IMG/VR virus record: IMGVR_UViG_3300023174_000184 | Span: 1 to 59,965 of that record | From: a virus | Taxonomy: Duplodnaviria > Caudoviricetes | Length of the DNA stretch: 59,965 nt | Reading direction: 5' to 3' (one strand) | In this document: positions 1-59,965 of the stretch, piece after piece | Numbering within the stretch: position 1 is the stretch's first letter | Layout of the letters: each line of letters opens with the position of its first letter | Made by a program: the position numbers and the translations under genes | The notes under the pieces: model-generated | The model's database searches: none | What the model was told of the DNA's origin: nothing | What the model saw: only the letters and a program-made list of their open reading frames with translations

Positions 1-366
1 ACTTGGAAATGATATATCGTATTGAGTTGGTTCTTCAAACATCTTATTTGTATCTTCAAAACGACTTTCTTTAATTGTTCTCATCCAAACAAGAATATCT
101 GGTTTTCCAAATGCTGCACGAGTTAATTCTGTAGGACAAACAAAGTCAACTATGACTGGAGCAACTCCCTGTTTTGCAATAAGGCGAGCCATCTCCCCCA
201 TTCTTCTTGCCTGTTCAATTCTATCTTCAGGTGTAAAGCCTAAATCAGAATTTACTGTTGCACGAACTTCATCTGCATTAAGATGAACTGCATTAATGCG
301 TTCTTTTAATGCTTTTGCTAATTCTGTTTTGCCAGATCCAGGCAAACCTATAATTTGAATAATCAT
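1..366 (-). CDS. cysC: Adenylylsulfate (APS) kinase-like P-loop kinase, partial (runs off window)
   Basis: Not in ORF track; manual translation MIIQIIGLPGSGKTELAKALKERINAVHLNADEVRATVNSDLGFTPEDRIEQARRMGEM...VIVDFVCPT. Walker A plus D-x-VR...DLGF...DR motifs typical of CysC-like kinases; ATG overlaps upstream stop (TAATG). Confidence 0.75.
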   Translation of the reverse strand, partial: MIIQIIGLPGSGKTELAKALKERINAVHLNADEVRATVNSDLGFTPEDRIEQARRMGEMARLIAKQGVAPVIVDFVCPTELTRAAFGKPDILVWMRTIKESRFEDTNKMFEEPTQYDISFPS

Positions 367-581
367 TATTCCTCTAATCTTGATCTTTCATCAATAACTT
401 CAACCATAAACTTCATCATTTTGTCATATCCAACTGCATTGTCCATAACTTTATTGTAATGATGAGAGCAAAATAAAAGTTCTCCTGATTTGCCAATTAC
501 CTTAATATATGCCTGTGCTTGACACCTATCACATCTATCTGTTGCATCTAATAGCCAAACCTTTTGCTCTTCTGCAATCAT
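366..581 (-). CDS. Small Zn-binding hypothetical protein
   Basis: DRCDRC...LLFCSHH metal-ligand pattern; likely leaderless start at 581, 6 nt downstream of TATAAT (588-593); ORF track start is 587. Confidence 0.65.
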   Translation of the reverse strand: MIAEEQKVWLLDATDRCDRCQAQAYIKVIGKSGELLFCSHHYNKVMDNAVGYDKMMKFMVEVIDERSRLEE

Positions 582-596
582 ATTCATATTATACTG

Positions 597-773
597 CTAC
601 TTTCTGTTATCAGTTGAGTAAAAGCCTTTACCATTGAAGATTACTCCTGCTGGCGCTGACCATTGTCTTGTCATTATTTGATTGCAACATGATGGTTCTC
701 TATCTTCACCAAATCCTCTTTCAAATTCAATAGAGATAGAGCACACACCACATTGATAGTCATACTTTGGCAT
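597..773 (-). CDS. FmdB-family zinc-ribbon protein (58 aa)
   Basis: Not in ORF track; MPKYDYQCGVC...PSCCNQIMTRQWSAPAGVIFNGKGFYSTDNRK matches the MPxYxYxCxxC...FxGxGFYxTD family pattern; ATG overlaps endolysin stop. Confidence 0.85.
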   Translation of the reverse strand: MPKYDYQCGVCSISIEFERGFGEDREPSCCNQIMTRQWSAPAGVIFNGKGFYSTDNRK

Positions 774-1570
774 TACTTCAAAATAGCCTTATATGTTTTT
801 AGATCTACAATTCCATTTACTGGAAGTTTTGCCTTACTTTGAAAATCTTTTACTGCTTTTTCTGTTCCTGAACCAAATGATCCATCAGCCTTTAGACCCA
901 ATGCTTCTTGAACTTTCTTAACAGAAGAACCTTTTGCTCCAACCTTAAAAGGTTTAAATTGCGGTGCTGCTGGTTTAGTACCTATTGGTGCAACAGGAAG
1001 TGCTGTAGTCTTTACTGGAGCATCTGATGAACTAACTTTTGAGAGTAGTGGTAAATTTTCTTCACCAGAATAAACTGGGCGACCCCAACCAACAATTGCA
1101 TTAACTAACTTTGGCTTATTATTCTTTACATATGCACGAGTTTTTTCTACGCACATTCCACCATTTCGTTGATCTCCCTTTGCAGTTCCTGAAGTGTTTC
1201 CTTCAATAACCTGAATTGTTCCATCACCATTATTTTTAATGCAAAGACCAACATGCGAAATACGATTTACACCGTCATCTGGAAAATCAAAATAAATCCA
1301 GTCTCCTGGAGTAGGATCATCATTGCGAGCATCTGCCCAACGATCTTTATTTTTAAACCAATCTGATGCTGCTACTGTTGCAGCGGTCTTAGGAAAATCC
1401 TTAACCCCCGCAGTAAATGCACACCAAGAAACAAATGACTGACACCATGGAAGAAAGTTTGCACCTGTCCATTTACCATACTTTGTTTCATTATCTTTTG
1501 GACCTTCAATAGTTCCAATTTCTGCTTTAGCAATTTCAATGATTGCCTCTAGTGTTCCTTTTGCTGCCAT
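773..1570 (-). CDS. Endolysin: CHAP amidase/peptidase plus C-terminal peptidoglycan-binding domain
   Basis: PWCQSFVSW (catalytic Cys), SHVGL (His), IEGNT; C-terminal GAKGSSVKKVQEALG...DGSFGSGTEKAVKDFQ...GIVD (PG_binding_1); AGGAG RBS. Confidence 0.9.
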   Translation of the reverse strand: MAAKGTLEAIIEIAKAEIGTIEGPKDNETKYGKWTGANFLPWCQSFVSWCAFTAGVKDFPKTAATVAASDWFKNKDRWADARNDDPTPGDWIYFDFPDDGVNRISHVGLCIKNNGDGTIQVIEGNTSGTAKGDQRNGGMCVEKTRAYVKNNKPKLVNAIVGWGRPVYSGEENLPLLSKVSSSDAPVKTTALPVAPIGTKPAAPQFKPFKVGAKGSSVKKVQEALGLKADGSFGSGTEKAVKDFQSKAKLPVNGIVDLKTYKAILK

Positions 1571-1589
1571 TATTATCTCCTAATATTAT

Positions 1590-1670
1590 ATGAGCAGTTT
1601 ATCCTCATGCTCAGGAGGATAGAGAGTTACAAATAGATAGCAATGCTATTAATTGTCTCGCCTCTAATAC
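1590..1670 (-). promoter_or_regulatory. Structured 5' leader of the endolysin gene (hairpin plus putative H-type pseudoknot)
   Basis: Stem ATCCTC/GAGGAT closes loop CTGAGCAT; after an A-rich linker TGCTCA can pair with loop TGAGCA; TATAAT at about 1672-1677. Confidence 0.45.
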
Positions 1671-1686
1671 TATTATAGCCTATTGG

Positions 1687-2127
1687 CTACTTGATGTCAA
1701 TTTGCTTTGGCTTTTTCTCTTCAGGAAGATCACGCTTTACAATAACGTAAAGCATTCCATCCTTAAGGTCAGCATTATCAACATGTACATATTCCCCAAG
1801 TGCAAAACTGCGAGTAAATTTTCTACCAGCAATTCCCTTATGTACATATTCTTCAGCATCTTCTGGACGCTCACCCTTAATTTCAAGTGTGCCGTCATGC
1901 TCTGTAATTGATAATGATTCTTTGTTATATCCTGCTACTGCAAGTTCTACCACAAATGTATCTTCATCTAATTTGCGAACATTATATGGAGGAAATCCAT
2001 TAGTGTTAGTGTGGGCTGACATTAATCTGCTTGCTAATGTATCAAACCCAATAAAAAATGGATCATTGAAAATTTTATCCAATGAACCGCTTGTGTAAGT
2101 GTAGTTTCCGTTAATACCGTTAACCAT
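1687..2127 (-). CDS. hsp20: Small heat-shock protein (Hsp20/IbpA-like)
   Basis: FPPYNV...VELAVAGY...YVHKGIAGRKFTRSFAL...ADLKDGMLYV...PEEKKPKQIDI alpha-crystallin domain. Confidence 0.95.
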   Translation of the reverse strand: MVNGINGNYTYTSGSLDKIFNDPFFIGFDTLASRLMSAHTNTNGFPPYNVRKLDEDTFVVELAVAGYNKESLSITEHDGTLEIKGERPEDAEEYVHKGIAGRKFTRSFALGEYVHVDNADLKDGMLYVIVKRDLPEEKKPKQIDIK

Positions 2128-2193
2128 TTTATTCTCCTTTTCAGCGAGTTAAGTTATGTACCCCCATTTGGCTGGTACACATATATTATAACA
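2128..2193 (-). promoter_or_regulatory. hsp20 promoter (TGTTATAAT) and ROSE-like RNA thermometer leader
   Basis: Extended -10 at 2185-2193; first hairpin 2156-2182; second hairpin CTCGCT-GAAA-AGGAG (about 2133-2149) pairs the SD with a bulged G. Confidence 0.65.
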
Positions 2194-2195
2194 TA

Positions 2196-3617
2196 TTATC
2201 GACATATAGGAAAATTATACATTTTTTCCCATTTTATAATATCATTTTCATCATTTAATAATGGCTGACCCTTAATATTTAAACTTGTATTTAGTAATAC
2301 TGGACACCCAGTATCCCAATACCATTTTCTTAATGTCATATGCAGACCTGGATGTTGTTCTTTACTTACCGTCTGTATTCTTGAAGTTCCATCTTGGTGT
2401 ACAACTGAAGGTATTTTATCTGGGTACTTACATTTAACAGTATATTGCATATATGGAGATGAAAAATCCATATCAAACCATTCATTTGCAAACTCTTCTA
2501 AAACTACTGGTGCAAAAGGTCTAAAAGGTTCTCTTTGTTTAATCAGGTTAACCTTATTTTTGATGTCTGGATCTCTTGGATCAGCAAGTATGCTCCTATT
2601 CCCTAATGCTCTTGGTCCATACTCTGCTCTGCCAGTTGCAACTGCTACGATCTTATCTTTTTTAAGTCCCGAAATAATTTTATCAATAGGATATTCTCCA
2701 CCAAGATCGTATCCTAAATATGGAGACTTCCAATTTATATGCTTTCCATATAATGCTGCTGCTGCACCAAGAGAAGAGCCTGCATCTCCTGGATTTGGCA
2801 TAATCCAAACATCTTTAAATATATTCCAAAGCAATGTATTTGCAGATGAATTAAGAGCACAACCACCCATAAAGACAAGATTACTTTTCCCAGTCAACTC
2901 TTTAGCCATTATCATAAACTCTGTAAGCCTCAATTGATATACATACTGTACTGCTGCTGCTATATCAAACTTGTCTTGTTCTGTGATTGGTTCATCCCAA
3001 TCAATGATTCCTTTATGAAAATTATACTTTTGCATATCATGTCTAATAAAGTATTTAGATACTTTTGATGCATACCTTTCTGGATCCCCATACGCAGCCA
3101 TGCCCATCATAATATACTCTTCTTGATTTGGCATAAGTCCAATAAGTTGTGTAAATGCTGAATAAAATAAACCAAAACTTACTGGATAATTTTGTTTATA
3201 TTTTAATTTAATTTTTTTACCTTCTCCAACCCAAATAGTTGAAGTATTAAATTCACCAATTGCATCCAGTGCTACAATTACAGCATCAGTAAATTTACTT
3301 GTATAGTAACCAGCACATGCATGAGAATAGTGGTGATTAAAATATTTAACTGGAAGATTCATTGGAATATTTGGTTTCCAGTCTGCAGAACCACCTTTTA
3401 ATAAAATACGTGATTGTTTTAATCTTGGATGTTCATAGTAGGCAATATGTGTTGGTGTAGCATAATTAAGCATATCAAGATATATATCTTTGTTGTTATA
3501 CCAGTCATTCTTTTTTTTACTATATCTTTCTGCATGTCCAGCAAAAAGTATTTCTCCATCTTTAATTAGAGATACTGATGCATCGTGAGATGTTTCATTA
3601 ATACCTAAAATTATCAT
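2196..3617 (-). CDS. Carbamoyltransferase (NodU/CmcH/TobZ family)
   Basis: ILGINETSHDASV...AERYSKKKND, HHYSHA, DAIGE, MGMAAYG, GGCALN, PGDAGSSLGAA, EYGPRALGNRSILADP, IKQREPFRPFAP, VHQDGTSRIQTV, LLNTSLN. Confidence 0.95.
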   Translation of the reverse strand: MIILGINETSHDASVSLIKDGEILFAGHAERYSKKKNDWYNNKDIYLDMLNYATPTHIAYYEHPRLKQSRILLKGGSADWKPNIPMNLPVKYFNHHYSHACAGYYTSKFTDAVIVALDAIGEFNTSTIWVGEGKKIKLKYKQNYPVSFGLFYSAFTQLIGLMPNQEEYIMMGMAAYGDPERYASKVSKYFIRHDMQKYNFHKGIIDWDEPITEQDKFDIAAAVQYVYQLRLTEFMIMAKELTGKSNLVFMGGCALNSSANTLLWNIFKDVWIMPNPGDAGSSLGAAAALYGKHINWKSPYLGYDLGGEYPIDKIISGLKKDKIVAVATGRAEYGPRALGNRSILADPRDPDIKNKVNLIKQREPFRPFAPVVLEEFANEWFDMDFSSPYMQYTVKCKYPDKIPSVVHQDGTSRIQTVSKEQHPGLHMTLRKWYWDTGCPVLLNTSLNIKGQPLLNDENDIIKWEKMYNFPICR

Positions 3618-4405
3618 AGTAGTCCTAAATATTTTTCATATATAAAATTACTCCACCATAATTGCATTCCAGTTCCAGGATGTTCTCCGTCTCTTGCAAC
3701 ATGAAAGTATTTGCTTTTATTATTAAATTTTAGTATAGCAATTTCTTTAATCATTTTTTTAAAATCAACTTCATAAAATGTTTCAAAATTATAATTTTTA
3801 AATAATTCATTTGTTGGCAAAATTGATTTGTTTTTATCAATATCTTTTTCTTTTATTATCTCAAAATTTAAATTTTTGTAAATGTAATCCCAAGTAAATG
3901 ATAATAATTTTATATTATTTGACCTACAATATTGTTCTAACATAAAATAATATTGAAAGTTTAAAAAACAAACTTTTTTGTATTCTTCTACATCATCTAA
4001 TTTTAAAACATATCCATTTAAATCATTTTTGTATTCAAAAGATCTTAATTGATTACTTAAATTAATAAATATAACATCTGGATTTCCATATTGTTTAAAA
4101 TAACGAAACAAATTAATAGTCATATGATCTATACCAGATCCACCAACACCTAAATTAAAAAAACCAGAACATTTTTCATTATTGGATATTTTTTCATAAA
4201 CTTTATAAGCCCAAATCTCTTTTTTTTCAAGTCCAATTCCAAAAGTATTTGAACAACCAGAAAAAACTATATGCTTGCCATGATGAACATTAGTAAATTC
4301 ATCTGAGCGAAATCCTAAAGAATTAACATCTTCGTAGTTTAAATGGTTATTGCAAAATAATTCATTAGAAAAATCTTTAATTTTCTTTTTTGTAATAACT
4401 TTCAT
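3614..4405 (-). CDS. SGNH/GDSL-like hydrolase or acyltransferase, paralogue 1
   Basis: FSGCSNTFG (block I-like), NLGVGGSG (block II), DVIFINL, C-terminal DGEHPG (DxxHP); very AT-rich. Confidence 0.6.
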   Translation of the reverse strand: MKVITKKKIKDFSNELFCNNHLNYEDVNSLGFRSDEFTNVHHGKHIVFSGCSNTFGIGLEKKEIWAYKVYEKISNNEKCSGFFNLGVGGSGIDHMTINLFRYFKQYGNPDVIFINLSNQLRSFEYKNDLNGYVLKLDDVEEYKKVCFLNFQYYFMLEQYCRSNNIKLLSFTWDYIYKNLNFEIIKEKDIDKNKSILPTNELFKNYNFETFYEVDFKKMIKEIAILKFNNKSKYFHVARDGEHPGTGMQLWWSNFIYEKYLGLL

Positions 4406-5202
4406 TTTTTATTATTTTCTAATTTTATATATTTATCATATATAAAATTTGCATAGGCTATATGAAAACTAGTTCCAGGATGAAATCCATCTCTTGATGT
4501 TATGCTGTATTGATTTTTATCATATTTTAATATTTTTTTTATTTCTTTATAATATTCAACTTCATCAATTTTATAAAATGTATTAAAATTATAACTATCA
4601 AAAAAATCATTAGTGCTTTTAAAGTTTTTATCTCTTTTAAATAAAAAATCTTTATCTTCTTTTATATCCCAACTAAAAGAAAATAATTTAATATTGTTTG
4701 ATTTACAGTATGTTTCAAGCATTAAATAATATTCATAAGTTAAATAATAAACTAAATCTATAAAACTTTTATCTTCAAGTCTTACAACACGATACCTACT
4801 ATTTTTATTTAAAGTGAATCTTGGTAAATCTGGTAAATTAATAAATATTACATCTGGATTTCCATATTGTTTAAAATATTTAAAAAGATTAGAAATTATG
4901 TGTATTGCCCCATGACCATAAACTCCTAAATTAAAATAGCCAGAGCATTGATTATTTTTTAATATTTTATTGTATAAAACTTTTGACCAAATTTCTTCAA
5001 GTTCAAGACCATTTCCATATGTATAAGAACAACCAGAAAATAAAATATGTTTTCCATGATGAACATTAGTAAATTCATCTGATCTAAATAAAAAAGAATT
5101 TAAATCTTCTTTATGTGCACTTACATACTGTGGAATAAAAAAATTTGTTATAGGATCTAAATTTAAATTGAATTCAGTATGTTTTGGTAAAAAATGTTCC
5201 AT
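4402..5202 (-). CDS. SGNH/GDSL-like hydrolase or acyltransferase, paralogue 2
   Basis: FSGCSYTYG, NLGVYGHG, DVIFINL, DGFHPG; colinear with 3614..4405. Confidence 0.6.
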   Translation of the reverse strand: MEHFLPKHTEFNLNLDPITNFFIPQYVSAHKEDLNSFLFRSDEFTNVHHGKHILFSGCSYTYGNGLELEEIWSKVLYNKILKNNQCSGYFNLGVYGHGAIHIISNLFKYFKQYGNPDVIFINLPDLPRFTLNKNSRYRVVRLEDKSFIDLVYYLTYEYYLMLETYCKSNNIKLFSFSWDIKEDKDFLFKRDKNFKSTNDFFDSYNFNTFYKIDEVEYYKEIKKILKYDKNQYSITSRDGFHPGTSFHIAYANFIYDKYIKLENNKK

Positions 5203-5285
5203 TAATATATATATTTTCTATTTTTATTTTGTTTTTTTATTTTTTTCATAATAAAAAACATTTTAATTTTATTAATAATTTTCAT
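5202..5285 (-). CDS. 27-aa basic leaderless peptide (MKIINKIKMFFIMKKIKKQNKNRKYIY)
   Basis: ATG 6 nt downstream of TGGTATACT extended -10; stop overlaps the next ATG (TAATG). Confidence 0.5.
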   Translation of the reverse strand: MKIINKIKMFFIMKKIKKQNKNRKYIY

Positions 5286-5304
5286 AATCTAAGTATACCA
5301 TTTG

Positions 5305-5377
5305 CTGAGGTGGCAGGTATCGATCCTGCGACATCCGAATTAACAGTTCGGCACTCTACCATCTGAGTTACACCCCA
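5305..5377 (-). tRNA. tRNA-Asn (GTT), CCA not encoded
   Basis: Manual cloverleaf: acceptor TGGGGTG/CACCTCA, D-arm ACTC/GAGT, anticodon stem CCGAA/TTCGG with loop CTGTTAA, T-stem GCAGG/CCTGC, discriminator G. Confidence 0.92.
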
Positions 5378-5383
5378 AAACAT

Positions 5384-6277
5384 TTACTTAAGAATGTCTA
5401 CAAATACTGTAGAAGATGTTTTTGTATTTTTAATGGGTTGTGTAATAGATTTCATATAGTCAAAAGTTGCTTTATATGTACCCTTGTAATTTTTAGCCCA
5501 ATACGCTGAGAATGCAGCAGTTGATGCAGAGGTTCCAATTGCTCTCTTTATCTGTGTATTATAAACTCCAAGTGCGTAAAAATCTGCATCAATTCCACCA
5601 TTAGACCATGTTCCAATAAAATTCTTATCATCAACATTATAGTCTGATCCACTTACAGCAATCGCTGTTGGAATGCAGGCTGGGAAATCAACACGAGAAA
5701 TATCACCATTATTGCCACTTGCAAACATTGTTGGAACTTCAAGGATAAGCAACTTATTAATGTCAGCAACTAAGGTTGCATGTGTTGCTTTAATTGGACA
5801 GTATGCTCCAGTTGTATTAAGCACATGTGTTCCAACTGAAGATGAAACTGAAATAACATTATACTTAGCCTTATTAACAATTACCCAGTCAAGTGCCTTG
5901 GTAAGTTCTGTAGTTGAGAATCCATACATTGCACCAGTCTTTGCATTAATTCCAGCAATGCGAATAAAAATAATATTTACATTTGGATTAATTTGGTTAG
6001 CAATTAATGACATGATTGTTCCATGTTCAAAACCATTGCTATAAACTTGTGTTATTGGAAGAGTTGCTGAACCCTTACCTTCTTGAAATGTTTGACCATT
6101 TGGACACACACCAGTTGTAACAATACAAACTTCTTGAATCAACTTGCCAGATAAAACTGGAATAGTTGAGTCTAGTGCAGTATCAATAATAACAATTGAT
6201 GGAGTAACATCAGCCTTTGCAGGTTGTAGTGTTGTAAAACCTAATACTAAAATAATTCCCACTGCGATTTTTTTCAT
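5384..6277 (-). CDS. Secreted subtilisin-like (S8) serine protease
   Basis: Signal peptide MKKIAVGIILVLGF...AKA; IIDTA (Asp), EHGT (His), ASGNNG (oxyanion Asn), FPAC, GTSASTA (Ser). Confidence 0.85.
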   Translation of the reverse strand: MKKIAVGIILVLGFTTLQPAKADVTPSIVIIDTALDSTIPVLSGKLIQEVCIVTTGVCPNGQTFQEGKGSATLPITQVYSNGFEHGTIMSLIANQINPNVNIIFIRIAGINAKTGAMYGFSTTELTKALDWVIVNKAKYNVISVSSSVGTHVLNTTGAYCPIKATHATLVADINKLLILEVPTMFASGNNGDISRVDFPACIPTAIAVSGSDYNVDDKNFIGTWSNGGIDADFYALGVYNTQIKRAIGTSASTAAFSAYWAKNYKGTYKATFDYMKSITQPIKNTKTSSTVFVDILK

Positions 6278-6278
6278 T

Positions 6279-6497
6279 TTATTCCTTTATCTTGATTACT
6301 AATTGACATGGGTCGCCACCTGCTTCCCACTCTTGTTCTTCTTCTTCAGTCATGTATGGATCACCATCATGAGTATTGCAGAATGGCTCTGTTACCCATC
6401 CCCGCTCAATTCCATTTTCAAGCCAAATTTCAAACTCATTGAAATCTGACTCCTTACTTTGCATATCTTTTAGAATTTCATTAAACTCTTCGTTCAT
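6279..6497 (-). CDS. Small acidic hypothetical protein (72 aa)
   Basis: WLENGIERGWVTEPFCNTHDGDP...WEAGGDPC; start reassigned to 6497, directly below a consensus promoter; the ORF-track extension overlaps the DUF885 gene. Confidence 0.7.
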   Translation of the reverse strand: MNEEFNEILKDMQSKESDFNEFEIWLENGIERGWVTEPFCNTHDGDPYMTEEEEQEWEAGGDPCQLVIKIKE

Positions 6498-6503
6498 ATT
6501 ATA

Positions 6504-6532
6504 ATTATACCCTTTCAGATATTGGCTGTCAA
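6504..6532 (-). promoter_or_regulatory. Perfect housekeeping-sigma promoter TTGACA-N17-TATAAT, leaderless transcript
   Basis: -35 at 6527-6532, -10 at 6504-6509, ATG 6 nt downstream. Confidence 0.85.
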
Positions 6533-6534
6533 AT

Positions 6535-8178
6535 CTATTTACCATTCCATTTTGATAATTCATCTTGTAAAAGATCAAGTCCCATTGGTCCCAATTTAAG
6601 AGCATACATATGAAACTTTTTAAGGTTAAACTTATTTCCAAGACGTTGTTTAGCATCTTCTCTTGCTTGTAACCAAATTCTTTCACCAAGTTTATATGTG
6701 ATAGCCTGTCCTGCCCAGGAAATATATCTCTTAATTTCATTATGGGCATAGGTTTCATTTAGTAGTGCATATTCCTGCATAAATCTTGCTGCAGACCATT
6801 CATTCCAAGGATGTCCGTCTGGATCATTATACTGTAAGTGCAATCCAATATCTACAACTAATCTTGCTGCTCTCATTGCTTGACACATTAAGTATCCCAT
6901 TTTATATCCTGGGTCTTCAAAGTATCCCAGTTCATCCATAAGTTTTTCAGAGTATAAAGCCCAACCTTCACCGTACCCTGAATTCCATGCAGCCTCACGT
7001 TGATATCGTGTAAGAGTTTCTTTATTTAATTTAGAATATCCAATTTGCATATGGTGCCCAGGAACTGATTCATGAAACCAAGTAGAATAATTTTCCCATG
7101 TAGTAAATTTAGTTCTACCTAAAGTTGGATAGTAAGTTCTGCCTGGGATAGAAAAATCATCTGATGGATCTTTATAATATGGAGATTCATCAATTGTGTC
7201 TTCATCCATAACAACTTCACATTCTTTCATACCTGCTGGAATTATAAATACTGTTCTATTAAGTTCTTTAATAGCCATAGCAATTACGCCTTCAAGAAAA
7301 TCTTTAAAATTATCTACACCCTCAATAATATAATCTGGATGATTGTTTAGATGGTCACGAACTGCTATTAAACTATCAAACTCCCCCCATTGCTTAGATA
7401 GTTCCCACATTTGATTATTAATATTTTTAAGTTCTGATAATCCCCACTCATATACTTCTTTTGGATTAATTTCTAAACCAGTATACTCTTTTACATTTTT
7501 TAAATATCTTTCTTCTCCAACAGCCCAATTGCTTGTAGTTATTGAGGCATATTTTAATTCAAGCCATGATGCTAATTGCTCACATGCCATCTCTGCTTCT
7601 TTTGCTGCTTTTGCAAGACGTTTATCGTTTGGTGCTACATTTTTAGCAATGTCAGAGAACATTCCATATGAATAATTATTTAAAATGTCTACAATATACC
7701 CAACCCTTGCCCTTGCATTTACATGCCCAAGGTTAGCAACATCAACAAGGGATGTAGCCCATTGAATAAAAGCAGTTGGAATCTTTTCCATACGCTTAAT
7801 AATATTTAATATGTCTGCTCTGGTTTTTGTTGGCATAACCTCAAAAACTTCATAAATAGACTGTGGCTCAGAATAAATAGAGCCAAAGTCTGTATACATC
7901 CAGTAATCTTCTGAACTATTAATATAATTATTTATATCATTTAGCACAACCTTTTTAGCCAATTCATCGTGGCTATCTACTGATTTTGCGTTAGATATTT
8001 TCTTTTTGTAAGATTTAACTATTTTTAAAAATGGATCTATTTTATCAAATGCATAATCATTCCAGTGTCCATTTTGATCTGACTCTCCAGCATGGGTTGA
8101 GGCAACAGCATCATATTCCAAAGACTTTTGGAAATATTCATCACATAGTTTAAAAACTAGTGAGCGTGACTTAGCCAT
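6535..8178 (-). CDS. DUF885-family protein (zincin-like metallopeptidase)
   Basis: FHESVPGHHMQ and GYGEGWALYSE motifs, AMRAARLVVDIGLH, RYISWAGQAITYKLG, LGNKFNLKKFH; no signal peptide. Confidence 0.9.
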   Translation of the reverse strand: MAKSRSLVFKLCDEYFQKSLEYDAVASTHAGESDQNGHWNDYAFDKIDPFLKIVKSYKKKISNAKSVDSHDELAKKVVLNDINNYINSSEDYWMYTDFGSIYSEPQSIYEVFEVMPTKTRADILNIIKRMEKIPTAFIQWATSLVDVANLGHVNARARVGYIVDILNNYSYGMFSDIAKNVAPNDKRLAKAAKEAEMACEQLASWLELKYASITTSNWAVGEERYLKNVKEYTGLEINPKEVYEWGLSELKNINNQMWELSKQWGEFDSLIAVRDHLNNHPDYIIEGVDNFKDFLEGVIAMAIKELNRTVFIIPAGMKECEVVMDEDTIDESPYYKDPSDDFSIPGRTYYPTLGRTKFTTWENYSTWFHESVPGHHMQIGYSKLNKETLTRYQREAAWNSGYGEGWALYSEKLMDELGYFEDPGYKMGYLMCQAMRAARLVVDIGLHLQYNDPDGHPWNEWSAARFMQEYALLNETYAHNEIKRYISWAGQAITYKLGERIWLQAREDAKQRLGNKFNLKKFHMYALKLGPMGLDLLQDELSKWNGK

Positions 8179-8205
8179 TTTTACCCCTCAGAAATAGCGG
8201 GGCAT

Positions 8206-8256
8206 AAAAAACCCCTAGACCTTATATAAGTATATCATTGTCTAGGGGTTTGTCAA
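8206..8256 (-). terminator. Intrinsic terminator overlapping a promoter for the DUF885 gene
   Basis: 12-bp inverted repeat AAACCCCTAGAC/GTCTAGGGGTTT followed by a T-run; TTGACA (8251-8256) and TGATATACT (-10 at 8229-8234) lie in the arm and loop. Confidence 0.7.
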
Positions 8257-8262
8257 CTAGGG

Positions 8263-8565
8263 TCAGACTGTCTTTTTTGAGCGTGATCTACGCTCTTCTA
8301 CAACCAAATCTTCTACAGTTGTAGCATTTTTATCTGTGGTGGAGAATGCTGAATTAATCTCATCTGCTGTGAGTTTTCCATCGTCCATAAATGCACGAGC
8401 CAACTTCTCTACTACGGCTGCTACTGCTGTTAGACCTGCTACAGTAATAGCCTTAACTGTTGAAATACCTGCGATTGCTCCAGCACCAATTACCGCTAGA
8501 CCATTTGCTGCAAAAACTGCAACAATACGCATAAGGATATTCCAAATATTTTTTACACCGTTCAT
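8263..8565 (-). CDS. Small membrane protein, holin candidate
   Basis: Two hydrophobic segments, DDGKLTADEIN motif, basic C-terminus. Confidence 0.55.
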   Translation of the reverse strand: MNGVKNIWNILMRIVAVFAANGLAVIGAGAIAGISTVKAITVAGLTAVAAVVEKLARAFMDDGKLTADEINSAFSTTDKNATTVEDLVVEERRSRSKKTV

Positions 8566-8566
8566 T

Positions 8567-8773
8567 TTACTCCCCCTTTCTTAGTGGAATTGTTATTAAC
8601 CAAATAACTGTTGTCGCTAATACGGCAATACCAACAATATCTCTGGCTGATCCCGTTAGTGTCAACCAAGCAATAAAGAAGCCAAGGAGAGTAAATGCTT
8701 GTGCGATTACTTCAACTCCAGCGTCTTTCAGCCATGTGAAGAATCCCTTCACAACTTTTTTGATTATTTTCAT
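8567..8773 (-). CDS. Small two-TM membrane protein
   Basis: QAFTLLGFFIAWLTLTGSARDIVGIAVLATTVIWLITIPLR. Confidence 0.65.
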   Translation of the reverse strand: MKIIKKVVKGFFTWLKDAGVEVIAQAFTLLGFFIAWLTLTGSARDIVGIAVLATTVIWLITIPLRKGE

Positions 8774-8774
8774 T

Positions 8775-10895
8775 TTATCTCCTCATTCCAATTATCGTTG
8801 ATGCGATCTGCGAAACAATCACAACTGGGATAATTACTTCTTGTGCTTTTTCTCTCTGATCATCTGTCATATCGCTACCCAACTCAGAGAAATTAGATAG
8901 TAATGCTTTTACATCCACATTAAATACTGCTCCTAGTGGATCTTGAAGAAATGCATCTGTTTGAACTTCTGTTACTGCATCTGCCAATGTAAATGGCATT
9001 GGAGTATCTCCCGCTTCTGTTGCTTTATCATTAAATGCAATAAATGCTGCAGCAAGGGCTGGATTGGATTTCATCTGATCTGCAACTTTTGCAACTTCTG
9101 ATGCAGAGATACCAAGGTTTTCAGCAACCTGTGTTTTTGCTTCTTGTGTTAAAGCCTTAAGTGTTTGGCTAACTGCTGCTGTTTGCTCTGGTGAAAGTTT
9201 AACTAATTTATTATCTTTGCTAGTAAGATTTGCTATAACTCCAGATAAGTCTTCTGACGTACCGCTGCCTTTTTCAGGAATAAGTGCTGCTAAAACTGCA
9301 TCTTTAATTACTGGATCAATGTTTTCTGCTGGCTTAAAGTCTGGTCTTGGCAATGGCTTTGGCTCAGGTGCAGGAGGCTCTGGAGTGGGTTCTGGCTTTG
9401 GTTCTGGAGCAATAGTAGGTTTTGGATCAGGCTTGGGTTCTTGTGTAGGCTTTGGCTCTGGCTTTGGTTGCTCAGTAGGTTTTGGTGTTGGGTTATTATT
9501 ATTTGCATTATCAGTATTGCTACTACCAGTTGGTTTTGGATTTGGCTGTTCATCTGCTGGTAGTGTAGGTGGAGCAGATGGCTTAGGCTTTGGTGGCTCA
9601 ACTGTTGGCTTTGGTTCTGGAGAAGGCTCTGGCTTAGGCTGATTTGCTGCAGCATTTGCTGCTGCTTGAGCAATTGCTCTTTGAATTTCTTTTTGTGATT
9701 GCTCATCATAGTAACGCCATGCGTCATCAATTGCATTATTTAAATCATTTAACTGATTGTTATAACCTTGTGCTGTATTAATTTTAGCATCTAAATTATT
9801 TGCTGTATTAATGACAGCATTATCGTATTCAGATATTTTATTTGTTAAAGTTTGATTATCTGAATTTAATGTTGCCACTTCTGCATTATAAATAGTTACT
9901 TTATCATTATAATTTTGTTGTGCTGTATTCTTATCAGCAAGTGCTTTATCATAAGCAGCAAGTTGTTCTTGTGTTGCCCCAGATCCAGATGAAAATGTAT
10001 TTAAGTTACAACTAAAATTTTGTCCCCATACTCTTGGATTTCCAGAATAATCACAACCAGCACTAGTCCAGCCTCCAGGTATTGCCCAACCCAAACTATA
10101 ATATCCTGGACCACCACCGTTATACCACCAAATTTCTACATTTAATGCTTTTTCTTCACTTACATCATATATAGGAGAGTATGCACTCCAAGTAGTTCCT
10201 TGCTCCCGCCAATTATTTATAGCAAGGTTTCCATTGACATACATTTTAAAACCATCATCTGTATATCCTGCAAATTTTGTTGATGTAAACCATGATGGAA
10301 CTGTTATTTTTCCAGTAAACTTAACAATAAAATTTTGATAATATCCACATGTTGCAGTGCCAGGAGACATAGAGTTTCCATTTAAAATACCAGAACATAG
10401 GTATTGATATGGAACAGCCTGTCCGTTTTGTCTAATTAAACTATAGACGTCATATGTTAAACCTGCACCGCTTGCACCTTGTAAATTTAATTGTGCCGTT
10501 GCAAGATTAAGGTTTGCTAAATCAAGTGCATCTTTAGCATCATTTTTATCTTCTAGTGCTTGATCAACAACTATTTGTTGTGCGTCTACAGCATCTTGAG
10601 CAGATATTTTTGCAGCAAGGGCATCAGCCTCTGTATCTAAAGCATCCTCATATGCTTGTGCTGCAGCATCTCTAGTATCTTTCATATTTTTAGCAGATGT
10701 AAATTTATTTTCTGCTATGTCAATTAAGTCTATAAGTCCTTGTTTGTACTCTAATTTATTTACTGCAGAGTTTAGGCTTTGAATTTCTTGGGCTGCTACT
10801 GTTAATGGGTCGTCAGAATGAGCATCTTGTGGGGCTATAAAAAGCCAGCCAAATGCAAGAAATACTGCCGTAGATATACGCAAGAGTTTATTCAA
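8775..10895 (-). CDS. Secreted/membrane-anchored PA14-domain protein with coiled coils and Pro-rich stalk
   Basis: N-terminal signal peptide; FIVKFTGKITVP...TDDGFKMYVNG...NNWREQG...EIWWYNGGG PA14 pattern; PEPKP repeats; hydrophobic C-terminus ending MRR. Confidence 0.8.
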   Translation of the reverse strand: MNKLLRISTAVFLAFGWLFIAPQDAHSDDPLTVAAQEIQSLNSAVNKLEYKQGLIDLIDIAENKFTSAKNMKDTRDAAAQAYEDALDTEADALAAKISAQDAVDAQQIVVDQALEDKNDAKDALDLANLNLATAQLNLQGASGAGLTYDVYSLIRQNGQAVPYQYLCSGILNGNSMSPGTATCGYYQNFIVKFTGKITVPSWFTSTKFAGYTDDGFKMYVNGNLAINNWREQGTTWSAYSPIYDVSEEKALNVEIWWYNGGGPGYYSLGWAIPGGWTSAGCDYSGNPRVWGQNFSCNLNTFSSGSGATQEQLAAYDKALADKNTAQQNYNDKVTIYNAEVATLNSDNQTLTNKISEYDNAVINTANNLDAKINTAQGYNNQLNDLNNAIDDAWRYYDEQSQKEIQRAIAQAAANAAANQPKPEPSPEPKPTVEPPKPKPSAPPTLPADEQPNPKPTGSSNTDNANNNNPTPKPTEQPKPEPKPTQEPKPDPKPTIAPEPKPEPTPEPPAPEPKPLPRPDFKPAENIDPVIKDAVLAALIPEKGSGTSEDLSGVIANLTSKDNKLVKLSPEQTAAVSQTLKALTQEAKTQVAENLGISASEVAKVADQMKSNPALAAAFIAFNDKATEAGDTPMPFTLADAVTEVQTDAFLQDPLGAVFNVDVKALLSNFSELGSDMTDDQREKAQEVIIPVVIVSQIASTIIGMRR
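9340..9640 (-). repeat. Pro/Glu/Lys low-complexity coding repeats (PKPEP/PTP)
   Basis: Repeated ggctttgg/ggctctgg units encoding a proline-rich linker. Confidence 0.8.
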
Positions 10896-10956
10896 AGTGG
10901 TGGACTCTCCTCTTGCTTATTATATCAAATTATTCAATTAGACATAACAATATAAC

Positions 10957-10985
10957 AAAAAAGGGAGCCAAATTAATGACTCCCT
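10957..10985 (-). terminator. Intrinsic terminator after the Ig-like surface protein gene
   Basis: AGGGAGTCA-ttaatt-TGGCTCCCT followed by a T-run. Confidence 0.8.
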
Positions 10986-11000
10986 CAATTGTTGGATTAA

Positions 11001-12128
11001 TTACTTAACTAGAGTAACCTTAGCCTTTGGATTCTTTGCATTCCACTGCTTTGCAAGTGCATTAAATGATGCCTTTAGTGTTGCAAGTGCAGCAGCATTA
11101 TCTGCAGTCAACTTAGCAATCTGTGCATCCTTGTCAGCAAGTGCCTTATCTGATGCAACCTTAGCATCTGCTAGTGCCTTTGCAGAAACAGCCTTTTCTG
11201 CTGCAAGTGCAGCATCTGAAGCAACCTTGGCAGCAGCAGCATCTGCAGCAGCCTTTACAACAGCAGCATCTGATGTAGCCTTAGCAGCCAATGCATCATC
11301 TGTTGCCTTCTTAGCAGCAGCAAGTTCTGAAATTAAATCACGAACTGCAATCTCTGCAAATGGTGCAAGTGTACGAGCAGTTAGTCCAACCACATCTGCA
11401 GAAGCACCATCAGTTGATGTTGTCGGAGCAAACATAATTAGTGCTCGTGTTCCAGTTGCTGGAAGTGTTGCAACAAACTTTGCAACTCCAAAATCTGAAA
11501 GTGTAGTACCAGTTGATACTGTTGCTGTATCAACTGTTGCTGTAGCAGCAAACACAGTTGCAGTAATTGACTTACCAGAAACCTTGTTTCCAAATACATC
11601 TGTTGCTGTTACTGTGATGTCCTGCTTTGTACCAGCAGCACCTGCAGATGGAGCAGATACTGTTAGATTATTAATCTTACCAGCAGTTCCCTGTACGTAG
11701 TATGTAAGTGTTGTTCCACCGTTTGTAATAGCAACTGTTCCAATTGCTGTTGTCTTTGTGTAAACATAAAATGTTGCAGTTGTTCCTGTACCAGTTGCAA
11801 CTGTCAAAGATGATGATCCTGATGTCGCTCCTACTGGTGCAGCAGTTGTGTGTAGTGCAGATACAATTGTTGCATTTGTTGCAACTGCTGTTACTGATGT
11901 TCCAGCATCTACTGTTGCTACGAACTTAAGTGCATCAGCAGCGTCTACTGTATTATCTGCTGGTACTGGCAATGAAGCAGGTGTAGCAATAGCGGATGCC
12001 GTTGTATTAGCAGTTCCGTCAATCGATACAGCGACTGTCATTACAGCAGCACTTGCAGGTGTTGCTACTAGCGTGCCCAAAGTCATGGCTGCAACCATGG
12101 CTAGTGCGATCTTCTTGAATGAATTCAT
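11001..12128 (-). CDS. Secreted Ala/Thr-rich surface protein with bacterial Ig-like domain and C-terminal coiled coil
   Basis: Signal peptide MNSFKKIALAMVAAMTLGTLVATPASA; ITVTATDVFGNKVSG (Big/invasin-like); Ala-rich heptads; AAGGAG RBS. Confidence 0.75.
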   Translation of the reverse strand: MNSFKKIALAMVAAMTLGTLVATPASAAVMTVAVSIDGTANTTASAIATPASLPVPADNTVDAADALKFVATVDAGTSVTAVATNATIVSALHTTAAPVGATSGSSSLTVATGTGTTATFYVYTKTTAIGTVAITNGGTTLTYYVQGTAGKINNLTVSAPSAGAAGTKQDITVTATDVFGNKVSGKSITATVFAATATVDTATVSTGTTLSDFGVAKFVATLPATGTRALIMFAPTTSTDGASADVVGLTARTLAPFAEIAVRDLISELAAAKKATDDALAAKATSDAAVVKAAADAAAAKVASDAALAAEKAVSAKALADAKVASDKALADKDAQIAKLTADNAAALATLKASFNALAKQWNAKNPKAKVTLVK

Positions 12129-12149
12129 TCTTTCTCCTTGTTAGTTTGC

Positions 12150-12169
12150 CTGACCCTATTTAGAGTCAG
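12150..12169 (-). promoter_or_regulatory. Leader hairpin between terminase stop and surface-protein RBS
   Basis: CTGACTCT-AAAT-AGGGTCAG stem-loop with no U-tract; candidate promoter TGGTAGAAT at about 12239-12247 inside the terminase 3' end. Confidence 0.45.
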
Positions 12170-12176
12170 AATATTT

Positions 12177-13964
12177 TTAGATTAAATCAAATCGTGCAAG
12201 ATAGTCCCTAATATCATCAGGAACTGGCTTACTATCTAATTCTACCATAGAACTCTGTTCATGTGCAAGTTGAGGCTTTGATGAACCCCAAGTATGGGCT
12301 TCTATGATTATATTAGTATTCTTGGGGGTATGAGATAGTGCTCCAAATACTGCTCCAGTTAATGCATCTGCAAGGTCTTTAGATTTTTTACGTGGGTGAT
12401 CAACACGATTACCCTTCATTATTTTAAGTTCTGTCAACTCTTCAAATAATAATGGAATCATTGGTATTGATACACGCTCTTCGTAAATCATCATAGCCAA
12501 ATCCTCATAGTGTTTTTTTGCAACAGAAACTGTTTCAGTTCTAATTCCCACAGCCTGCAGTTCATTTTGAATATCAAATGATTGCCAGCGGTCAAATGAA
12601 ACCATACCAATGTTAAAACCTTGTCGCCTAAGATTAATAATCCAGTTCTTGACATCAGAAAGGTTAACTGGACCTTCTGCTCTTGGTTCCCACCATGCAA
12701 CTGCATCAACAACGATAACAGGTGCAATCTGATTATAATCTTTAATTAATTGAACATTAACCCATTTATCAACATGTGCAATAGCAACAGCACACTTATC
12801 ATGTTTTTGTGCAAGGTCAGCATGAACAAAATAAATTTTATCTTCATCTGGTTTAAATGATTCATCAAATCTTCTAAAGTTATCTACTGGGTTTCTAGTA
12901 TTCATACATTTAGAAACCTTGTCACGATCTTTAAAAAATGCATCTGAAGCATATGTAGGCATGCATGCAAAACGCATCATTGCATCAGCAAGATCTGTAT
13001 AAAATGCTAATTTAAAGTCTTCAATCTTTCTTGTTGGATTTACTTCCCATGTAGGTTTTTTAAATGCTAATACCCTTGGAATTTTATATGAAAGAATTGT
13101 ATCTTCATCCCATGCAATTTCAAATTGATTTCCAGGATCTTCGTGTGGTAAGTCTGGATTCATAATGAATGTATGCTTTCGTTCAATAGTTTCTTTTTCT
13201 GCAATTACAGATTCATAGCGTTGTGAGATAAAGTCTCCTTGAAAACGAGGGAATGAAAGCAAAACAACCTTACCAAGATCAGGGAAACGAGAATCTACAG
13301 TACCACGAAATGCTTTATAAATATTTTCAGCAGTTTTACCTTGTTCATTTCCAGTCCCAACTTCAGACGCAAAGCCAGAAATTTCATCAAGCACTGCCAT
13401 AAATAAGTTCAAACCCTCATGAGATTCTCTTTCTGAGTGTCCAGAATATACTGTTACTGACTTATCAAAATCAATTGAATCTGCCTTTGCATTGTATTTT
13501 CCTGCAAACCATGGTGATCTTTCAATCTTTGACTTAAAACCTTTAAAGAAAACGTTCTTAGCCTGTTGAGCGTTAATAGCAACGTTAATAATATCTATAG
13601 CATCTCCCGCAGGCTTTCCATAATATACCGCTGGATCTTTAAGGCATAACATTTTATATACTACATATGCACATGCTACGGTTGATACAAAGTCTTTTCC
13701 AGATCCCTTACCAAGTTGTAAAATAACTTCATTTTTTGTATATTTATTAAAATATGCAAGACCCTGTGCATCCCCCATTAATTCTTGTAAATCTTCTTTA
13801 CGATAAATTTGACTCATTGCCTCAACAATTTGATACTGTATATCTGAAAGTGGTGGTTGTCCAAGAAAATCTGGAGACTCAACAAATGTCTTTGCGTCAA
13901 CAGGTTTTTCTACAAAATGATTTTCTTTTAAAACTTCAAAGAAATCATTGAACATCGTGGACAA
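12177..13964 (-). CDS. terL: Terminase large subunit
   Basis: LQLGKGSGKD Walker A, AVLDEIS Walker B, VLLSFPR coupling motif, HADLAQKHD nuclease, VSFDRWQS, VDHPRKKSKDLADA. Confidence 0.92.
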   Translation of the reverse strand: MSTMFNDFFEVLKENHFVEKPVDAKTFVESPDFLGQPPLSDIQYQIVEAMSQIYRKEDLQELMGDAQGLAYFNKYTKNEVILQLGKGSGKDFVSTVACAYVVYKMLCLKDPAVYYGKPAGDAIDIINVAINAQQAKNVFFKGFKSKIERSPWFAGKYNAKADSIDFDKSVTVYSGHSERESHEGLNLFMAVLDEISGFASEVGTGNEQGKTAENIYKAFRGTVDSRFPDLGKVVLLSFPRFQGDFISQRYESVIAEKETIERKHTFIMNPDLPHEDPGNQFEIAWDEDTILSYKIPRVLAFKKPTWEVNPTRKIEDFKLAFYTDLADAMMRFACMPTYASDAFFKDRDKVSKCMNTRNPVDNFRRFDESFKPDEDKIYFVHADLAQKHDKCAVAIAHVDKWVNVQLIKDYNQIAPVIVVDAVAWWEPRAEGPVNLSDVKNWIINLRRQGFNIGMVSFDRWQSFDIQNELQAVGIRTETVSVAKKHYEDLAMMIYEERVSIPMIPLLFEELTELKIMKGNRVDHPRKKSKDLADALTGAVFGALSHTPKNTNIIIEAHTWGSSKPQLAHEQSSMVELDSKPVPDDIRDYLARFDLI

Positions 13965-14481
13965 CTGTAATCACTTCTCCTTCTTTAGCAATTGCTGATA
14001 GTCTTTGCATGATCATATCACGAATCTCTGGGTGTTCAGATGCAATATCCCTAAGAATTCCAATAAGAACTTCTTGTCTACGTTCAATCTCAACCATCTC
14101 TTCAGCAAGTTCTTTATTTTCAAGAAGACCAGCCTTTTGAAGCATATCAATTCTTTTAGACTCAATATCCATAACAAGTTTGATTGCTTGAGTTTTTGCA
14201 CTAAGATTGTTAGTCATTGACGCTTCATCAATAACTTCATAAGATTTAGAAATTAATTTACTATAATGTGCATCTGCTCCAGCAAGTGCATCTTTAGCAC
14301 GAGCACGAATTGCTGAGTTGTTAGATGCAGACTCTTTCCATTCATCAAGGTGTGCTACAACACGAGTTCTTGGAATATTTAATTCTTTAGAAATTTTAGT
14401 TGGATCACTGCCTTTTAAATATTCTGTAACAACATTATTAACCTCGTCAAGATGATTAATTAAATCTACTTCAGTTGACAT
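13945..14481 (-). CDS. HTH protein, probable terminase small subunit
   Basis: N-terminal HTH (YLKGSDPTKISKELNIPRTRVVAHL), helical body, directly upstream of and overlapping terL. Confidence 0.6.
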   Translation of the reverse strand: MSTEVDLINHLDEVNNVVTEYLKGSDPTKISKELNIPRTRVVAHLDEWKESASNNSAIRARAKDALAGADAHYSKLISKSYEVIDEASMTNNLSAKTQAIKLVMDIESKRIDMLQKAGLLENKELAEEMVEIERRQEVLIGILRDIASEHPEIRDMIMQRLSAIAKEGEVITVVHDVQ

Positions 14482-14713
14482 ACTTGCCCTCTAATCTATT
14501 AATTTCATCTTTAATATAAAAAATTGCTTTTTCTAAATCTTGAATAGTTTTTGATTCATCTTTAAGACCTGCTCTCCAAAGATACTTAAAGGCATTACCA
14601 ATATTAAAATTACGATGACGAGTAATTTCAATACACTCTACTCCAGAAGGATCTGATATATAATGTAATGGATGGTTGACCTGATCAACAGTTATATTTA
14701 AGTTTTCACTCAT
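14471..14713 (-). CDS. DUF3310 (SaV-like) protein
   Basis: DQVNHPLHY...GVECIEI...FNIGNAFKYLWRAGLK...QDLEKAIFYI signature; start reassigned to MSEN. Confidence 0.9.
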   Translation of the reverse strand: MSENLNITVDQVNHPLHYISDPSGVECIEITRHRNFNIGNAFKYLWRAGLKDESKTIQDLEKAIFYIKDEINRLEGKYVN

Positions 14714-15440
14714 ATGTACTCCATTCTTTTTTTTGCCATGCTTCATGACCATCATATTCCCAATTAATGCTACCATGTAAATGCTCTAATAACTTTTTAT
14801 GCATTAGTTCTGCTTCTTTCCCACCATAACAATAAAAATTGTTTTGCTTTGCTTGAATTGAATTGTTATATTTTTCATACCTAAACCTTGAAAAATTTAA
14901 TTTATTATCAATTTCAAGTACCTTCTTTATTGCTTTATTCCAAACTGCATATCCTGTATTATTTGCAATATATTCATATTTTTTAGTATATTTTTTAGGA
15001 TTTATATATTCTTCTTTTATTAAATCTAAAACACATTCTATAATTTTTGTATTTTTATTTGCAGCAAAAATAAATTGACAAATATTATCATTTTTTAAAT
15101 CTGTTGAAACAATAAAATCATATTCTTGACTAAACCAATTATCTAGTTTTTCATAACATATTGTATCAATATCAACATAAACTCCACCATTTATGAAGAT
15201 TGTTAAATATCTCCACAGATCTGCTTTCATTACATTAAATTTATAACTATTATAAATTTTTAACCATTCAGATCCAAATGATTCAAGAATAAATTTTTCA
15301 CGTTCCGATTTAGATACGTACCTATATTCCCATTCTGGATTAATTTTTTGCCAAGACTCTACATATTGTTTAATATCTGTTGGTAAATCTTTATATTCCC
15401 ATTCATGTGTTTGCCAAATTATTTTAGGAATCATCTTCAT
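14706..15440 (-). CDS. Glycosyltransferase family 32 (OCH1-like, DXD)
   Basis: MIPKIIWQT, SWQKINPEWEY, KADLWRYLTIFINGGVYVDID; exact start uncertain (15434, 15440 or 15452). Confidence 0.9.
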   Translation of the reverse strand: MKMIPKIIWQTHEWEYKDLPTDIKQYVESWQKINPEWEYRYVSKSEREKFILESFGSEWLKIYNSYKFNVMKADLWRYLTIFINGGVYVDIDTICYEKLDNWFSQEYDFIVSTDLKNDNICQFIFAANKNTKIIECVLDLIKEEYINPKKYTKKYEYIANNTGYAVWNKAIKKVLEIDNKLNFSRFRYEKYNNSIQAKQNNFYCYGGKEAELMHKKLLEHLHGSINWEYDGHEAWQKKEWSTYE

Positions 15441-15549
15441 CTTCCCAATCAAATGCTTCTGGAATATTTTTTAAAGTTATTATTGTCCAAGTTAATCCTG
15501 CTGCTGCTATTAATGACAACAAAAATAAATATTTTTTAATTTTATTCAT
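15424..15549 (-). CDS. 41-aa single-TM membrane peptide
   Basis: Not in ORF track; MNKIKKYLFLLSLIAAAGLTWTIITLKNIPEAFDWEDEDDS; ATGA overlap with upstream gene. Confidence 0.6.
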   Translation of the reverse strand: MNKIKKYLFLLSLIAAAGLTWTIITLKNIPEAFDWEDEDDS

Positions 15550-15701
15550 CTTTTTGATTTCCTTAATTCAAATTTTGCAAGATATACATACACAGTCTCT
15601 ACTGTGCATCCACACTCTTTTGCAATTTCTTCTGGTGTTTTTTTATCCATAAGGTATCTTTTACGCATAAAAGTTTCTGATGTATATAGTTTAGCAGCCA
15701 T
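15546..15701 (-). CDS. 51-aa helix-turn-helix protein
   Basis: Not in ORF track; MAAKLYTSETFMRKRYLMDKKTPEEIAKECGCTVETVYVYLAKFELRKSKR. Confidence 0.75.
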   Translation of the reverse strand: MAAKLYTSETFMRKRYLMDKKTPEEIAKECGCTVETVYVYLAKFELRKSKR

Positions 15702-15705
15702 AATA

Positions 15706-16296
15706 TTATTTGTCAACTCCTATTGCTTTGTTCCAATTTTTTACTGCCCAATGACCAATACCACAAGCATCTGCTACATCATTATCACTAATAATTTTAT
15801 TATATTGAACACTAATAAATTTAATAGTTCTTTCTTTTCTTAAATCTCTTTCATACGTTTTATACCAAGATTCTGATTTGCCAGCATATTGTGCCCTAAT
15901 AAATAACTTTTCATCTTTTGATATTTTTTTATTACCAATAAAATTTTGCCAGGTTATTGGAGAAACTTTTCCAATTATACGAATACCTGATTGACCTGCT
16001 GCTCCAAGTAGTGCTCCCTGGACTAATGCTAAATCTGCAGCGGTTTTAGGACTATTCATAAAAACAGTATGCTCAATTATAAGTGCATCAACATTTACAA
16101 CATTATCAAAAAAACCTTTTGCTTTTCTACCAGCATCAATAACTTTTTCATAAATATCTTTACCCTCAAAAGTAATCTTTCCAACTTCCTTTAAATTGCC
16201 ACCATGAAATGTAGCATAGGCAAGACTATTGGTGCTTGCATCAATTGCACAGATTCTCTCTGGTTGCATTTCCAAACCCCATTTATTCTTGCTCAT
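15706..16296 (-). CDS. ruvC: RuvC-like Holliday junction resolvase
   Basis: ICAIDASTNSLAY, LIIEHTVF, VSPITWQNFIG, DNDVADACGIG RNase H-fold acidic residues. Confidence 0.8.
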   Translation of the reverse strand: MSKNKWGLEMQPERICAIDASTNSLAYATFHGGNLKEVGKITFEGKDIYEKVIDAGRKAKGFFDNVVNVDALIIEHTVFMNSPKTAADLALVQGALLGAAGQSGIRIIGKVSPITWQNFIGNKKISKDEKLFIRAQYAGKSESWYKTYERDLRKERTIKFISVQYNKIISDNDVADACGIGHWAVKNWNKAIGVDK

Positions 16297-16573
16297 AATC
16301 AAAAAATCCTTTTACTTCTTTTATCATTTTATCAACTGCTTTTTTACTAACATTGCAGTTTGCACAAAACCCATCATCATTGTATATAGAAAGCGAAGTG
16401 CCACATCCACCAAGGCATAATCTTACTTTGCCTTTTCTTTTTTGCCTACTAGTTACCCTATATCTTTCAGCAATTTTTTCTTTTGTGGCAATATCTCTAC
16501 ATTCAACACTACAATAAATTTGATAACTTACTGTAGGTTTAAAGTGATTATCGCATCTATCACATAGTTTCAC
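16283..16573 (-). CDS. Cys-rich Zn-finger hypothetical protein
   Basis: CDRC...YCSVEC...CLGGC...FCANC. Confidence 0.7.
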   Translation of the reverse strand: MKLCDRCDNHFKPTVSYQIYCSVECRDIATKEKIAERYRVTSRQKRKGKVRLCLGGCGTSLSIYNDDGFCANCNVSKKAVDKMIKEVKGFFDYEQE

Positions 16574-17369
16574 TAAGCCCCTTCAAAGATTGAATCTTAA
16601 TTACACCTTCTCCAGCATCAGCACATGCTTTTTGAATTGGACATGTTTTACAAATCTTTGAGTTAGATCTATAATTTTTTGTTGGAAGTGTTCTATCAAC
16701 CCAAACTTTGCGAACATCTCTCATCCATTGGAATGTATCATCAATCCATTGGCGATAGTAATCTGTTATTTCTACTGGAAGAATAAGAAGTTCGTGATTG
16801 TTTTTATTTTCATAAATTAGTACACCCTTTGATTTCTTAAGAATCTTCATATAAATAAGCAATTGAATTAAGTGACCAGTCTTTGGCTTTAAAGCCTTCT
16901 TACGATACTCAAACCCTTCATTAAGCATTGTTTTGATTTCTCCAACGATTTCCTCGCCTTCCCAATCAAGCATTGCATCTCCATATCCAAAGATAGGAGG
17001 ATCATTATTAATAATCTTAAATTCTGTTGTTGGACCTTCATCTGATTCATAAATCTTTGCAATGCCAGAATCCATCATAGCCTGTTGAATTCTTTCATGA
17101 GATTTAGTTCCTGCAGTCATATTTGCTGCACCATAAGCATCTGCATTATCTTCAAATGTTTGACCATCAAATGCTAAATACCAATATCTTGGACATTCTC
17201 CATGACTATATGCAATAGTAGATGGAGCAAATGTTTTCTTTTGAGTATGCTTGGAAACACGCTTAATTGTATACCCTGATTGAATTTTTTCAATCATTGC
17301 CTTTGTATCTACAATTTCAGGTTCTTTTACTTCTTTAATCATTATCTGCTGTAGTAAATTTTTTGTCAT
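16560..17369 (-). CDS. Cas4-like PD-(D/E)XK exonuclease with Fe-S cysteines
   Basis: ECPRYWY, GYGDA...GEIKT, QLLIYM, C-terminal CKTCPIQKAC. Confidence 0.85.
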   Translation of the reverse strand: MTKNLLQQIMIKEVKEPEIVDTKAMIEKIQSGYTIKRVSKHTQKKTFAPSTIAYSHGECPRYWYLAFDGQTFEDNADAYGAANMTAGTKSHERIQQAMMDSGIAKIYESDEGPTTEFKIINNDPPIFGYGDAMLDWEGEEIVGEIKTMLNEGFEYRKKALKPKTGHLIQLLIYMKILKKSKGVLIYENKNNHELLILPVEITDYYRQWIDDTFQWMRDVRKVWVDRTLPTKNYRSNSKICKTCPIQKACADAGEGVIKIQSLKGLSETM

Positions 17370-17401
17370 TATATTCCCTTGTTTATATAATTATATCAGG
17401 T

Positions 17402-17707
17402 TTAGCGCATAATATATTTGAGTGCTGCTACCAAGTCATTGATAGATTCTGCTGCCGTATAGTAAATATTTTTCTTTGCTCTATCGCTTTTATCAACATT
17501 AGCCATCCATGTAGCCTTAAAAGACATCTTTGCTGCAATAGCCTGTAATCTAACAATTTCTATAGTTGCAACGTTTAAAGGAATATCTGGTTTAATAATT
17601 AACTTAGCAATCATTGTTAAAGCAGCAGTTAATTCATCATCCTGCATATACTCAGCAATTTCTGCCAAACCATTTACCATATCAATTGTTGTTGCCTGTT
17701 GTTCCAT
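17402..17707 (-). CDS. Hypothetical helical protein of the recombination module
   Basis: Intact ORF in operon context; no motif recognised. Confidence 0.65.
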   Translation of the reverse strand: MEQQATTIDMVNGLAEIAEYMQDDELTAALTMIAKLIIKPDIPLNVATIEIVRLQAIAAKMSFKATWMANVDKSDRAKKNIYYTAAESINDLVAALKYIMR

Positions 17708-17993
17708 TTTTATACCCCTCTGTTAACTGTTCTAGCATTTCAACTTCAATTACTGCAAGTCTTACTTTTGCGTTACCCTCACCTAATACTAAAAATAATG
17801 CTGGATCATTACCATTTCTGATGGCATCAGTAACTGCTTTAGCCCAAATATCTTTGTTTACTGTAATTCCCTTTGGATATTCTTTAAAATCAACTGTAAA
17901 ATTTCTCCAAGTTGCATCACCTTTATGTGTATTACGCCCAGAGTTTTTGTGCTGTTTAGCACCAATTCTTTTAGACTCTGATCTTTCACTCAT
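17682..17993 (-). CDS. Hjc-like PD-(D/E)XK Holliday junction resolvase
   Basis: MSERSE...NSGR...KGDA...VDFKE short restriction-like nuclease pattern. Confidence 0.7.
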   Translation of the reverse strand: MSERSESKRIGAKQHKNSGRNTHKGDATWRNFTVDFKEYPKGITVNKDIWAKAVTDAIRNGNDPALFLVLGEGNAKVRLAVIEVEMLEQLTEGYKNGTTGNNN

Positions 17994-18174
17994 CAATAAA
18001 ATCTTTTTTCTTTTTCTTTTGTGGTATCAATGAAACTTTTGAAAGATGTTTATCAGAACACATCCAAGACACATCACCGCTTGTAGACCATAATCTTGCA
18101 GAAAGAACTTCTTTATGGCATTGCTTGCATAAAAACTTTCCAGGAAATACTGTAAAATCTTTACTGGACATCAA
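17986..18174 (-). CDS. Small Zn-ribbon protein
   Basis: CKQC...WMCSDKH. Confidence 0.6.
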   Translation of the reverse strand: MMSSKDFTVFPGKFLCKQCHKEVLSARLWSTSGDVSWMCSDKHLSKVSLIPQKKKKKDFIDE

Positions 18175-19177
18175 ACAACTTCTTCTTTAATGATTCTTGA
18201 AGATCTAAATCCTCACGAACTCTATTAATAAAACCATCACGACCTTGAACTTTAGTGCCATCTTCTAGTTGATACCAAGCACCTGTTCTATTTACTAGAC
18301 CAATGGATTCTGAGGTATCAACAAGATCACCAAGGCTATCAATACCAACAGCATCTCCCCTGAAATAAAAGTCATACTCACCAGACTGAAAACCAGGAGA
18401 AGTCTTAGAAAATTGTAACTCCCACCTAATCTTTCTACCAATCTTTTCTTCAATGAGTTTATCTCCAACATGAATTTTGCCCTTAATTGCTTGATTATCT
18501 GATTCTGACGAAAATAGTTTAATAACTGTAGAAGAATAAAACTTAGTAGCCTGACCACCAGTAGGCTGCTGGCTAGTATACATAGCACTAATATTATTAC
18601 GAGACTGACTAATAAGTACAAGCATAGTAGGCTTAACTTTATTATTAGCATAATTAAGCATTTTCCATGCATTACTAAAGTCTCTAGACTCCGCACCAAT
18701 TTGTTTTGTATTTTCAAGTTGTTTAAGTTCATCTGAATCCTTTTCAAAATATATTGCTGGAAGAAGTGAAGTAATGCTATCAATAACAATCATATCAACA
18801 CCAGCCTGCATAAGATTTGTTCCAATATCAACCATCTCATTAATAGTGCGACACTGAGAAACAATAAGTTTAGAAGTGTCTACACCAAGACCCTCTGCCC
18901 ACTTTTTATCATATGACATCTCAGCATCAATCCATGCACAAATCTTGCCTTCTTTTTGTGCTAAACCAATCATCTGTAAACATAAAGAAGATTTGGCTGA
19001 TGATTTTGATCCCCAAATAAGAACTTGACGACCATACGGAAGTCCACCATTTAATGCACGATTGAGTCCATAACTTGGTGTGGCTGCATACTCTGTTGCT
19101 GGAACATCGTCTCCAGACATAATAGTTTTACGTAGTTTTGGATTAAGTTGTGCCAGTACTTCTTCAATAGTTACCAT
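18161..19177 (-). CDS. recA: RecA/UvsX-like recombinase
   Basis: LNGGLPYGR, WGSKSSAKS (degenerate Walker A), WIDAE, IVIDSI, LISQSR, PTGGQATKFYSS, GAWY. Confidence 0.93.
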   Translation of the reverse strand: MVTIEEVLAQLNPKLRKTIMSGDDVPATEYAATPSYGLNRALNGGLPYGRQVLIWGSKSSAKSSLCLQMIGLAQKEGKICAWIDAEMSYDKKWAEGLGVDTSKLIVSQCRTINEMVDIGTNLMQAGVDMIVIDSITSLLPAIYFEKDSDELKQLENTKQIGAESRDFSNAWKMLNYANNKVKPTMLVLISQSRNNISAMYTSQQPTGGQATKFYSSTVIKLFSSESDNQAIKGKIHVGDKLIEEKIGRKIRWELQFSKTSPGFQSGEYDFYFRGDAVGIDSLGDLVDTSESIGLVNRTGAWYQLEDGTKVQGRDGFINRVREDLDLQESLKKKLFDVQ

Positions 19178-19494
19178 TAAAATCTTACCCCATGTTTTTC
19201 TGGTCTAGTTAAATTAAATTTAGTCTTTTCTTCAAATGCATAATCCAAAGAAACTTTTGTATATCCTGCATCAACCATGCCAGCATAAAGATCTAGTGTT
19301 CGAATAATAATATCTGCAAACTCTTTTGCAATTTCTTCCTCACCTTTATCTTTACGAACTGCCTCAAGTACCTCTACAACTTCAGATGTAATCATCATTA
19401 ATTGCTTGGCAACAAATATATCATCAACATCTTTATCCCAAAAACCTTTTTCTACTGCAACCTTATGCAACTGTTCTGCTAAATCATCAAACAT
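19177..19494 (-). CDS. mazG: MazG-like nucleotide pyrophosphohydrolase
   Basis: SEVVEVLEAVRK...EFADIIIRTLD; start reassigned to MFDD. Confidence 0.8.
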   Translation of the reverse strand: MFDDLAEQLHKVAVEKGFWDKDVDDIFVAKQLMMITSEVVEVLEAVRKDKGEEEIAKEFADIIIRTLDLYAGMVDAGYTKVSLDYAFEEKTKFNLTRPEKHGVRF

Positions 19495-22400
19495 GTATAT
19501 CCTCCAATGTAACTGTTCCATCTTTTGTTTTACCAAATTTAAACCTATATGCTTTGCCTTCTTCAAGTTTCATATATGCAGTAGCAAATGCTGTTGGAAA
19601 TACTGTTATAGAGTGTAAATCTCTTGAAGTATCTGCAAGAGTGAGAGAAGCCATCTTTTTACCAGCCTTAGTTATTCTTGGTTTAAAGGATACCACAAAC
19701 ATCTCATCTTCTTTATATGGCAATTGTTTATAACTTAAAAACTTAACTAGCGCATCTGAAGAACCTTTAATTTCATCTACTGGAACTGCTGAAACAATTC
19801 TATTATCACTTGCTAAAATCAAATATGTTTTACCTGTTTCAATAGTTGTTTGTTCTTCATCAAAAATACCAATAGATCCAGTCTTATCAAGTATTTCAAC
19901 TCTTGACCAACCAGTGCCACGCTTAATAGTTTTTACCATTCCCATTAAGATGTATGAACCCTTTTCTTCAAAGTCTTCAATCTCATTAATAAATGCATAA
20001 TAATGTGAAGGTATTGTAATATTAAACTCTGGAAGATTTAAATATTCATAAAGGTTTTCTTTGATCTCTTCATCATTACGTGGGTTATCTTGAAAAGTTG
20101 CAGCACCAATAACTCTCATAGCCTGTAATGCACGACTATTAACTCCATTACCTTTTGTAAATGTAAATTCTTCAAGTTCTTTATAAGATTTAAAAGGACG
20201 AGCAGCAATATATTTTTCAGCAATATTGTCTGAAATAAACTTAATTGCTGTTAATCCAAACCTAATACCCTTGCCTTCAATCTTAAAGTCTGCATCTGAA
20301 TCATTAATATGTGGTAACTTTACTGGAATGCCCATGCGCTTTGCTTCAATAAGGTACTCTGTTCGTCCATCTTTATCTTTTTCATTTTTAAGAAGTGCAA
20401 ACATAAATTCAAGAGGATAATGATACTTTAACCATGCTGTCCAGTATGAGACTGTTGAGTAGGCAACTGCATGTGACTTATTGAATGAGTATCCTGCGTG
20501 TGCTTCAAAGTCATGCCATAAATCAAGAGCATCGTTAGGAGCAATAAACTTACTAGCACCACTAATAAAACGATCTTTGAACTCATCAAACTCTTTAGCA
20601 TCTTTTTTCTTTCCAATGATTTTTCTAACTTTATCTGCTTCCGACATGGACATACCGCCAAGGTATACGCATGCTTGCATAACTTGTTCTTGGTAAAGAA
20701 CACAGCCATAAGTATCCTCCGTAAATTGTTTCATAATTTGATGAATATAAGACACATTTTGCTTGCCATGTTTACGAGCAATGTAGTCCTTACCAATAGT
20801 ATTAGCAGCACCTGGACGGACCAAAGCATTTGATGCTGCAAGTTCTGATAAGTTTTTAACACCCATCTTAACTAAAAGATTTGTATATGGAGTTGCTTCA
20901 CATTGGAACACACCTTTTGTATATCCATCAGAAAGCATTTGATATACATTTGCATCATCCATATTAATGTCTAATAGTTTAATATCTTTAAAGTGATTTT
21001 CTTTAATCATCTTAAGAGTGTCTTGAATAACGCTTAAAGTCTTAAGACCAAGTGCATCAATCTTAATCAAACCAATTTTTTCAGCCTCTTCCATATCAAC
21101 TGCAACTACTGGAATACGACCTTCAGAGCCAGTTACAGAGCGTGTCTCCATTGGTGCATACTTAAAGATAGGCTCTTTACTTGTAACAACTCCAGCAGCG
21201 TGAATACCTGTTCCCTTAATGCGACCTCTTAATTGATCTCCGTATACCTCTACTTCTGGATATTTTTCTCTAAACCATGCCGTGCTTTTTGAAGTACAGT
21301 ATTCATCCCAAGTATCAACCATCTTAAGAACTTTATTAACATCTGAAAGCGGAATATTAAATGCTCGTGCAACATCTCGTACAACACCCTTATCCTTAAA
21401 CTCTAAGAATGTAGAAATAGATGCAACATGTCTATACTGTCTAACTAAATAATCTTTTACCTCATCACGACGAGAGTCCTGAATGTCTGTATCAATATCT
21501 GGAAAGTCGTTGCGATCTGGATTAATAAAACGGAAAAACAAAAGACCATGTTTAATTGGATCGATGTCAGTAATACCAAGAGCATAACAAAGCAAAGAAC
21601 CTGCTGCAGATCCACGACCAGGACCAACAAGAATATCTTCTTTCTTTGCCCAAGCAATCATGCTACGAACAACAAGAAAGTACGGACCAAAATTTTTATC
21701 TTTAATAATCTTTAACTCTTCATCAAGTCTATCTAAATATTCTTGATTATTGTCAAGCCCACGCTCTGCTAAACCTTCAAGGGCAATTGCCTTTAACTCT
21801 TTGTCTGGATTTTTATATTGAACTGGAAGTAAATTAAGACCTTCCTTGATATTATAGTCCTCAACCTTGTTAGCAATCTCAATTGTTGAGGTGAACATTT
21901 CTTCATTTGTAAAACCTTGTTCAGCCATTGCTGCTTTCATTTCTTCATATGAAAGTAAATGAATATCAAAGTTTTTAAAACTCATCATTCTGTCTGCACC
22001 ATAAAGATAATCAAGACGATCCATTACATCTTCATGCTTTTGTGATTTATCATATGTTACATCTTTTTGTAACTTTGCATGAGTATTAAGAATAAGCATT
22101 AATTCTTGCATTTCTTTTTGACTTGTATCAGAGTGATGACAGTCTGGTGTTACTGCAGTTTTGACCCCAAATGACTTAGCCATTTCAAACAAAGCCTTGT
22201 TAATCTCAACAGGATTGTGTGGCATAACTTCAATATAAAAATCTTCACCAAAGTTCTCCTTAAACCATTCAACTTGCTTTTTAGCAAATGCATACTCTCC
22301 AACCTCAATTGCTTTTGCAATAAGTCCACTTTGGCATGCAGATAAAACAATAATTCCTTCTTTATACTTTTTTAAAACCTCATGATCAAATCTTGGCTTG

Positions 22401-22759
22401 CTATAAAAACCTTCAGTCCAAGCAAGTTCATTAATTTTGTTTAGGTTTTCTAAACCTTGTTCATTCTTAGCAAGAAGGACTATATGGAAGTAGTTGAGAT
22501 CAAGAGGTCCAGTACGATCCTTCTTCTCTTTTCTTTCAAATCTATCTAACGCAATATAGCCTTCTATGCCAAGAATAGGCTTGATGCCCTTTGCTTTTGC
22601 ATTGCGGTACAGTTCACGATGCCCAGATAAAGAACCATGGTCGGTGATAGCCAATGCTGGCATCCCTAACTCTACTGCACGGTTAACGTATTCTTCTGGA
22701 GTAGCAACACCATCCATAAGTGAATAGTGTGTATGGACATGCAAGCCAACGTAAGTCAT
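19487..22759 (-). CDS. dnaE: DNA polymerase III alpha subunit (DnaE-like) with PHP domain
   Basis: LHVHTHYSLMDG, AITDHG, GPGRGSAAGS, PDIDTD, GIHAAG, KIDALGL, GVFQ, YSFNKSHA. Confidence 0.96.
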   Translation of the reverse strand: MTYVGLHVHTHYSLMDGVATPEEYVNRAVELGMPALAITDHGSLSGHRELYRNAKAKGIKPILGIEGYIALDRFERKEKKDRTGPLDLNYFHIVLLAKNEQGLENLNKINELAWTEGFYSKPRFDHEVLKKYKEGIIVLSACQSGLIAKAIEVGEYAFAKKQVEWFKENFGEDFYIEVMPHNPVEINKALFEMAKSFGVKTAVTPDCHHSDTSQKEMQELMLILNTHAKLQKDVTYDKSQKHEDVMDRLDYLYGADRMMSFKNFDIHLLSYEEMKAAMAEQGFTNEEMFTSTIEIANKVEDYNIKEGLNLLPVQYKNPDKELKAIALEGLAERGLDNNQEYLDRLDEELKIIKDKNFGPYFLVVRSMIAWAKKEDILVGPGRGSAAGSLLCYALGITDIDPIKHGLLFFRFINPDRNDFPDIDTDIQDSRRDEVKDYLVRQYRHVASISTFLEFKDKGVVRDVARAFNIPLSDVNKVLKMVDTWDEYCTSKSTAWFREKYPEVEVYGDQLRGRIKGTGIHAAGVVTSKEPIFKYAPMETRSVTGSEGRIPVVAVDMEEAEKIGLIKIDALGLKTLSVIQDTLKMIKENHFKDIKLLDINMDDANVYQMLSDGYTKGVFQCEATPYTNLLVKMGVKNLSELAASNALVRPGAANTIGKDYIARKHGKQNVSYIHQIMKQFTEDTYGCVLYQEQVMQACVYLGGMSMSEADKVRKIIGKKKDAKEFDEFKDRFISGASKFIAPNDALDLWHDFEAHAGYSFNKSHAVAYSTVSYWTAWLKYHYPLEFMFALLKNEKDKDGRTEYLIEAKRMGIPVKLPHINDSDADFKIEGKGIRFGLTAIKFISDNIAEKYIAARPFKSYKELEEFTFTKGNGVNSRALQAMRVIGAATFQDNPRNDEEIKENLYEYLNLPEFNITIPSHYYAFINEIEDFEEKGSYILMGMVKTIKRGTGWSRVEILDKTGSIGIFDEEQTTIETGKTYLILASDNRIVSAVPVDEIKGSSDALVKFLSYKQLPYKEDEMFVVSFKPRITKAGKKMASLTLADTSRDLHSITVFPTAFATAYMKLEEGKAYRFKFGKTKDGTVTLEDIHV

Positions 22760-22762
22760 CTA

Positions 22763-23419
22763 TTACCAGTCAGTGTTGGTAGCAGTTGAAGTTGATGGAG
22801 TGTCAAACCCTAAATAGAACGCTTCTTGTTCTGCATAAGGAATCTTGTTAAGAGCCATCTCTAATGGATATGGCTTTACTTCTGCCCAGTTAAATGGCTC
22901 TGAGTCAGGTGCTGCTGGAATAAGTGTGTAATTAGTTTCAGTACCCTGACCATTACGCTTTAACTTCCAAAGAACATTTGAAATACTGCCTGTTTCCATA
23001 GCGTATTCTTTGATAGTGTTAAATGCAGACTGCTTGCTGATACCCATTGACCAGATAGCAACATATGGCTCTTCTACGCCATCATCTACAAGTACGTTGC
23101 AATAGAAACGTAGACGTGCTCTCCAGCCAGCCTTTGGATCTTTGCGGTGCATTTCTTCAGCCCAGTCACGACCTTCTGATTCCATTGTATCTACAGCCTT
23201 ACGCTTGTAGTCCTTTGGATTTGTGTGTTCCTTTACAACTAAGGCTAGACCACGTTCAGCATTGTAGTTTGCTGAGTCTTCATCTAGTTCTTCAATAAAA
23301 CGAATTTTTGCTGCTTGACCATCTGCTAACTTTAACCAACGAACCTTTGGCTTACTTCCGTCAAACTTTGGCTTGTCGAGTAGGGCGTTGATTGCTTTTA
23401 GTCCCTTTGTTACACTCAT
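22763..23419 (-). CDS. ssb: Single-stranded DNA-binding protein (gp32-like)
   Basis: WLKLADGQAAKIRF, RFYCNVLV, KLKRNGQGTETNYTLIP, C-terminal DW; TTGACA-N18-TAAAAT promoter and AAGGAG RBS upstream. Confidence 0.7.
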   Translation of the reverse strand: MSVTKGLKAINALLDKPKFDGSKPKVRWLKLADGQAAKIRFIEELDEDSANYNAERGLALVVKEHTNPKDYKRKAVDTMESEGRDWAEEMHRKDPKAGWRARLRFYCNVLVDDGVEEPYVAIWSMGISKQSAFNTIKEYAMETGSISNVLWKLKRNGQGTETNYTLIPAAPDSEPFNWAEVKPYPLEMALNKIPYAEQEAFYLGFDTPSTSTATNTDW

Positions 23420-23445
23420 GATTTTCTCCTTTTGTTTTGTATTAT

Positions 23446-24369
23446 TTATTTTAGCATAGCGATAATAGAATTGTCAAACTGGTATTCTAGTTTTTTAATT
23501 GCATCATCATCCATGTCGCCTATATCTTTATATTTTTTATCTAGATTAATTACAGTAACAATATGACCAAGTTTTTCAACAAGTTTCTCAGTCATAATTT
23601 TTCCTGCTTCATCATTATCTGCTACTAGCACTACATTATTGAAGTACTTTTCTAATAGTCTGATCTGAGATACAGACACATTAGCACCCAGGGTAGCAAC
23701 TGCTGGGAATCCTACTTGGTCAAGTCTAATAGCGTCAAATGATGATTCAACTATATAGACTACATTAGAAGTTTTAACTCTATGTAAGTTAAAAAGAATT
23801 TTACTCTTAGGAAGTCCTGGAGTATTTTTAAATTCTTTACCTTCAATAGTTCTTGCAACAAATCCTATACACATACCATCAGGAGAATGCATTGGAACTG
23901 TTACAGAGTCTTGTTTTTCTGAAAACCCTAAATTAAATTTTAGCATAGATTCTTTTGTTATCTTGCGACCTTCAAAATATCTAACTGCTCTTGGTGATTC
24001 TAATGCTTGATTATTTAATCTCTTTATTAATACTTCATCATACTGAACAAAGTCAGGTGGACTATAAAGAGTTTTACTAATAACTGATTCAAGATTAACT
24101 TCAGAACCTTTGCTTTTAATATATCTAAGAGTTTCAAAATATGATCGTCCAGTCATAAACATAATAAACTCTTCTAGGCTTTTTGTTGTTTGACAACCAA
24201 AGCAAAAGAATCTTCCATGTTCTTTTGAAACTTCTCCAGCAGGTGTCCTATTGTTGTTATGATATGGACAAAAAACAATAAGTTCGTTACCAAATTCAGC
24301 CTCTACATCAACGCCTGCACCATTAAGAACACGTCTAATCTGCTCCTCAGTATAAATTTCATTTGCCAT
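23446..24369 (-). CDS. dnaG: DNA primase (Zn finger plus TOPRIM)
   Basis: FCPYH...FCFGC, IVESSFDAI, VATLGA, ADNDEAG, KDIGDM; start reassigned to MANE. Confidence 0.92.
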   Translation of the reverse strand: MANEIYTEEQIRRVLNGAGVDVEAEFGNELIVFCPYHNNNRTPAGEVSKEHGRFFCFGCQTTKSLEEFIMFMTGRSYFETLRYIKSKGSEVNLESVISKTLYSPPDFVQYDEVLIKRLNNQALESPRAVRYFEGRKITKESMLKFNLGFSEKQDSVTVPMHSPDGMCIGFVARTIEGKEFKNTPGLPKSKILFNLHRVKTSNVVYIVESSFDAIRLDQVGFPAVATLGANVSVSQIRLLEKYFNNVVLVADNDEAGKIMTEKLVEKLGHIVTVINLDKKYKDIGDMDDDAIKKLEYQFDNSIIAMLK

Positions 24370-25582
24370 CTTCAAAATCCTTATAACGATAATAACCCTT
24401 ATCAAAATCTACTTGAACTAAGAAGTCTCCCATGAATCCATTACGGTTCTTTCTAAATACACACTCAATAATATCGCTATTAGGAGAGCGACCAAGTGCT
24501 AGTAGCCAGTCAGCATCATATGAAATCTGTCTAGACCAAGAAGTTTGTCCAAGAGTAGGAGGAGTACTTAAGTCTTTTACATCATCAGGTGTAGCAGATG
24601 AGATAGCGATAATAGGTACTTCTTCACTAATAGACATTAGTTTAAGTTCTCTTGATAGGTTCTTCATCTTTACCGTCTCAGAATCAGCCCTTTGGTTTGG
24701 ACTCATCAACTGAAGATAATCTACTACAACAAAATCTGGTTTATATTGATCAATCTTTCCACGAATAACAGATGGTGTTACTTCTCCCCCAGAGTCATTT
24801 GAAATAATGTGAAACTCTGGTCTGCCTTCAACCTTATTAGCATGCCACTTCTTAAGCATGTCAATCTCAACTTCACCATTGGATAATTTTCTATGTGACC
24901 AAAGACCTTCGCCCATAATTGCATAAACACGATTTCGAATTTCTGTTTCACTCATTTCAAGTGAAACAATCATTGGAGACTTTCCTTGCTTCCATGCTTG
25001 AACAGCAAAGTACAAAGCCATCCATGATTTACCAATTCCTGGATAAGCAAGAAACACTCCAAGTTGACCTGGCATAATTCCAGATGGTAGGTAGTTATCA
25101 AAACCTGGCAAACCTGTTTTAATTCCTTTTTGTCCAATAAGGTTTTGTGCTTGCACTCCTTCATAGTATGCAACGGCAGAATCTAAATCTGTTGCATCAA
25201 TATCACGAATTGCAGAAGTATTCTTTTTTAACTCAGATGTTTTTGTGATTAGGTGTTCTAATGCTTCTCCACCATTTCCACCTTGAACATCGCCTGCTGC
25301 AGATCTAAGGATGTCTTTTAGACTTTCATTTAAATATTCTGTTTGCAGTTCTTCAAGATGATGCTTTGTTGCACCAATGCTTTCTTCTGGTGTAAAGTCT
25401 CTAAATTTTTCAACAACAAGTGAAACTGGAGGAACGGTTCCATTGTTTTCTGAATAAAGTCTAATAAAATTCCAAATATCTTTATGAGTTCTCAGAAGGT
25501 TTTCTACATTGGCTTGAAGAAGTACATGCATTTGCTTATCTTTAAGTACTGCTGATATTACTCTTGCCTCTGTATTATTCAC
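24359..25582 (-). CDS. dnaB: DnaB-like replicative helicase
   Basis: AYPGIGKS, SLEMS, VVDYLQLM, SRELKLM, YDAD, RKNRNG. Confidence 0.93.
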   Translation of the reverse strand: MNNTEARVISAVLKDKQMHVLLQANVENLLRTHKDIWNFIRLYSENNGTVPPVSLVVEKFRDFTPEESIGATKHHLEELQTEYLNESLKDILRSAAGDVQGGNGGEALEHLITKTSELKKNTSAIRDIDATDLDSAVAYYEGVQAQNLIGQKGIKTGLPGFDNYLPSGIMPGQLGVFLAYPGIGKSWMALYFAVQAWKQGKSPMIVSLEMSETEIRNRVYAIMGEGLWSHRKLSNGEVEIDMLKKWHANKVEGRPEFHIISNDSGGEVTPSVIRGKIDQYKPDFVVVDYLQLMSPNQRADSETVKMKNLSRELKLMSISEEVPIIAISSATPDDVKDLSTPPTLGQTSWSRQISYDADWLLALGRSPNSDIIECVFRKNRNGFMGDFLVQVDFDKGYYRYKDFEDGK

Positions 25583-25883
25583 TTAACCACTTCCTCGCTA
25601 GTTCTCTGCGTTCAATTCTTTCTTTTAAATCTTGTTGTACATCTAGTCTACCATTAAGAATCTTCTCTGCATTATATGCAAAATAGTTCCAACTTGGTTC
25701 TTGTGCAATGCTAAAATAATATTCAAGCAGGTCATAACAATCTGAAATTCCATATGACTCAATAAGGGCATCTGCTGCCCACTGCTCTACGTTTATATTG
25801 AGATTAGACTTTTGCTCGTATCTCTTCAAGTAAAACTTGTTGTAGCGACTGAGCAAAGCCATTCGGTCTTTGCGATCAGCCAT
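25575..25883 (-). CDS. Hypothetical protein upstream of helicase
   Basis: Intact ORF overlapping the dnaB start. Confidence 0.65.
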   Translation of the reverse strand: MADRKDRMALLSRYNKFYLKRYEQKSNLNINVEQWAADALIESYGISDCYDLLEYYFSIAQEPSWNYFAYNAEKILNGRLDVQQDLKERIERRELARKWLSE

Positions 25884-25886
25884 ATT

Positions 25887-26093
25887 TTACTCGTTAATTT
25901 CAGACTTAGCGTCTTGAATCTTTTCTGTTAACTTATCTTCTACAAACTTATAAACACGTTCAAAAGCCTCGTTTGTAGTTTCTCCATCACGCTTGCTATC
26001 CACTACGCCTAAATCAAGTCTCAATGATTGAAAATTTCCAAGATTGAGTGTATATCCTAATGTTACATTTACCTTTGTTGATTCGTTTTCCAT
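25887..26093 (-). CDS. Small hypothetical protein
   Basis: VTLGYTLNLGNFQSLRLDLG motif recurrent in phage replication modules. Confidence 0.7.
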   Translation of the reverse strand: MENESTKVNVTLGYTLNLGNFQSLRLDLGVVDSKRDGETTNEAFERVYKFVEDKLTEKIQDAKSEINE

Positions 26094-26112
26094 TACCCCA
26101 CCTATTTCTTAG

Positions 26113-26655
26113 TTAAATACTTTCAGACCATACAGGAATGTATCGTCCATCTTCTGTCCTCGTATATGTAAGTATACCGTCCCCCATTCGCCTTGTCAAC
26201 TCTTGGCTTGTAGGTGTCATATTATTAGTTACTAGTCCATCTTTTCTTGGTTGTCCAATATGTATACTTGCAAGTATAGCACGTATATCTTTTACATGAT
26301 CTTCTGAATAATATGCCCTAATTTGAAATCCTGTTTTACCATTAATACTAGAACCAATTGGTGGAGGAATCACTCCTCGTTTAATTAAACTTGGAATATA
26401 TTTTCTGTGACGATTAATTAATTTAGCAGTCTCTGCTATGGTATATGCTCTTTGTTTATTACGTTTAAAATCAGAACGTAAACATGTTTCAAGCCTATCT
26501 TTATTAATGTTATAAACTGTTACCATGCCAGTGGATCTTGAACTATGATGAAGTCTAACAAGATCACCATTAAGAAACCATACCTTTTTATTTCCAGGAA
26601 TTATAGGTTCGTTATTGTATGCTTCGCTCTGGATTTTTCCTTTAGCAGTAACCAT
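26113..26655 (-). CDS. MerR-like HTH DNA-binding protein
   Basis: YTIAETAKLINRHRKYIPSLIKRGVIPPP...RAYYSEDHV. Confidence 0.7.
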   Translation of the reverse strand: MVTAKGKIQSEAYNNEPIIPGNKKVWFLNGDLVRLHHSSRSTGMVTVYNINKDRLETCLRSDFKRNKQRAYTIAETAKLINRHRKYIPSLIKRGVIPPPIGSSINGKTGFQIRAYYSEDHVKDIRAILASIHIGQPRKDGLVTNNMTPTSQELTRRMGDGILTYTRTEDGRYIPVWSESI

Positions 26656-26792
26656 TTGCCCTCCACAGAATCACTGGGTGGATGATAAAATTTTCTATTC
26701 CCACATGTAATACAATACGTTTCAATGTGATCGCTATTAGAATGAATTCTATCAACAAATACTTTTCCCTTGCATCTTAAACAATTTATCAT
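26601..26792 (-). CDS. Small Zn-ribbon protein
   Basis: CLRCKGKVF...YCITCGNR. Confidence 0.65.
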   Translation of the reverse strand: MINCLRCKGKVFVDRIHSNSDHIETYCITCGNRKFYHPPSDSVEGKWLLLKEKSRAKHTITNL

Positions 26793-27232
26793 TAATTAGG
26801 AATTCCAATTGCAATAATGTTTACTCCAACTGAAGTTGTTCCAGAAGTATTAAACTTTACTACAAAATCTACTCTTTCTGTTGTTACAGATTTTAAAATA
26901 ACTGTTGTATCAGATCCTGCAGATGTTCCACTAATGTTTACCACGGTTGCAGTTACTATTGGTGGATATTTAAAATTAGAAAAAGAAACTGAATCTTGTT
27001 TTTCTTGACCTGCAGTTACAGTTGCATTATTATAAATTTCTGTATATTTTGCAAAAAACTTTGTATCTGAAGTTTTTACAGTTTGTTTTCCAGCATTTGC
27101 TGTATCAATAGTTGTATAATTATATGTTGCAGATGAAACTTGTGTAGATAAATCATTGACCGCTTCTGCCAATTGGTATAGATATGTAACGTCTAGAGGT
27201 TGCCCTCTTTCTGGTAGTGGTACTTTAGCCAT
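26792..27232 (-). CDS. Probable minor virion protein
   Basis: Beta-rich C-terminus FKYPPIVTAT...VNIIAIG seen in tail-fibre-like domains; own TGATATACT promoter and AGGAGG RBS. Confidence 0.55.
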   Translation of the reverse strand: MAKVPLPERGQPLDVTYLYQLAEAVNDLSTQVSSATYNYTTIDTANAGKQTVKTSDTKFFAKYTEIYNNATVTAGQEKQDSVSFSNFKYPPIVTATVVNISGTSAGSDTTVILKSVTTERVDFVVKFNTSGTTSVGVNIIAIGIPN

Positions 27233-27257
27233 TATTTCCTCCTATTAAAGTATATCA

Positions 27258-27758
27258 TTAAACAGTGTGAGGTCCATCTTGATAGACCAACAAAAATGAA
27301 GAACTTCTTAAAACTGGTGATCCTACTAAGTATACTTCAATACTATATTTATTTGGTGTACTTCCTTGAACAATTCCATTAATTGTATATGTGCTTGGAG
27401 TTATTAAAGTAATTGAGTTGCCTTGAATTCTTTGTTTATAAAACCAGTCACCTGAATCATTTTTATCAAATTTAACCCAAACATCATATTCTGATGCAAC
27501 ATCAATAGTTAAATCATTTTTATTAATTTTAACAGGGTCCCACACGCTTGTAAGAATATTTCCAGATTTATTAAATTCAATACTACCAGAAACTTTTGTA
27601 TATTCTGGCTTAATTACTTCTACAGATGACCAATGCGATACTCTGTTTTTGTCTTCAGATATAAGTCTATATCTTAATACATAGCCTTCTTGATCAATGT
27701 TAATTGAGGGAAGGTTTGATTTTTTAATTCTTGTTTTTTTAATTCCAGAATCTGCCAT
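27258..27758 (-). CDS. Probable minor tail protein
   Basis: YVLRYRLISEDKNRVSHWS; position in tail operon. Confidence 0.55.
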   Translation of the reverse strand: MADSGIKKTRIKKSNLPSINIDQEGYVLRYRLISEDKNRVSHWSSVEVIKPEYTKVSGSIEFNKSGNILTSVWDPVKINKNDLTIDVASEYDVWVKFDKNDSGDWFYKQRIQGNSITLITPSTYTINGIVQGSTPNKYSIEVYLVGSPVLRSSSFLLVYQDGPHTV

Positions 27759-28876
27759 TATGAAACACCTATTGAAAACCTAAATTCAATATAATTGCTT
27801 GTATTAGGAGATTTAATAATTGTTTCTGCAGTTAAATTTTTAATTACTGAATATCCAGTTAATCCATAAAGTGGATTTGTTGTGGCAATGTTTTCTAATC
27901 GCAATGCATCAAGTGCAACATAGTAACTATCTGTTGGAACTCCACCATCAATAACTGAGGCATAAATTTTTACAACTGTTACTGCATCCCATGTAAAATT
28001 AGCACTAGAGTATAACTCCTGTAATTGTTTTTTAACTACAAAATATCTATTTGTTGCAAAATCATTACCTTCACCATTTTGAATATCAACTTCAAACCTT
28101 GCGTACTCACCAGATCCAGTATCAGTTGATGAAAAATCAATTAAAATTCTTACATTATCTGGAACCGCTAAAGATTCTCCATTTTTGTTAACTAGTGAAA
28201 ATGCAAGTCTTAACTCATCAATTGGAGAATTTTTGCTAAAGTTTACATCTGACCCAGTTAAATGAATATGATTTGAACCAGACTGAATCTGTATGTGATT
28301 ATCAACAATTTGTAGGTCAGCATCATCTCCTGCAATTAAAATTGTATTATTTAAAAATCTAGATCTTTCATATCGATTTACACGAGATGCTTTGTAAAAT
28401 ATTGAATTATCTGCATTTGTTTGAAAGACTGGACTTGCAACAACAATAATATTATCATCAAGAGGATCATCAAGAGGACTGGAAATTGTTGGTATTGCAG
28501 TTGCACTTGTAGATGTGTGATATTGCCAATTTTCTCCAGTAGTAAATGCAAAAATGTTTTTACTATCATAAGATCCAGCATATGGATTTGAGCCTGCTGA
28601 ATATAGTCCTATCTCTGTTATTTCATATCTTTCTTCTGTTGGTAGTTCTGCTGTTAAAACTATCTTGTCTATACCGTTTTCTTTTACAAATCCCCTTGAA
28701 GAAATTGGAATTCTAAACATTTCAAAATTTAAATTTTCTTGATTAGAATAATCTCCGTATGAATCAGCAGTTAATAGTGGTTTTTTGCCACAACCAACAG
28801 CCAAGTAAGATGCATATGCTGGAGCCTGTCCTAGCATATATTTGCCAATAATTGTTTTTCCAGTATTAGTTATCAT
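27758..28876 (-). CDS. Minor tail/baseplate-like protein
   Basis: MITNTGK...YLAVGCG...EITEIGLYS N-terminal tail-protein motif. Confidence 0.65.
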   Translation of the reverse strand: MITNTGKTIIGKYMLGQAPAYASYLAVGCGKKPLLTADSYGDYSNQENLNFEMFRIPISSRGFVKENGIDKIVLTAELPTEERYEITEIGLYSAGSNPYAGSYDSKNIFAFTTGENWQYHTSTSATAIPTISSPLDDPLDDNIIVVASPVFQTNADNSIFYKASRVNRYERSRFLNNTILIAGDDADLQIVDNHIQIQSGSNHIHLTGSDVNFSKNSPIDELRLAFSLVNKNGESLAVPDNVRILIDFSSTDTGSGEYARFEVDIQNGEGNDFATNRYFVVKKQLQELYSSANFTWDAVTVVKIYASVIDGGVPTDSYYVALDALRLENIATTNPLYGLTGYSVIKNLTAETIIKSPNTSNYIEFRFSIGVS

Positions 28877-29763
28877 TATATATCCGCCTCATATATTGTA
28901 CCACTTATGCCTATTTGAATATCAAGTTGTTCATCATTGGCATTGTTTATAGTTTCTATAATTAAATCACCAGTTTCTGGCTCAATATAAATATTTTTGC
29001 CATTTGGACCATTTCCAATATTGGGTATCTTTTCATCAAGTTTTATAGAAAAATTTGCAAAATACGTATCTGATGTAGATTGAAGATTAATTATATTATT
29101 AGGGTTATACTGTTGTTGAATAGATGTTAAGTTTTTTATTGGTGAATAAGAAACCTGTTGACCATTAATAATATCATTACGGGCAATATTAATTAATTCT
29201 TGTCCTCCAATGTTTTCAAAAATAAGATCTGTCATTATTTCAATTGGAACAGATAAGTTGTCAAATAATATTGTATCTATTGGTGCAGTTTTTGCTGGTG
29301 GTGGGGGTGGAGTTGATACTACAGGTGTTGTAGAAATTAAAGATGGTGTAAGTGGTGTCGGTGAAACATCTAAAGGTTGTTGCTCTGTTGAAGAATTTGT
29401 TTTATTTGCAGCACCAATGCAATTAAGAAGTCTTCTTCCAATTTCCTTGCCATCTTGATACTCAATTTCAAATTGTCCGTATCCATTTGGACAACCAGCA
29501 CTTGAGTCTGTTGTAGTTATCCAATAATGACCAATACCTTTTCCAGTATCTGCATATGTTTTATTTTGTGGAGGATTTTCAAGTTTATCTTTTATTATTG
29601 CAATATTTTCTGATGCCTTTGCAATTCTTGCTTTTGCATCAATAATAGTTTGATATCTTGCTGCTGATGCTTCCCATGTTGCAGCACGAGATTCATTACC
29701 TGCTGCTCTTGCATCTGCTGCTCTTTGCAGTGCTGCTGCCATATTTTCTTCTGGACTTGCCAT
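28876..29763 (-). CDS. Hypothetical tail-operon protein
   Basis: Translationally coupled; Ala-rich helix, Pro/Thr linker, globular C-terminal part (LIFENIGGQELINIARND). Confidence 0.55.
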   Translation of the reverse strand: MASPEENMAAALQRAADARAAGNESRAATWEASAARYQTIIDAKARIAKASENIAIIKDKLENPPQNKTYADTGKGIGHYWITTTDSSAGCPNGYGQFEIEYQDGKEIGRRLLNCIGAANKTNSSTEQQPLDVSPTPLTPSLISTTPVVSTPPPPPAKTAPIDTILFDNLSVPIEIMTDLIFENIGGQELINIARNDIINGQQVSYSPIKNLTSIQQQYNPNNIINLQSTSDTYFANFSIKLDEKIPNIGNGPNGKNIYIEPETGDLIIETINNANDEQLDIQIGISGTIYEADI

Positions 29764-29764
29764 T

Positions 29765-32700
29765 TTATACCTCGCTCAAATATACTGTCATAGATGGACC
29801 ATTTAAAGATCTTGAATATTCAATGTTATAAATAACAAATCTTGAAGAGTTTGGAGCAACCATGTCTAAATTATTACTATCTTTATAGTTAATTGTTACA
29901 ATATCTCCAAGTTGCAAAGTTGGAATGCTAAAAATATTAACACCAATAGATTTTTTAGGATGCATAATTTTATTAATAATCCAATTCATTAAAGATTGTG
30001 CATCATCTTCTGTTTGAATATATGGACTGTCAATTGAAAATTCATTTTTTCCATAAATTAGTCTGCTGAGTTTAATTTCATCATATTTAGATTTTTCAAC
30101 TAATGGAGAGTATGTTAATGAACTTCCTGTAAATTCTGGATCAGAAAGATTTCCTCTTTTTTGAAAATATTCATCAACGCTATATTGATGAGTTGTATCC
30201 TGTGTAAATGTAATGCCTTGAATTCTTAAATAATTCCCTGTTGTTTCATCAAGACTTAACGCTTTATCTGTTGCATTAAATATTAAAAACTCTGCTCCAT
30301 AAGAATCAGCCTGAAATCCAGATGTTGTATATCCTTTAATTCTATTAAACGTTGGAGATAGTTGTGCATATAATGCTGGATATGCACGATCATATTTAAT
30401 GTCAAAATATGCACACTCACGCATAATAGATCCAAATTCTTCAAAATACATATTATATTTAGGAGGTTGCTGTGCACTAATTCCAGATAAGTATGTTGAT
30501 TGAACTACACCGCTCATAGCATATTTTCTAAATGATTCACTTGCATCAACACTACTATCTCCAAATGCTTTAGCCAATGTTTCTCCAACAGTAAATACTG
30601 TGTTTTGTGAATAATTTTCTGCTAATGCATAAATATTTTCAAACATAACTTTGGATGATCCACGAACAAATGGAGCCATATTATTATAAACTGGAAGAGG
30701 ATCAGAATCATCTATAACTTTAATAAGTTTATTATTAATATATAAATAAAATCTTCTTATTTTTCCAATGTCTTGATACTCAACAGATAAATCATAAACT
30801 GTTGGATTATCTTCTCCAGACATTCTATATTGACCAGTAAATCTTCCATCATCTACTAAGATGTTTGATAATCCTCCCCAAAGTTTTACTGGAATTGCTT
30901 TATCAGAAGATGAATCTTTTTTAATTTTATAAAATAAAATATTATTAACTGAAATTGTTGAATTGCCTTGTTTATCTAATTTAAGATATGAATTAATATT
31001 GTCTTCTGTAAGTGCAACTATTTCAAAGTAGTATCCATTATTTGTTTCTGGATTAAGCAAAACTGCAAGACCCCCAGATCCACCACCAATATTAACATTT
31101 TGATTTGTTTGACTTCCATTAATTTGATAATATGGAATACTGCCAGTAGGTGTTTGAGTTCTACTTGTATTGTTTTCAATCTTACCAACAATTCTCATTC
31201 TTGTTCCAAAATGTTTATATGAATTATCTAAAGATTTATTTACATATGTTACAAAGTTTAATGGTACATCAGTTGTTTTAAATGATGGACCATTCATAAC
31301 TAAAGCAGATGATTGTATTGTTCCAGTTTGTGTTGTTTTTAAACTATTAACATCTGTTTCTGTTAAATAATCTGTTGCCATAAAGTTTTTAATAATGCCA
31401 TTTCGTGTGGTTTGTCTTGCTAGAGAATTATTTATTCCCGCTGGACCCATGGTAGTTGATGGTAAAACAATATCTGCATCAAGTTTTGTAGTAAATAAAT
31501 ATTGTGTTTCCATATTACATCCACGAACATTGTCATTATTAAACCAGTATGAGTTTATTCCAGATCCATGCTGTGTAATACTTGTTCCAAATTGTGCACG
31601 TCCGTGTGACTCTACAACACCATTTTGCAAACGTGCAACCCCATTAACTGTTTCATAGTATGGAGTTGAGTATATTCTTAATAGTCCAGTTGGATATATT
31701 TTTCCATTAAATGGAAGGGATGCAAAATATTTTTGATATTCTTGATTGTCAGAAATCCAAACATTTCCAACGCCAGTTATATTAAACTGTGCTGCATCGT
31801 ATTTAATAATTTCTCCATTTGAGTAGAGATAACCTTTGTATCTTGTAAGCCAATAAATATTTTCTCCAAGATCAATTATATTGTTAGTAACAGCATGATT
31901 TACTACTGTTGGTGCTTGATCTACTAGGTTTGAATTAAGTGGCATTGCTCCTAATACATAACTGCCCTGCTTTGATGCAAGTTCATTAATTGTTTTTGTT
32001 GTTTCTGTTCCTGATACTTCCCATAACAATGCTGGCTTATAAATCCATGTTTTATCTTGATCAACCATTGTTGACTGCCTTATGCTTCCATAAGATCTTT
32101 GAATATATCTTGTTGTATAGTTAATTTTTCCATCATTATAAATTTTTTTATCTTCTGAAGCAATAGAAATAATGTTTGGTAAATTTCCAGAACTTGCATT
32201 TTCAACAACTCCAGAATCTATTTGATTATTAGATCCAGATAATATAAAATCTGTTGCTCTTTGATTTTCTGTTGGCATCATATAATCTTTACTCATAACA
32301 ACAAAGTTGTTATATTCATCAAAAAACATCGCTGTCTGTGTTGACACTGCTAATTGGTTTAATACTTGTGCTACATTTTGATCTGGAGCAATAAAGAAAA
32401 ATGGAATATTTGGTTCTGACTCTCCAGCAATTCTTTTAAAAGTATAATTGCTAAATCCAATATAATCTAATAAAGTTGTTATTGCATAACTTAAAGATGT
32501 GTTTGTTGTTAAAAGTCTTGGGGCTGGCATAGACTCAAGAAAGAAATACATATCTCTTAGGCTAAGTGATACTGTTGCGCCAGTTCCTAATGGAAATCCT
32601 TCAGAGTATAAAGTTTTTATTGGAATAGAATAATTATCTCCATCAACATTTAATATTGATTCATAAAAATTAAACTTAATATTTTTTCTTAAATAACTAC

Positions 32701-34075
32701 TTACTATGCTATTTGTATTATTATGATTGAATGCAGAATCATCATCAAAAATATTTATTTGTCCAGTAGAAGCAAGTAATTGTCCAACAGGTAAAGATGT
32801 CACACCTATATCAGATAAAGCCTTTGTAATTTTAAAATCAATAACTTTTTCAGATATATCCACTACAAGTCTTGGAGACATTTCAATAAGATCAAAAGAT
32901 GAGTCAAACTTATTCATGGTTTCAACAACAATTCTTATTCCACGAATATACTCAAATTCTCTATATGATATATTGTTATCATTTTGACTAATAAAAGAAA
33001 CTGGACTTGTTAGGTCAGTAACAAAATTACTTTGACTATTTATAACTTCTGACCCAAGTTTCCATCCATAGGTTGGAATAAAACTATCATACTGAGATGT
33101 AGATCCATTCCAAATATAAAAAGTTCCAATCTCATTATCATTTTCAATTATTAAGTATGCATAACCATTTAAAGAAACTTCTGGCAATAACGTTGTTGAG
33201 TTTAGTGTTTCTGAAAATACAAAACCAGCCTTGTACTCATCTGGAATAATTAAACCATATTCTAACTCAACATATCCATCACTTTTAACTATAGGAGTTC
33301 CATCATCACGAAGTGAATTTTCATTAAATGAATATGCATCAATCCAATTATTATTTTTTAAATATTGAACTTTCCATCTAACTGGAGTTGTTTTATTTAA
33401 ATCTCCATAAAAAGGATCTGCAATAGATGATGTTGCAGTTGCAAATGGTCCAAGATCTACTGAGCCAACATTTGTTTGCATTTTAATAATAATTCTATTT
33501 GTTGGTATTTTTTCTTTATATACAACAAATGGAACTGCATCGTCTATATAGTAAAGTGAATTAGATATATTGTTAGAAATTCCATGTTCAATATTATCTT
33601 CAGTTCTGTATGAAGTCCAATATTTAAACTGATCATATCTTGATGGCATATAGTATCTTGGTCTTTCTGCCATTGATGCACCAGAGTTTGGAAAATATCT
33701 ATTGTTAAAATAAAGTGGTTTGTTGATTCCAGATCTTGGTCTAAATGGTTTTAAACAATCTTCTAGTGAGTAGATCATTTTCATTTTGTCTTTTATTAAT
33801 GTAAAAGATTGTGGTACATCATTGTTATCGTACCCTCCATCAATAACAACATCTGAATTTGTTGCTCCAGTGTAATAATTTCCGCTATCTTGTGGATCAA
33901 AAACTATTGGAAGGTTTCTATACTGTACATTAGATCCAAGTGGTCGATATCTATAATTTCCAATTTTAAAAATATTATCTGGCATATTCATATTCCATTC
34001 AGCCAAAACTAATGACTGTAGTTGAATAGTTGAAGATGTTTCTAAATGTGTCTTTAATGTTTCATTAACAAACAC
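29765..34075 (-). CDS. Large minor tail (tail tip/hub-like) protein
   Basis: 1436 aa, second gene after the tape measure; C-terminal PTLQLGDIVTI motif typical of tail hub proteins. Confidence 0.7.
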   Translation of the reverse strand: MFVNETLKTHLETSSTIQLQSLVLAEWNMNMPDNIFKIGNYRYRPLGSNVQYRNLPIVFDPQDSGNYYTGATNSDVVIDGGYDNNDVPQSFTLIKDKMKMIYSLEDCLKPFRPRSGINKPLYFNNRYFPNSGASMAERPRYYMPSRYDQFKYWTSYRTEDNIEHGISNNISNSLYYIDDAVPFVVYKEKIPTNRIIIKMQTNVGSVDLGPFATATSSIADPFYGDLNKTTPVRWKVQYLKNNNWIDAYSFNENSLRDDGTPIVKSDGYVELEYGLIIPDEYKAGFVFSETLNSTTLLPEVSLNGYAYLIIENDNEIGTFYIWNGSTSQYDSFIPTYGWKLGSEVINSQSNFVTDLTSPVSFISQNDNNISYREFEYIRGIRIVVETMNKFDSSFDLIEMSPRLVVDISEKVIDFKITKALSDIGVTSLPVGQLLASTGQINIFDDDSAFNHNNTNSIVSSYLRKNIKFNFYESILNVDGDNYSIPIKTLYSEGFPLGTGATVSLSLRDMYFFLESMPAPRLLTTNTSLSYAITTLLDYIGFSNYTFKRIAGESEPNIPFFFIAPDQNVAQVLNQLAVSTQTAMFFDEYNNFVVMSKDYMMPTENQRATDFILSGSNNQIDSGVVENASSGNLPNIISIASEDKKIYNDGKINYTTRYIQRSYGSIRQSTMVDQDKTWIYKPALLWEVSGTETTKTINELASKQGSYVLGAMPLNSNLVDQAPTVVNHAVTNNIIDLGENIYWLTRYKGYLYSNGEIIKYDAAQFNITGVGNVWISDNQEYQKYFASLPFNGKIYPTGLLRIYSTPYYETVNGVARLQNGVVESHGRAQFGTSITQHGSGINSYWFNNDNVRGCNMETQYLFTTKLDADIVLPSTTMGPAGINNSLARQTTRNGIIKNFMATDYLTETDVNSLKTTQTGTIQSSALVMNGPSFKTTDVPLNFVTYVNKSLDNSYKHFGTRMRIVGKIENNTSRTQTPTGSIPYYQINGSQTNQNVNIGGGSGGLAVLLNPETNNGYYFEIVALTEDNINSYLKLDKQGNSTISVNNILFYKIKKDSSSDKAIPVKLWGGLSNILVDDGRFTGQYRMSGEDNPTVYDLSVEYQDIGKIRRFYLYINNKLIKVIDDSDPLPVYNNMAPFVRGSSKVMFENIYALAENYSQNTVFTVGETLAKAFGDSSVDASESFRKYAMSGVVQSTYLSGISAQQPPKYNMYFEEFGSIMRECAYFDIKYDRAYPALYAQLSPTFNRIKGYTTSGFQADSYGAEFLIFNATDKALSLDETTGNYLRIQGITFTQDTTHQYSVDEYFQKRGNLSDPEFTGSSLTYSPLVEKSKYDEIKLSRLIYGKNEFSIDSPYIQTEDDAQSLMNWIINKIMHPKKSIGVNIFSIPTLQLGDIVTINYKDSNNLDMVAPNSSRFVIYNIEYSRSLNGPSMTVYLSEV

Positions 34076-34076
34076 T

Positions 34077-34712
34077 TTAAACCTCTTCCAGCGTTACCGA
34101 AATATTCCAAAGGTCAAAATTACTTCCACCACGTTTAACTACTCCATAGTTAAAGTCTGCAATGTAAACTTCCATAATTTGGTTGTATTGTTGAAGATGT
34201 CCAAATGCTGCTGGATCAGTTCCAAAATTATTATACTTATCATATGATAAAAACATCCAAAAAGATCCTTTATGCTTTTCATACCAATCCAATAACTGAA
34301 CTCCACCTGCACCACCGTCAGTTGTAAACTCTCCAGTTTGATTTTTATTTGGTGAGACTCCAGATTCATCAAAATTTGAAACGGTATAATATGATCTAGA
34401 TGGAAGCATATTCCAAGATACAGACATAGATAACTTATCTGCAATATGATATGACCTCATACGACCATTAATTGTTCTTTGGCGCTGCTCAATTCTTTGT
34501 GGATTAAATTGCATATCGCTACGATTATGGTCTGATAAAATCATAAATTGATTAAATAAAGATTCATCTGTTTCTGCTCCAGTATTTGCCCCTACCTCAT
34601 ACCCAGTAGGCACGTATAAGCCATCTACAAGCGTTCCAGGGTTTTCTGACCATAATACGCCTTGAGGTCTCTGATATCTTTTTCTACCCGTTAAATAGGC
34701 TGCTGTAGCCAT
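34077..34712 (-). CDS. Minor (distal) tail protein
   Basis: Directly follows tape measure; RTINGRMRSYHIADK...WNISVTLEEV. Confidence 0.65.
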   Translation of the reverse strand: MATAAYLTGRKRYQRPQGVLWSENPGTLVDGLYVPTGYEVGANTGAETDESLFNQFMILSDHNRSDMQFNPQRIEQRQRTINGRMRSYHIADKLSMSVSWNMLPSRSYYTVSNFDESGVSPNKNQTGEFTTDGGAGGVQLLDWYEKHKGSFWMFLSYDKYNNFGTDPAAFGHLQQYNQIMEVYIADFNYGVVKRGGSNFDLWNISVTLEEV

Positions 34713-37700
34713 TATGCCCTCTGTCCTTTAATTCTTTGGGAATCAATATATTGGATCTGAGTCATTACTGCCTTTGCAATATCATCAGGGTTTGAATTAG
34801 ATCCGCCAACTGTTATTCCTACATTATAATTATACACTGAAGAACTGTTATTGTTTACAGAACTTGAACTTGACATATTTGTTGGTGAAACAATGGTTGA
34901 TTGTACAGTTTGATATGTAGGAGAACTTAGGTTTGATGGACTCATCATAGATGGATACTGAGATGCATTCATCTGTGCAAGCATTGGACCAAATGCTTTT
35001 GCTCCAAATTTATTCATTACAAACTCACCAGGGGTTAACATTGTTGGAACGCTATCCCCTGCGCCTGTACCTCTAACAAATCCACCAGTTGACATTCCAG
35101 ATGCTTTTAAAATTCCTGCTAACGTAGTTGTATTTACTGTGCCAGATGCCGTTGTAGTTAGTGCTGGTGTTGCACTTGCTTTTGCAATACCTGTAAGAGT
35201 AGTTGTATTTACTGTACCAGTTGGAGTTGTTGTAGGTTTAGTTGTTGTAGTTGTGGGTGCGGTTACTGTTGTAACTGTATTAATTGTATTTGTAGTTAAA
35301 GTTATAGTTTTACTGCTTAAACTATTCCAAGCAGCAACTAGTTTAGAAACTAACCCTTCGCTATATTCCATGCTTTTGCCAAAGGCATCACTGCTAACTT
35401 TAGCCATATCAATTGCACTTTGTGCTTGAAGCCATCTATCTCTTTGTGCATCAATTGCATCAAGTTCTTTTGTTAATTCTTCTTGAAGTTTGTCAAGTGC
35501 TTTTTGTTTTGTATCAAGATTGCTTTGTGCTGTTTTTAATGCACCTTGTTCAATACCATAAATTTGATCTTGAAGATCACGAATTTCTCTTTCAGCAATA
35601 ACTTTTTGTGCATCAAGTGGTGCAATTTTTGTTTCTTGAATTGCAGCAATTTGGTCTTCAATAACTTTTCTTTGTTGTTCAAGAGCATAAGTTTGTTCAC
35701 CAATTTGATATTGACGTTCTTCAATTTGTGCTCTTGTTTGTCCCGCTGCATTTCTAAGATTTGCAATTTCTAAATCTCTTGCTGCTTGTAATGTTCCTTG
35801 TGATTTATTAAGTTGATTTGCAGCCTCTATTGCTCTCATATCTTGGGCTGCTGCTGCTGCAGCGGAAATATCTCCAGAAGTTAATGCATCTGCTAATGTT
35901 AATTGTTGTTTTTGCTGGGCTGCAATTTCTGAATTAATACTTGCAATTTCTGTAAGAGCCTTTGCCTGTGTATCATATCTATCATTAATTGCACCTGCTG
36001 CATGATCCATCAAACTTAAATCATGAGAAAGTTTATTGGATTCATCTGATAGTACTGCAATTGGCTTATCAAATTGAGCCTTAATTTGTTCTTGAAGTGA
36101 ATCAATTTGTGCTTGATACTCTTCAATTTTTCTAGTAATATTAATTTCAATATTACGTTGTTTTGTATCAATAGTTCCTTGAATTCCATTAATGCTTGCC
36201 TGTGCTTCTTCAACAGCCTTTTTAGCCTTATCAACTTCTACTTGAGCATCCTTCATTGGTTGCTTAAACTTAAGTTGAATTGCTGCCTCTAATGTATTAA
36301 AGTATTCTTGAGCATTACCCATAGCCTTATCAAATAATCCTTGCATTCCTTCAGGGGTTTTCATTGCAATATCAATTTCAATTTGCTTGCGTGTTGGAAT
36401 TGAATTAATGTAATCAACTAGATCTTGTGAAACTATTTTTCCATCTTTTAGATTGTTTAACATTTCTCTTGCAAAATCAGGATTACTTAAAACCGCTTGC
36501 ACCTGATCTGCATTAAATCCAAGTGCCTTCATATCATCAACAAGACCAGGAAGTTTCTTTAACATTTCAAGTTCTTGTACAGATGTTTGCATTGTTTGCT
36601 TAAATGCTAAATTAAGATTATCTACAGCATCCTTTGCAGTCTTTGCTGCATTTGCCATATCCTTTAATTTATTTGCTGGCTCAACACTTGAATTAATTGC
36701 AATTGCAAGTTCTGCATCTGCCACCATATTAAGTGCTGTTGCACTATCTACTCCTGCAGCCTTTAGTTTAATGAATGCTGCTTGTTGTGCTTTTACCTGT
36801 GTTATTGTATCTATTTGTGCTGTATTAAAATCACCAAGGGTTTGCTCATTAAATGCTTCTGCTAAATTTTTACCTGCTTCAGTTAAAATAACTTGACCAT
36901 TTTTAACTGTCATATAGGTCTTACGAGTTGCTTCATCCATTGATTCCATGAATGAAATAAATCCTCTGTTATTACCAGTTAAATCTTTACCTGACATCAA
37001 CTGATTAATAACTCCACTAAATTTTTCAATTCCTTTACCAGCAGTTATTCTGTTTAATTCATTTATTCCGCCTTGAGCATTGATAGCAGCATCTCTAACC
37101 ATCTTTAAACGATTAAGAATATTGTCTAATGTTGTGTCTCTATTACCTGCATTACTTGTATCTACAGGACCCTTTGGTGGTGTGCTTGGTGTTTTTCCAG
37201 GGGCAAATTGTTCTCTAGTTAATAAAGCAGAAAGAGCATCCTTGTTGCCATATTGTTTAATAAATGCTGCTGCTCCCTTTCCTCTAAGTCCACGTTTTTC
37301 TGCTTCTGCTTTTGCCATAGATGCAGCATTTTCATCTGTAATTGTTTTATATACAGATATGTAAGTTTGAGTTACAGTCTTTTGAATATCTGCTGGAAGA
37401 TTCTTATATCTTTCCCAGTCATCAATAAGTCCCTGCAAACTTGGCATTTCTGGATCTTTTTGCAAATCTATTAAAATCTTTTTATCAATTGTTTTTAATT
37501 TTTCAACTTTATTAAGCAATGGTACAAGTTTATCTATTTTGGCTAATCCATCACCCTTTAAAAATAGTGCAAGATTTATTTCTTTACCATCCATTTGTTG
37601 CAGTAATGTAAGAGCATTTAATCTATCATCAAACTTGCCTTCTTGTCCCTTTGCACCAATTTCAGTTAATAATTTAAGACCAATTTCTTTACCACCCTTG

Positions 37701-40700
37701 CCATTTATATTTGTAGCAAGATTAATAAGTTCTGCCATCTTGCCTGGGTCTTGAGTTGCAAAAGTTGTTGTAAGAAGAGTTTGAAGTTTTGCCTCCCCCT
37801 CCTTGCCAAACATATTAATAAGTTTTGTTGCAGTATTAGGAGCAAGATCTCCAGCACCAACCATAGTTTTAATTGCTATTTCAAGGTCTAGGCTTTTTGT
37901 TTTTTTTGCTGTATCTAAAAATACTGATGCAAGAGGGTCATTTTTATATTTATTTTTTATCTGTTGATTAAGAGATGCGAAATATGCTGCTTGATCTGGT
38001 CTATCAAATGTTCCTCTTTCTCTTCCTCTAATCCCTCCAAAAGCCTTAAGTTGATCATCAATTGCTTTTTTTCTTTGTGCAGCAATTTTAGAATCATCAG
38101 ACGCTTGCTTTGTTTTTAAATCTTTAATTTGTTGTTCTATTTCAACTTGTTTCTTTTTATCAGTTGTAGCAGCAAGTTGTGTTTGAAGTCCATGGATCTG
38201 GTCATCATATAGTTTTGCTTGTGCATCTCTTTGTGCTTGAATAAGTTCTAATGATTGAGTTCCAGATGCAGCAAGCGATGCAGCAAGTTCTTTTGATTGT
38301 TTTGTGGATGTATCAAATGGTGTATTTTGATAAGCCTTTTGAATATCTGCAAAAGTATTTGTTTGTTCTTTAATTATTTTAACTCTTACAAGCAGTGGAT
38401 TTGTTGCAAGGTCTTGTCCATCTGGACCAAGAACTTCTCTAAGTTGTCCCTTAATGTTTGCAGCAATTGTCATATCTGACATATTTATGCCAATTGATCT
38501 TGCTACTGAATTTGCATCTTCTGCAGTCATTAATCCATCTGATACATATGCGGAAAGTTCAAGTGCAACTTGTTTTACTGCATCACCACCGCCCTTTGCA
38601 ACATTTGTTTTAAATGTATTATAAATTCCCTTACCTACATCAGATGATAAAAAGTTAGTTCCAAACTGTTGACCAGCACGATCATATCCTGTTGTATATG
38701 TATTAGCAGTACCGCCTTCACGACGCTTTGCCATAATTTCAGATGCACCTACTTTTCCAGTAAGTTGTCCAACCTGTTTCATTTTTTCAGTTGTTGCAGA
38801 AATTTGATCAATGTAATTTGATTGTGCTTCAGCCATTGCTCTTGCTTTATCATCAAGATGCTTCCACATTAATGCAAGACCTGCAATTGCTGCAGCAGCA
38901 GCAATATATGGATTAGCCTCAATTGCTAATAATAATTTTCCAAACCCACCCTTAAGTGCTGGCATTAATTGTGAAACAACTTGAATGCCAATAGCAAACG
39001 GAACAAGTTTTCTTGCAACATCTCCAATTTGACCACCTAAAAATGATCCAAGAATTGTAAGTCCAGCAAAGGCTCCAGATGCACCGTTTATCTTTTCACT
39101 CATGGTCTTTGTTGTTTTAGTTGCTTCAGCAGTAGCCTTTGTGCTTTCTTCAATTGCCTGTGCTTGCTTTATTGTATTTTGACTTATTCTAGTTTGCTCT
39201 GCAGCATTTGAAAATGGAATATTTTTAACTCCACCAGTTACACCTAATGGATTACCATTTTCATCTATTCCAGTTGCTGCTCCTGGAACAATAAATGCTC
39301 TTTGTGGAATTCTTATAAGTCTAGAATCTTTTGTACTTCCAGTTGAACTTTTAACATTTGCTGGTTTTGGAACTGTATTGTCTAAAGTTGTTTTTGTTAT
39401 TTTACCAGTTGTTGGATCAACAACTGTCTCTCCAAGACCAACAGCAACTGTTTTATCTCCACGACGAGTTGACTGTGTATCCTTAATTGGATTTCTTTGA
39501 CCAGAGGAACCTCTTCCTAGTTCTACCTTTGTGCCATCTTTTGTAGTAATTGTGATTCCAGAATTTACTACTTTGCCCTTAGACTCACTAAGTCTTTCTC
39601 TAATTTCATAATCTTTAATTAAACCTTGAGCCTTAGCCTGATCAAGTACAGCCTTGGTTGTTGTTGGTGTATCTCCAAGACCTTTACCAATTGTATACTC
39701 TCCAACCTTATTATAAAGGTTTTTCATTTTTTGATATGTTGGTGTTTTTTGAATTTCTGCAGGTAATTCATTAAATGCTTTTTCAATTATGTCATCATTG
39801 ACTGTAGCAACCTTCATTGCTGAAACTTTTTGCAAAATTGCATCATCTACAATTTGTGCTTGTGATGCTGGAATATTAGAAGAAATCCATTTTCTTGCAC
39901 CACCCTTCATCCATTTTTGTTGCCATTCTTCTAGTGGTAATCCTCGTCCAGCCATACGACGATTATCTTCTCCAGCAAAAGAATAAGCCAAGTTATGTCT
40001 TGTGCTAATTTCTTCTGGTAAACCATTTGCTCTTAAAATATCTCTATAAACTGTAAGTTTTTGTTTGTCTAATTCGCTTATACCAACCTGGCTTAAAAGT
40101 TTATCAATACCAAGATACTTAGACTTTCCAACATGTGAATATTGTTCTCCAGCATTTGCTGTTCCGATTGAATATCTTTTTACTGATCCATCAATGAGTG
40201 CTTGAATAAATGGTTTATTTTGTGGGTTTTGTGCAACATCTGCTGGAATAACTGCTTCTCCAGGTGTAAGCATTGCTGGTACTGTATCTGTTCCACTCGC
40301 ATACCCTGGAACTTTTTTAGTTCCTGTAGCAAACTTCTTTGGTATTTTTCCACCCATCATTCCTGGGTTTGCTTTAGCAAATGCTGCAGCAGCAAGAGTT
40401 GCTTCAATATATGCAGTACGTAATGCTGCAACTGCTGATGTTTCTAGTTCAAATTGTTGTGTAAGTTTTGTATGTGCTTGGTTAAGAGATGCTGCTACTG
40501 TTTCTGCTTCAAGTTGTTGTTGTGTTAAATAACTAGTTGTTGCTCCAAGATTTTTTGAATCTCCAGTCATCTTTAAGAATCCAACACGAAGGGCTAAAAA
40601 TAATTTTACAATATTTGCAACTCCATTTGCAAGTAAGCCAAATGTCATTAGCAATACTGGTCCAACTACTCCAACAAGTGTAGTTGCTACAACAAGAAAT

Positions 40701-42325
40701 TTCTTTGTTCCATCACTAAGATTATTAAATTTATCAAAAAGATTTCCAACCACTTTAACTATTGGTGTAACTGCTTGTAAAAATGTTTTACCAATTGGTG
40801 CAATAGCAAGTTTTAATTTTTCAACAGATGCTCTAAAGTTTGTACCTACAGCATCTTCTACTGTTTTCATTTCTCGTTCAGATAAAATTGCAAGTTCTTC
40901 TACTGATTTTCCAGTTAAGTCAAGAACACGATTTGCCTGACTTCCATCTTTAGTAATATTTTGAAATAATGTTGAAAGACGAGCAAACTGGAATTTGCCA
41001 AACATTTGTTCAATTGCTCTGGCACGATTAAGTGGATCTAGTTGATTTAATGCAGTTGCAAAATCAATAACTGTTTTCTTAAGGTTGCCCTTATCTCCTT
41101 CGACAATTGCTTTAACATTAATACCAAATCCTGCAAGCATATCTGATGCTTTTTTAGTTGGATTGATTAATGCTGCAAGACCAGATTTGATAGCATTTGC
41201 ACCTTCTGATGCATTAATTCCACCTTCCTTCATTGCTGTTAAGAAGAATGCTAAATCTTGTACATTGCCACCAAGTTGTTGGATTACTGGTCCTGCTTTA
41301 GGAACGGCAACAGTCAAATCTTCAATAGATGTTACAGTTTGGTTTTCAACTGCGTTAAGAAAGTCAATGTTTTTCTTTAAATCTTGTGCAGAAATACCAA
41401 ATGCATTTGTTAAAGAAATAGTTGTTTCTAATGCTTGCTGTTGATCTACACCACCAAGAACTGCAAGCCTTGTTGCTTGTGCAACTTGAGCAGTAAGGTC
41501 TGCACCCATTTTACCTGTTGCTGCTGCATCAGCAGCCATTTTCATTGTATCTGCAACTGCTACACCGTATCTAGTAAATTCTTTAGCAAGGTTTTGAATA
41601 TCTCCAAGAGCCTTATTAGTTTGTTCAGTTGTTGTAAACATATCTCCATAAACACGTTTAAATCTAACAGCCTGTGCTTCAAGATCCATAAATGTTTTTG
41701 CTGCCATTGAGCCAAAGTATGCTAATGGAACAGAGAAACCAACCATCAACTGACGACCAGCCCATTGAGTATTCTTACCAAAGTTTAAAAGATTCGTTGA
41801 ACCTTGTCTAATTAATTGATTAAATATTGCTTGTTTTTGTGATGCTAATGCTGTTTGTGTTGCTGCATCTTTCATATTTAATGAAAGTGGTGTAACAGCC
41901 ATTGCCTTGGTTGCACCATTGGCATCACGACCCATTTTAATATACTGGGTTTGCATCTTCTTGACACGTTCTTCTGCTACTTTGCCAATTGTGTCAAATT
42001 CACTCTTAAATAATTTTCCAAATGTCTTTGTTGCTCCTCCAGCATATCTGAAGTATTGATTCATTGAAAGTTTATTATTTTCAAGAGCATGGGTAAATGA
42101 CTCAGTGGATGTTCTTACAAGACCCATCTGAGCCTGGAATTTACCAGTTGCGTTGATTGCATTTAAAAGGTTAGTTTGTAAACCTTTTTGGGCAGCAGCA
42201 GATGCTGCACTACCTTTTGCTACTTGAGAATGAAAGTTGGCGAGTTGGCGTTGTAAATTCTTTAGTTCCGCTAATGCAGGGGCAGCATTTATATTTATGC
42301 CAATATTAGCATTAACATCGCTCAC
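34712..42325 (-). CDS. Tape measure protein
   Basis: About 2537 aa, Ala/Lys/Gln-rich helical; TP901-like core (DFLNAVENQT...MKEGGINASEGANAIKSGL), TM-like segments, DTVPAMLTPGEAVI motif; start GTG 42325 or TTG 42328. Confidence 0.93.
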   Translation of the reverse strand: MSDVNANIGININAAPALAELKNLQRQLANFHSQVAKGSAASAAAQKGLQTNLLNAINATGKFQAQMGLVRTSTESFTHALENNKLSMNQYFRYAGGATKTFGKLFKSEFDTIGKVAEERVKKMQTQYIKMGRDANGATKAMAVTPLSLNMKDAATQTALASQKQAIFNQLIRQGSTNLLNFGKNTQWAGRQLMVGFSVPLAYFGSMAAKTFMDLEAQAVRFKRVYGDMFTTTEQTNKALGDIQNLAKEFTRYGVAVADTMKMAADAAATGKMGADLTAQVAQATRLAVLGGVDQQQALETTISLTNAFGISAQDLKKNIDFLNAVENQTVTSIEDLTVAVPKAGPVIQQLGGNVQDLAFFLTAMKEGGINASEGANAIKSGLAALINPTKKASDMLAGFGINVKAIVEGDKGNLKKTVIDFATALNQLDPLNRARAIEQMFGKFQFARLSTLFQNITKDGSQANRVLDLTGKSVEELAILSEREMKTVEDAVGTNFRASVEKLKLAIAPIGKTFLQAVTPIVKVVGNLFDKFNNLSDGTKKFLVVATTLVGVVGPVLLMTFGLLANGVANIVKLFLALRVGFLKMTGDSKNLGATTSYLTQQQLEAETVAASLNQAHTKLTQQFELETSAVAALRTAYIEATLAAAAFAKANPGMMGGKIPKKFATGTKKVPGYASGTDTVPAMLTPGEAVIPADVAQNPQNKPFIQALIDGSVKRYSIGTANAGEQYSHVGKSKYLGIDKLLSQVGISELDKQKLTVYRDILRANGLPEEISTRHNLAYSFAGEDNRRMAGRGLPLEEWQQKWMKGGARKWISSNIPASQAQIVDDAILQKVSAMKVATVNDDIIEKAFNELPAEIQKTPTYQKMKNLYNKVGEYTIGKGLGDTPTTTKAVLDQAKAQGLIKDYEIRERLSESKGKVVNSGITITTKDGTKVELGRGSSGQRNPIKDTQSTRRGDKTVAVGLGETVVDPTTGKITKTTLDNTVPKPANVKSSTGSTKDSRLIRIPQRAFIVPGAATGIDENGNPLGVTGGVKNIPFSNAAEQTRISQNTIKQAQAIEESTKATAEATKTTKTMSEKINGASGAFAGLTILGSFLGGQIGDVARKLVPFAIGIQVVSQLMPALKGGFGKLLLAIEANPYIAAAAAIAGLALMWKHLDDKARAMAEAQSNYIDQISATTEKMKQVGQLTGKVGASEIMAKRREGGTANTYTTGYDRAGQQFGTNFLSSDVGKGIYNTFKTNVAKGGGDAVKQVALELSAYVSDGLMTAEDANSVARSIGINMSDMTIAANIKGQLREVLGPDGQDLATNPLLVRVKIIKEQTNTFADIQKAYQNTPFDTSTKQSKELAASLAASGTQSLELIQAQRDAQAKLYDDQIHGLQTQLAATTDKKKQVEIEQQIKDLKTKQASDDSKIAAQRKKAIDDQLKAFGGIRGRERGTFDRPDQAAYFASLNQQIKNKYKNDPLASVFLDTAKKTKSLDLEIAIKTMVGAGDLAPNTATKLINMFGKEGEAKLQTLLTTTFATQDPGKMAELINLATNINGKGGKEIGLKLLTEIGAKGQEGKFDDRLNALTLLQQMDGKEINLALFLKGDGLAKIDKLVPLLNKVEKLKTIDKKILIDLQKDPEMPSLQGLIDDWERYKNLPADIQKTVTQTYISVYKTITDENAASMAKAEAEKRGLRGKGAAAFIKQYGNKDALSALLTREQFAPGKTPSTPPKGPVDTSNAGNRDTTLDNILNRLKMVRDAAINAQGGINELNRITAGKGIEKFSGVINQLMSGKDLTGNNRGFISFMESMDEATRKTYMTVKNGQVILTEAGKNLAEAFNEQTLGDFNTAQIDTITQVKAQQAAFIKLKAAGVDSATALNMVADAELAIAINSSVEPANKLKDMANAAKTAKDAVDNLNLAFKQTMQTSVQELEMLKKLPGLVDDMKALGFNADQVQAVLSNPDFAREMLNNLKDGKIVSQDLVDYINSIPTRKQIEIDIAMKTPEGMQGLFDKAMGNAQEYFNTLEAAIQLKFKQPMKDAQVEVDKAKKAVEEAQASINGIQGTIDTKQRNIEINITRKIEEYQAQIDSLQEQIKAQFDKPIAVLSDESNKLSHDLSLMDHAAGAINDRYDTQAKALTEIASINSEIAAQQKQQLTLADALTSGDISAAAAAAQDMRAIEAANQLNKSQGTLQAARDLEIANLRNAAGQTRAQIEERQYQIGEQTYALEQQRKVIEDQIAAIQETKIAPLDAQKVIAEREIRDLQDQIYGIEQGALKTAQSNLDTKQKALDKLQEELTKELDAIDAQRDRWLQAQSAIDMAKVSSDAFGKSMEYSEGLVSKLVAAWNSLSSKTITLTTNTINTVTTVTAPTTTTTKPTTTPTGTVNTTTLTGIAKASATPALTTTASGTVNTTTLAGILKASGMSTGGFVRGTGAGDSVPTMLTPGEFVMNKFGAKAFGPMLAQMNASQYPSMMSPSNLSSPTYQTVQSTIVSPTNMSSSSSVNNNSSSVYNYNVGITVGGSNSNPDDIAKAVMTQIQYIDSQRIKGQRA

Positions 42326-42345
42326 CAACTACACCTTCTTCCTAT

Positions 42346-42678
42346 TTAATTATTTGCAAGTACTGTATTCAACAAAGCATTTGCATCAGAGAGTTTTACT
42401 CCAGATGCTGCTTCAATAATATTGTAAACAGTAGGAAGATCTAAGATATCTTCAAGTTTTGCTACGTCTGAGGCAAGTTCTGGCTTATACTGCTCCATTG
42501 CAATCTGTACACATTCGATAAGAAGTGCCATTGACTTCTCATTATCTTCTGCTACAGTTGCTACCTGCTCAAACTTCTTCATAAATGGACGAAGCAAAGA
42601 AATCTTCAAGGGACGAACCTTGATCTTTGAACCATCCATAAGTGTCAGTTCTGACCCCTCATGCACTGTTGTTGCCAT
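42346..42678 (-). CDS. Tail assembly chaperone, short (G-like) form
   Basis: Between major tail protein and TMP; LTLMDG...PLKI...LR.FM..F...LDLPTVY; own TGCTATAAT promoter and AGGAGG RBS. Confidence 0.75.
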   Translation of the reverse strand: MATTVHEGSELTLMDGSKIKVRPLKISLLRPFMKKFEQVATVAEDNEKSMALLIECVQIAMEQYKPELASDVAKLEDILDLPTVYNIIEAASGVKLSDANALLNTVLANN

Positions 42679-42726
42679 TATATTTTCCTCCTATTAGGCT
42701 TAGTTAATTATAGCATGAAAACGCTA

Positions 42727-43413
42727 TTAAGTTAAATTTTCATAATCAAGACCCATGCCAATTCCAAAACCTGCTTTTCTAGCATTTTGTCCTTGTAATG
42801 ATAAAACATCATTGGAATCGCTTGTTGCGCCACCACTGAATACTCTTGCTTTCATTGATTCCCACTCATCTTGACCCTTGCCATTTTGTGCTTCTAAATC
42901 AATACCTTGAATTGCTGCTAAAAATTTTTTTTCTTCATATTCTAACTCTCTACGTGATCCAAGAGTTGCAATTAATTCTGGCATAGATAATGACATTTCT
43001 AATTCTTGATAATCTTTCCAAATACCAATTAAAAATACTTCTGCTTCTAATTTTGCTAAATCTAATTCAGACCATGATTGACCACCAGATGTGGCTTGTT
43101 CTTTTACTGGCTCTTCAGATTTTTTATTTATTTTAATTCCAGCAGCAATGTCAACAACTTCATAAATTGTTGGTAGGTCTATATTATCTTCAATATCTGA
43201 AAGTTGTTTAGATATCTTGGGGTAAAACTGCTTCATACAAACTTGCACACATTTTGCTAAGACTGAGATTGATTCATCATCGTCTTTTGCATTTTTTACA
43301 CCTTCAAATACTTCCATAAACTCTCTTAAGTATTTTATTTTAAGTGGAGTTATTTCTATTTCTTTACCGTCCAAAAGTGTAATATTTTTTGATTGATAAA
43401 TATAAGTTGCCAT
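42727..43413 (-). CDS. Tail assembly chaperone, long (GT-like) form
   Basis: N-terminal ~100 aa homologous to 42346..42678, then in-frame WSELDLAKLEAEVFLIGIWKDYQELE...FLAAIQGIDL extension; start reassigned to MATY. Confidence 0.75.
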   Translation of the reverse strand: MATYIYQSKNITLLDGKEIEITPLKIKYLREFMEVFEGVKNAKDDDESISVLAKCVQVCMKQFYPKISKQLSDIEDNIDLPTIYEVVDIAAGIKINKKSEEPVKEQATSGGQSWSELDLAKLEAEVFLIGIWKDYQELEMSLSMPELIATLGSRRELEYEEKKFLAAIQGIDLEAQNGKGQDEWESMKARVFSGGATSDSNDVLSLQGQNARKAGFGIGMGLDYENLT

Positions 43414-43432
43414 TATCTTTAATTGTAGCATA

Positions 43433-43468
43433 AAACAACAAAACCCACTACCTTTTGGGTAATGGGTC
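43433..43468 (-). terminator. Intrinsic terminator after major tail protein gene
   Basis: ACCCATTACC-CAAAA-GGTAGTGGGT then TTTGTTGTTTT. Confidence 0.8.
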
Positions 43469-43490
43469 AGTTGTATAATTTATTAAATTA

Positions 43491-44123
43491 TTATGCTGGT
43501 GTCCAAGTACGGTCAACGATCTTTCCATATGAACCAGAAGTATCTTCTGGAAGCAAACGGAATGATACGGCGAACTCTGATGGAGCATCACGCTTTGCTG
43601 ATACTGTTACGTTGTCAATTGACAATGCACGGTATGCTGTGTAAACACGCTCTACATATGCAGAGTCTGCACAGTCGCCTGTTCCTGGTCCAACTGCAAC
43701 GATTCCTCGTTCAACTGGACATTCTCCGATGTCACCTGCAGAAAGGTCAAGAACCTGTCCTGCTGAAGTGCTCTTTGTGCCTGACAACTTGCTTGAAGAA
43801 TATGCAAGAGACAAAAGAAGATTCTCAAGTGTTGCTTCAGCAAATGTTGTTGCAAGGTTAACCTTCATACCCTGCTTATAAAGTTTAGCAACGTCAAGAA
43901 TCTGGTCAACCTTAACTTCACCGAAGTCTGGTTGGAACTGTAGTTCAAGACCGTTCATGGTGTAACCTGCGTTAGTGTAGTCCATTGAATCAGCAAGAGT
44001 ATCCTTGAATGACTTATTAGCACCGAATGATTCTAATGAAGCGTTATCAAGAGTAGTATCTGCGATAAAAAGGGCTGCTGCACCAACGATAATGTTAGTT
44101 GAATTACCACGAGTATATGCCAT
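43491..44123 (-). CDS. Major tail protein
   Basis: NIIVGAAALF, GYTMNGLEL, VKVDQ, TTFAEATLENL, FAVSFRLLP; own promoter and terminator. Confidence 0.85.
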   Translation of the reverse strand: MAYTRGNSTNIIVGAAALFIADTTLDNASLESFGANKSFKDTLADSMDYTNAGYTMNGLELQFQPDFGEVKVDQILDVAKLYKQGMKVNLATTFAEATLENLLLSLAYSSSKLSGTKSTSAGQVLDLSAGDIGECPVERGIVAVGPGTGDCADSAYVERVYTAYRALSIDNVTVSAKRDAPSEFAVSFRLLPEDTSGSYGKIVDRTWTPA

Positions 44124-44201
44124 TTATTCACCTCTTTCTTAAAGAATTGATATTAAGTTTTTTTGGCGTTTGTTTCCTCAACCTTAATTATAACAGTCTT
44201 T

Positions 44202-44750
44202 TTAGTTATAATATGAGTCAGTAGTATGATAATCATACTCAATAATAATCTTATCCCAGTAATTATCCTTAACTGATGACAGTTCTACTAGGTCTCTAGA
44301 TTGATCCACCTGATATACCTTGAAATTATGAAAAAATACATTTTTAGGGATTTCTGTGGTTCCATCATAAAGGGAATTATTTGATACCCATAGGTTAATA
44401 TCTTGGGCTGTTGCATCTTCTCTATCTAAAGCCTCAATAATAACCCTTGAAGCCATTTCTTTTTTATCAAAATTTCCACAGTTAAGCGTATATAGGATTT
44501 GCTCACGCTTAGTTCTATAAAAATGATTTGGTCTAAATCTAATTAATCTATCATATTGAACAAATAATGGATATGACTCCCCAGACCTTGCTTTAAGATC
44601 ATCATAGTACATCGATATATCTCCAGGTTGAACTGGCATGATTGGGGTAAAGTCTGGATTATTTGGAACCAATCCAAAATCAATTAATTGTTGACGAATA
44701 TATCCATTAATAAAAAGTGGTGGTAGTGCAAGTTGCATTGTATTTGCCAT
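44202..44750 (-). CDS. Probable tail terminator/completion protein
   Basis: Immediately upstream of major tail protein; size. Confidence 0.55.
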   Translation of the reverse strand: MANTMQLALPPLFINGYIRQQLIDFGLVPNNPDFTPIMPVQPGDISMYYDDLKARSGESYPLFVQYDRLIRFRPNHFYRTKREQILYTLNCGNFDKKEMASRVIIEALDREDATAQDINLWVSNNSLYDGTTEIPKNVFFHNFKVYQVDQSRDLVELSSVKDNYWDKIIIEYDYHTTDSYYN

Positions 44751-44754
44751 AGTC

Positions 44755-45429
44755 TTATTCTACACCAATCCTTGCGTTTGCAATCCATTTAAATCCAGTA
44801 GTCATACCTACTGGTTTTCCACCCTTAGATCCCGCAGCAAAATCTTTTTTATACATTATTGGATTATTGATATATTCATAAAGTCCAGATGAACGTAAAA
44901 ATGACTGCTTAAAATATTTTAACATAAACTCATCAAATATTTTTTCAAAAGATCCTTGAACTTGTGGTCCTCCAGGATCTCTAACTAATACTTCTTTTTT
45001 AGTAAAAATTGTTTGACCATCAATATCAAAAACAAGTACTGAGTTTTTTGGAGAAATTGTTACTGCTTCTCCATTTTCCATAATTGAAGCCTTATTAATA
45101 AATGGTGTTGATGATCCATTAGATACACTTCTTGATTTTTTAAATTGAGATGTAAATGATAAACCTAAATTACTAACAGTATAATTTAAATCATATAGTC
45201 TTGCATTTGGACTTCCAACTTGATACCACTCATAAATGTGATGTAATGCTTTTGGATTCATTCTTGCATTTACATCTATATATTGATACATTGCTTTCAT
45301 GGTTTCATCACCAAGATGTTTTAAAAATATTTTCTTTCCATTTTGTACACCTTCTAAAAAACCATATGAGTATTCAATAATATTATTCATTGTTTTTTCA
45401 AAAGATAGTGTATTAGTTTTAACAATCAT
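44755..45429 (-). CDS. Probable neck/tail-completion protein
   Basis: LHHIYEW...ARLY...KASIMENG; head-tail operon position. Confidence 0.55.
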   Translation of the reverse strand: MIVKTNTLSFEKTMNNIIEYSYGFLEGVQNGKKIFLKHLGDETMKAMYQYIDVNARMNPKALHHIYEWYQVGSPNARLYDLNYTVSNLGLSFTSQFKKSRSVSNGSSTPFINKASIMENGEAVTISPKNSVLVFDIDGQTIFTKKEVLVRDPGGPQVQGSFEKIFDEFMLKYFKQSFLRSSGLYEYINNPIMYKKDFAAGSKGGKPVGMTTGFKWIANARIGVE

Positions 45430-45881
45430 TAACTATAAGCCTCTTGATTTTCAGATCTACGCAAAAGAATTTTATAATATTCAATTGCCCTAAATGGTCC
45501 AAAGAATGGATCTAATGTTGCAATCTCATATATTGTTCCTCTTCCAGATCTTGGTCCAGAAGTTTCTCTATAAATTAAATTATCTGAAGCATCTCTAATA
45601 TTACTAATTAAAATATTATTTGTTGCATTGTTTGATTCTTGAGATGATATTCTTGGATCACTTTTTAGTCTTCCGATTAACTTATTACCATTTTTTAAAA
45701 TCATTTCTGGCTTAATATCTTCACCACTTTGCCTTCCAACAAAAGAAGCATTAAGGCTTATAGTTCTATCATATACCCAAGATTTTTCTGGTTGACCATA
45801 TTTATTTTGTGTGACCAATGGGTAGTAGATATCTGCCTTCATTGGATACATAAAATCTGGGGTATCGCAGCCCATCTCCAT
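45429..45881 (-). CDS. Probable head-closure (stopper) protein
   Basis: QNKYGQPEKSW...YEIATLDP pattern and position. Confidence 0.55.
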   Translation of the reverse strand: MEMGCDTPDFMYPMKADIYYPLVTQNKYGQPEKSWVYDRTISLNASFVGRQSGEDIKPEMILKNGNKLIGRLKSDPRISSQESNNATNNILISNIRDASDNLIYRETSGPRSGRGTIYEIATLDPFFGPFRAIEYYKILLRRSENQEAYS

Positions 45882-46852
45882 TAGATTGCCCTTGGCTTAT
45901 AAACTGAAACAATATATTTTTGTAGAATCTTATCCACAAAGCCATTGCCAGTTCCAGCAAATAATGAAGTATCAAATTTAATATTAAATTGATCTGTTTG
46001 ATATCCAACAACATATTTTTTTGCATAGTCAAGGTTTCCACATTTAATATCTTCAACTAAACGACGAACTGCATCTTGAACATCATGCGGAATAACTTTG
46101 TATCCTGCCTCATAAATAAAAATATAATCTGTGCCTTCAGGAAACATAACTGGTTGATCATAAAGCACGGTATGAGAACTGTCAATAGGAATAGATGCAC
46201 GATATGAATCTGAAAATGCTCTTGGTAACTGTCTTGGACGTTTTTCAGCACGATTAAAATTATTTATTCTTGGAACTGGTTCTTTATAAATTGCAGAACG
46301 GTCCTGTGTAATACCGTATGTAAAACCACCAATTTCTGGAGTATCAGCATCAACATCATATACCAATTCACCATTTTCATAAACCTTAATAATTTTATAC
46401 CCTATATCCCAAAGAGGCATATAGTCTGTTCCTTCTCCAACAACTTCCATAACTGTTTTTTCAAAAATAAAACCTTTTGGTCCAACCATTGAATCAACAA
46501 GACCTCTGGCAAGTTGTTCATATTCTTTGTATTCTGCAATCTCTGTTGCTGTTGTTCCTAAAGTATTTGGATCAACATATGGCTTCATAATATTAAGAAC
46601 ATCTTCAACTACAACATCTCCATATATTGTTCCATCTGGAGTATCATAAATTAATACTGCATAGTTATGATCATATTTAACAAAATCTCCAGTAAGTTCA
46701 TATACAACTTTTGCATCTGCATTAGATGTTAAGACAACTTGAGCCTCAATTGTTTTTGGAGCATTTTCAATTGTAAAAATATATTGCTCATTGGCATCTG
46801 GTACGGAGTATGTAACTGATAAAGGATATGGTGGGAGTCTTAAAATTTGCAT
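45881..46852 (-). CDS. Head-tail adaptor protein
   Basis: YEAGYKVIPHDVQDAV...GTGNGFVDKILQKY pattern; position. Confidence 0.65.
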   Translation of the reverse strand: MQILRLPPYPLSVTYSVPDANEQYIFTIENAPKTIEAQVVLTSNADAKVVYELTGDFVKYDHNYAVLIYDTPDGTIYGDVVVEDVLNIMKPYVDPNTLGTTATEIAEYKEYEQLARGLVDSMVGPKGFIFEKTVMEVVGEGTDYMPLWDIGYKIIKVYENGELVYDVDADTPEIGGFTYGITQDRSAIYKEPVPRINNFNRAEKRPRQLPRAFSDSYRASIPIDSSHTVLYDQPVMFPEGTDYIFIYEAGYKVIPHDVQDAVRRLVEDIKCGNLDYAKKYVVGYQTDQFNIKFDTSLFAGTGNGFVDKILQKYIVSVYKPRAI

Positions 46853-47292
46853 TATTTGGTACCGTAGTGTCTTGCTACCTCATCAGGAGTTGCTATACGA
46901 ACTGCCTTATGAGTTATCCACTTTTCGGATGCCTCCTTAGATACTATATTGTACCCCAATTCTAATACCCCAACTCCAGTCCAAGATAAATTTCTTGTAG
47001 AGTGTACAGCAACATCATTTTTATTCTTTTTTATTTTTTTTGTTTCAATAACTTGAACTGGTTCTTGTTTTTTAGATATTGCATTAATTACATTTTCAGG
47101 ATTTTTAATTTCTTCTTCAGACTTTGCTTGTTCTTGAACTTTTTTAGCAAGACCACTTTCATTTGAATATTTTTCTAATATAGCAATAATCTGTGCTTTT
47201 TTTACATTACTTTCTAAACTTATTCCATTGTCTTCACAATAAGAACGAAGTTCTAAAACTGTCTTTTTGTTTAAAACATCATAAAGTGACAT
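46852..47292 (-). CDS. Hypothetical protein with N-terminal HeH/Rho-N/SAP-like domain
   Basis: LNKKTVLELRSYCEDNGI...KKAQIIAIL; C-terminal GYNIVSK...HKAVRIATPDEV. Confidence 0.6.
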   Translation of the reverse strand: MSLYDVLNKKTVLELRSYCEDNGISLESNVKKAQIIAILEKYSNESGLAKKVQEQAKSEEEIKNPENVINAISKKQEPVQVIETKKIKKNKNDVAVHSTRNLSWTGVGVLELGYNIVSKEASEKWITHKAVRIATPDEVARHYGTK

Positions 47293-47336
47293 ATTAATTC
47301 CTCCTAGTTCATTATACCAGAGTAAAGGAATTACAC

Positions 47337-47672
47337 TTACTTAAGGTATGTCTTAATTTCGTCTTTGTTTGCTAAACGAACAGCCTTATGATTTGCAATT
47401 TTTTCATAACGATTTTTGCTAACAAAACTATATCCTTTTGGAATTGTAGATCCGCCTGGAAGTGTCAAACTACGTAGTGTATAAATTGCAATATCTTCTG
47501 CTGAATTATCTTCAAACTTAGATACTGACTCTTCAACCTTTGGTGCTTCTACAACTGGTGCTTCTACAACAGGTGCTTCAACCTTTGGCTCTTCTAATAC
47601 TGGTGCTTCTACAATTGCCTCAACTACTGGAGTCTCAACAACTGGTGCATTTTCATTTTTATTTTCAAACAT
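47337..47672 (-). CDS. Hypothetical protein with (EAPVV)n repeats, paralogue of 46852..47292
   Basis: EAPVV/EAPKV repeats; C-terminal GYSFVSK...HKAVRLANKDEI. Confidence 0.6.
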   Translation of the reverse strand: MFENKNENAPVVETPVVEAIVEAPVLEEPKVEAPVVEAPVVEAPKVEESVSKFEDNSAEDIAIYTLRSLTLPGGSTIPKGYSFVSKNRYEKIANHKAVRLANKDEIKTYLK

Positions 47673-47700
47673 AATTCCTCCTTGTTAAATTATATCATAA

Positions 47701-47934
47701 TTACTTTTTACGACTAGATCTAAACCTACCTTGTGTTGCAAGCCTAATTCCACTTGGATCTCCAGATGGATTAACTGCGTTTGCTCCAGACGTTTCCCCT
47801 AAAATTGCCACACCATTTTGTCCAAGATACTGCTGTGTCATAGGTCCTGATGGACCCATTACTATTGCACCTACTACAACAAATGCTCCCTCTCCATTTA
47901 ATGGATTATTTGCATCTGTACCTGGATATGACAT
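47701..47934 (-). CDS. 77-aa protein homologous to the major capsid protein N-terminal arm
   Basis: YPG..LNGEGAF..GETSGANAVNPSGDPSGIRLATQGR versus MCP YPG..LNGQGSF..GVTSGPNAVHPTGTPGGILLPEQAR; AGGAG RBS. Confidence 0.7.
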   Translation of the reverse strand: MSYPGTDANNPLNGEGAFVVVGAIVMGPSGPMTQQYLGQNGVAILGETSGANAVNPSGDPSGIRLATQGRFRSSRKK

Positions 47935-47943
47935 AAAACTCCT

Positions 47944-47988
47944 AAAACTAAATTAAGGGGAGGGAGGATATTTCACCGCCCTCCCCCT
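47944..47988 (-). terminator. GC-rich hairpin/terminator after major capsid gene
   Basis: GGGGAGGG...CCCTCCCC stem with imperfect U-tract TTAATTTAGTTTT. Confidence 0.7.
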
Positions 47989-48007
47989 ATTTGGTTATAG
48001 ACTTATA

Positions 48008-49141
48008 TTATTCATCTGCTGCAGCGTCTGCGAAAGCAACTGCATCAAGTTCTTCCCACTGAATACCAAAACGAACGAATACTGTGTATTCGATTGTGTC
48101 CTTCTTTGGACGGTATTCACGGTTTACAGTGATATCACGCTGGAATCCCCAGATACGGTTCTGTGGGAATGTCAAATCGACATATCCTGCAGGGTAGTAA
48201 GGAACTTCCTGAACATCAATTCCTAGAACACGAGTTGTACGTGCTCCACCGAATGTCTGTCCTGTACCATCAAGGTATGCCTGACGGTTCTGCGCTGTAC
48301 CAGCAGGAACTGAAGAAAATGCTTCAGCAATTGCATCTGCAAGTGTTCCATTGTACTTTACAATACCCTGGAATGCATCTGTACCAGCATAAAACTTAAG
48401 ATTATTCTTAAGTGCACGGTACTTACGTGGCATTGCAAGGATAATATCCTGCATTACATTTGTGTTCCATGCGTTATCTGTTACTGTAACTATTGATTCG
48501 TGTGCTCCTGAACCATCAGCCTTAGCCTTTTTGATAAAACCATTCATGATTGAAAGGAAGTCACCTGTTGAACCATCGCCATTAATAGCAAGGTCTTCAA
48601 TATCGTTTGCAAATGCGTTAGTCATCAAGCGAACTAGATGATCTTCCAACGCACCTCCTTCAATATTATCTTCAAGTGCTTCTGTTGCTACTTCCCAGTC
48701 AAGACGAATCTTCTTGGTAGTAAGTTCAACCTTAGTAAAAGTTGCACCGACGTTTGTGTAGTTGTATGATGCTTGAGCAGCAGCACGAATTACACGCTCA
48801 CCGACGTTAACCTTATCAAGTTCCATTGTGTTTGCACGCATTGTAACTCTACGTCCATCTTGAGCGAGGACAGTTGCATCCCACACGTAATCAATGAAGC
48901 GACGAGCCTGTTCAGGCAATAGAATACCACCAGGGGTTCCTGTTGGATGTACTGCGTTTGGTCCAGATGTAACTCCTGTGATTGGTGTTGGGATATTTCC
49001 CATTGCACCACCACGAGTAGGAACTGCTCCGCTACCTGAAGTATCTCCTGATGCGAAAGAACCCTGACCGTTTAGTTCAGCGCCTGAGCCACCAGAACCT
49101 GGATAGTTCTTTACGATTTCTGTATTTGTTGTTTCCGACAT
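48008..49141 (-). CDS. Major capsid protein (HK97 fold)
   Basis: GGILLPEQARRFIDY, ELTTKKIRLDWEVATEALEDNIEG, FANDIEDLAINGD; AGGAGGTG RBS before MSETT. Confidence 0.92.
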   Translation of the reverse strand: MSETTNTEIVKNYPGSGGSGAELNGQGSFASGDTSGSGAVPTRGGAMGNIPTPITGVTSGPNAVHPTGTPGGILLPEQARRFIDYVWDATVLAQDGRRVTMRANTMELDKVNVGERVIRAAAQASYNYTNVGATFTKVELTTKKIRLDWEVATEALEDNIEGGALEDHLVRLMTNAFANDIEDLAINGDGSTGDFLSIMNGFIKKAKADGSGAHESIVTVTDNAWNTNVMQDIILAMPRKYRALKNNLKFYAGTDAFQGIVKYNGTLADAIAEAFSSVPAGTAQNRQAYLDGTGQTFGGARTTRVLGIDVQEVPYYPAGYVDLTFPQNRIWGFQRDITVNREYRPKKDTIEYTVFVRFGIQWEELDAVAFADAAADE

Positions 49142-49163
49142 ATTGTTCACCTCCTAGTGATTA

Positions 49164-50513
49164 TTATCGTTTGAATAGGTCGGTTGATTTGAGGAAACTA
49201 CCGCCCCATAGGGATTTATGAGTAGACATTTCTGCCAACTCCTGCACGATCTCGCCAAGATCGCCAGACTTGCGGAAAGCAGTGTCAGCCTCAACTTTAT
49301 CTACTCGCTTTCCAAACTCATTAAAGTTACCTTGAACATTTGCAACTTCATTTGCTACAGTTTCAACTTTATTGTTGACTGTTGCTAAATTTCCATTTAC
49401 ATCTGCAAGAGACTTTGATAGTTGAGCAACCTGATCGCTAATTGATTTTACGGTTGCTGTTAGGTCGCCAAAGGCATTAGTTAGAGAATCCTTAATGTCT
49501 GCAACAGCAGTGGCAACTGCTTCATCGTCAGACTTTTCTACTGTATGGATTTCTGGTTTAGCATCTGCATCTGAAGGATTATTTGGTGTTTCACCAATAA
49601 TATCTTGGCTATCTACAGCCTCATTGATATCCTTCTTTTCTACTTCTGCTTCTGTCTCTGGAGCAACCTCAACATTTGTAATTTCTTCTGTTGGTGCTTC
49701 TGGTGTAACTTCTTCAGTTACAACATCTTCAACAACTGTTGTTGTTTCATCTGTCATTGGATTTGCCTCCTTTGTCATCTTAATTGTTCTAATGCCTTTT
49801 GCACTATCAACTAAGAACTTTATTGTTTCTATATTTTCATCATCGTTTTCTACGAAACCAATATTTTTCATTGTCTTGCTACATGTAGGGCAGTCTTCTT
49901 GTGACTCTGGAGACACTCTTACGATGTCATCTGAATTACACCAGTAAACATTGTCAACTACTGCTTTTGATAAATATCCACCCATAACATTTTCCCCATT
50001 AACTTTTTCAATTGAAATAACATTAGCAAATTGGTTTGCTGGACTATCTACAAGAGATAACTCAAATAATTCATATTCTTTAATAACACGAATAGCCTTA
50101 TCAATTTCTACATTAAATTCATCATCAGACTTTGTAATATTTCCACCAATTGAAAAACCAGTTAGTGTTCCATCAAGAACCTTTTCCCAAGTATCTTGTG
50201 CACCCTTTGAAACATATGCTGAAACAAAAACTCCATTATAAAATTTCTTTGTTGATGGATCAAAATACTTATCCTCTTTAAAAGATACTACTTTGCCTAC
50301 TGCTGTTGGTTGATGCATTTCACGCAAATTACCACGAAACTTTTTAAAAGCCTCAAGGCTTGCCTGTGTATCTACAATGTCGCCCTGCTTATCAATATTA
50401 TCTAGTGTTGCAAATCCTGATACAAGGCGACGTTCTTGATCTACCTTGCCAATTGGCATAGAAAATCTTAGATTGTTGCCTTCAGTTGTCCAGTGTGCTT
50501 TATTGATACTCAT
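49164..50513 (-). CDS. Prohead (capsid maturation) protease fused to scaffold
   Basis: VSGFATLDNIDKQGD, LREMHQ, WEKVLDGTLTGFSIGG, ELSLVDSPAN; acidic coiled-coil C-terminal half. Confidence 0.9.
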   Translation of the reverse strand: MSINKAHWTTEGNNLRFSMPIGKVDQERRLVSGFATLDNIDKQGDIVDTQASLEAFKKFRGNLREMHQPTAVGKVVSFKEDKYFDPSTKKFYNGVFVSAYVSKGAQDTWEKVLDGTLTGFSIGGNITKSDDEFNVEIDKAIRVIKEYELFELSLVDSPANQFANVISIEKVNGENVMGGYLSKAVVDNVYWCNSDDIVRVSPESQEDCPTCSKTMKNIGFVENDDENIETIKFLVDSAKGIRTIKMTKEANPMTDETTTVVEDVVTEEVTPEAPTEEITNVEVAPETEAEVEKKDINEAVDSQDIIGETPNNPSDADAKPEIHTVEKSDDEAVATAVADIKDSLTNAFGDLTATVKSISDQVAQLSKSLADVNGNLATVNNKVETVANEVANVQGNFNEFGKRVDKVEADTAFRKSGDLGEIVQELAEMSTHKSLWGGSFLKSTDLFKR

Positions 50514-50553
50514 ATCAACTCTATTATATCAAATGTTTTCAAGGTTTTCTCAA

Positions 50554-52224
50554 TTATTGAGATGATCTACCTTGACCCTTTGCATTTCTTCCAGAGACTG
50601 TTGCTGCCCCGTCAGATTGGTTATTTGCTCTTTCACCATCACGAGTCCTAGTCTTTTTATTATTAGCATTTGCATCTGCTGCTGCCCTGGCAGTTAACTG
50701 AAGAGGTTGATCTCCATGTTGTGCCTGTGGAAGATTAAGAAGTTCACGAGCCTCATTTGGAAGCATAATTTGGTTCTTAACATATCTTTCAAGAATTTGA
50801 GATTGTGCAATTTCATCTGTAAGTGTAAGTTCATTAAACTTAAATTCAAGTACATCTGTTTTTTCTTTAATAACCTTATTGATAGTTTTTTCTAGATTTC
50901 TTTGTTCTGGACGAGAAACTTGTTCTTTGAATGTTCTATCTTGTGATAAAGCACCAGCAAGTGAGCCTGAGTCAGAACCACCAATTTTTGAGATAGGCAT
51001 CTGATGAGCAATAAAAATATCGTCACGATTTTGCTTGCGATACTCTTTAAATGATCCTTCTTGAATACCATTCTCAATAGCCTTCATTTCAAACTCAACC
51101 TTATTATGGTCTTGGTCTCCAGGAAGTGGTAAATATAGTGTTCTATGAGATTGAGCCTTTAGCCCTGTTTGTAAGAATCGGAACATCTTATCTTCTGCAT
51201 CTGGTGATAGTTTTGCACCCTTCAACATAATAATATATCTTGGTACCGCTTTATTTTCAAAATAATCGATATTGTACTGTGATGCCAACTGATCACCAAT
51301 TAGTGATGGTAGGGCAGCCACAATATCTGGAACTCCATAATATGTATTAAGTGGTGAATATTCTTTAATATGGATAATCTCATTTGGACGAGGGTCAGCA
51401 GTCAGTGGATTTAGATTTGTTGCTCCAAAATTACGGAAGTAAACTAACTTCTGACCAATAATTTGAACAAACCCATCCTTTAATCTACGAACACGAAGGG
51501 TTGTAGATGGAATGTGACCAACGTAACCAATATCTCCATTTACTGTTCGACCAATTTCAAGGTAGCCATTTCCCGTTGCTTGAACATCCGTGTAAACTTT
51601 TTCCATTGTTTTTGTAAAACTATCATCATCATTTAATGATTCAAGCCAATCACGCATTTGAAGTTTCATTCTTTCAATTCGCTTACGAGCACGATCTACA
51701 GCCTCTGCATCATCATTCATTTCCATACGTAACATTGTGCTGTCATTTACATTAAAGTCATATCCTAGACCAACAACATTTTCCACCTTTGCATCAATAG
51801 CAGCATGGTTAGCAAAAGATGTATCGTAAAAATTTGCTAATTCATAAAGATTGTATGGTGGAGTTATAACGTCAAAAATTCCATAACCATTTCTATAAAC
51901 AGTTCCAGGATTTAATTGTTTTGACTCTGCTCCATCTTGTCCCGTTGGACTTGCTTTTGCACCAGTAAGATATTCATCCATTGTGGCTGCATCATATGGA
52001 CGCATTGCATTTTTTGTATCAACATTTGAAAAAGAGGTATAGTCCCCACCATATGCTTTTTCTGTTCTTGTTGTTTTTCTTTTAAAGTTAACATCTAAAT
52101 TATTAAGAGATTTTAATTCATCCCATGAACGAATAAATGGATCTTGTCTTTTAAATATATTTTCTTCTTTTTCCTGAGTATTTAAACTTGCAGGAACAAC
52201 ATATTCATATTCTTCATCAGCCAT
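50554..52224 (-). CDS. Portal protein
   Basis: ITPPYNL, TGNGYLEI, NEIIHIK, YYGVPDI, YFENKAVP, LPNEARELL; start reassigned to MADEE. Confidence 0.92.
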   Translation of the reverse strand: MADEEYEYVVPASLNTQEKEENIFKRQDPFIRSWDELKSLNNLDVNFKRKTTRTEKAYGGDYTSFSNVDTKNAMRPYDAATMDEYLTGAKASPTGQDGAESKQLNPGTVYRNGYGIFDVITPPYNLYELANFYDTSFANHAAIDAKVENVVGLGYDFNVNDSTMLRMEMNDDAEAVDRARKRIERMKLQMRDWLESLNDDDSFTKTMEKVYTDVQATGNGYLEIGRTVNGDIGYVGHIPSTTLRVRRLKDGFVQIIGQKLVYFRNFGATNLNPLTADPRPNEIIHIKEYSPLNTYYGVPDIVAALPSLIGDQLASQYNIDYFENKAVPRYIIMLKGAKLSPDAEDKMFRFLQTGLKAQSHRTLYLPLPGDQDHNKVEFEMKAIENGIQEGSFKEYRKQNRDDIFIAHQMPISKIGGSDSGSLAGALSQDRTFKEQVSRPEQRNLEKTINKVIKEKTDVLEFKFNELTLTDEIAQSQILERYVKNQIMLPNEARELLNLPQAQHGDQPLQLTARAAADANANNKKTRTRDGERANNQSDGAATVSGRNAKGQGRSSQ

Positions 52225-52627
52225 TTTCGTAAGCATCTCTTCCATATGTGCTAAGTGTATCTTGTGCTGCCTTCCATGCACCAAGATCATTCATTGATGG
52301 TATAAGACCTTCTTTTAGTCTATCCATTTGCTCTGAGTGTTCTTCCTCAGAAATTCTTGTAAGACCAGGAACAAAAACTGCTTCTCCATCACCTGGATCG
52401 CCATTTCCCATTGCTGCCTGTTTTAATTTTGCAATTTGTGATACATCACCTTTCATTGAGGGGATGTTAAGTACAGATCCATTACCATCTGTAAACCATT
52501 TTCCGTTTGACTTCTTATAAACATAAAGTCCCCAGTCATAGTTCTTATCAATGACCTTACGACGTACATTTCCTACAATAGGCTTACCAGTTTTACGGTT
52601 AATTAGCGGATTATTATTCATGTCCAT
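52217..52627 (-). CDS. Hypothetical protein upstream of portal
   Basis: Leaderless: ATG 6 nt below TGATATACT; overlaps the portal start. Confidence 0.7.
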   Translation of the reverse strand: MDMNNNPLINRKTGKPIVGNVRRKVIDKNYDWGLYVYKKSNGKWFTDGNGSVLNIPSMKGDVSQIAKLKQAAMGNGDPGDGEAVFVPGLTRISEEEHSEQMDRLKEGLIPSMNDLGAWKAAQDTLSTYGRDAYENG

Positions 52628-52644
52628 ACCATAAGTATATCATG

Positions 52645-55600
52645 CTATACAGGTGTAGCAACGGTAGTGGACCAAATTGAGTTGCTATATACCTTTAATT
52701 TATCTGGATCTAATGTCATTCCTTCTCCATCATCAATGATAATCTTATTAGTTCCAAGGTATGTTTTATAAATATCTGAAATATTTACTCCATAGAGTTC
52801 TGTTGAAGATATGACCAAAACACCTTCCCATGTAAAGTTATTAGCCCAATATTGCCAGTCGTAGTTTGTTACATCTCCGTTTTCAACCTTAAACCAAGAT
52901 CTATTAATGGTGCTTTGAACTTGCTTAAGATTATTAGCCTGATAATACGCTATATTATTAAATGTTGCTGGACCAGTCATATTTATAGAGCCAATATATG
53001 AGTCAAACATAATTGCATTATTAAATATAATACCAAGTGCAGTCCAATCATTTAAACTTATAACTGGCTCACGAACCAATGTACCATTTATATAATAAGA
53101 CAAACCTTCAAAATAAGAATTATTGCTTTGATTTTTAGCATATATTTTTCCTCTTGTACCATTTTCAGAATTAGCAACTATATAAAATTTAATAATATCT
53201 GATTTATAATTAATTTCAAAAAGTTCTACCTCTGTATTACTAAAAAGCCTATCTTCATATTTTAACCATAACTGCATTGCACTAACACGATAATTTCCTG
53301 CATTAGTTTTATTTATTGGCATAGATATTCCACGATTAATTAGTGGATCAAAATCACCACGTACTTGTATCCCAGAATTTTTATTTAAATAAAGATATGG
53401 CGTACTTCCTTTATAAATACTAAATGGATTTTTTGATTTATAATCATAGTAATATCCAGAACGTTTATATGGAAAAATATCTACGCCAAATCTAGTTCCA
53501 ATCGGATTAAATGAGTTATTATTAAAGGCTTGAGATGCTACCTCTAACTTTCTTAACAATATTGGTTTTGTTAATATGCTTCTTACATTAAAGTCAAGAT
53601 GATAAACAATAGCAAGTTCATTAAAGTCAACGCTATTTGTTGGATATATTAATGTATTATCTACTACTTGAAACTTAGTTGATAACCAATTTGGGTATTC
53701 ATCCATATCAATAATTGCATTTTTTTCTGGCAAAACAATTGTAGAAAAACTGTCTTGTGTTGCATTTGCTCCATCTGAAATATATTGAAATGTTATATAA
53801 CTTTTAATTGATGCATTTTCAGTATCGTATTTAAAATATTTTAAAGCCCTTTGAGACATATCTTGGTAATTATTCCATCCAGAGTAAAGTGAGTTATCTA
53901 GTGATGAATATGTTTTTTGAATTGGAGTTTTATATGAGTTTTTAAGTTGTTCATAAGTCCATGATGTAGTTGTCTCTACTTCTAATAGTTTAGTTGGTGC
54001 TGGATACCCAATATTAAACTGCAAAAAATCTAAATCATAATATTGATTTCCAATATCATTTTCTACATATTTTGCAAAATATGATAATGGCATATAGTCT
54101 TCCCAATATCCAGAAACTCCAATATCTAAATAAAACTGACCGTAGTCTTCTGTTGGCAATAAAGTATAACTTGCGGTGTGATCAATTAATTCTTGACCAT
54201 CTTCAAGTATTGCAATACCATCATCATTAAAATGTGATGCAATATCTAAAGCATTTAAAGATGTTGAAAGTCCAACAGAATAAATTTTTCCAGTAAATGT
54301 TAAATTTCCTGTTTCATCTCCTCCTACATAAAACTTTAGACCATTTTGATTACCAAAAAATGCTGCAACATTTCCACCAAATGAATCAATCAATGTTTGA
54401 ATTTGAACTCCAAATGCTATTGGTTCTCCAACTGGAAATGAACTAACAGAATAAAATTCTTCTTCAATACCATTATAGGTTAAATAGTAATCAATATTTG
54501 AGCCATCTTTTCTTATACTAAAAAAATTTCCTGTAAGTGTATTATAAATTTTAAATAGTATTTGTTGTGAAATGTCCTCTTCATTAATTTCAAAAACACC
54601 ATAAATTGAATGAATTTGATCTGCAAGTATATTAAATCTTGGAAAGTTTATATATGTGTTTAGTCCATCCCAGGATCCATTAGGTCTAAAAGTAATAAAC
54701 TTATTTGTTCCTGATTGAATGACTTTGCAATCATCATATAAATTTTGAAGTGTTTTTGTTCCCAAAAATATTTCTGGAAGTTTATATTGAGGAGTTGTCA
54801 AAGAGGTATTTGTTGTTGTAAGATTATCAAAAGTTCCTTGTTGCCAACTTGCAAGATTTGGATAACTATAATTTGAAGCATATCCTGCAAGTGGGTAGTC
54901 AATAAATGCAGAAACACCACCATATGAAGAATTGATTTCTTCTGGAGACGTAACTCCTTGACCATAAACCCATCTACGTTTTGCAACTATAGTTGGAACC
55001 TGATATGGGTATATTGCAATACAATCAACTTCAATTGGTGTTACATCCTCATATGCATAAAACCCTAACCAATCATTTTCTTTTCCATTTAGCAAGTCTA
55101 GAATAGGTGGTAAATCTATAACTGAACTATCAATTGTAAAAGAAATAATCTCTTCACCATTCAATAATACACTTGCTAAGTTTTTAGTTATTCGAATATC
55201 AATGAGCATTGGTCTAATCCACTCACCAACAAAATATGATTGAAATGTTTTACCAATTACTAAAGTTAAAAATCCAGCCTCTACATATAAACCATCTGCA
55301 CTTGATATTGGACCAAATATTCTTTTTGCATTGTAAGTATTTGAATTAATTTTTGTCCAAAATTCTACAGTATAGTCTTTATATCTTCCTGATTCATTTA
55401 AAAAACCTTTTCCAGGAATAAGAAGTGATGGGCTTTGATTTGGATTTGCTTTTAATTGTGTAACATTTGATGCACCAAAAACCAAAGGTATGCTAGTATT
55501 TTTTGCAAGAAGATAGTTTTCATTAACAATATAGTATCCTTCATTAGATGACATTCCATATGCTGGTGCACTTATAACAAGATTGTCAGTAGTAATATTT

Positions 55601-56238
55601 ATCTGTTCTGGAAATGTGGTTGCAGTAACACCTAAAGATTGACTATTAAATTCTTCAGACCATTGTCCAAGACTTAAGCCATTAAAATAAATTTGATAAT
55701 CAGAAGAAAATTCTCCACCTTCAAGCATTGTAACTTTAATAACTAATCTTAAGTTTGTGTTTTCATTTGGAATATCAAATGTTTCTGAAATAAAAGCCCA
55801 ATTTTGATATAGAGATGTATCAAACTTTTTTAATTTTTGAACAGTAACTGATGTTGTTGTATCTGTATATTCATAGCCAATTTCAATTGAAGATAGGTAT
55901 GTACTATTTGAATAAAAATAAGATCCAAAACAAAATGTTCCAAGCGACTGTTCAAGATCTGAAAAATTAATAATATCTGGACTGATGCAAGTTATAGTAT
56001 TGGTTAGACTTGTTGGAATAATACCTTCTAAAATTGTAGTTGGACTTGCCTGGAATGGCTCATCTAAAATACTAGTTCCATTTGATGCTGATCCATTAGT
56101 TATTGTCCAACCAGAAAAAAGTTCACGATCTACATCATTTATTAAACTAATATAATCTACTTGGTCATCAAGTGCCCAAAGTACCGTTGGGTGCTCTGAG
56201 TAAATCTTTTCTGCATATAAGTTAGATGGATTAGACAT
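52645..56238 (-). CDS. Large virion structural protein with concanavalin/LamG-like region
   Basis: 1197 aa beta-rich; SEHPTVLWALDD start and YTVEFW motif; own TGCTATAAT promoter and AGGAG. Confidence 0.6.
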   Translation of the reverse strand: MSNPSNLYAEKIYSEHPTVLWALDDQVDYISLINDVDRELFSGWTITNGSASNGTSILDEPFQASPTTILEGIIPTSLTNTITCISPDIINFSDLEQSLGTFCFGSYFYSNSTYLSSIEIGYEYTDTTTSVTVQKLKKFDTSLYQNWAFISETFDIPNENTNLRLVIKVTMLEGGEFSSDYQIYFNGLSLGQWSEEFNSQSLGVTATTFPEQINITTDNLVISAPAYGMSSNEGYYIVNENYLLAKNTSIPLVFGASNVTQLKANPNQSPSLLIPGKGFLNESGRYKDYTVEFWTKINSNTYNAKRIFGPISSADGLYVEAGFLTLVIGKTFQSYFVGEWIRPMLIDIRITKNLASVLLNGEEIISFTIDSSVIDLPPILDLLNGKENDWLGFYAYEDVTPIEVDCIAIYPYQVPTIVAKRRWVYGQGVTSPEEINSSYGGVSAFIDYPLAGYASNYSYPNLASWQQGTFDNLTTTNTSLTTPQYKLPEIFLGTKTLQNLYDDCKVIQSGTNKFITFRPNGSWDGLNTYINFPRFNILADQIHSIYGVFEINEEDISQQILFKIYNTLTGNFFSIRKDGSNIDYYLTYNGIEEEFYSVSSFPVGEPIAFGVQIQTLIDSFGGNVAAFFGNQNGLKFYVGGDETGNLTFTGKIYSVGLSTSLNALDIASHFNDDGIAILEDGQELIDHTASYTLLPTEDYGQFYLDIGVSGYWEDYMPLSYFAKYVENDIGNQYYDLDFLQFNIGYPAPTKLLEVETTTSWTYEQLKNSYKTPIQKTYSSLDNSLYSGWNNYQDMSQRALKYFKYDTENASIKSYITFQYISDGANATQDSFSTIVLPEKNAIIDMDEYPNWLSTKFQVVDNTLIYPTNSVDFNELAIVYHLDFNVRSILTKPILLRKLEVASQAFNNNSFNPIGTRFGVDIFPYKRSGYYYDYKSKNPFSIYKGSTPYLYLNKNSGIQVRGDFDPLINRGISMPINKTNAGNYRVSAMQLWLKYEDRLFSNTEVELFEINYKSDIIKFYIVANSENGTRGKIYAKNQSNNSYFEGLSYYINGTLVREPVISLNDWTALGIIFNNAIMFDSYIGSINMTGPATFNNIAYYQANNLKQVQSTINRSWFKVENGDVTNYDWQYWANNFTWEGVLVISSTELYGVNISDIYKTYLGTNKIIIDDGEGMTLDPDKLKVYSNSIWSTTVATPV

Positions 56239-56271
56239 TTTTCTCCTAACCTAATTATAGCAGGCTAGAGA

Positions 56272-58302
56272 CTAATATAGTTTAATCTCACAAGCATCAG
56301 TTGAACAGTATGCTTCACCTTCTGCTTCAAGATTTTCTACTCCATCATAAATAGCAGACCAATCAATTTTACCAATTGTTCCAACATATGAATTATATTC
56401 TTCTCTTGTTATTTCTGTATATGGTTGCTGTGGATATGTTTTATTTCCCATTGGCAAAAATGAAACAGCCTTTAACTGTCCTTCATACATATTAAGTGCT
56501 GGAGCAATAAATTTTGTTTCTTCTTCTTTATCAAATGAAAGAGTTACAGAAACACCATTATCTGACCAATATTTTTGAGCAGTTGCTGCCAAACCAATCT
56601 TTTCAAATAGGCTTACTTGCTTTTCTGCACGTTTGTGTCCAGATGCTACTGGGAAATATACTACTTGAGTATTTGCTGATACAAGATCTTTTTCAATTTT
56701 ATACCCCGCTGCTTTAAATAAATGAAGCATTGGATCTTGATCTCCAAAACGAATGGCACGAAGATAGAATTCTCCTCCTGGACCCCAGTGAACTCCTGGA
56801 GTTGCTCCTGAAAGCAATGACACTGATCCTGAAGGCTTAACAGTTGTTACACGAACTGATTCACGAACACATAGCCATTCAGAATATTTATGGTCATAAT
56901 GACGAATTTTCTCATAGCCTTGATCCATCCACTCACGTAATGCTGGAAGTCCATTATTATCAGCAAATGATGCAATCCCAGTAAGTGATGTACCAATACG
57001 ACGGTTTCTTTGCATAATGCCGTTTGTTTGTTGCCAATGAGTTGGCATAAGGGTTACAGTCTTACCATAAAGATATGCAAACTTCAATGTCTTGAGGAAG
57101 TCCTCCTTAGATTCATGACGGTTTAAGTGCACTTCTACAAGAGTACAAAGTTCGTATGACTCTAATGGCTGCTCCGCACAAGGATTGAAGCCCATAATGC
57201 GAGTGTCCTTATAATCAGGAGCATCTGCAAGGCGACCATAATTACGAGCAACATCCAGCCAAATAAATCCTGGCTCTCCATTATCTGCAATTAAATCTAC
57301 ATAGTCTTCATACTTTGTTCCAACATTTGCTGATATAGAGTTATTTGACATCCATGCCCAGCCTGGTTTTTCTGGATCATATGAGTTTCTTTCTGGAAAT
57401 ACATCTGGATTCTTAAGATTAATAAACCCATCATCCTCTGGTGTTCCAAGTGCAAGAGTAGCGGAACGACGAACATTTCCTGAAACTACACATGTTCCAA
57501 TAAGATTTACAATATCTACAATTGCACGACTATCAAGAACTTCTCCTGCTCTAGAGCCAATTACATTTCTAATGCGTGTGTGTAGATCAATAAGTGGTGC
57601 TGGACCGCTTGCTACCCCTCCAAAGCCTTTAATAGGTGCTCCTAGTGGACGGATAAGATCATAGTTAAATTCTTGAATAGGTTGATTTTGACGAAGAAAT
57701 GAATTAATCAAAAGACGAACTGATTCTACCCAGCCTTCACGAGTGTCAGGAATCTCATAAATAGAAACTGGTTCTGATGGTGCATAAATAGACATTTGCT
57801 TATCTTGTCCAAGGGTATCAAATCCAACACCAATGCCAAGCATAAGTGCATCCATAACCCAGGCAAAAAGTGCACCTGGATCATTGCGATCAATATCACG
57901 AGTAGAAACCATTGCACAATTTTGAAGGGATGCTGAGTTACGTTTTTCCATTGTCATTGGTGTTCCAAATGCCCAAAGACCACGACCTGGCGGGGTCCAC
58001 TTTAATTCAAACATTCTTTGAAAGGCTTCTTGTGCAGACTTCTGTGCTTTATTATCATTCCATGGTAGACGGTTATCCTTGGCATGGTTCTTTTGAACTG
58101 AATACATACCCTCAATTACACGACGACAAACTTCATGCCAGCGTTCTTTTGTACCGTCTTCTTTGACACGAGAGTATGTACGAATAAATGTAATTTCTCC
58201 TAAAGAGTTGGATCCTGCATCCGTAAAGCCAAATGGTGCTGAAACTCCATTATATTTATTTACAAATTCTTCTGATAAACGAAACGAAAAAACTTCTGAC
58301 AT
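56272..58302 (-). CDS. nrdJ: Class II (adenosylcobalamin-dependent) ribonucleoside-triphosphate reductase
   Basis: TFIRTYSR, PPGRGLW, LQNCA, GNVRRSA, FNPCAEQPLESYELCTL, TTVKPSGSVS, C-terminal CSTDAC. Confidence 0.95.
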   Translation of the reverse strand: MSEVFSFRLSEEFVNKYNGVSAPFGFTDAGSNSLGEITFIRTYSRVKEDGTKERWHEVCRRVIEGMYSVQKNHAKDNRLPWNDNKAQKSAQEAFQRMFELKWTPPGRGLWAFGTPMTMEKRNSASLQNCAMVSTRDIDRNDPGALFAWVMDALMLGIGVGFDTLGQDKQMSIYAPSEPVSIYEIPDTREGWVESVRLLINSFLRQNQPIQEFNYDLIRPLGAPIKGFGGVASGPAPLIDLHTRIRNVIGSRAGEVLDSRAIVDIVNLIGTCVVSGNVRRSATLALGTPEDDGFINLKNPDVFPERNSYDPEKPGWAWMSNNSISANVGTKYEDYVDLIADNGEPGFIWLDVARNYGRLADAPDYKDTRIMGFNPCAEQPLESYELCTLVEVHLNRHESKEDFLKTLKFAYLYGKTVTLMPTHWQQTNGIMQRNRRIGTSLTGIASFADNNGLPALREWMDQGYEKIRHYDHKYSEWLCVRESVRVTTVKPSGSVSLLSGATPGVHWGPGGEFYLRAIRFGDQDPMLHLFKAAGYKIEKDLVSANTQVVYFPVASGHKRAEKQVSLFEKIGLAATAQKYWSDNGVSVTLSFDKEEETKFIAPALNMYEGQLKAVSFLPMGNKTYPQQPYTEITREEYNSYVGTIGKIDWSAIYDGVENLEAEGEAYCSTDACEIKLY

Positions 58303-58379
58303 TTAAAAACCTTTCTAAGATTTAATAGAGTACTTTGAGTTTTCCAAAGTAGTCTTAAGTATATCATAAATTTACAAAG

Positions 58380-58408
58380 AAAAAAACTCCACTTTATGCG
58401 GAGTTTTA
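58380..58408 (-). terminator. Intrinsic terminator after tail fibre gene, followed by nrdJ promoter
   Basis: AAAACTCCGC-ATAAA-GTGGAGTTTTTTT; TGATATACT at about 58358-58366. Confidence 0.75.
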
Positions 58409-58449
58409 ATTCTTTAACTATAAAGTTAAGGTTGAGTGCTTTTAATTAA

Positions 58450-59964
58450 TTAAAGTGCACCCATTAATTGCATTAACTGTAAATCTTGTTCGTATGAATT
58501 TGCATCAAGTGATGTAAATGCTGCAGACCGTAACTTTGTCAAACCAACAACTGTTGTTACTGTAGAACCTGAAGCAATTGATGTTGAACCAAGTGTTGGT
58601 GCTGAGTATCCTGATACTGTACCCCAAGAAAGTGTGCCTGATCCATCAGTTGTAAGATATTTTCCTGAGTTAGATGTTTGTGATGGAAGAAGTGCTGCTG
58701 CAGCAGTTGATGCTGTTGTTGCACCTGTACCACCATTTGCAATTGGTAGAGTTCCAGTTACACCTGTTGTAAGTGGAAGACCTGTTGCATTTGTAAGTGT
58801 ACCGCTTGTAGGTGTACCTAACGCACCATTAAATAATACTGGGGCACCAGCAGAGCCTGTATTAATTGCTAACGCTGTTGCAATACCAGTTCCAAATCCA
58901 GAAATGTCATTTGCGAGACGAACTGTAAGGGTATTGCTTGCACCTGAAATTGTCTTGTTTGTTAAAGTTTCTGTTACATCCTTAAGCAATGTACCATTTG
59001 CATAATAAGATTTTCCTGTGGCAAGGTTTAGATGTTCTGATGAGGTCCATGCGCTTGTAGCATTTACCCAGTTAAATGTCTTATCTGATGTACCCTTGAG
59101 AGTAATACCACCGCCATCAGCAGTTGTATTTGTTGGGGTATCAACTGATCCAATTTCAATATTCTTATCATCTACTGATAATGTTGTTGAATTAATAGTT
59201 GTTGTTGTACCATTAACAGTCAAGTTACCAGATAATGTTAGGTCTGCTGCTGATACTGTACCTGTAAATGTTGGGCTTGCAGAAAGAACTGTACTTCCTG
59301 TACCAGTTGATGTTGTTACACCAGTACCACCATTTGCAATTGGCAGAGTTCCAGTTACACCAGTTGTAAGTGGAAGTCCTGTAGCATTAGTAAGTGTTCC
59401 TGATGTAGGTGTACCAAGTGCTCCACCATTGATAACTGGTGCTCCAGCAGATCCAGCATTAACTGCAAGTGCTGTTGCAATGCCTGTTCCAAGACCAGAA
59501 ATACCAGTTGATACTGGGAGTCCTGTTGCATTTGTAAGTGTTGCAGATGCTGGCGTTCCAAGAGTTGGAGTTACAAGTGTTGGAGAGTTAGCAAATACTA
59601 GTGCTCCAGTACCTGTTTCGTCTGAAATAACTCCTGCCAATTCTGCAGAAGATGTTGCTGCAAGTGCAGATAACTTATCTGTTGTTACAACAAGTGTCTT
59701 ACTTGTAGGAATTGTTGTTGAGTTAATTGTTGTAATACCAGCAATTGCTGTTGCAGATGATCCAAGAGAAATATCAGTTGTACCAACCGTTACCTTTGAA
59801 TTAGACAACTTGGAATTTGCAATAGATCCTGCAAGCATAGTGTTTGTAACTGTGCCTGTATCTGTAGTATAAACACCGTTAGTTACTGTTGCTGCATTTC
59901 CTGTAGTAGAACCAGATGAACCAGTCACATTTCCAGTTACGTTACCTGTAATATTACCTGTAAA
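58450..59964 (-). CDS. Tail fibre-like Gly/Thr/Ser-rich protein, 5'-partial
   Basis: Frame stays open to window edge (FTGNITGNVTGNVTG...); LTLSGNLTVNGTTTTINST..VDDKNIEIG..ADGGGITLKG fibre motif; LPIANGGTG repeats. Confidence 0.8.
   Translation of the reverse strand, partial: FTGNITGNVTGNVTGSSGSTTGNAATVTNGVYTTDTGTVTNTMLAGSIANSKLSNSKVTVGTTDISLGSSATAIAGITTINSTTIPTSKTLVVTTDKLSALAATSSAELAGVISDETGTGALVFANSPTLVTPTLGTPASATLTNATGLPVSTGISGLGTGIATALAVNAGSAGAPVINGGALGTPTSGTLTNATGLPLTTGVTGTLPIANGGTGVTTSTGTGSTVLSASPTFTGTVSAADLTLSGNLTVNGTTTTINSTTLSVDDKNIEIGSVDTPTNTTADGGGITLKGTSDKTFNWVNATSAWTSSEHLNLATGKSYYANGTLLKDVTETLTNKTISGASNTLTVRLANDISGFGTGIATALAINTGSAGAPVLFNGALGTPTSGTLTNATGLPLTTGVTGTLPIANGGTGATTASTAAAALLPSQTSNSGKYLTTDGSGTLSWGTVSGYSAPTLGSTSIASGSTVTTVVGLTKLRSAAFTSLDANSYEQDLQLMQLMGAL
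58725..59565 (-). repeat. Internal duplication in tail fibre
   Basis: GTGIATALA.N.GSAGAPV...GALGTPTSGTLTNATGLPLTTGVTGTLPIANGGTG at about 59322-59495 and 58725-58895, plus a partial third copy at about 59490-59565. Confidence 0.85.
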
Positions 59965-59965
59965 T

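Follow-up and report, generated by a model that had tools for sequence, protein, structure and literature searches.

The conserved frameshift in tail assembly chaperone genes was described by Levin (1993) and by Xu, Hendrix and Duda (2004, 2013, 2014), as summarized in the portion of PMC5009743 considered here. The same portion gives the G:GT ratio of phage lambda as about 30:1, set by slippage efficiency. In the sections of PMC5009743 and PMC10885494 considered, the G/G-T frameshift is regarded as nearly universal in long-tailed phages; annotators apply it as a rule, and frameshift predictors are trained on it. Two other arrangements have been reported. T4-like phages carry a short and a longer fused chaperone gene and use no frameshifting (Vladimirov, Gautam and Davidson 2022, Virology 566:9, as cited in PMC10885494), and in Microbacterium phages of cluster EA, G and T are two ORFs expressed separately (PMC7302621).

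Here, we analyzed a stretch of 59,965 nucleotides (hereafter the window) from an uncultured, metagenome-assembled viral contig with 34% G+C, estimated to be 56% complete. It is not a Streptomyces phage; among cultured phages, it is closest to Streptomyces phages of the Stanwilliamsviridae, with protein identities of about 42%. The window shares with lambda gpG and gpGT a short product and a longer one with a common N-terminal part and an extra C-terminal T domain. Unlike in lambda, however, frameshifting plays no part: a single uninterrupted ORF encodes the long product, the short one comes from a second, diverged gene after it, and the two genes have separate promoter-like boxes and start translation in different ways.

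A short gene plus a longer, N-terminally homologous gene without frameshift is also what defines the T4-like two-gene arrangement in the portion of PMC10885494 considered. Since that pair is already reported there, the window arrangement is not new in principle and is an independent case. T4-like phages are contractile-tailed and have Gram-negative hosts, whereas the window clade, compared by description, has siphovirus-type tail genes (a call that rests on the major tail protein and the long tape measure genes) and lies near Streptomyces phages. Because close relatives of the clade still frameshift, its arrangement has an origin independent of the T4-like pair. The description of cluster EA, in the part of PMC7302621 considered, makes no mention of a duplicated G alongside G and T fused in frame. 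Searches of open-access texts gave no paper on the arrangement in Stanwilliamsviridae-like or freshwater phages. The best overall explanation, and in our judgement a probable one, is that this lineage swapped a programmed −1 frameshift for separately initiated G-T and G genes.

Gene order and conservation of the locus

The chaperone pair is flanked by the major tail gene on one side and the tape measure gene on the other, as are lambda-type G and G-T. On the mRNA strand, the order is major tail gene, terminator, −10 box, G-T gene, second −10 box, a leader of 23-32 nt with AGGAGG, G gene and tape measure gene. The features are as follows.

43491..44123, minus strand: major tail protein gene (210 aa), an ORF directly upstream of the chaperone pair
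43432..43468, minus strand: intrinsic terminator of the major tail gene, an 11-bp G+C-rich hairpin (43442-43468) and then the T run TTTTGTTGTTTT
43422..43430, minus strand: extended −10 box TGCTACAAT, 8 nt before the long gene ATG, without Shine-Dalgarno sequence
42727..43413, minus strand: long chaperone gene (228 aa), starting MATYIY and ending TAA TAG
43123-43413, minus strand: G-like domain of the long protein (residues 1-97), followed by a Lys/Glu/Ser-rich linker
42730-43062, minus strand: T-like domain of the long protein (residues ~118-228), in the same frame as the G-like domain
42707..42715, minus strand: extended −10 box TGCTATAAT in the 48-nt intergenic spacer, 28 nt before the short gene ATG
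42687..42692, minus strand: Shine-Dalgarno AGGAGG, 8 nt before the short gene ATG
42346..42678, minus strand: short chaperone gene (110 aa), the G-only paralogue
34712..42325, minus strand: tape measure protein gene (about 2,537 aa), 20 nt past the short gene and behind GAAGGTG

The major tail protein is 41-44% identical to the annotated ones of Streptomyces phages Coruscant and Patelgo, and its L085 homologue is 67% identical. The tape measure protein is annotated as such in the Streptomyces phage relatives. Its gene probably starts at the GTG at 42325, and the TTG given by the ORF finder lies one codon farther upstream; the starts of the relatives align as ATG/GTG-GCT/AGT-GAT-GTT-AAT-GCT.

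The arrangement is conserved. Among 249 sources, 236 had an in-frame G-T gene followed by a second G, eight were in frame with the contig ending before any second G could show, and five had the canonical −1 form. The 236 complete loci represent 157 distinct ones.

The canonical relatives in the same family, namely Streptomyces phages Patelgo and Coruscant and the uncultured environmental contigs L085, L243 and L244, share with the window homologous genes for the major tail protein, G, T and the tape measure protein. However, they differ from it: G is present once and carries a slippery heptamer, T is read in −1, and a second G is absent. The latter three carry a single G of 102-110 aa, then T in −1 and then the tape measure gene, with no second G found in them, and an in-frame heptamer (C_CCA_AAA, C_CCA_AAC, A_AAC_CCA) lies within their frame overlap of 19-22 nt. 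The T of L085 resembles that of the window closely: P0017, which is 89% identical to the former, is 63% identical to the latter. The same succession of terminator, TGCTATAAT-type box and Shine-Dalgarno sequence precedes G in the canonical relatives.

Two paralogous chaperone genes and their history

The original prediction was that the first ~100 residues of the long protein resemble its 110-aa neighbour end to end. Our pairwise alignment showed that this resemblance is significant and far beyond chance (BLASTP, 39/97 identical or 40%, 76% positives, one gap, E 5e-30). The N-terminal parts of both proteins matched phrog_10504 (E 1e-22 and 2e-20), and residues 131-190 of the long protein matched phrog_10474 (E 4e-12). 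The family labelled tail assembly chaperone, phrog_1932, was matched weakly (short protein, E 0.028; E ≤0.01 for 4 of 56 family members), and a Pfam scan of the long and short proteins gave nothing above threshold. These two are the only G copies in the contig.

We compared AlphaFold2 models of the long protein (pLDDT 75) and the short protein (pLDDT 66) with 48,161 chains; all Z values given here are below the level of a secure fold (Z under 8). Residues 1-94 of the long model matched best with YqbN (3klu_A, Z 6.2, rmsd 3.9, 85 aligned) and also with the HK97 tail assembly chaperone (2ob9_B, Z 5.2, rmsd 5.7, 86 aligned), and the short model matched best with YqbN as well (3klu_A, Z 5.6, rmsd 3.4, 85 aligned). 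The highest-ranking structures, which lend weak support, are chaperone-like proteins of phages or prophages. A Foldseek search of the PDB, run on the model of both domains, found nothing at E ≤0.001, and the family alignment, used as a sequence profile against the PDB, gave chance-level matches alone (E 0.4 and above).

The T-like continuation of the long gene, which had also been predicted, was borne out by homology with the −1 T of related Streptomyces phages. A tblastn search with the long protein found 128 phage records, 127 of them Streptomyces phages, in which the query matched as two pieces in different frames; the chaperones annotated in these 127 records have about 42% identity to the window proteins. 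In Patelgo, a G and a joined G-T coding sequence are annotated. In Patelgo and Coruscant, ...S(T)WEELDLA.LEAE.F is encoded in the −1 frame, and in the window the long protein has ...QSWSELDLAKLEAEVF without any change of frame. The −1 T ORFs of L085, L243 and L244 are homologues of the T part too, and it matched 86 T-only representatives (152 proteins classed). No stop codon interrupts the reading frame from G to T. These alignments support the long protein as the in-frame equivalent of the frameshift product G-T in related phages.

An in-frame ATG also exists upstream of the long gene, at 43431 within the −10 box. However, the ATG aligned with MAT, not the upstream one, is the start in 156/157 relatives. 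A rule for gene callers is predicted from this: the 228-aa ORF begins at the ATG 8 nt past the −10 box.

All three parts of the pair are under purifying selection, with dN/dS values of 0.12 for the G part of the long gene, 0.07 for its T part and 0.14 for the short gene (300 pairs).

Phylogeny, which had been proposed for dating the duplication, separated the long gene G domains but gave no date from the G, T or major tail protein trees. In the G tree, the G domains of the long gene group together (SH-aLRT 95) and are separate from every other G protein, and the short genes fall within the canonical G proteins. At its C terminus, the short protein has also retained the 0-frame tail that canonical G proteins have (KLSDANALL...N). 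Because the long gene G domain stands apart, a simple recent tandem duplication is not demonstrated; the AU test, performed without L059 (a mislabelled row from a truncated locus), does not reject one clade of both G sets (G1+G2; p 0.40). The T and major tail protein trees are polytomies at the relevant depth, and a single origin is neither shown nor excluded by them.

Signals for transcription and translation

All the signals named in the original prediction were located, namely a long gene that comes first behind the terminator without Shine-Dalgarno sequence, and a short gene with a consensus box and AGGAGG. The consensus hairpin of the terminator, built from 61 related sequences, has 11 pairs, and each pair has at least one sequence that is compensatory on both sides.

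The box of the long gene had been described as non-consensus. It does differ from that of the short gene; however, it is not merely a weaker promoter but part of a leaderless-type layout. A TGnTAnnnT box ends 5-9 nt before the long gene start in 148 of the 157 distinct loci and 12-15 nt before it in 8, and is unseen in one truncated locus. A Shine-Dalgarno match of at least 4 nt before the long gene is absent in 155/157. In sequence, the long gene signals thus have the layout of a leaderless mRNA. A strictly leaderless start is not universal, because the leader of 12-15 nt in the 8 loci carries GGGG/GGGA.

For the short gene, a box is found 23-42 nt upstream in all 157 distinct loci (exactly TGCTATAAT in 115), and a Shine-Dalgarno match of at least 5 nt is found in 141. 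In 11 of the 157 loci, the start was set a few codons off at a non-ATG codon, and their distances and Shine-Dalgarno scores are slightly wrong. A TGCTATAAT-type box also precedes the single G gene of L085, L243, L244 and Coruscant. Judging from this comparison, the short gene has kept an ancestral cassette (TGCTATAAT, leader and AGGAGG), which is that of the single G in frameshifting relatives. TGnTAnAAT is not over-represented in the whole window (31 matches, 27.2 expected), so the promoter calls rest on conservation and not on enrichment.

Parts of the stretch were present in five freshwater metatranscriptome runs, of which four were mapped; these are low-depth assembled contigs that carry no levels, starts or ends. 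They cover the major tail gene (43462-44159) and the short gene (42472-42675, 204 nt, X4; 42499-42552, X2). The count of zero RNA contigs on the long gene carries no weight, as the contigs are low-depth and assembled. Three RNA contigs end at 43462-43478, close to the terminator, a weak hint at most.

Leaderless mRNAs are translated efficiently in Actinobacteria. For this reason, a leaderless start need not mean low expression.

In the proposed reading, the long gene encodes the whole G-T protein in one frame and the short gene G alone. In lambda-type pairs, the tape measure protein is the partner of G and the major tail protein that of T, both chaperones are missing from the virion, and G is in large excess. 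By analogy, the G domain of the long protein would hold on to the tape measure protein, with the T domain recruiting the major tail protein. A complex prediction that paired the T domain (residues 113-228) with the major tail protein gave scores of 0.13 and 0.00 and carries no weight either way. G-T would be translated solely from transcripts that start at its own promoter, presumably with the AUG at the 5' terminus. G would be transcribed from both promoters and from any terminator read-through, and would be translated from a strong Shine-Dalgarno sequence. Because of these extra sources of transcription and the strong Shine-Dalgarno sequence, G would exceed G-T, and the ratio would be fixed at initiation rather than by slippage. 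We infer both the direction and the size of the G:G-T ratio from this layout.

Alternative readings and what the locus may mean

The two genes could instead be subfunctionalized paralogues. The long protein would then be the complete chaperone and the short one would have a distinct task, such as coating particular segments of the tape measure protein, which at 2,538 aa is unusually long, and stoichiometry would not be the point of the duplication. The G domains of the pair are indeed just 40% identical, the clade of the long gene G domain has a long stem that fits divergent constraints, and purifying selection acts on both genes. However, it is the short protein that resembles the canonical G of frameshifting relatives more closely (49-54% identity, versus 35-44% for the long gene G domain), and its gene retains their expression cassette. 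The short protein therefore looks like the unchanged G and not like a novelty. Moreover, a single G sequence is enough for the frameshifting relatives, whose tape measure genes occupy a similar position. We consider subfunctionalization unlikely.

Recoding may also have persisted in the long gene, by a −1 slip or by transcriptional slippage on an A run leading to a nearby stop, in a dnaX-like manner, with the short gene as an extra. In the window, an A6 run covers codons 97-98, where G meets T, and is followed at once by a stop in the −1 frame, the −1 stop after residue 97 lies at a median distance of 0 codons across relatives, and an in-frame A_AAA_AAA is found at codon 162. However, these runs are unconserved: AAA is present at codon 97 in 87/157 loci and at codon 98 in 75/157, with many other residues at these codons, and AAA and AAG alternate at codons 162-163 (95/56 and 83/73). 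A-rich Lys codons are expected because the genome has 34% G+C.

The absence of an in-frame slippery heptamer from the window G/T junction had been claimed at the outset, and this claim stands: no X_XXY_YYZ heptamer occurs there in frame, and no site is conserved among relatives. Away from the junction, the long gene has four in-frame heptamers, at codons 9, 40, 162 and 226, none of which is conserved as a nucleotide motif among the 157 distinct loci. The columns where heptamers reach 20% of loci or more lie only around residues 40 and 162, away from the junction. The locus is therefore not a programmed −1/+1 frameshift of the lambda type, since T is in frame and no junction heptamer is conserved. 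Persistent recoding is very improbable.

A one-base assembly error that fused G and T, or a decaying locus, might be suspected in an incomplete metagenome-assembled contig, but this is refuted by the in-frame fusion plus second G in 236/236 sufficiently long related loci from many assemblies, by abundant synonymous variation and by low dN/dS.

For the replacement of the frameshift by two separately initiated genes, we lean slightly toward a more detailed history. A large uncultured clade of freshwater phages may have dropped the frameshift after the promoter and G cassette was duplicated; one copy would have been fused to T and lost its leader, so that G-T would be made from leaderless transcripts only.

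A second independent lineage that makes the same two products from duplicated genes implies that the selected property is the protein pair, and presumably its ratio, rather than slippage. For annotation, an intact long ORF means that a frameshift should not be forced on such loci. Because canonical and duplicated forms coexist in closely related phages and the start signals differ sharply (leaderless versus a strong Shine-Dalgarno sequence), the clade is a natural experiment on ways of encoding chaperone stoichiometry. If the proposed reading is true, the sister lineages L085, L243 and L244 would allow both solutions to be compared or swapped on nearly the same background, and both the persistence of the frameshift elsewhere and the way in which the G:G-T ratio is encoded would become directly testable.

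Two chaperone genes in the tail region

The window, a contig of an uncultured virus (59,965 bp, 34% G+C), has an estimated completeness of 56%. Its tail-region genes are all on the minus strand, in the following order of transcription.

43491-44123, minus: major tail protein gene, 210 aa, first in transcription order
43432-43468, minus: G+C-rich hairpin and T run, 3' of the major tail gene
42727-43413, minus: long ORF P0001, 228 aa, after the hairpin
48 nt, minus: spacer from the long to the short ORF
42346-42678, minus: short ORF P0002, 110 aa, after the spacer
34712-42325, minus: tape measure gene, about 2,537 aa, beginning 20 nt past the short ORF

The tape measure gene takes up about 13% of the contig, and alignment with relatives suggests that it starts at the GTG at 42325 rather than at the ORF finder's TTG at 42328. 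Tail length amounts to about 0.15 nm per tape measure residue; on this rule, a tail near 380 nm is predicted for the window phage.

The original prediction held that duplicated genes for the tail assembly chaperones G and G-T replace the programmed frameshift, and that unequal expression signals set their ratio. We found that the N-terminal parts of the two proteins are indeed homologous (40% identity over the first 97 residues with one gap, BLASTP E 5e-30). Both match phrog_10504 across the whole G part, and residues 131-190 of the long protein match a second family, phrog_10474; the Pfam scan gave no match for either protein. In a tblastn search the long protein hit 128 phage records, of which 127 come from Streptomyces phages (Stanwilliamsviridae) and are about 42% identical; the alignments were always split into two pieces. 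For one of these phages, Patelgo, the annotation gives a tail assembly chaperone of 116 aa and a longer one encoded by a joined (frameshifted) CDS, with the major tail gene on one side and the tape measure gene on the other; Coruscant is annotated with two adjacent chaperone CDSs. In the translated loci of both, the T part (...S(T)WEELDLA.LEAE.F...) is in the -1 frame. The long protein reads ...GGQSWSELDLAKLEAEVF... at this place without a change of frame, which bears out the predicted T-like domain. The 0-frame G tail of the Streptomyces phages, KLNDPNLL...N*, is recognisable in the short protein as KLSDANALL...N*. By these correspondences the long gene is the in-frame counterpart of the G-T that those phages make by frameshifting, and the short gene corresponds to G.

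A protein search of 1.84 billion representatives returned 401 matches at E 0.001 or better. Among 150 listed matches and the two window proteins, 12 had G and T together, 54 had G only and 86 had T only, as gene callers typically report a T ORF in the -1 frame; these counts are rough, and some representatives are fragments or chimeras.

Structure models were of moderate confidence (pLDDT: long protein 75, short protein 66), and both modelled G domains consist of a beta-hairpin and then four helices. Foldseek and a PDB sequence profile gave no match. In an alignment-based comparison with 48,161 chains, the top match of both models was the B. subtilis prophage protein YqbN (3klu_A; Z 6.2 long, 5.6 short), and the HK97 tail assembly chaperone (2ob9_B) matched the long model with Z 5.2. 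These Z values, which lie beneath the secure level, are suggestive of a YqbN/HK97 chaperone-like fold.

Frameshifting relatives and the possible origin of the two-gene arrangement

Three uncultured IMG/VR relatives, L085, L243 and L244, have the canonical frameshifting layout: terminator, TGCTATAAT, leader, G, T in the -1 frame, and tape measure gene. The leader is about 25 nt long and carries a Shine-Dalgarno sequence (SD; AGGAGG in two of the three), and the single G has 102-110 aa. The heptamers C_CCA_AAA, C_CCA_AAC and A_AAC_CCA occur in L085/L243/L244, in frame, inside the 19-22 nt where both frames are open; a second G was found in none of the three. Because the same cassette stands ahead of their sole G, the cassette ahead of the window's short gene is the ancestral G cassette.

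Protein P0017 is 89% identical to the L085 T and 63% to the window's T part. The major tail proteins of L085 and the window share 67% identity; that of L085 (596-1537), at 313 aa, is longer than the window's 210 aa, the difference being an insertion of roughly 100 aa that follows residue ~20. Some records of Streptomyces phage homologues annotate this protein as 'protein with Ig domain'. Patelgo (L002, 1780-1855) has an in-frame C_CCA_AAT in its overlap. No canonical heptamer was seen in the Coruscant overlap (L001, 1780-1850; ...GCTGGGAAGAACTAG), where the two CDSs are annotated separately and not joined.

The environmental clade in our trees comprised 38 duplicated-type and 3 frameshift-type rows, and the Streptomyces phages form a clear outgroup to it in the T and major tail trees (support 100). 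In the G tree, the fused-gene G domains form one clade (SH-aLRT 95) and the short genes fall among canonical G proteins; at the relevant depth, both the T tree and the major tail tree are polytomies. In an AU test, a single clade of both G types was not rejected (p 0.40). Identity to canonical environmental G is 49-54% for the short protein and 35-44% for the fused G domain, and Streptomyces phage G is roughly equidistant from both. These results are compatible with a scenario in which the promoter-plus-G cassette was duplicated within the environmental clade and the fused copy then evolved faster. The duplication may also be older, or the G-T gene may have been imported.

Conservation and expression signals of the duplicated arrangement

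We classed 249 sources, including loci from four IMG/VR scans (L005-L250).

Arrangement of G and T in 249 sources
236/249: a single uninterrupted frame through G and T, then a second G
8/249: in-frame fusion, locus end preceding any possible second G
5/249: canonical -1 arrangement (L085, L243, L244, Coruscant, Patelgo)

Dropping repeated fetches left 157 distinct duplicated-type loci. In the first locus set both ORFs were present in 78/80, the remaining two being cut. Some fused proteins share only 45-53% identity. Over 300 pairs, pairwise dN/dS was 0.12 in the long-gene G domain, 0.07 in T and 0.14 in the short gene.

As predicted, the G/T junction of the window's long gene has no in-frame slippery heptamer; four occur elsewhere in the gene (codons 9, 40, 162 and 226). 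When the 157 long genes are aligned by codon, the window's A runs prove not to be conserved. Codon 97 is AAA in 87 genes and codon 98 in 75, with many other residues otherwise, and AAA alternates with AAG at codons 162 (95/56) and 163 (83/73). Heptamers reach at least 20% of loci in only two columns, at residues ~40 and 162, and neither is the junction. Hidden recoding is therefore very unlikely, since the A runs vary and no junction column reaches that frequency of heptamers in the 157 loci. An error in reading the fusion was also rejected, given its recurrence with a second G in 236 sources and 157 distinct loci. Thus, with an in-frame G-T, a second G and no junction slip site, duplicated genes instead of a frameshift are well supported.

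The expression signals were also as predicted: the long gene has TGCTACAAT 8 nt upstream of its ATG without an SD, and the short gene has TGCTATAAT and AGGAGG upstream.

Signals ahead of the two genes in 157 loci (short-gene start placed slightly off in 11/157, included)
Long gene, extended -10 box TGnTAnnnT: end 5-9 nt from the start in 148/157, 12-15 nt in 8/157, unseen in 1 truncated locus
Short gene, extended -10 box TGnTAnnnT: 23-42 nt upstream in 157/157, exactly TGCTATAAT in 115/157
Long gene, SD: match of at least 4 nt missing in 155/157
Short gene, SD: match of at least 5 nt in 141/157

The box motif is not enriched in the whole window (31 found, 27.2 expected), and therefore the promoter reading rests on positional conservation. 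The terminator hairpin has 11 consensus pairs, with compensatory double changes at each (61 sequences). The 12-15 nt long-gene leader of 8/157 loci carries GGGG/GGGA. In L185, L190, L192, L193, L195, L196 and L198 this weak SD-like motif lies ~15 nt ahead of the long gene, which is not leaderless there. This suggests that G-T initiation has been readjusted in strength among clade members.

A -10 box as close to the ATG as 5-9 nt, without an SD, is the layout expected of a leaderless mRNA, a kind of transcript that Actinobacteria translate well. Hints of the host come from the Streptomyces phage relatives, the CHAP and PG_binding_1 endolysin, and freshwater RNA libraries with a near-identical major tail sequence. 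Contigs from three freshwater metatranscriptome studies match the major tail region (43462-44159) at 95-99% identity, so close relatives of the window phage are present in these libraries; in run X1, a 269-nt contig differs from the window gene at 7 positions and a 453-nt contig at 4.

In the mechanism that we propose, most major-tail transcripts would end at the terminator, and the first box would give a transcript opening at the G-T start codon. G-T would be translated only from this 5'-terminal AUG, which in read-through RNA is internal and lacks an SD. The second box would supply extra mRNA encoding G and the tape measure protein, with G translated from its strong SD. G would then outnumber G-T, as lambda requires (about 30:1 in lambda; PMC5009743). 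The predicted unequal ratio, refined here to leaderless versus SD-led initiation, is plausible, with G as the putative excess partner.

Other features of the contig and known two-gene systems

Other features found on the contig were as follows.

773-1570, minus: endolysin-like protein, CHAP and PG_binding_1
2196-3617, minus: carbamoyltransferase
5304-5377, minus: one tRNA-Asn
6535-8178, minus: DUF885 protein (E 5e-116)
18161-19177, minus: RecA homologue
46852-47292, minus: 146-aa ORF
47337-47672, minus: 111-aa ORF
47701-47934, minus: 77-aa Gly/Pro-rich ORF
48008-49150, minus: 380-aa ORF, putative capsid from position and size

The 77-aa ORF lies just downstream of the 380-aa ORF, and its end (SGANAVNPSGDPSGIRLATQ) resembles the N-terminal region of the latter (SGPNAVHPTGTPGGILLPEQ), possibly through duplication of a small segment. 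The adjacent 146-aa and 111-aa ORFs have a common C-terminal motif (HKAVRIATPDEV... / HKAVRLANKDEI...), with TGnTAtAAT boxes 16-18 nt upstream (47311-47319, 47689-47697), and look like a further paralogous pair in the head module.

The chaperone frameshift is described in PMC5009743 as conserved in long-tailed phages, T4 excepted. According to PMC10885494, which cites Vladimirov, Gautam and Davidson (2022), some T4-like phages have one short and one longer fused gene without frameshifting, and PMC7302621 reports two separately expressed ORFs with no evident frameshift in Microbacterium cluster EA phages. Searches of open-access full texts turned up no account of the arrangement for phages that are Stanwilliamsviridae-like or from freshwater. 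On the text of these sources, T4-like phages, which likewise have a short and fused pair, already provide a published precedent for the two-gene principle, and the window lineage is a new, independent case. What makes it especially valuable is that frameshifting persists in close relatives of the duplicated-type phages.

Follow-up and report, generated by a model that had tools for sequence, protein, structure and literature searches.

The locus described here raises a simple question: what is the role of a small gene, placed directly behind the major capsid protein (MCP) gene of a tailed virus, whose predicted product appears to repeat part of the beginning of the capsid protein? The window, by which we mean the whole stretch of 59,965 nucleotides that was analysed, is a viral record estimated to be 56% complete, and its complete relatives are 106-114 kb long. 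A 2538-aa ORF in the tail region (34712..42328, minus strand) probably encodes a very long tape-measure protein and, together with the genome length of the complete relatives, points to a large siphovirus-type virion.

The small ORF encodes 77 amino acids on the minus strand (47701..47934), with an ATG at 47934, a stop codon at 47701-47703 and a C-terminal tail that reads RFRSSRKK. The predicted protein has a pI of 9.5 and a net charge of +6 over its last 15 residues, and its centre is Gly-rich and hydrophobic. A strong AGGAG ribosome-binding site (RBS; 47939..47943, minus strand) can be read directly in the sequence 4 nt 5' of the ATG. The MCP gene (48008..49150, minus strand) lies upstream on the same strand, with a spacing of 73 nt between the two. 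It is of the HK97 type, matching phrog_1623 (E = 3e-75) in a profile match that begins at residue 72, and its product is 43-45% identical to the annotated major capsid proteins of Streptomyces phages. The ORF finder placed the start of the MCP at a GTG at 49150 (VNNMSE…), and an alternative ATG at 49141 (MSE…) gives a protein of 377 aa. The ATG is likely the true start, since MSE is conserved in all relatives and some of them start directly at MSE. Directly upstream of the MCP gene, again on the same strand, is a gene (49164..50513, minus strand) for a prohead protease (Peptidase_S78; phrog_9427, E = 3e-123; proheadase_HK97) fused to an acidic linker and a coiled-coil, scaffold-like C-terminal part. 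This protease-scaffold fusion is a candidate partner of the MCP extension described below.

On the 3' side of the small ORF, two paralogous small genes (47337..47672 and 46852..47292, both minus strand) are followed by genes matching head-tail adaptor and tail types. The two paralogous proteins have a common C-terminal domain of ~45 residues (…GYNIVxKExxxKWxTHKAVRxATPxEV…) and different N-termini, one an acidic PE/VE-rich repeat and the other HeH/Rho_N-like (SAP-like), with a Pfam E-value of 1e-4 for the HeH match, below the cut-off. Nearly all related loci whose downstream sequence is long enough have one or two genes of this type behind the MCP gene or the small ORF, and the products of these genes are possibly head-associated DNA-binding proteins.

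An earlier note on this DNA had claimed that the small ORF matches the N-terminal part of the MCP in order, over its first ~85 residues, and had proposed alignment statistics as a check. The statistics bear the collinear match out. BLASTP pairs residues 44-70 of the small protein with residues 57-83 of the MCP (16 identities in 27 positions, E = 9e-7), and a gapped Smith-Waterman alignment runs collinearly from residues 2-70 of the small protein along residues 15-83 of the MCP with a score of 101, against 36.5 +/- 6.2 for shuffled sequences, none of 2000 of which scored as high. The AGGAG site and the RFRSSRKK tail named in the same note are likewise both there. The extent of the match needs a small correction: MCP residues 15-83, counted from the GTG start, are copied, but the conserved 14-residue leader before them is not. 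The small ORF begins at S-YPG; its MCP counterpart reads K-N-YPG and follows a leader of the form MSE..K(N/S), and this leader is conserved even in Streptomyces phage Beuffert. The duplicated part of the MCP gene (48902..49108, minus strand) thus comprises a Gly-rich extension and the start of the N-arm (…TGTPGGILLPEQAR), or 69 of the 380 residues of the MCP.

The same relationship is found well beyond the window. Among 80 related viral loci, which are the best 80 of at least 599 matches, the small protein matches the 5' end of the MCP gene in all 80 (tblastn, E 8e-12 to 6e-3). A profile built from 24 small proteins also finds the MCP N-terminus in each of five records that lack the small gene, with E-values from 3e-23 to 3e-10. 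The joint alignment of the two families is collinear throughout, going from YPG through (HxH or LN)-G-x-G-(A/S)-(F/I), GP/xG, LG(N) and FG to (GPNAVNP)-SGTPSGI(R/K)xPxQ. On these alignments we take the small ORF to be a paralogue of the N-terminal region of the MCP, and its origin is best explained by a duplication that took in only part of the MCP gene, at its 5' end.

It is worth asking what this copied segment is in the capsid protein itself. In Streptomyces phage Beuffert, 29 residues stand before the RFIDY motif (RFIDYMWD), versus 84 in the MCP of the window. Of 225 matching records of cultured phages, the 25 that were listed have alignments that begin only at MCP residue 71-73, and the RFIDYVWD region is where both phrog_1623 and the cultured relatives begin to align. 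The short N-termini of the cultured relatives indicate that ~55 Gly-rich residues are inserted between the leader and the start of the N-arm (GGILLPEQARRF), and by this comparison the ~55-aa Gly-rich extension is peculiar to an uncultured freshwater clade. Only the last ~12 residues of the copied part (SGxPSGIRLxxQ, against TGTPGGILLPEQ) align to a segment that is also present in Beuffert (GGGGLLNAEQ). The name given earlier to the copied segment, an HK97 N-arm, thus seems not to suit most of its length, which appears to correspond to the clade-specific extension. Read in this way, the small ORF comprises the ~55-aa extension and the first ~12 residues of the N-arm, without the leader or the capsid body. 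None of the parts of the HK97-fold body (P-domain, A-domain, E-loop and spine helix) is found in it, as it ends at about MCP residue 83, before RFIDYVWD.

No match to the small protein was found among 50,697 phage records at E <= 1, it is missing from every cultured phage searched, and no family of Pfam, PHROGs, NCBIfam or PADLOC matches it, decoration and cement families included. In a large protein collection the family has at least 162 clusters (90% identity) at E <= 0.001. In the 120 clusters listed, the proteins have 69-85 aa, and such names as are given read 'hypothetical' or, in three clusters, 'filamentous hemagglutinin family protein'. We take the latter name to be a motif artefact, and no functional name was accepted for the clusters listed.

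Is the small ORF a gene, or what is left of a duplication? The earlier note had called it diverged but intact, had suggested a dN/dS analysis, and had held that absence or decay of the ORF in relatives would speak for a recombination remnant. An intact homologue, 70-85 aa long and 65-78 nt after the MCP stop codon, is present in 25 of the 80 related loci. It is absent from 52, and the other three have too little downstream sequence to judge, although one of them, L028, shows the start of a copy. In every locus that carries it, the small gene stands directly after the MCP gene and before the head-completion genes. All 25 copies are intact, with no frameshifted or truncated copy among them. Even where the copies have diverged to ~33% identity, they still have the start codon, the RBS, MSY at the N-terminus and a tail that is basic though variable in sequence; M1, S2 and Y3 are invariant across 138 sequences of the family. 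Close pairs of small genes have pN/pS values of 0.06-0.31. Pooling six independent close pairs on separate branches gives a pN/pS of 0.16 (36 nonsynonymous versus 70 synonymous changes over 1020 and 324 sites; binomial p = 8e-20). The pooled pN is 0.30 for the small gene, 0.22 for the MCP extension and 0.08 for the MCP body. These figures uphold the earlier description of the ORF as intact and identify it, as far as substitution patterns can, as a real protein-coding gene under selection and no remnant. Of the two signs of a remnant, absence is thus common and decay is seen in none of the 25 copies.

The absences are informative in their own right. In two records rated 100% complete, the sole match to the small-family profile is the MCP itself, so that the small gene is absent from these genomes and has not been relocated. 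When presence and absence are placed on a tree of MCP bodies, at least nine changes are needed, four of them forced by well-supported branches. The clearest case involves four closely related loci, of which L063 and L071 carry the small gene and L048 and L052 do not. The MCP bodies of L048 and L052 lie within ~0.005 changes per column of that of L071, and their N-terminal MCP regions are identical as printed. As such close kin do without the gene, no essential site can depend on it. The alignment of the two pairs shows a clean gap that extends from just 3' of a hairpin behind the MCP gene to just 5' of the conserved TCTGGTATAAT. DNA identity between L071 and L048 changes exactly at the small-gene joint, from 96.4% (upstream sequence and MCP gene) to 87.0% (downstream); for L020 and L009 it is 90% up to the end of the MCP gene and 69% beyond. 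These drops mark the 3' end of the MCP gene, with its hairpin, as a mosaic recombination boundary between the capsid module and the head-completion module. The distribution thus characterizes the small gene, at the level of genome comparison, as dispensable and accessory.

The identity between the small protein and the MCP extension is higher within a genome than across clades in six of six clade pairs (mean D = 0.08), and among four clades the own clade is the best match in all four rows and in three of the four columns. MCPs of the HxH type pair with small proteins of the HxH type, and the clade of the window has L-N-G-x-G in both. The signal is modest and comes from four clades. Only about half of the identical residues have identical codons (8 of 17 in L004 and 10 of 16 in L030), which argues against recent gene conversion as its cause; an older gene conversion, or selection for a shared partner, is possible.

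Alongside this resemblance there are systematic differences. The small proteins have a mean pI of 8.8 and a mean net charge of +1.3, compared to 4.8 and -2.7 for the MCP extension, and their last 15 residues have a net charge of +2 to +6. Their most hydrophobic central 15-aa window is also more hydrophobic than that of the extension (Kyte-Doolittle means of 1.44 and 0.72), and the GILLPEQ of the MCP becomes GI(R/K)(L/R/K)PxQ in most of them. Two further sequence features deserve mention. Most members of the family, and their capsid proteins, have HxH after YPG (alignment columns ~11-13), and a subgroup (L015, L054, L063, L071 and L075, for example) has two cysteines (GxGC…LGC; columns ~18/44) that are absent from the MCP extension. 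The HxH motif and the cysteine pair are hints of a metal site or a disulfide. The small protein of the window has neither of them.

Structure prediction adds little to this picture. AlphaFold2, with a 138-row alignment, gave the small protein a mean pLDDT of 51.2 and only a weak hairpin at residues 25-32. Such low values would fit an arm that becomes ordered upon binding and would equally fit a protein with no defined structure. The prediction for the MCP (mean pLDDT 42.4) was unusable, its 56-row alignment consisting of rows that are all 76-89% identical to the query, and the prediction of a complex between the full-length MCP and the small protein returned 'no answer' with a score of 0.00, which counts neither way for binding. 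A search of the PDB by sequence with the MCP gave no match at E <= 1. AlphaFold is described as predicting N-arms badly in a study of actinophage capsids (Podgorski et al. preprint 10.1101/2022.09.09.507160). In the ESM Atlas, fragments of periplasmic-binding proteins came up (0.93; 143 of 256 shared features) and were rejected as lying in the range of chance hits.

Wider searches were made with a profile of the small-protein family against 1.84 billion representatives, and gave 23 matches at E <= 0.001. We examined 15 of these, that is, all except P0014, P0016, P0040, P0122, P0128, P0130, P0133 and P0138. Short fragments, either of small-protein family members or of MCP N-termini, account for seven of the 15. 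Two others, P0134 and P0137, are propeller-like repeat proteins with a blade motif, 'YGNGTFVAVG..GTILTSPDG', that is reminiscent of the small proteins at residues ~14-36; the small-protein segment G-x-G-(A/C)-I-A-x-G-G-x-x-G-x-I-I-x-G/N-P-x-G-x-I-T is similar to single blades of BNR/Ycf48-like beta-propellers. The sole weak hairpin of the AlphaFold2 model falls in this blade-like segment. The individual stretches are weak, and the likeness may at most serve as a lead for a beta-hairpin; we do not take it for homology. The other six matches are long repeat or low-complexity proteins (P0123, for instance, has 1937 aa and 20 'ISGTP' Ig-like stretches), which score because many weak stretches add up; we regard them as motif-level matches and not as relatives. 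No fused, longer form of the small protein was found at E <= 0.001 among 7998 candidates, which is weak evidence.

How might the small gene be expressed? Behind the MCP stop codon is a G+C-rich hairpin (47946..47996, minus strand; core stem 47957-47988) with a folding energy of -24.9 kcal/mol over 51 nt, and the surrounding 91-nt stretch (47925-48015) folds at -31.3 kcal/mol, with z = -4.4 against shuffled sequences. In 81 of 81 loci there is such a hairpin behind the MCP stop codon, with folding energies of -19 to -29 kcal/mol; its sequence varies and its structure is kept. Of the 8 nt after the hairpin of the window three are U, and the mean number of U in these 8 nt is 2.8 where the small gene is present versus 3.7 where it is absent. 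A simple terminator scan of the window did not call the hairpin at 47957-47988, and the only Rfam match in 47300-48200 was to a miRNA, on the hairpin and at chance level (E = 0.79). It is likely that the hairpin either acts as a leaky terminator or stabilises the 3' end of the MCP message. With a strong stem and three U in eight nt after the 51-nt stretch, the 'imperfect terminator' of the earlier note is a fair wording for it. In most loci with the small gene, the RBS (AGGAG or AAGGAG) begins 2-10 nt after the stem. Since this leaves no room for a promoter, the small ORF must be read through from the MCP transcript, as the same note had supposed.

An extended -10-like promoter element (TGATATAAT; 47689..47697, minus strand) stands between the stop codon of the small ORF and the next gene. 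Its form in the relatives is the TCTGGTATAAT mentioned above, which is invariant in the four aligned loci (L048, L052, L063 and L071). In loci without the small gene, the position right after the hairpin is often taken by the TGGTATAAT element of the next gene. As the -10-like element comes after its stop codon, the small ORF is flanked by the MCP hairpin on one side and by the next promoter on the other. The element lies only ~17 nt 5' of the start codon of the next gene, a distance that implies a very short leader for that gene.

Contigs from freshwater metatranscriptomes (runs X1, X2, X4 and X5; three samples from three studies) cover the MCP gene, and those of one run also cover the downstream 111-aa gene. 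No contig falls on 47689-47942. Because rare sequence is lost from contigs, and neither the ends nor the levels of transcripts can be read from them, these data say nothing on the expression of the small ORF. The summed depth of the MCP-gene contigs reaches thousands in one run (region 46800-50600). Many of the MCP-matching RNA contigs, being only 90-95% alike, derive from relatives. The capsid sequence of this clade is abundant in freshwater RNA libraries, where carry-over of DNA is possible.

Taken together, the sequence features suggest that the small protein is probably an accessory head-assembly or head-associated protein. It would be a flexible copy, 70-85 aa long, of the MCP extension, in which the capsid body is replaced by a short Arg/Lys-rich tail. 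It would be translated from MCP transcripts that read through past the hairpin and, if the hairpin terminates some of these transcripts, it would be made at a lower level than the MCP. In HK97-fold capsid proteins, N-arms and N-terminal extensions serve to bind the scaffold and to make contacts between capsomers. We tentatively propose, as a reading that may quite possibly hold, that the small protein acts by molecular mimicry at the site of the MCP extension, entering or acting on the procapsid with its tail toward the DNA or the acidic linker of the scaffold. Under this proposal the small protein would occupy the extension site in the procapsid or capsid, its binding partner being the neighbouring MCP subunits or the protease-scaffold. 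It would sit on the inner face of the shell, where the basic tail could contact DNA or the acidic linker, and it would modulate or reinforce head assembly without being required for it. The HK97 protease cuts after a lysine, and if the leader of the MCP is removed at maturation, the small protein would imitate the mature end of the MCP.

It is also possible, if on the unlikely side, that the free 'arm' co-assembles with the MCP extensions, where it would either fill missing contacts (at the portal vertex or the pentons) or use arm mimicry to bring its Arg-rich tail to the DNA. If this is true, the HxH and LNG variants shared by the small proteins and their MCPs would reflect direct contact or a shared site.

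The homology and the own-genome resemblance on which mimicry in the head is proposed would be equally at home with a protein that acts outside the head. The small protein could be a soluble decoy or timer that competes with the MCP extension for the prohead protease or scaffold and so delays cleavage or scaffold engagement. The gene of the protease-scaffold fusion lies directly upstream of the MCP gene, the small protein starts exactly at the YPG that follows the MCP leader and could thus imitate a processed or protease-facing end, and dispensability suits a modulator. Yet no cleavage site or protease-binding motif of this MCP is known, and it is hard to see what a pure decoy would need the conserved basic tail for; we consider this explanation unlikely.

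There is a further alternative, in which the likeness to the MCP reflects the origin of the gene and nothing more, and the protein has a role unrelated to its own head: against competing related phages, for example, or directed at a host factor or a host sensor of capsids. The patchy presence of the gene on the capsid tree, its evolution at a faster rate than the extension and the capsid body, and the coincidence of its presence or absence with the mosaic joint at the 3' end of the MCP gene (where L071 and L048 go from 96% to 87% identity) are typical of accessory or conflict genes. The resemblance to the own extension, however, is the opposite of what would be predicted for an anti-phage weapon; the protein matched nothing in PADLOC, Pfam, PHROGs or NCBIfam, and the small gene always stands directly behind the MCP gene. 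Such a role seems to us decidedly doubtful.

That the gene is a non-functional remnant, left by tandem duplication or by recombination, or else a silent cassette donating sequence for conversion of the MCP 5' end, is very improbable: the gene is indeed absent from two thirds of the relatives, and the weak signal of concerted evolution could come from occasional conversion, but selection on the protein is strong and none of the start codon, RBS, MSY and basic tail that the 25 unbroken copies keep would be needed in a silent cassette. A template/variable repeat of the DGR type, or a silent conversion cassette, had also been considered as a candidate and was rejected because the copy is of the 5' end, the DNA identity is low and the ORF is selected as a protein. 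The remaining probability belongs to explanations that were not considered.

The mimicry that we propose can be set beside several well-known phage systems. In T4, gp24 is the vertex protein, a full-length HK97-fold paralogue of gp23 that forms the pentons. The small protein is like gp24 in being a second head protein that would come from duplication of the MCP gene and is encoded beside it. Unlike gp24, it duplicates the N-terminal extension only (69 of 380 residues), has no fold body and is dispensable. The internal proteins IPI-IPIII of T4 offer another comparison. They are small, basic and non-essential, differ from one related phage to another, have their genes among the head genes, and have been proposed to enter the prohead by means of an N-terminal targeting part. 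This targeting sequence has ~10 residues, is similar to the other internal proteins and not to the capsid protein, and is cleaved by the prohead protease. The small protein shares with them its basic character (mean pI 8.8, with a tail of +2 to +6), its dispensability and its place in the head module. It differs in being wholly a copy of the MCP extension, with a 'cargo' that would be only a basic tail of ~10-15 residues.

Two further comparisons come from proteins that act on a head without being made from its MCP. CpmB of the pathogenicity island SaPI1 mimics the scaffolding protein of phage 80alpha (PMC5644958). Both would be small proteins that imitate the interacting end of a head-assembly protein and compete for its site, which for the small ORF is a proposal. 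They differ in that CpmB, a satellite's protein, imitates the scaffold and changes the size of the capsid, whereas the small ORF would imitate the MCP and is the phage's own gene. Another group is that of the decoration or cement proteins, such as gpD of lambda and Soc of T4 (PMC7602432; 10.1101/2022.09.09.507160). Those known have folds of their own and attach to the outside of the shell at 2- or 3-fold positions. They resemble the small protein in being dispensable or conditionally dispensable small head-associated proteins encoded by head-module genes, but none is known to be a copy of an MCP arm, and the small protein has no family match and no predicted independent fold. Full-text searches of the literature brought up no description of an arm-only capsid paralogue. 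A free copy of the MCP's own N-terminal extension is thus unlike gp24, the internal proteins, CpmB and the decoration proteins, none of which is such a copy.

What would such a gene mean for these viruses? The natural pairs of loci with the small gene (L071 and L063) and without it (L048 and L052), with 96% DNA identity through the MCP gene, make the effect of the small gene on the assembly, stability and size of the capsid directly testable, given a host or an expression system. The small-protein family, with its many clusters, is abundant in freshwater viral data and has gone without annotation. A free-standing copy of the extension that is natural and selected would be a ready-made probe of the binding partner of that extension, and it would exemplify the birth of a new head protein from a fragment of a capsid gene.
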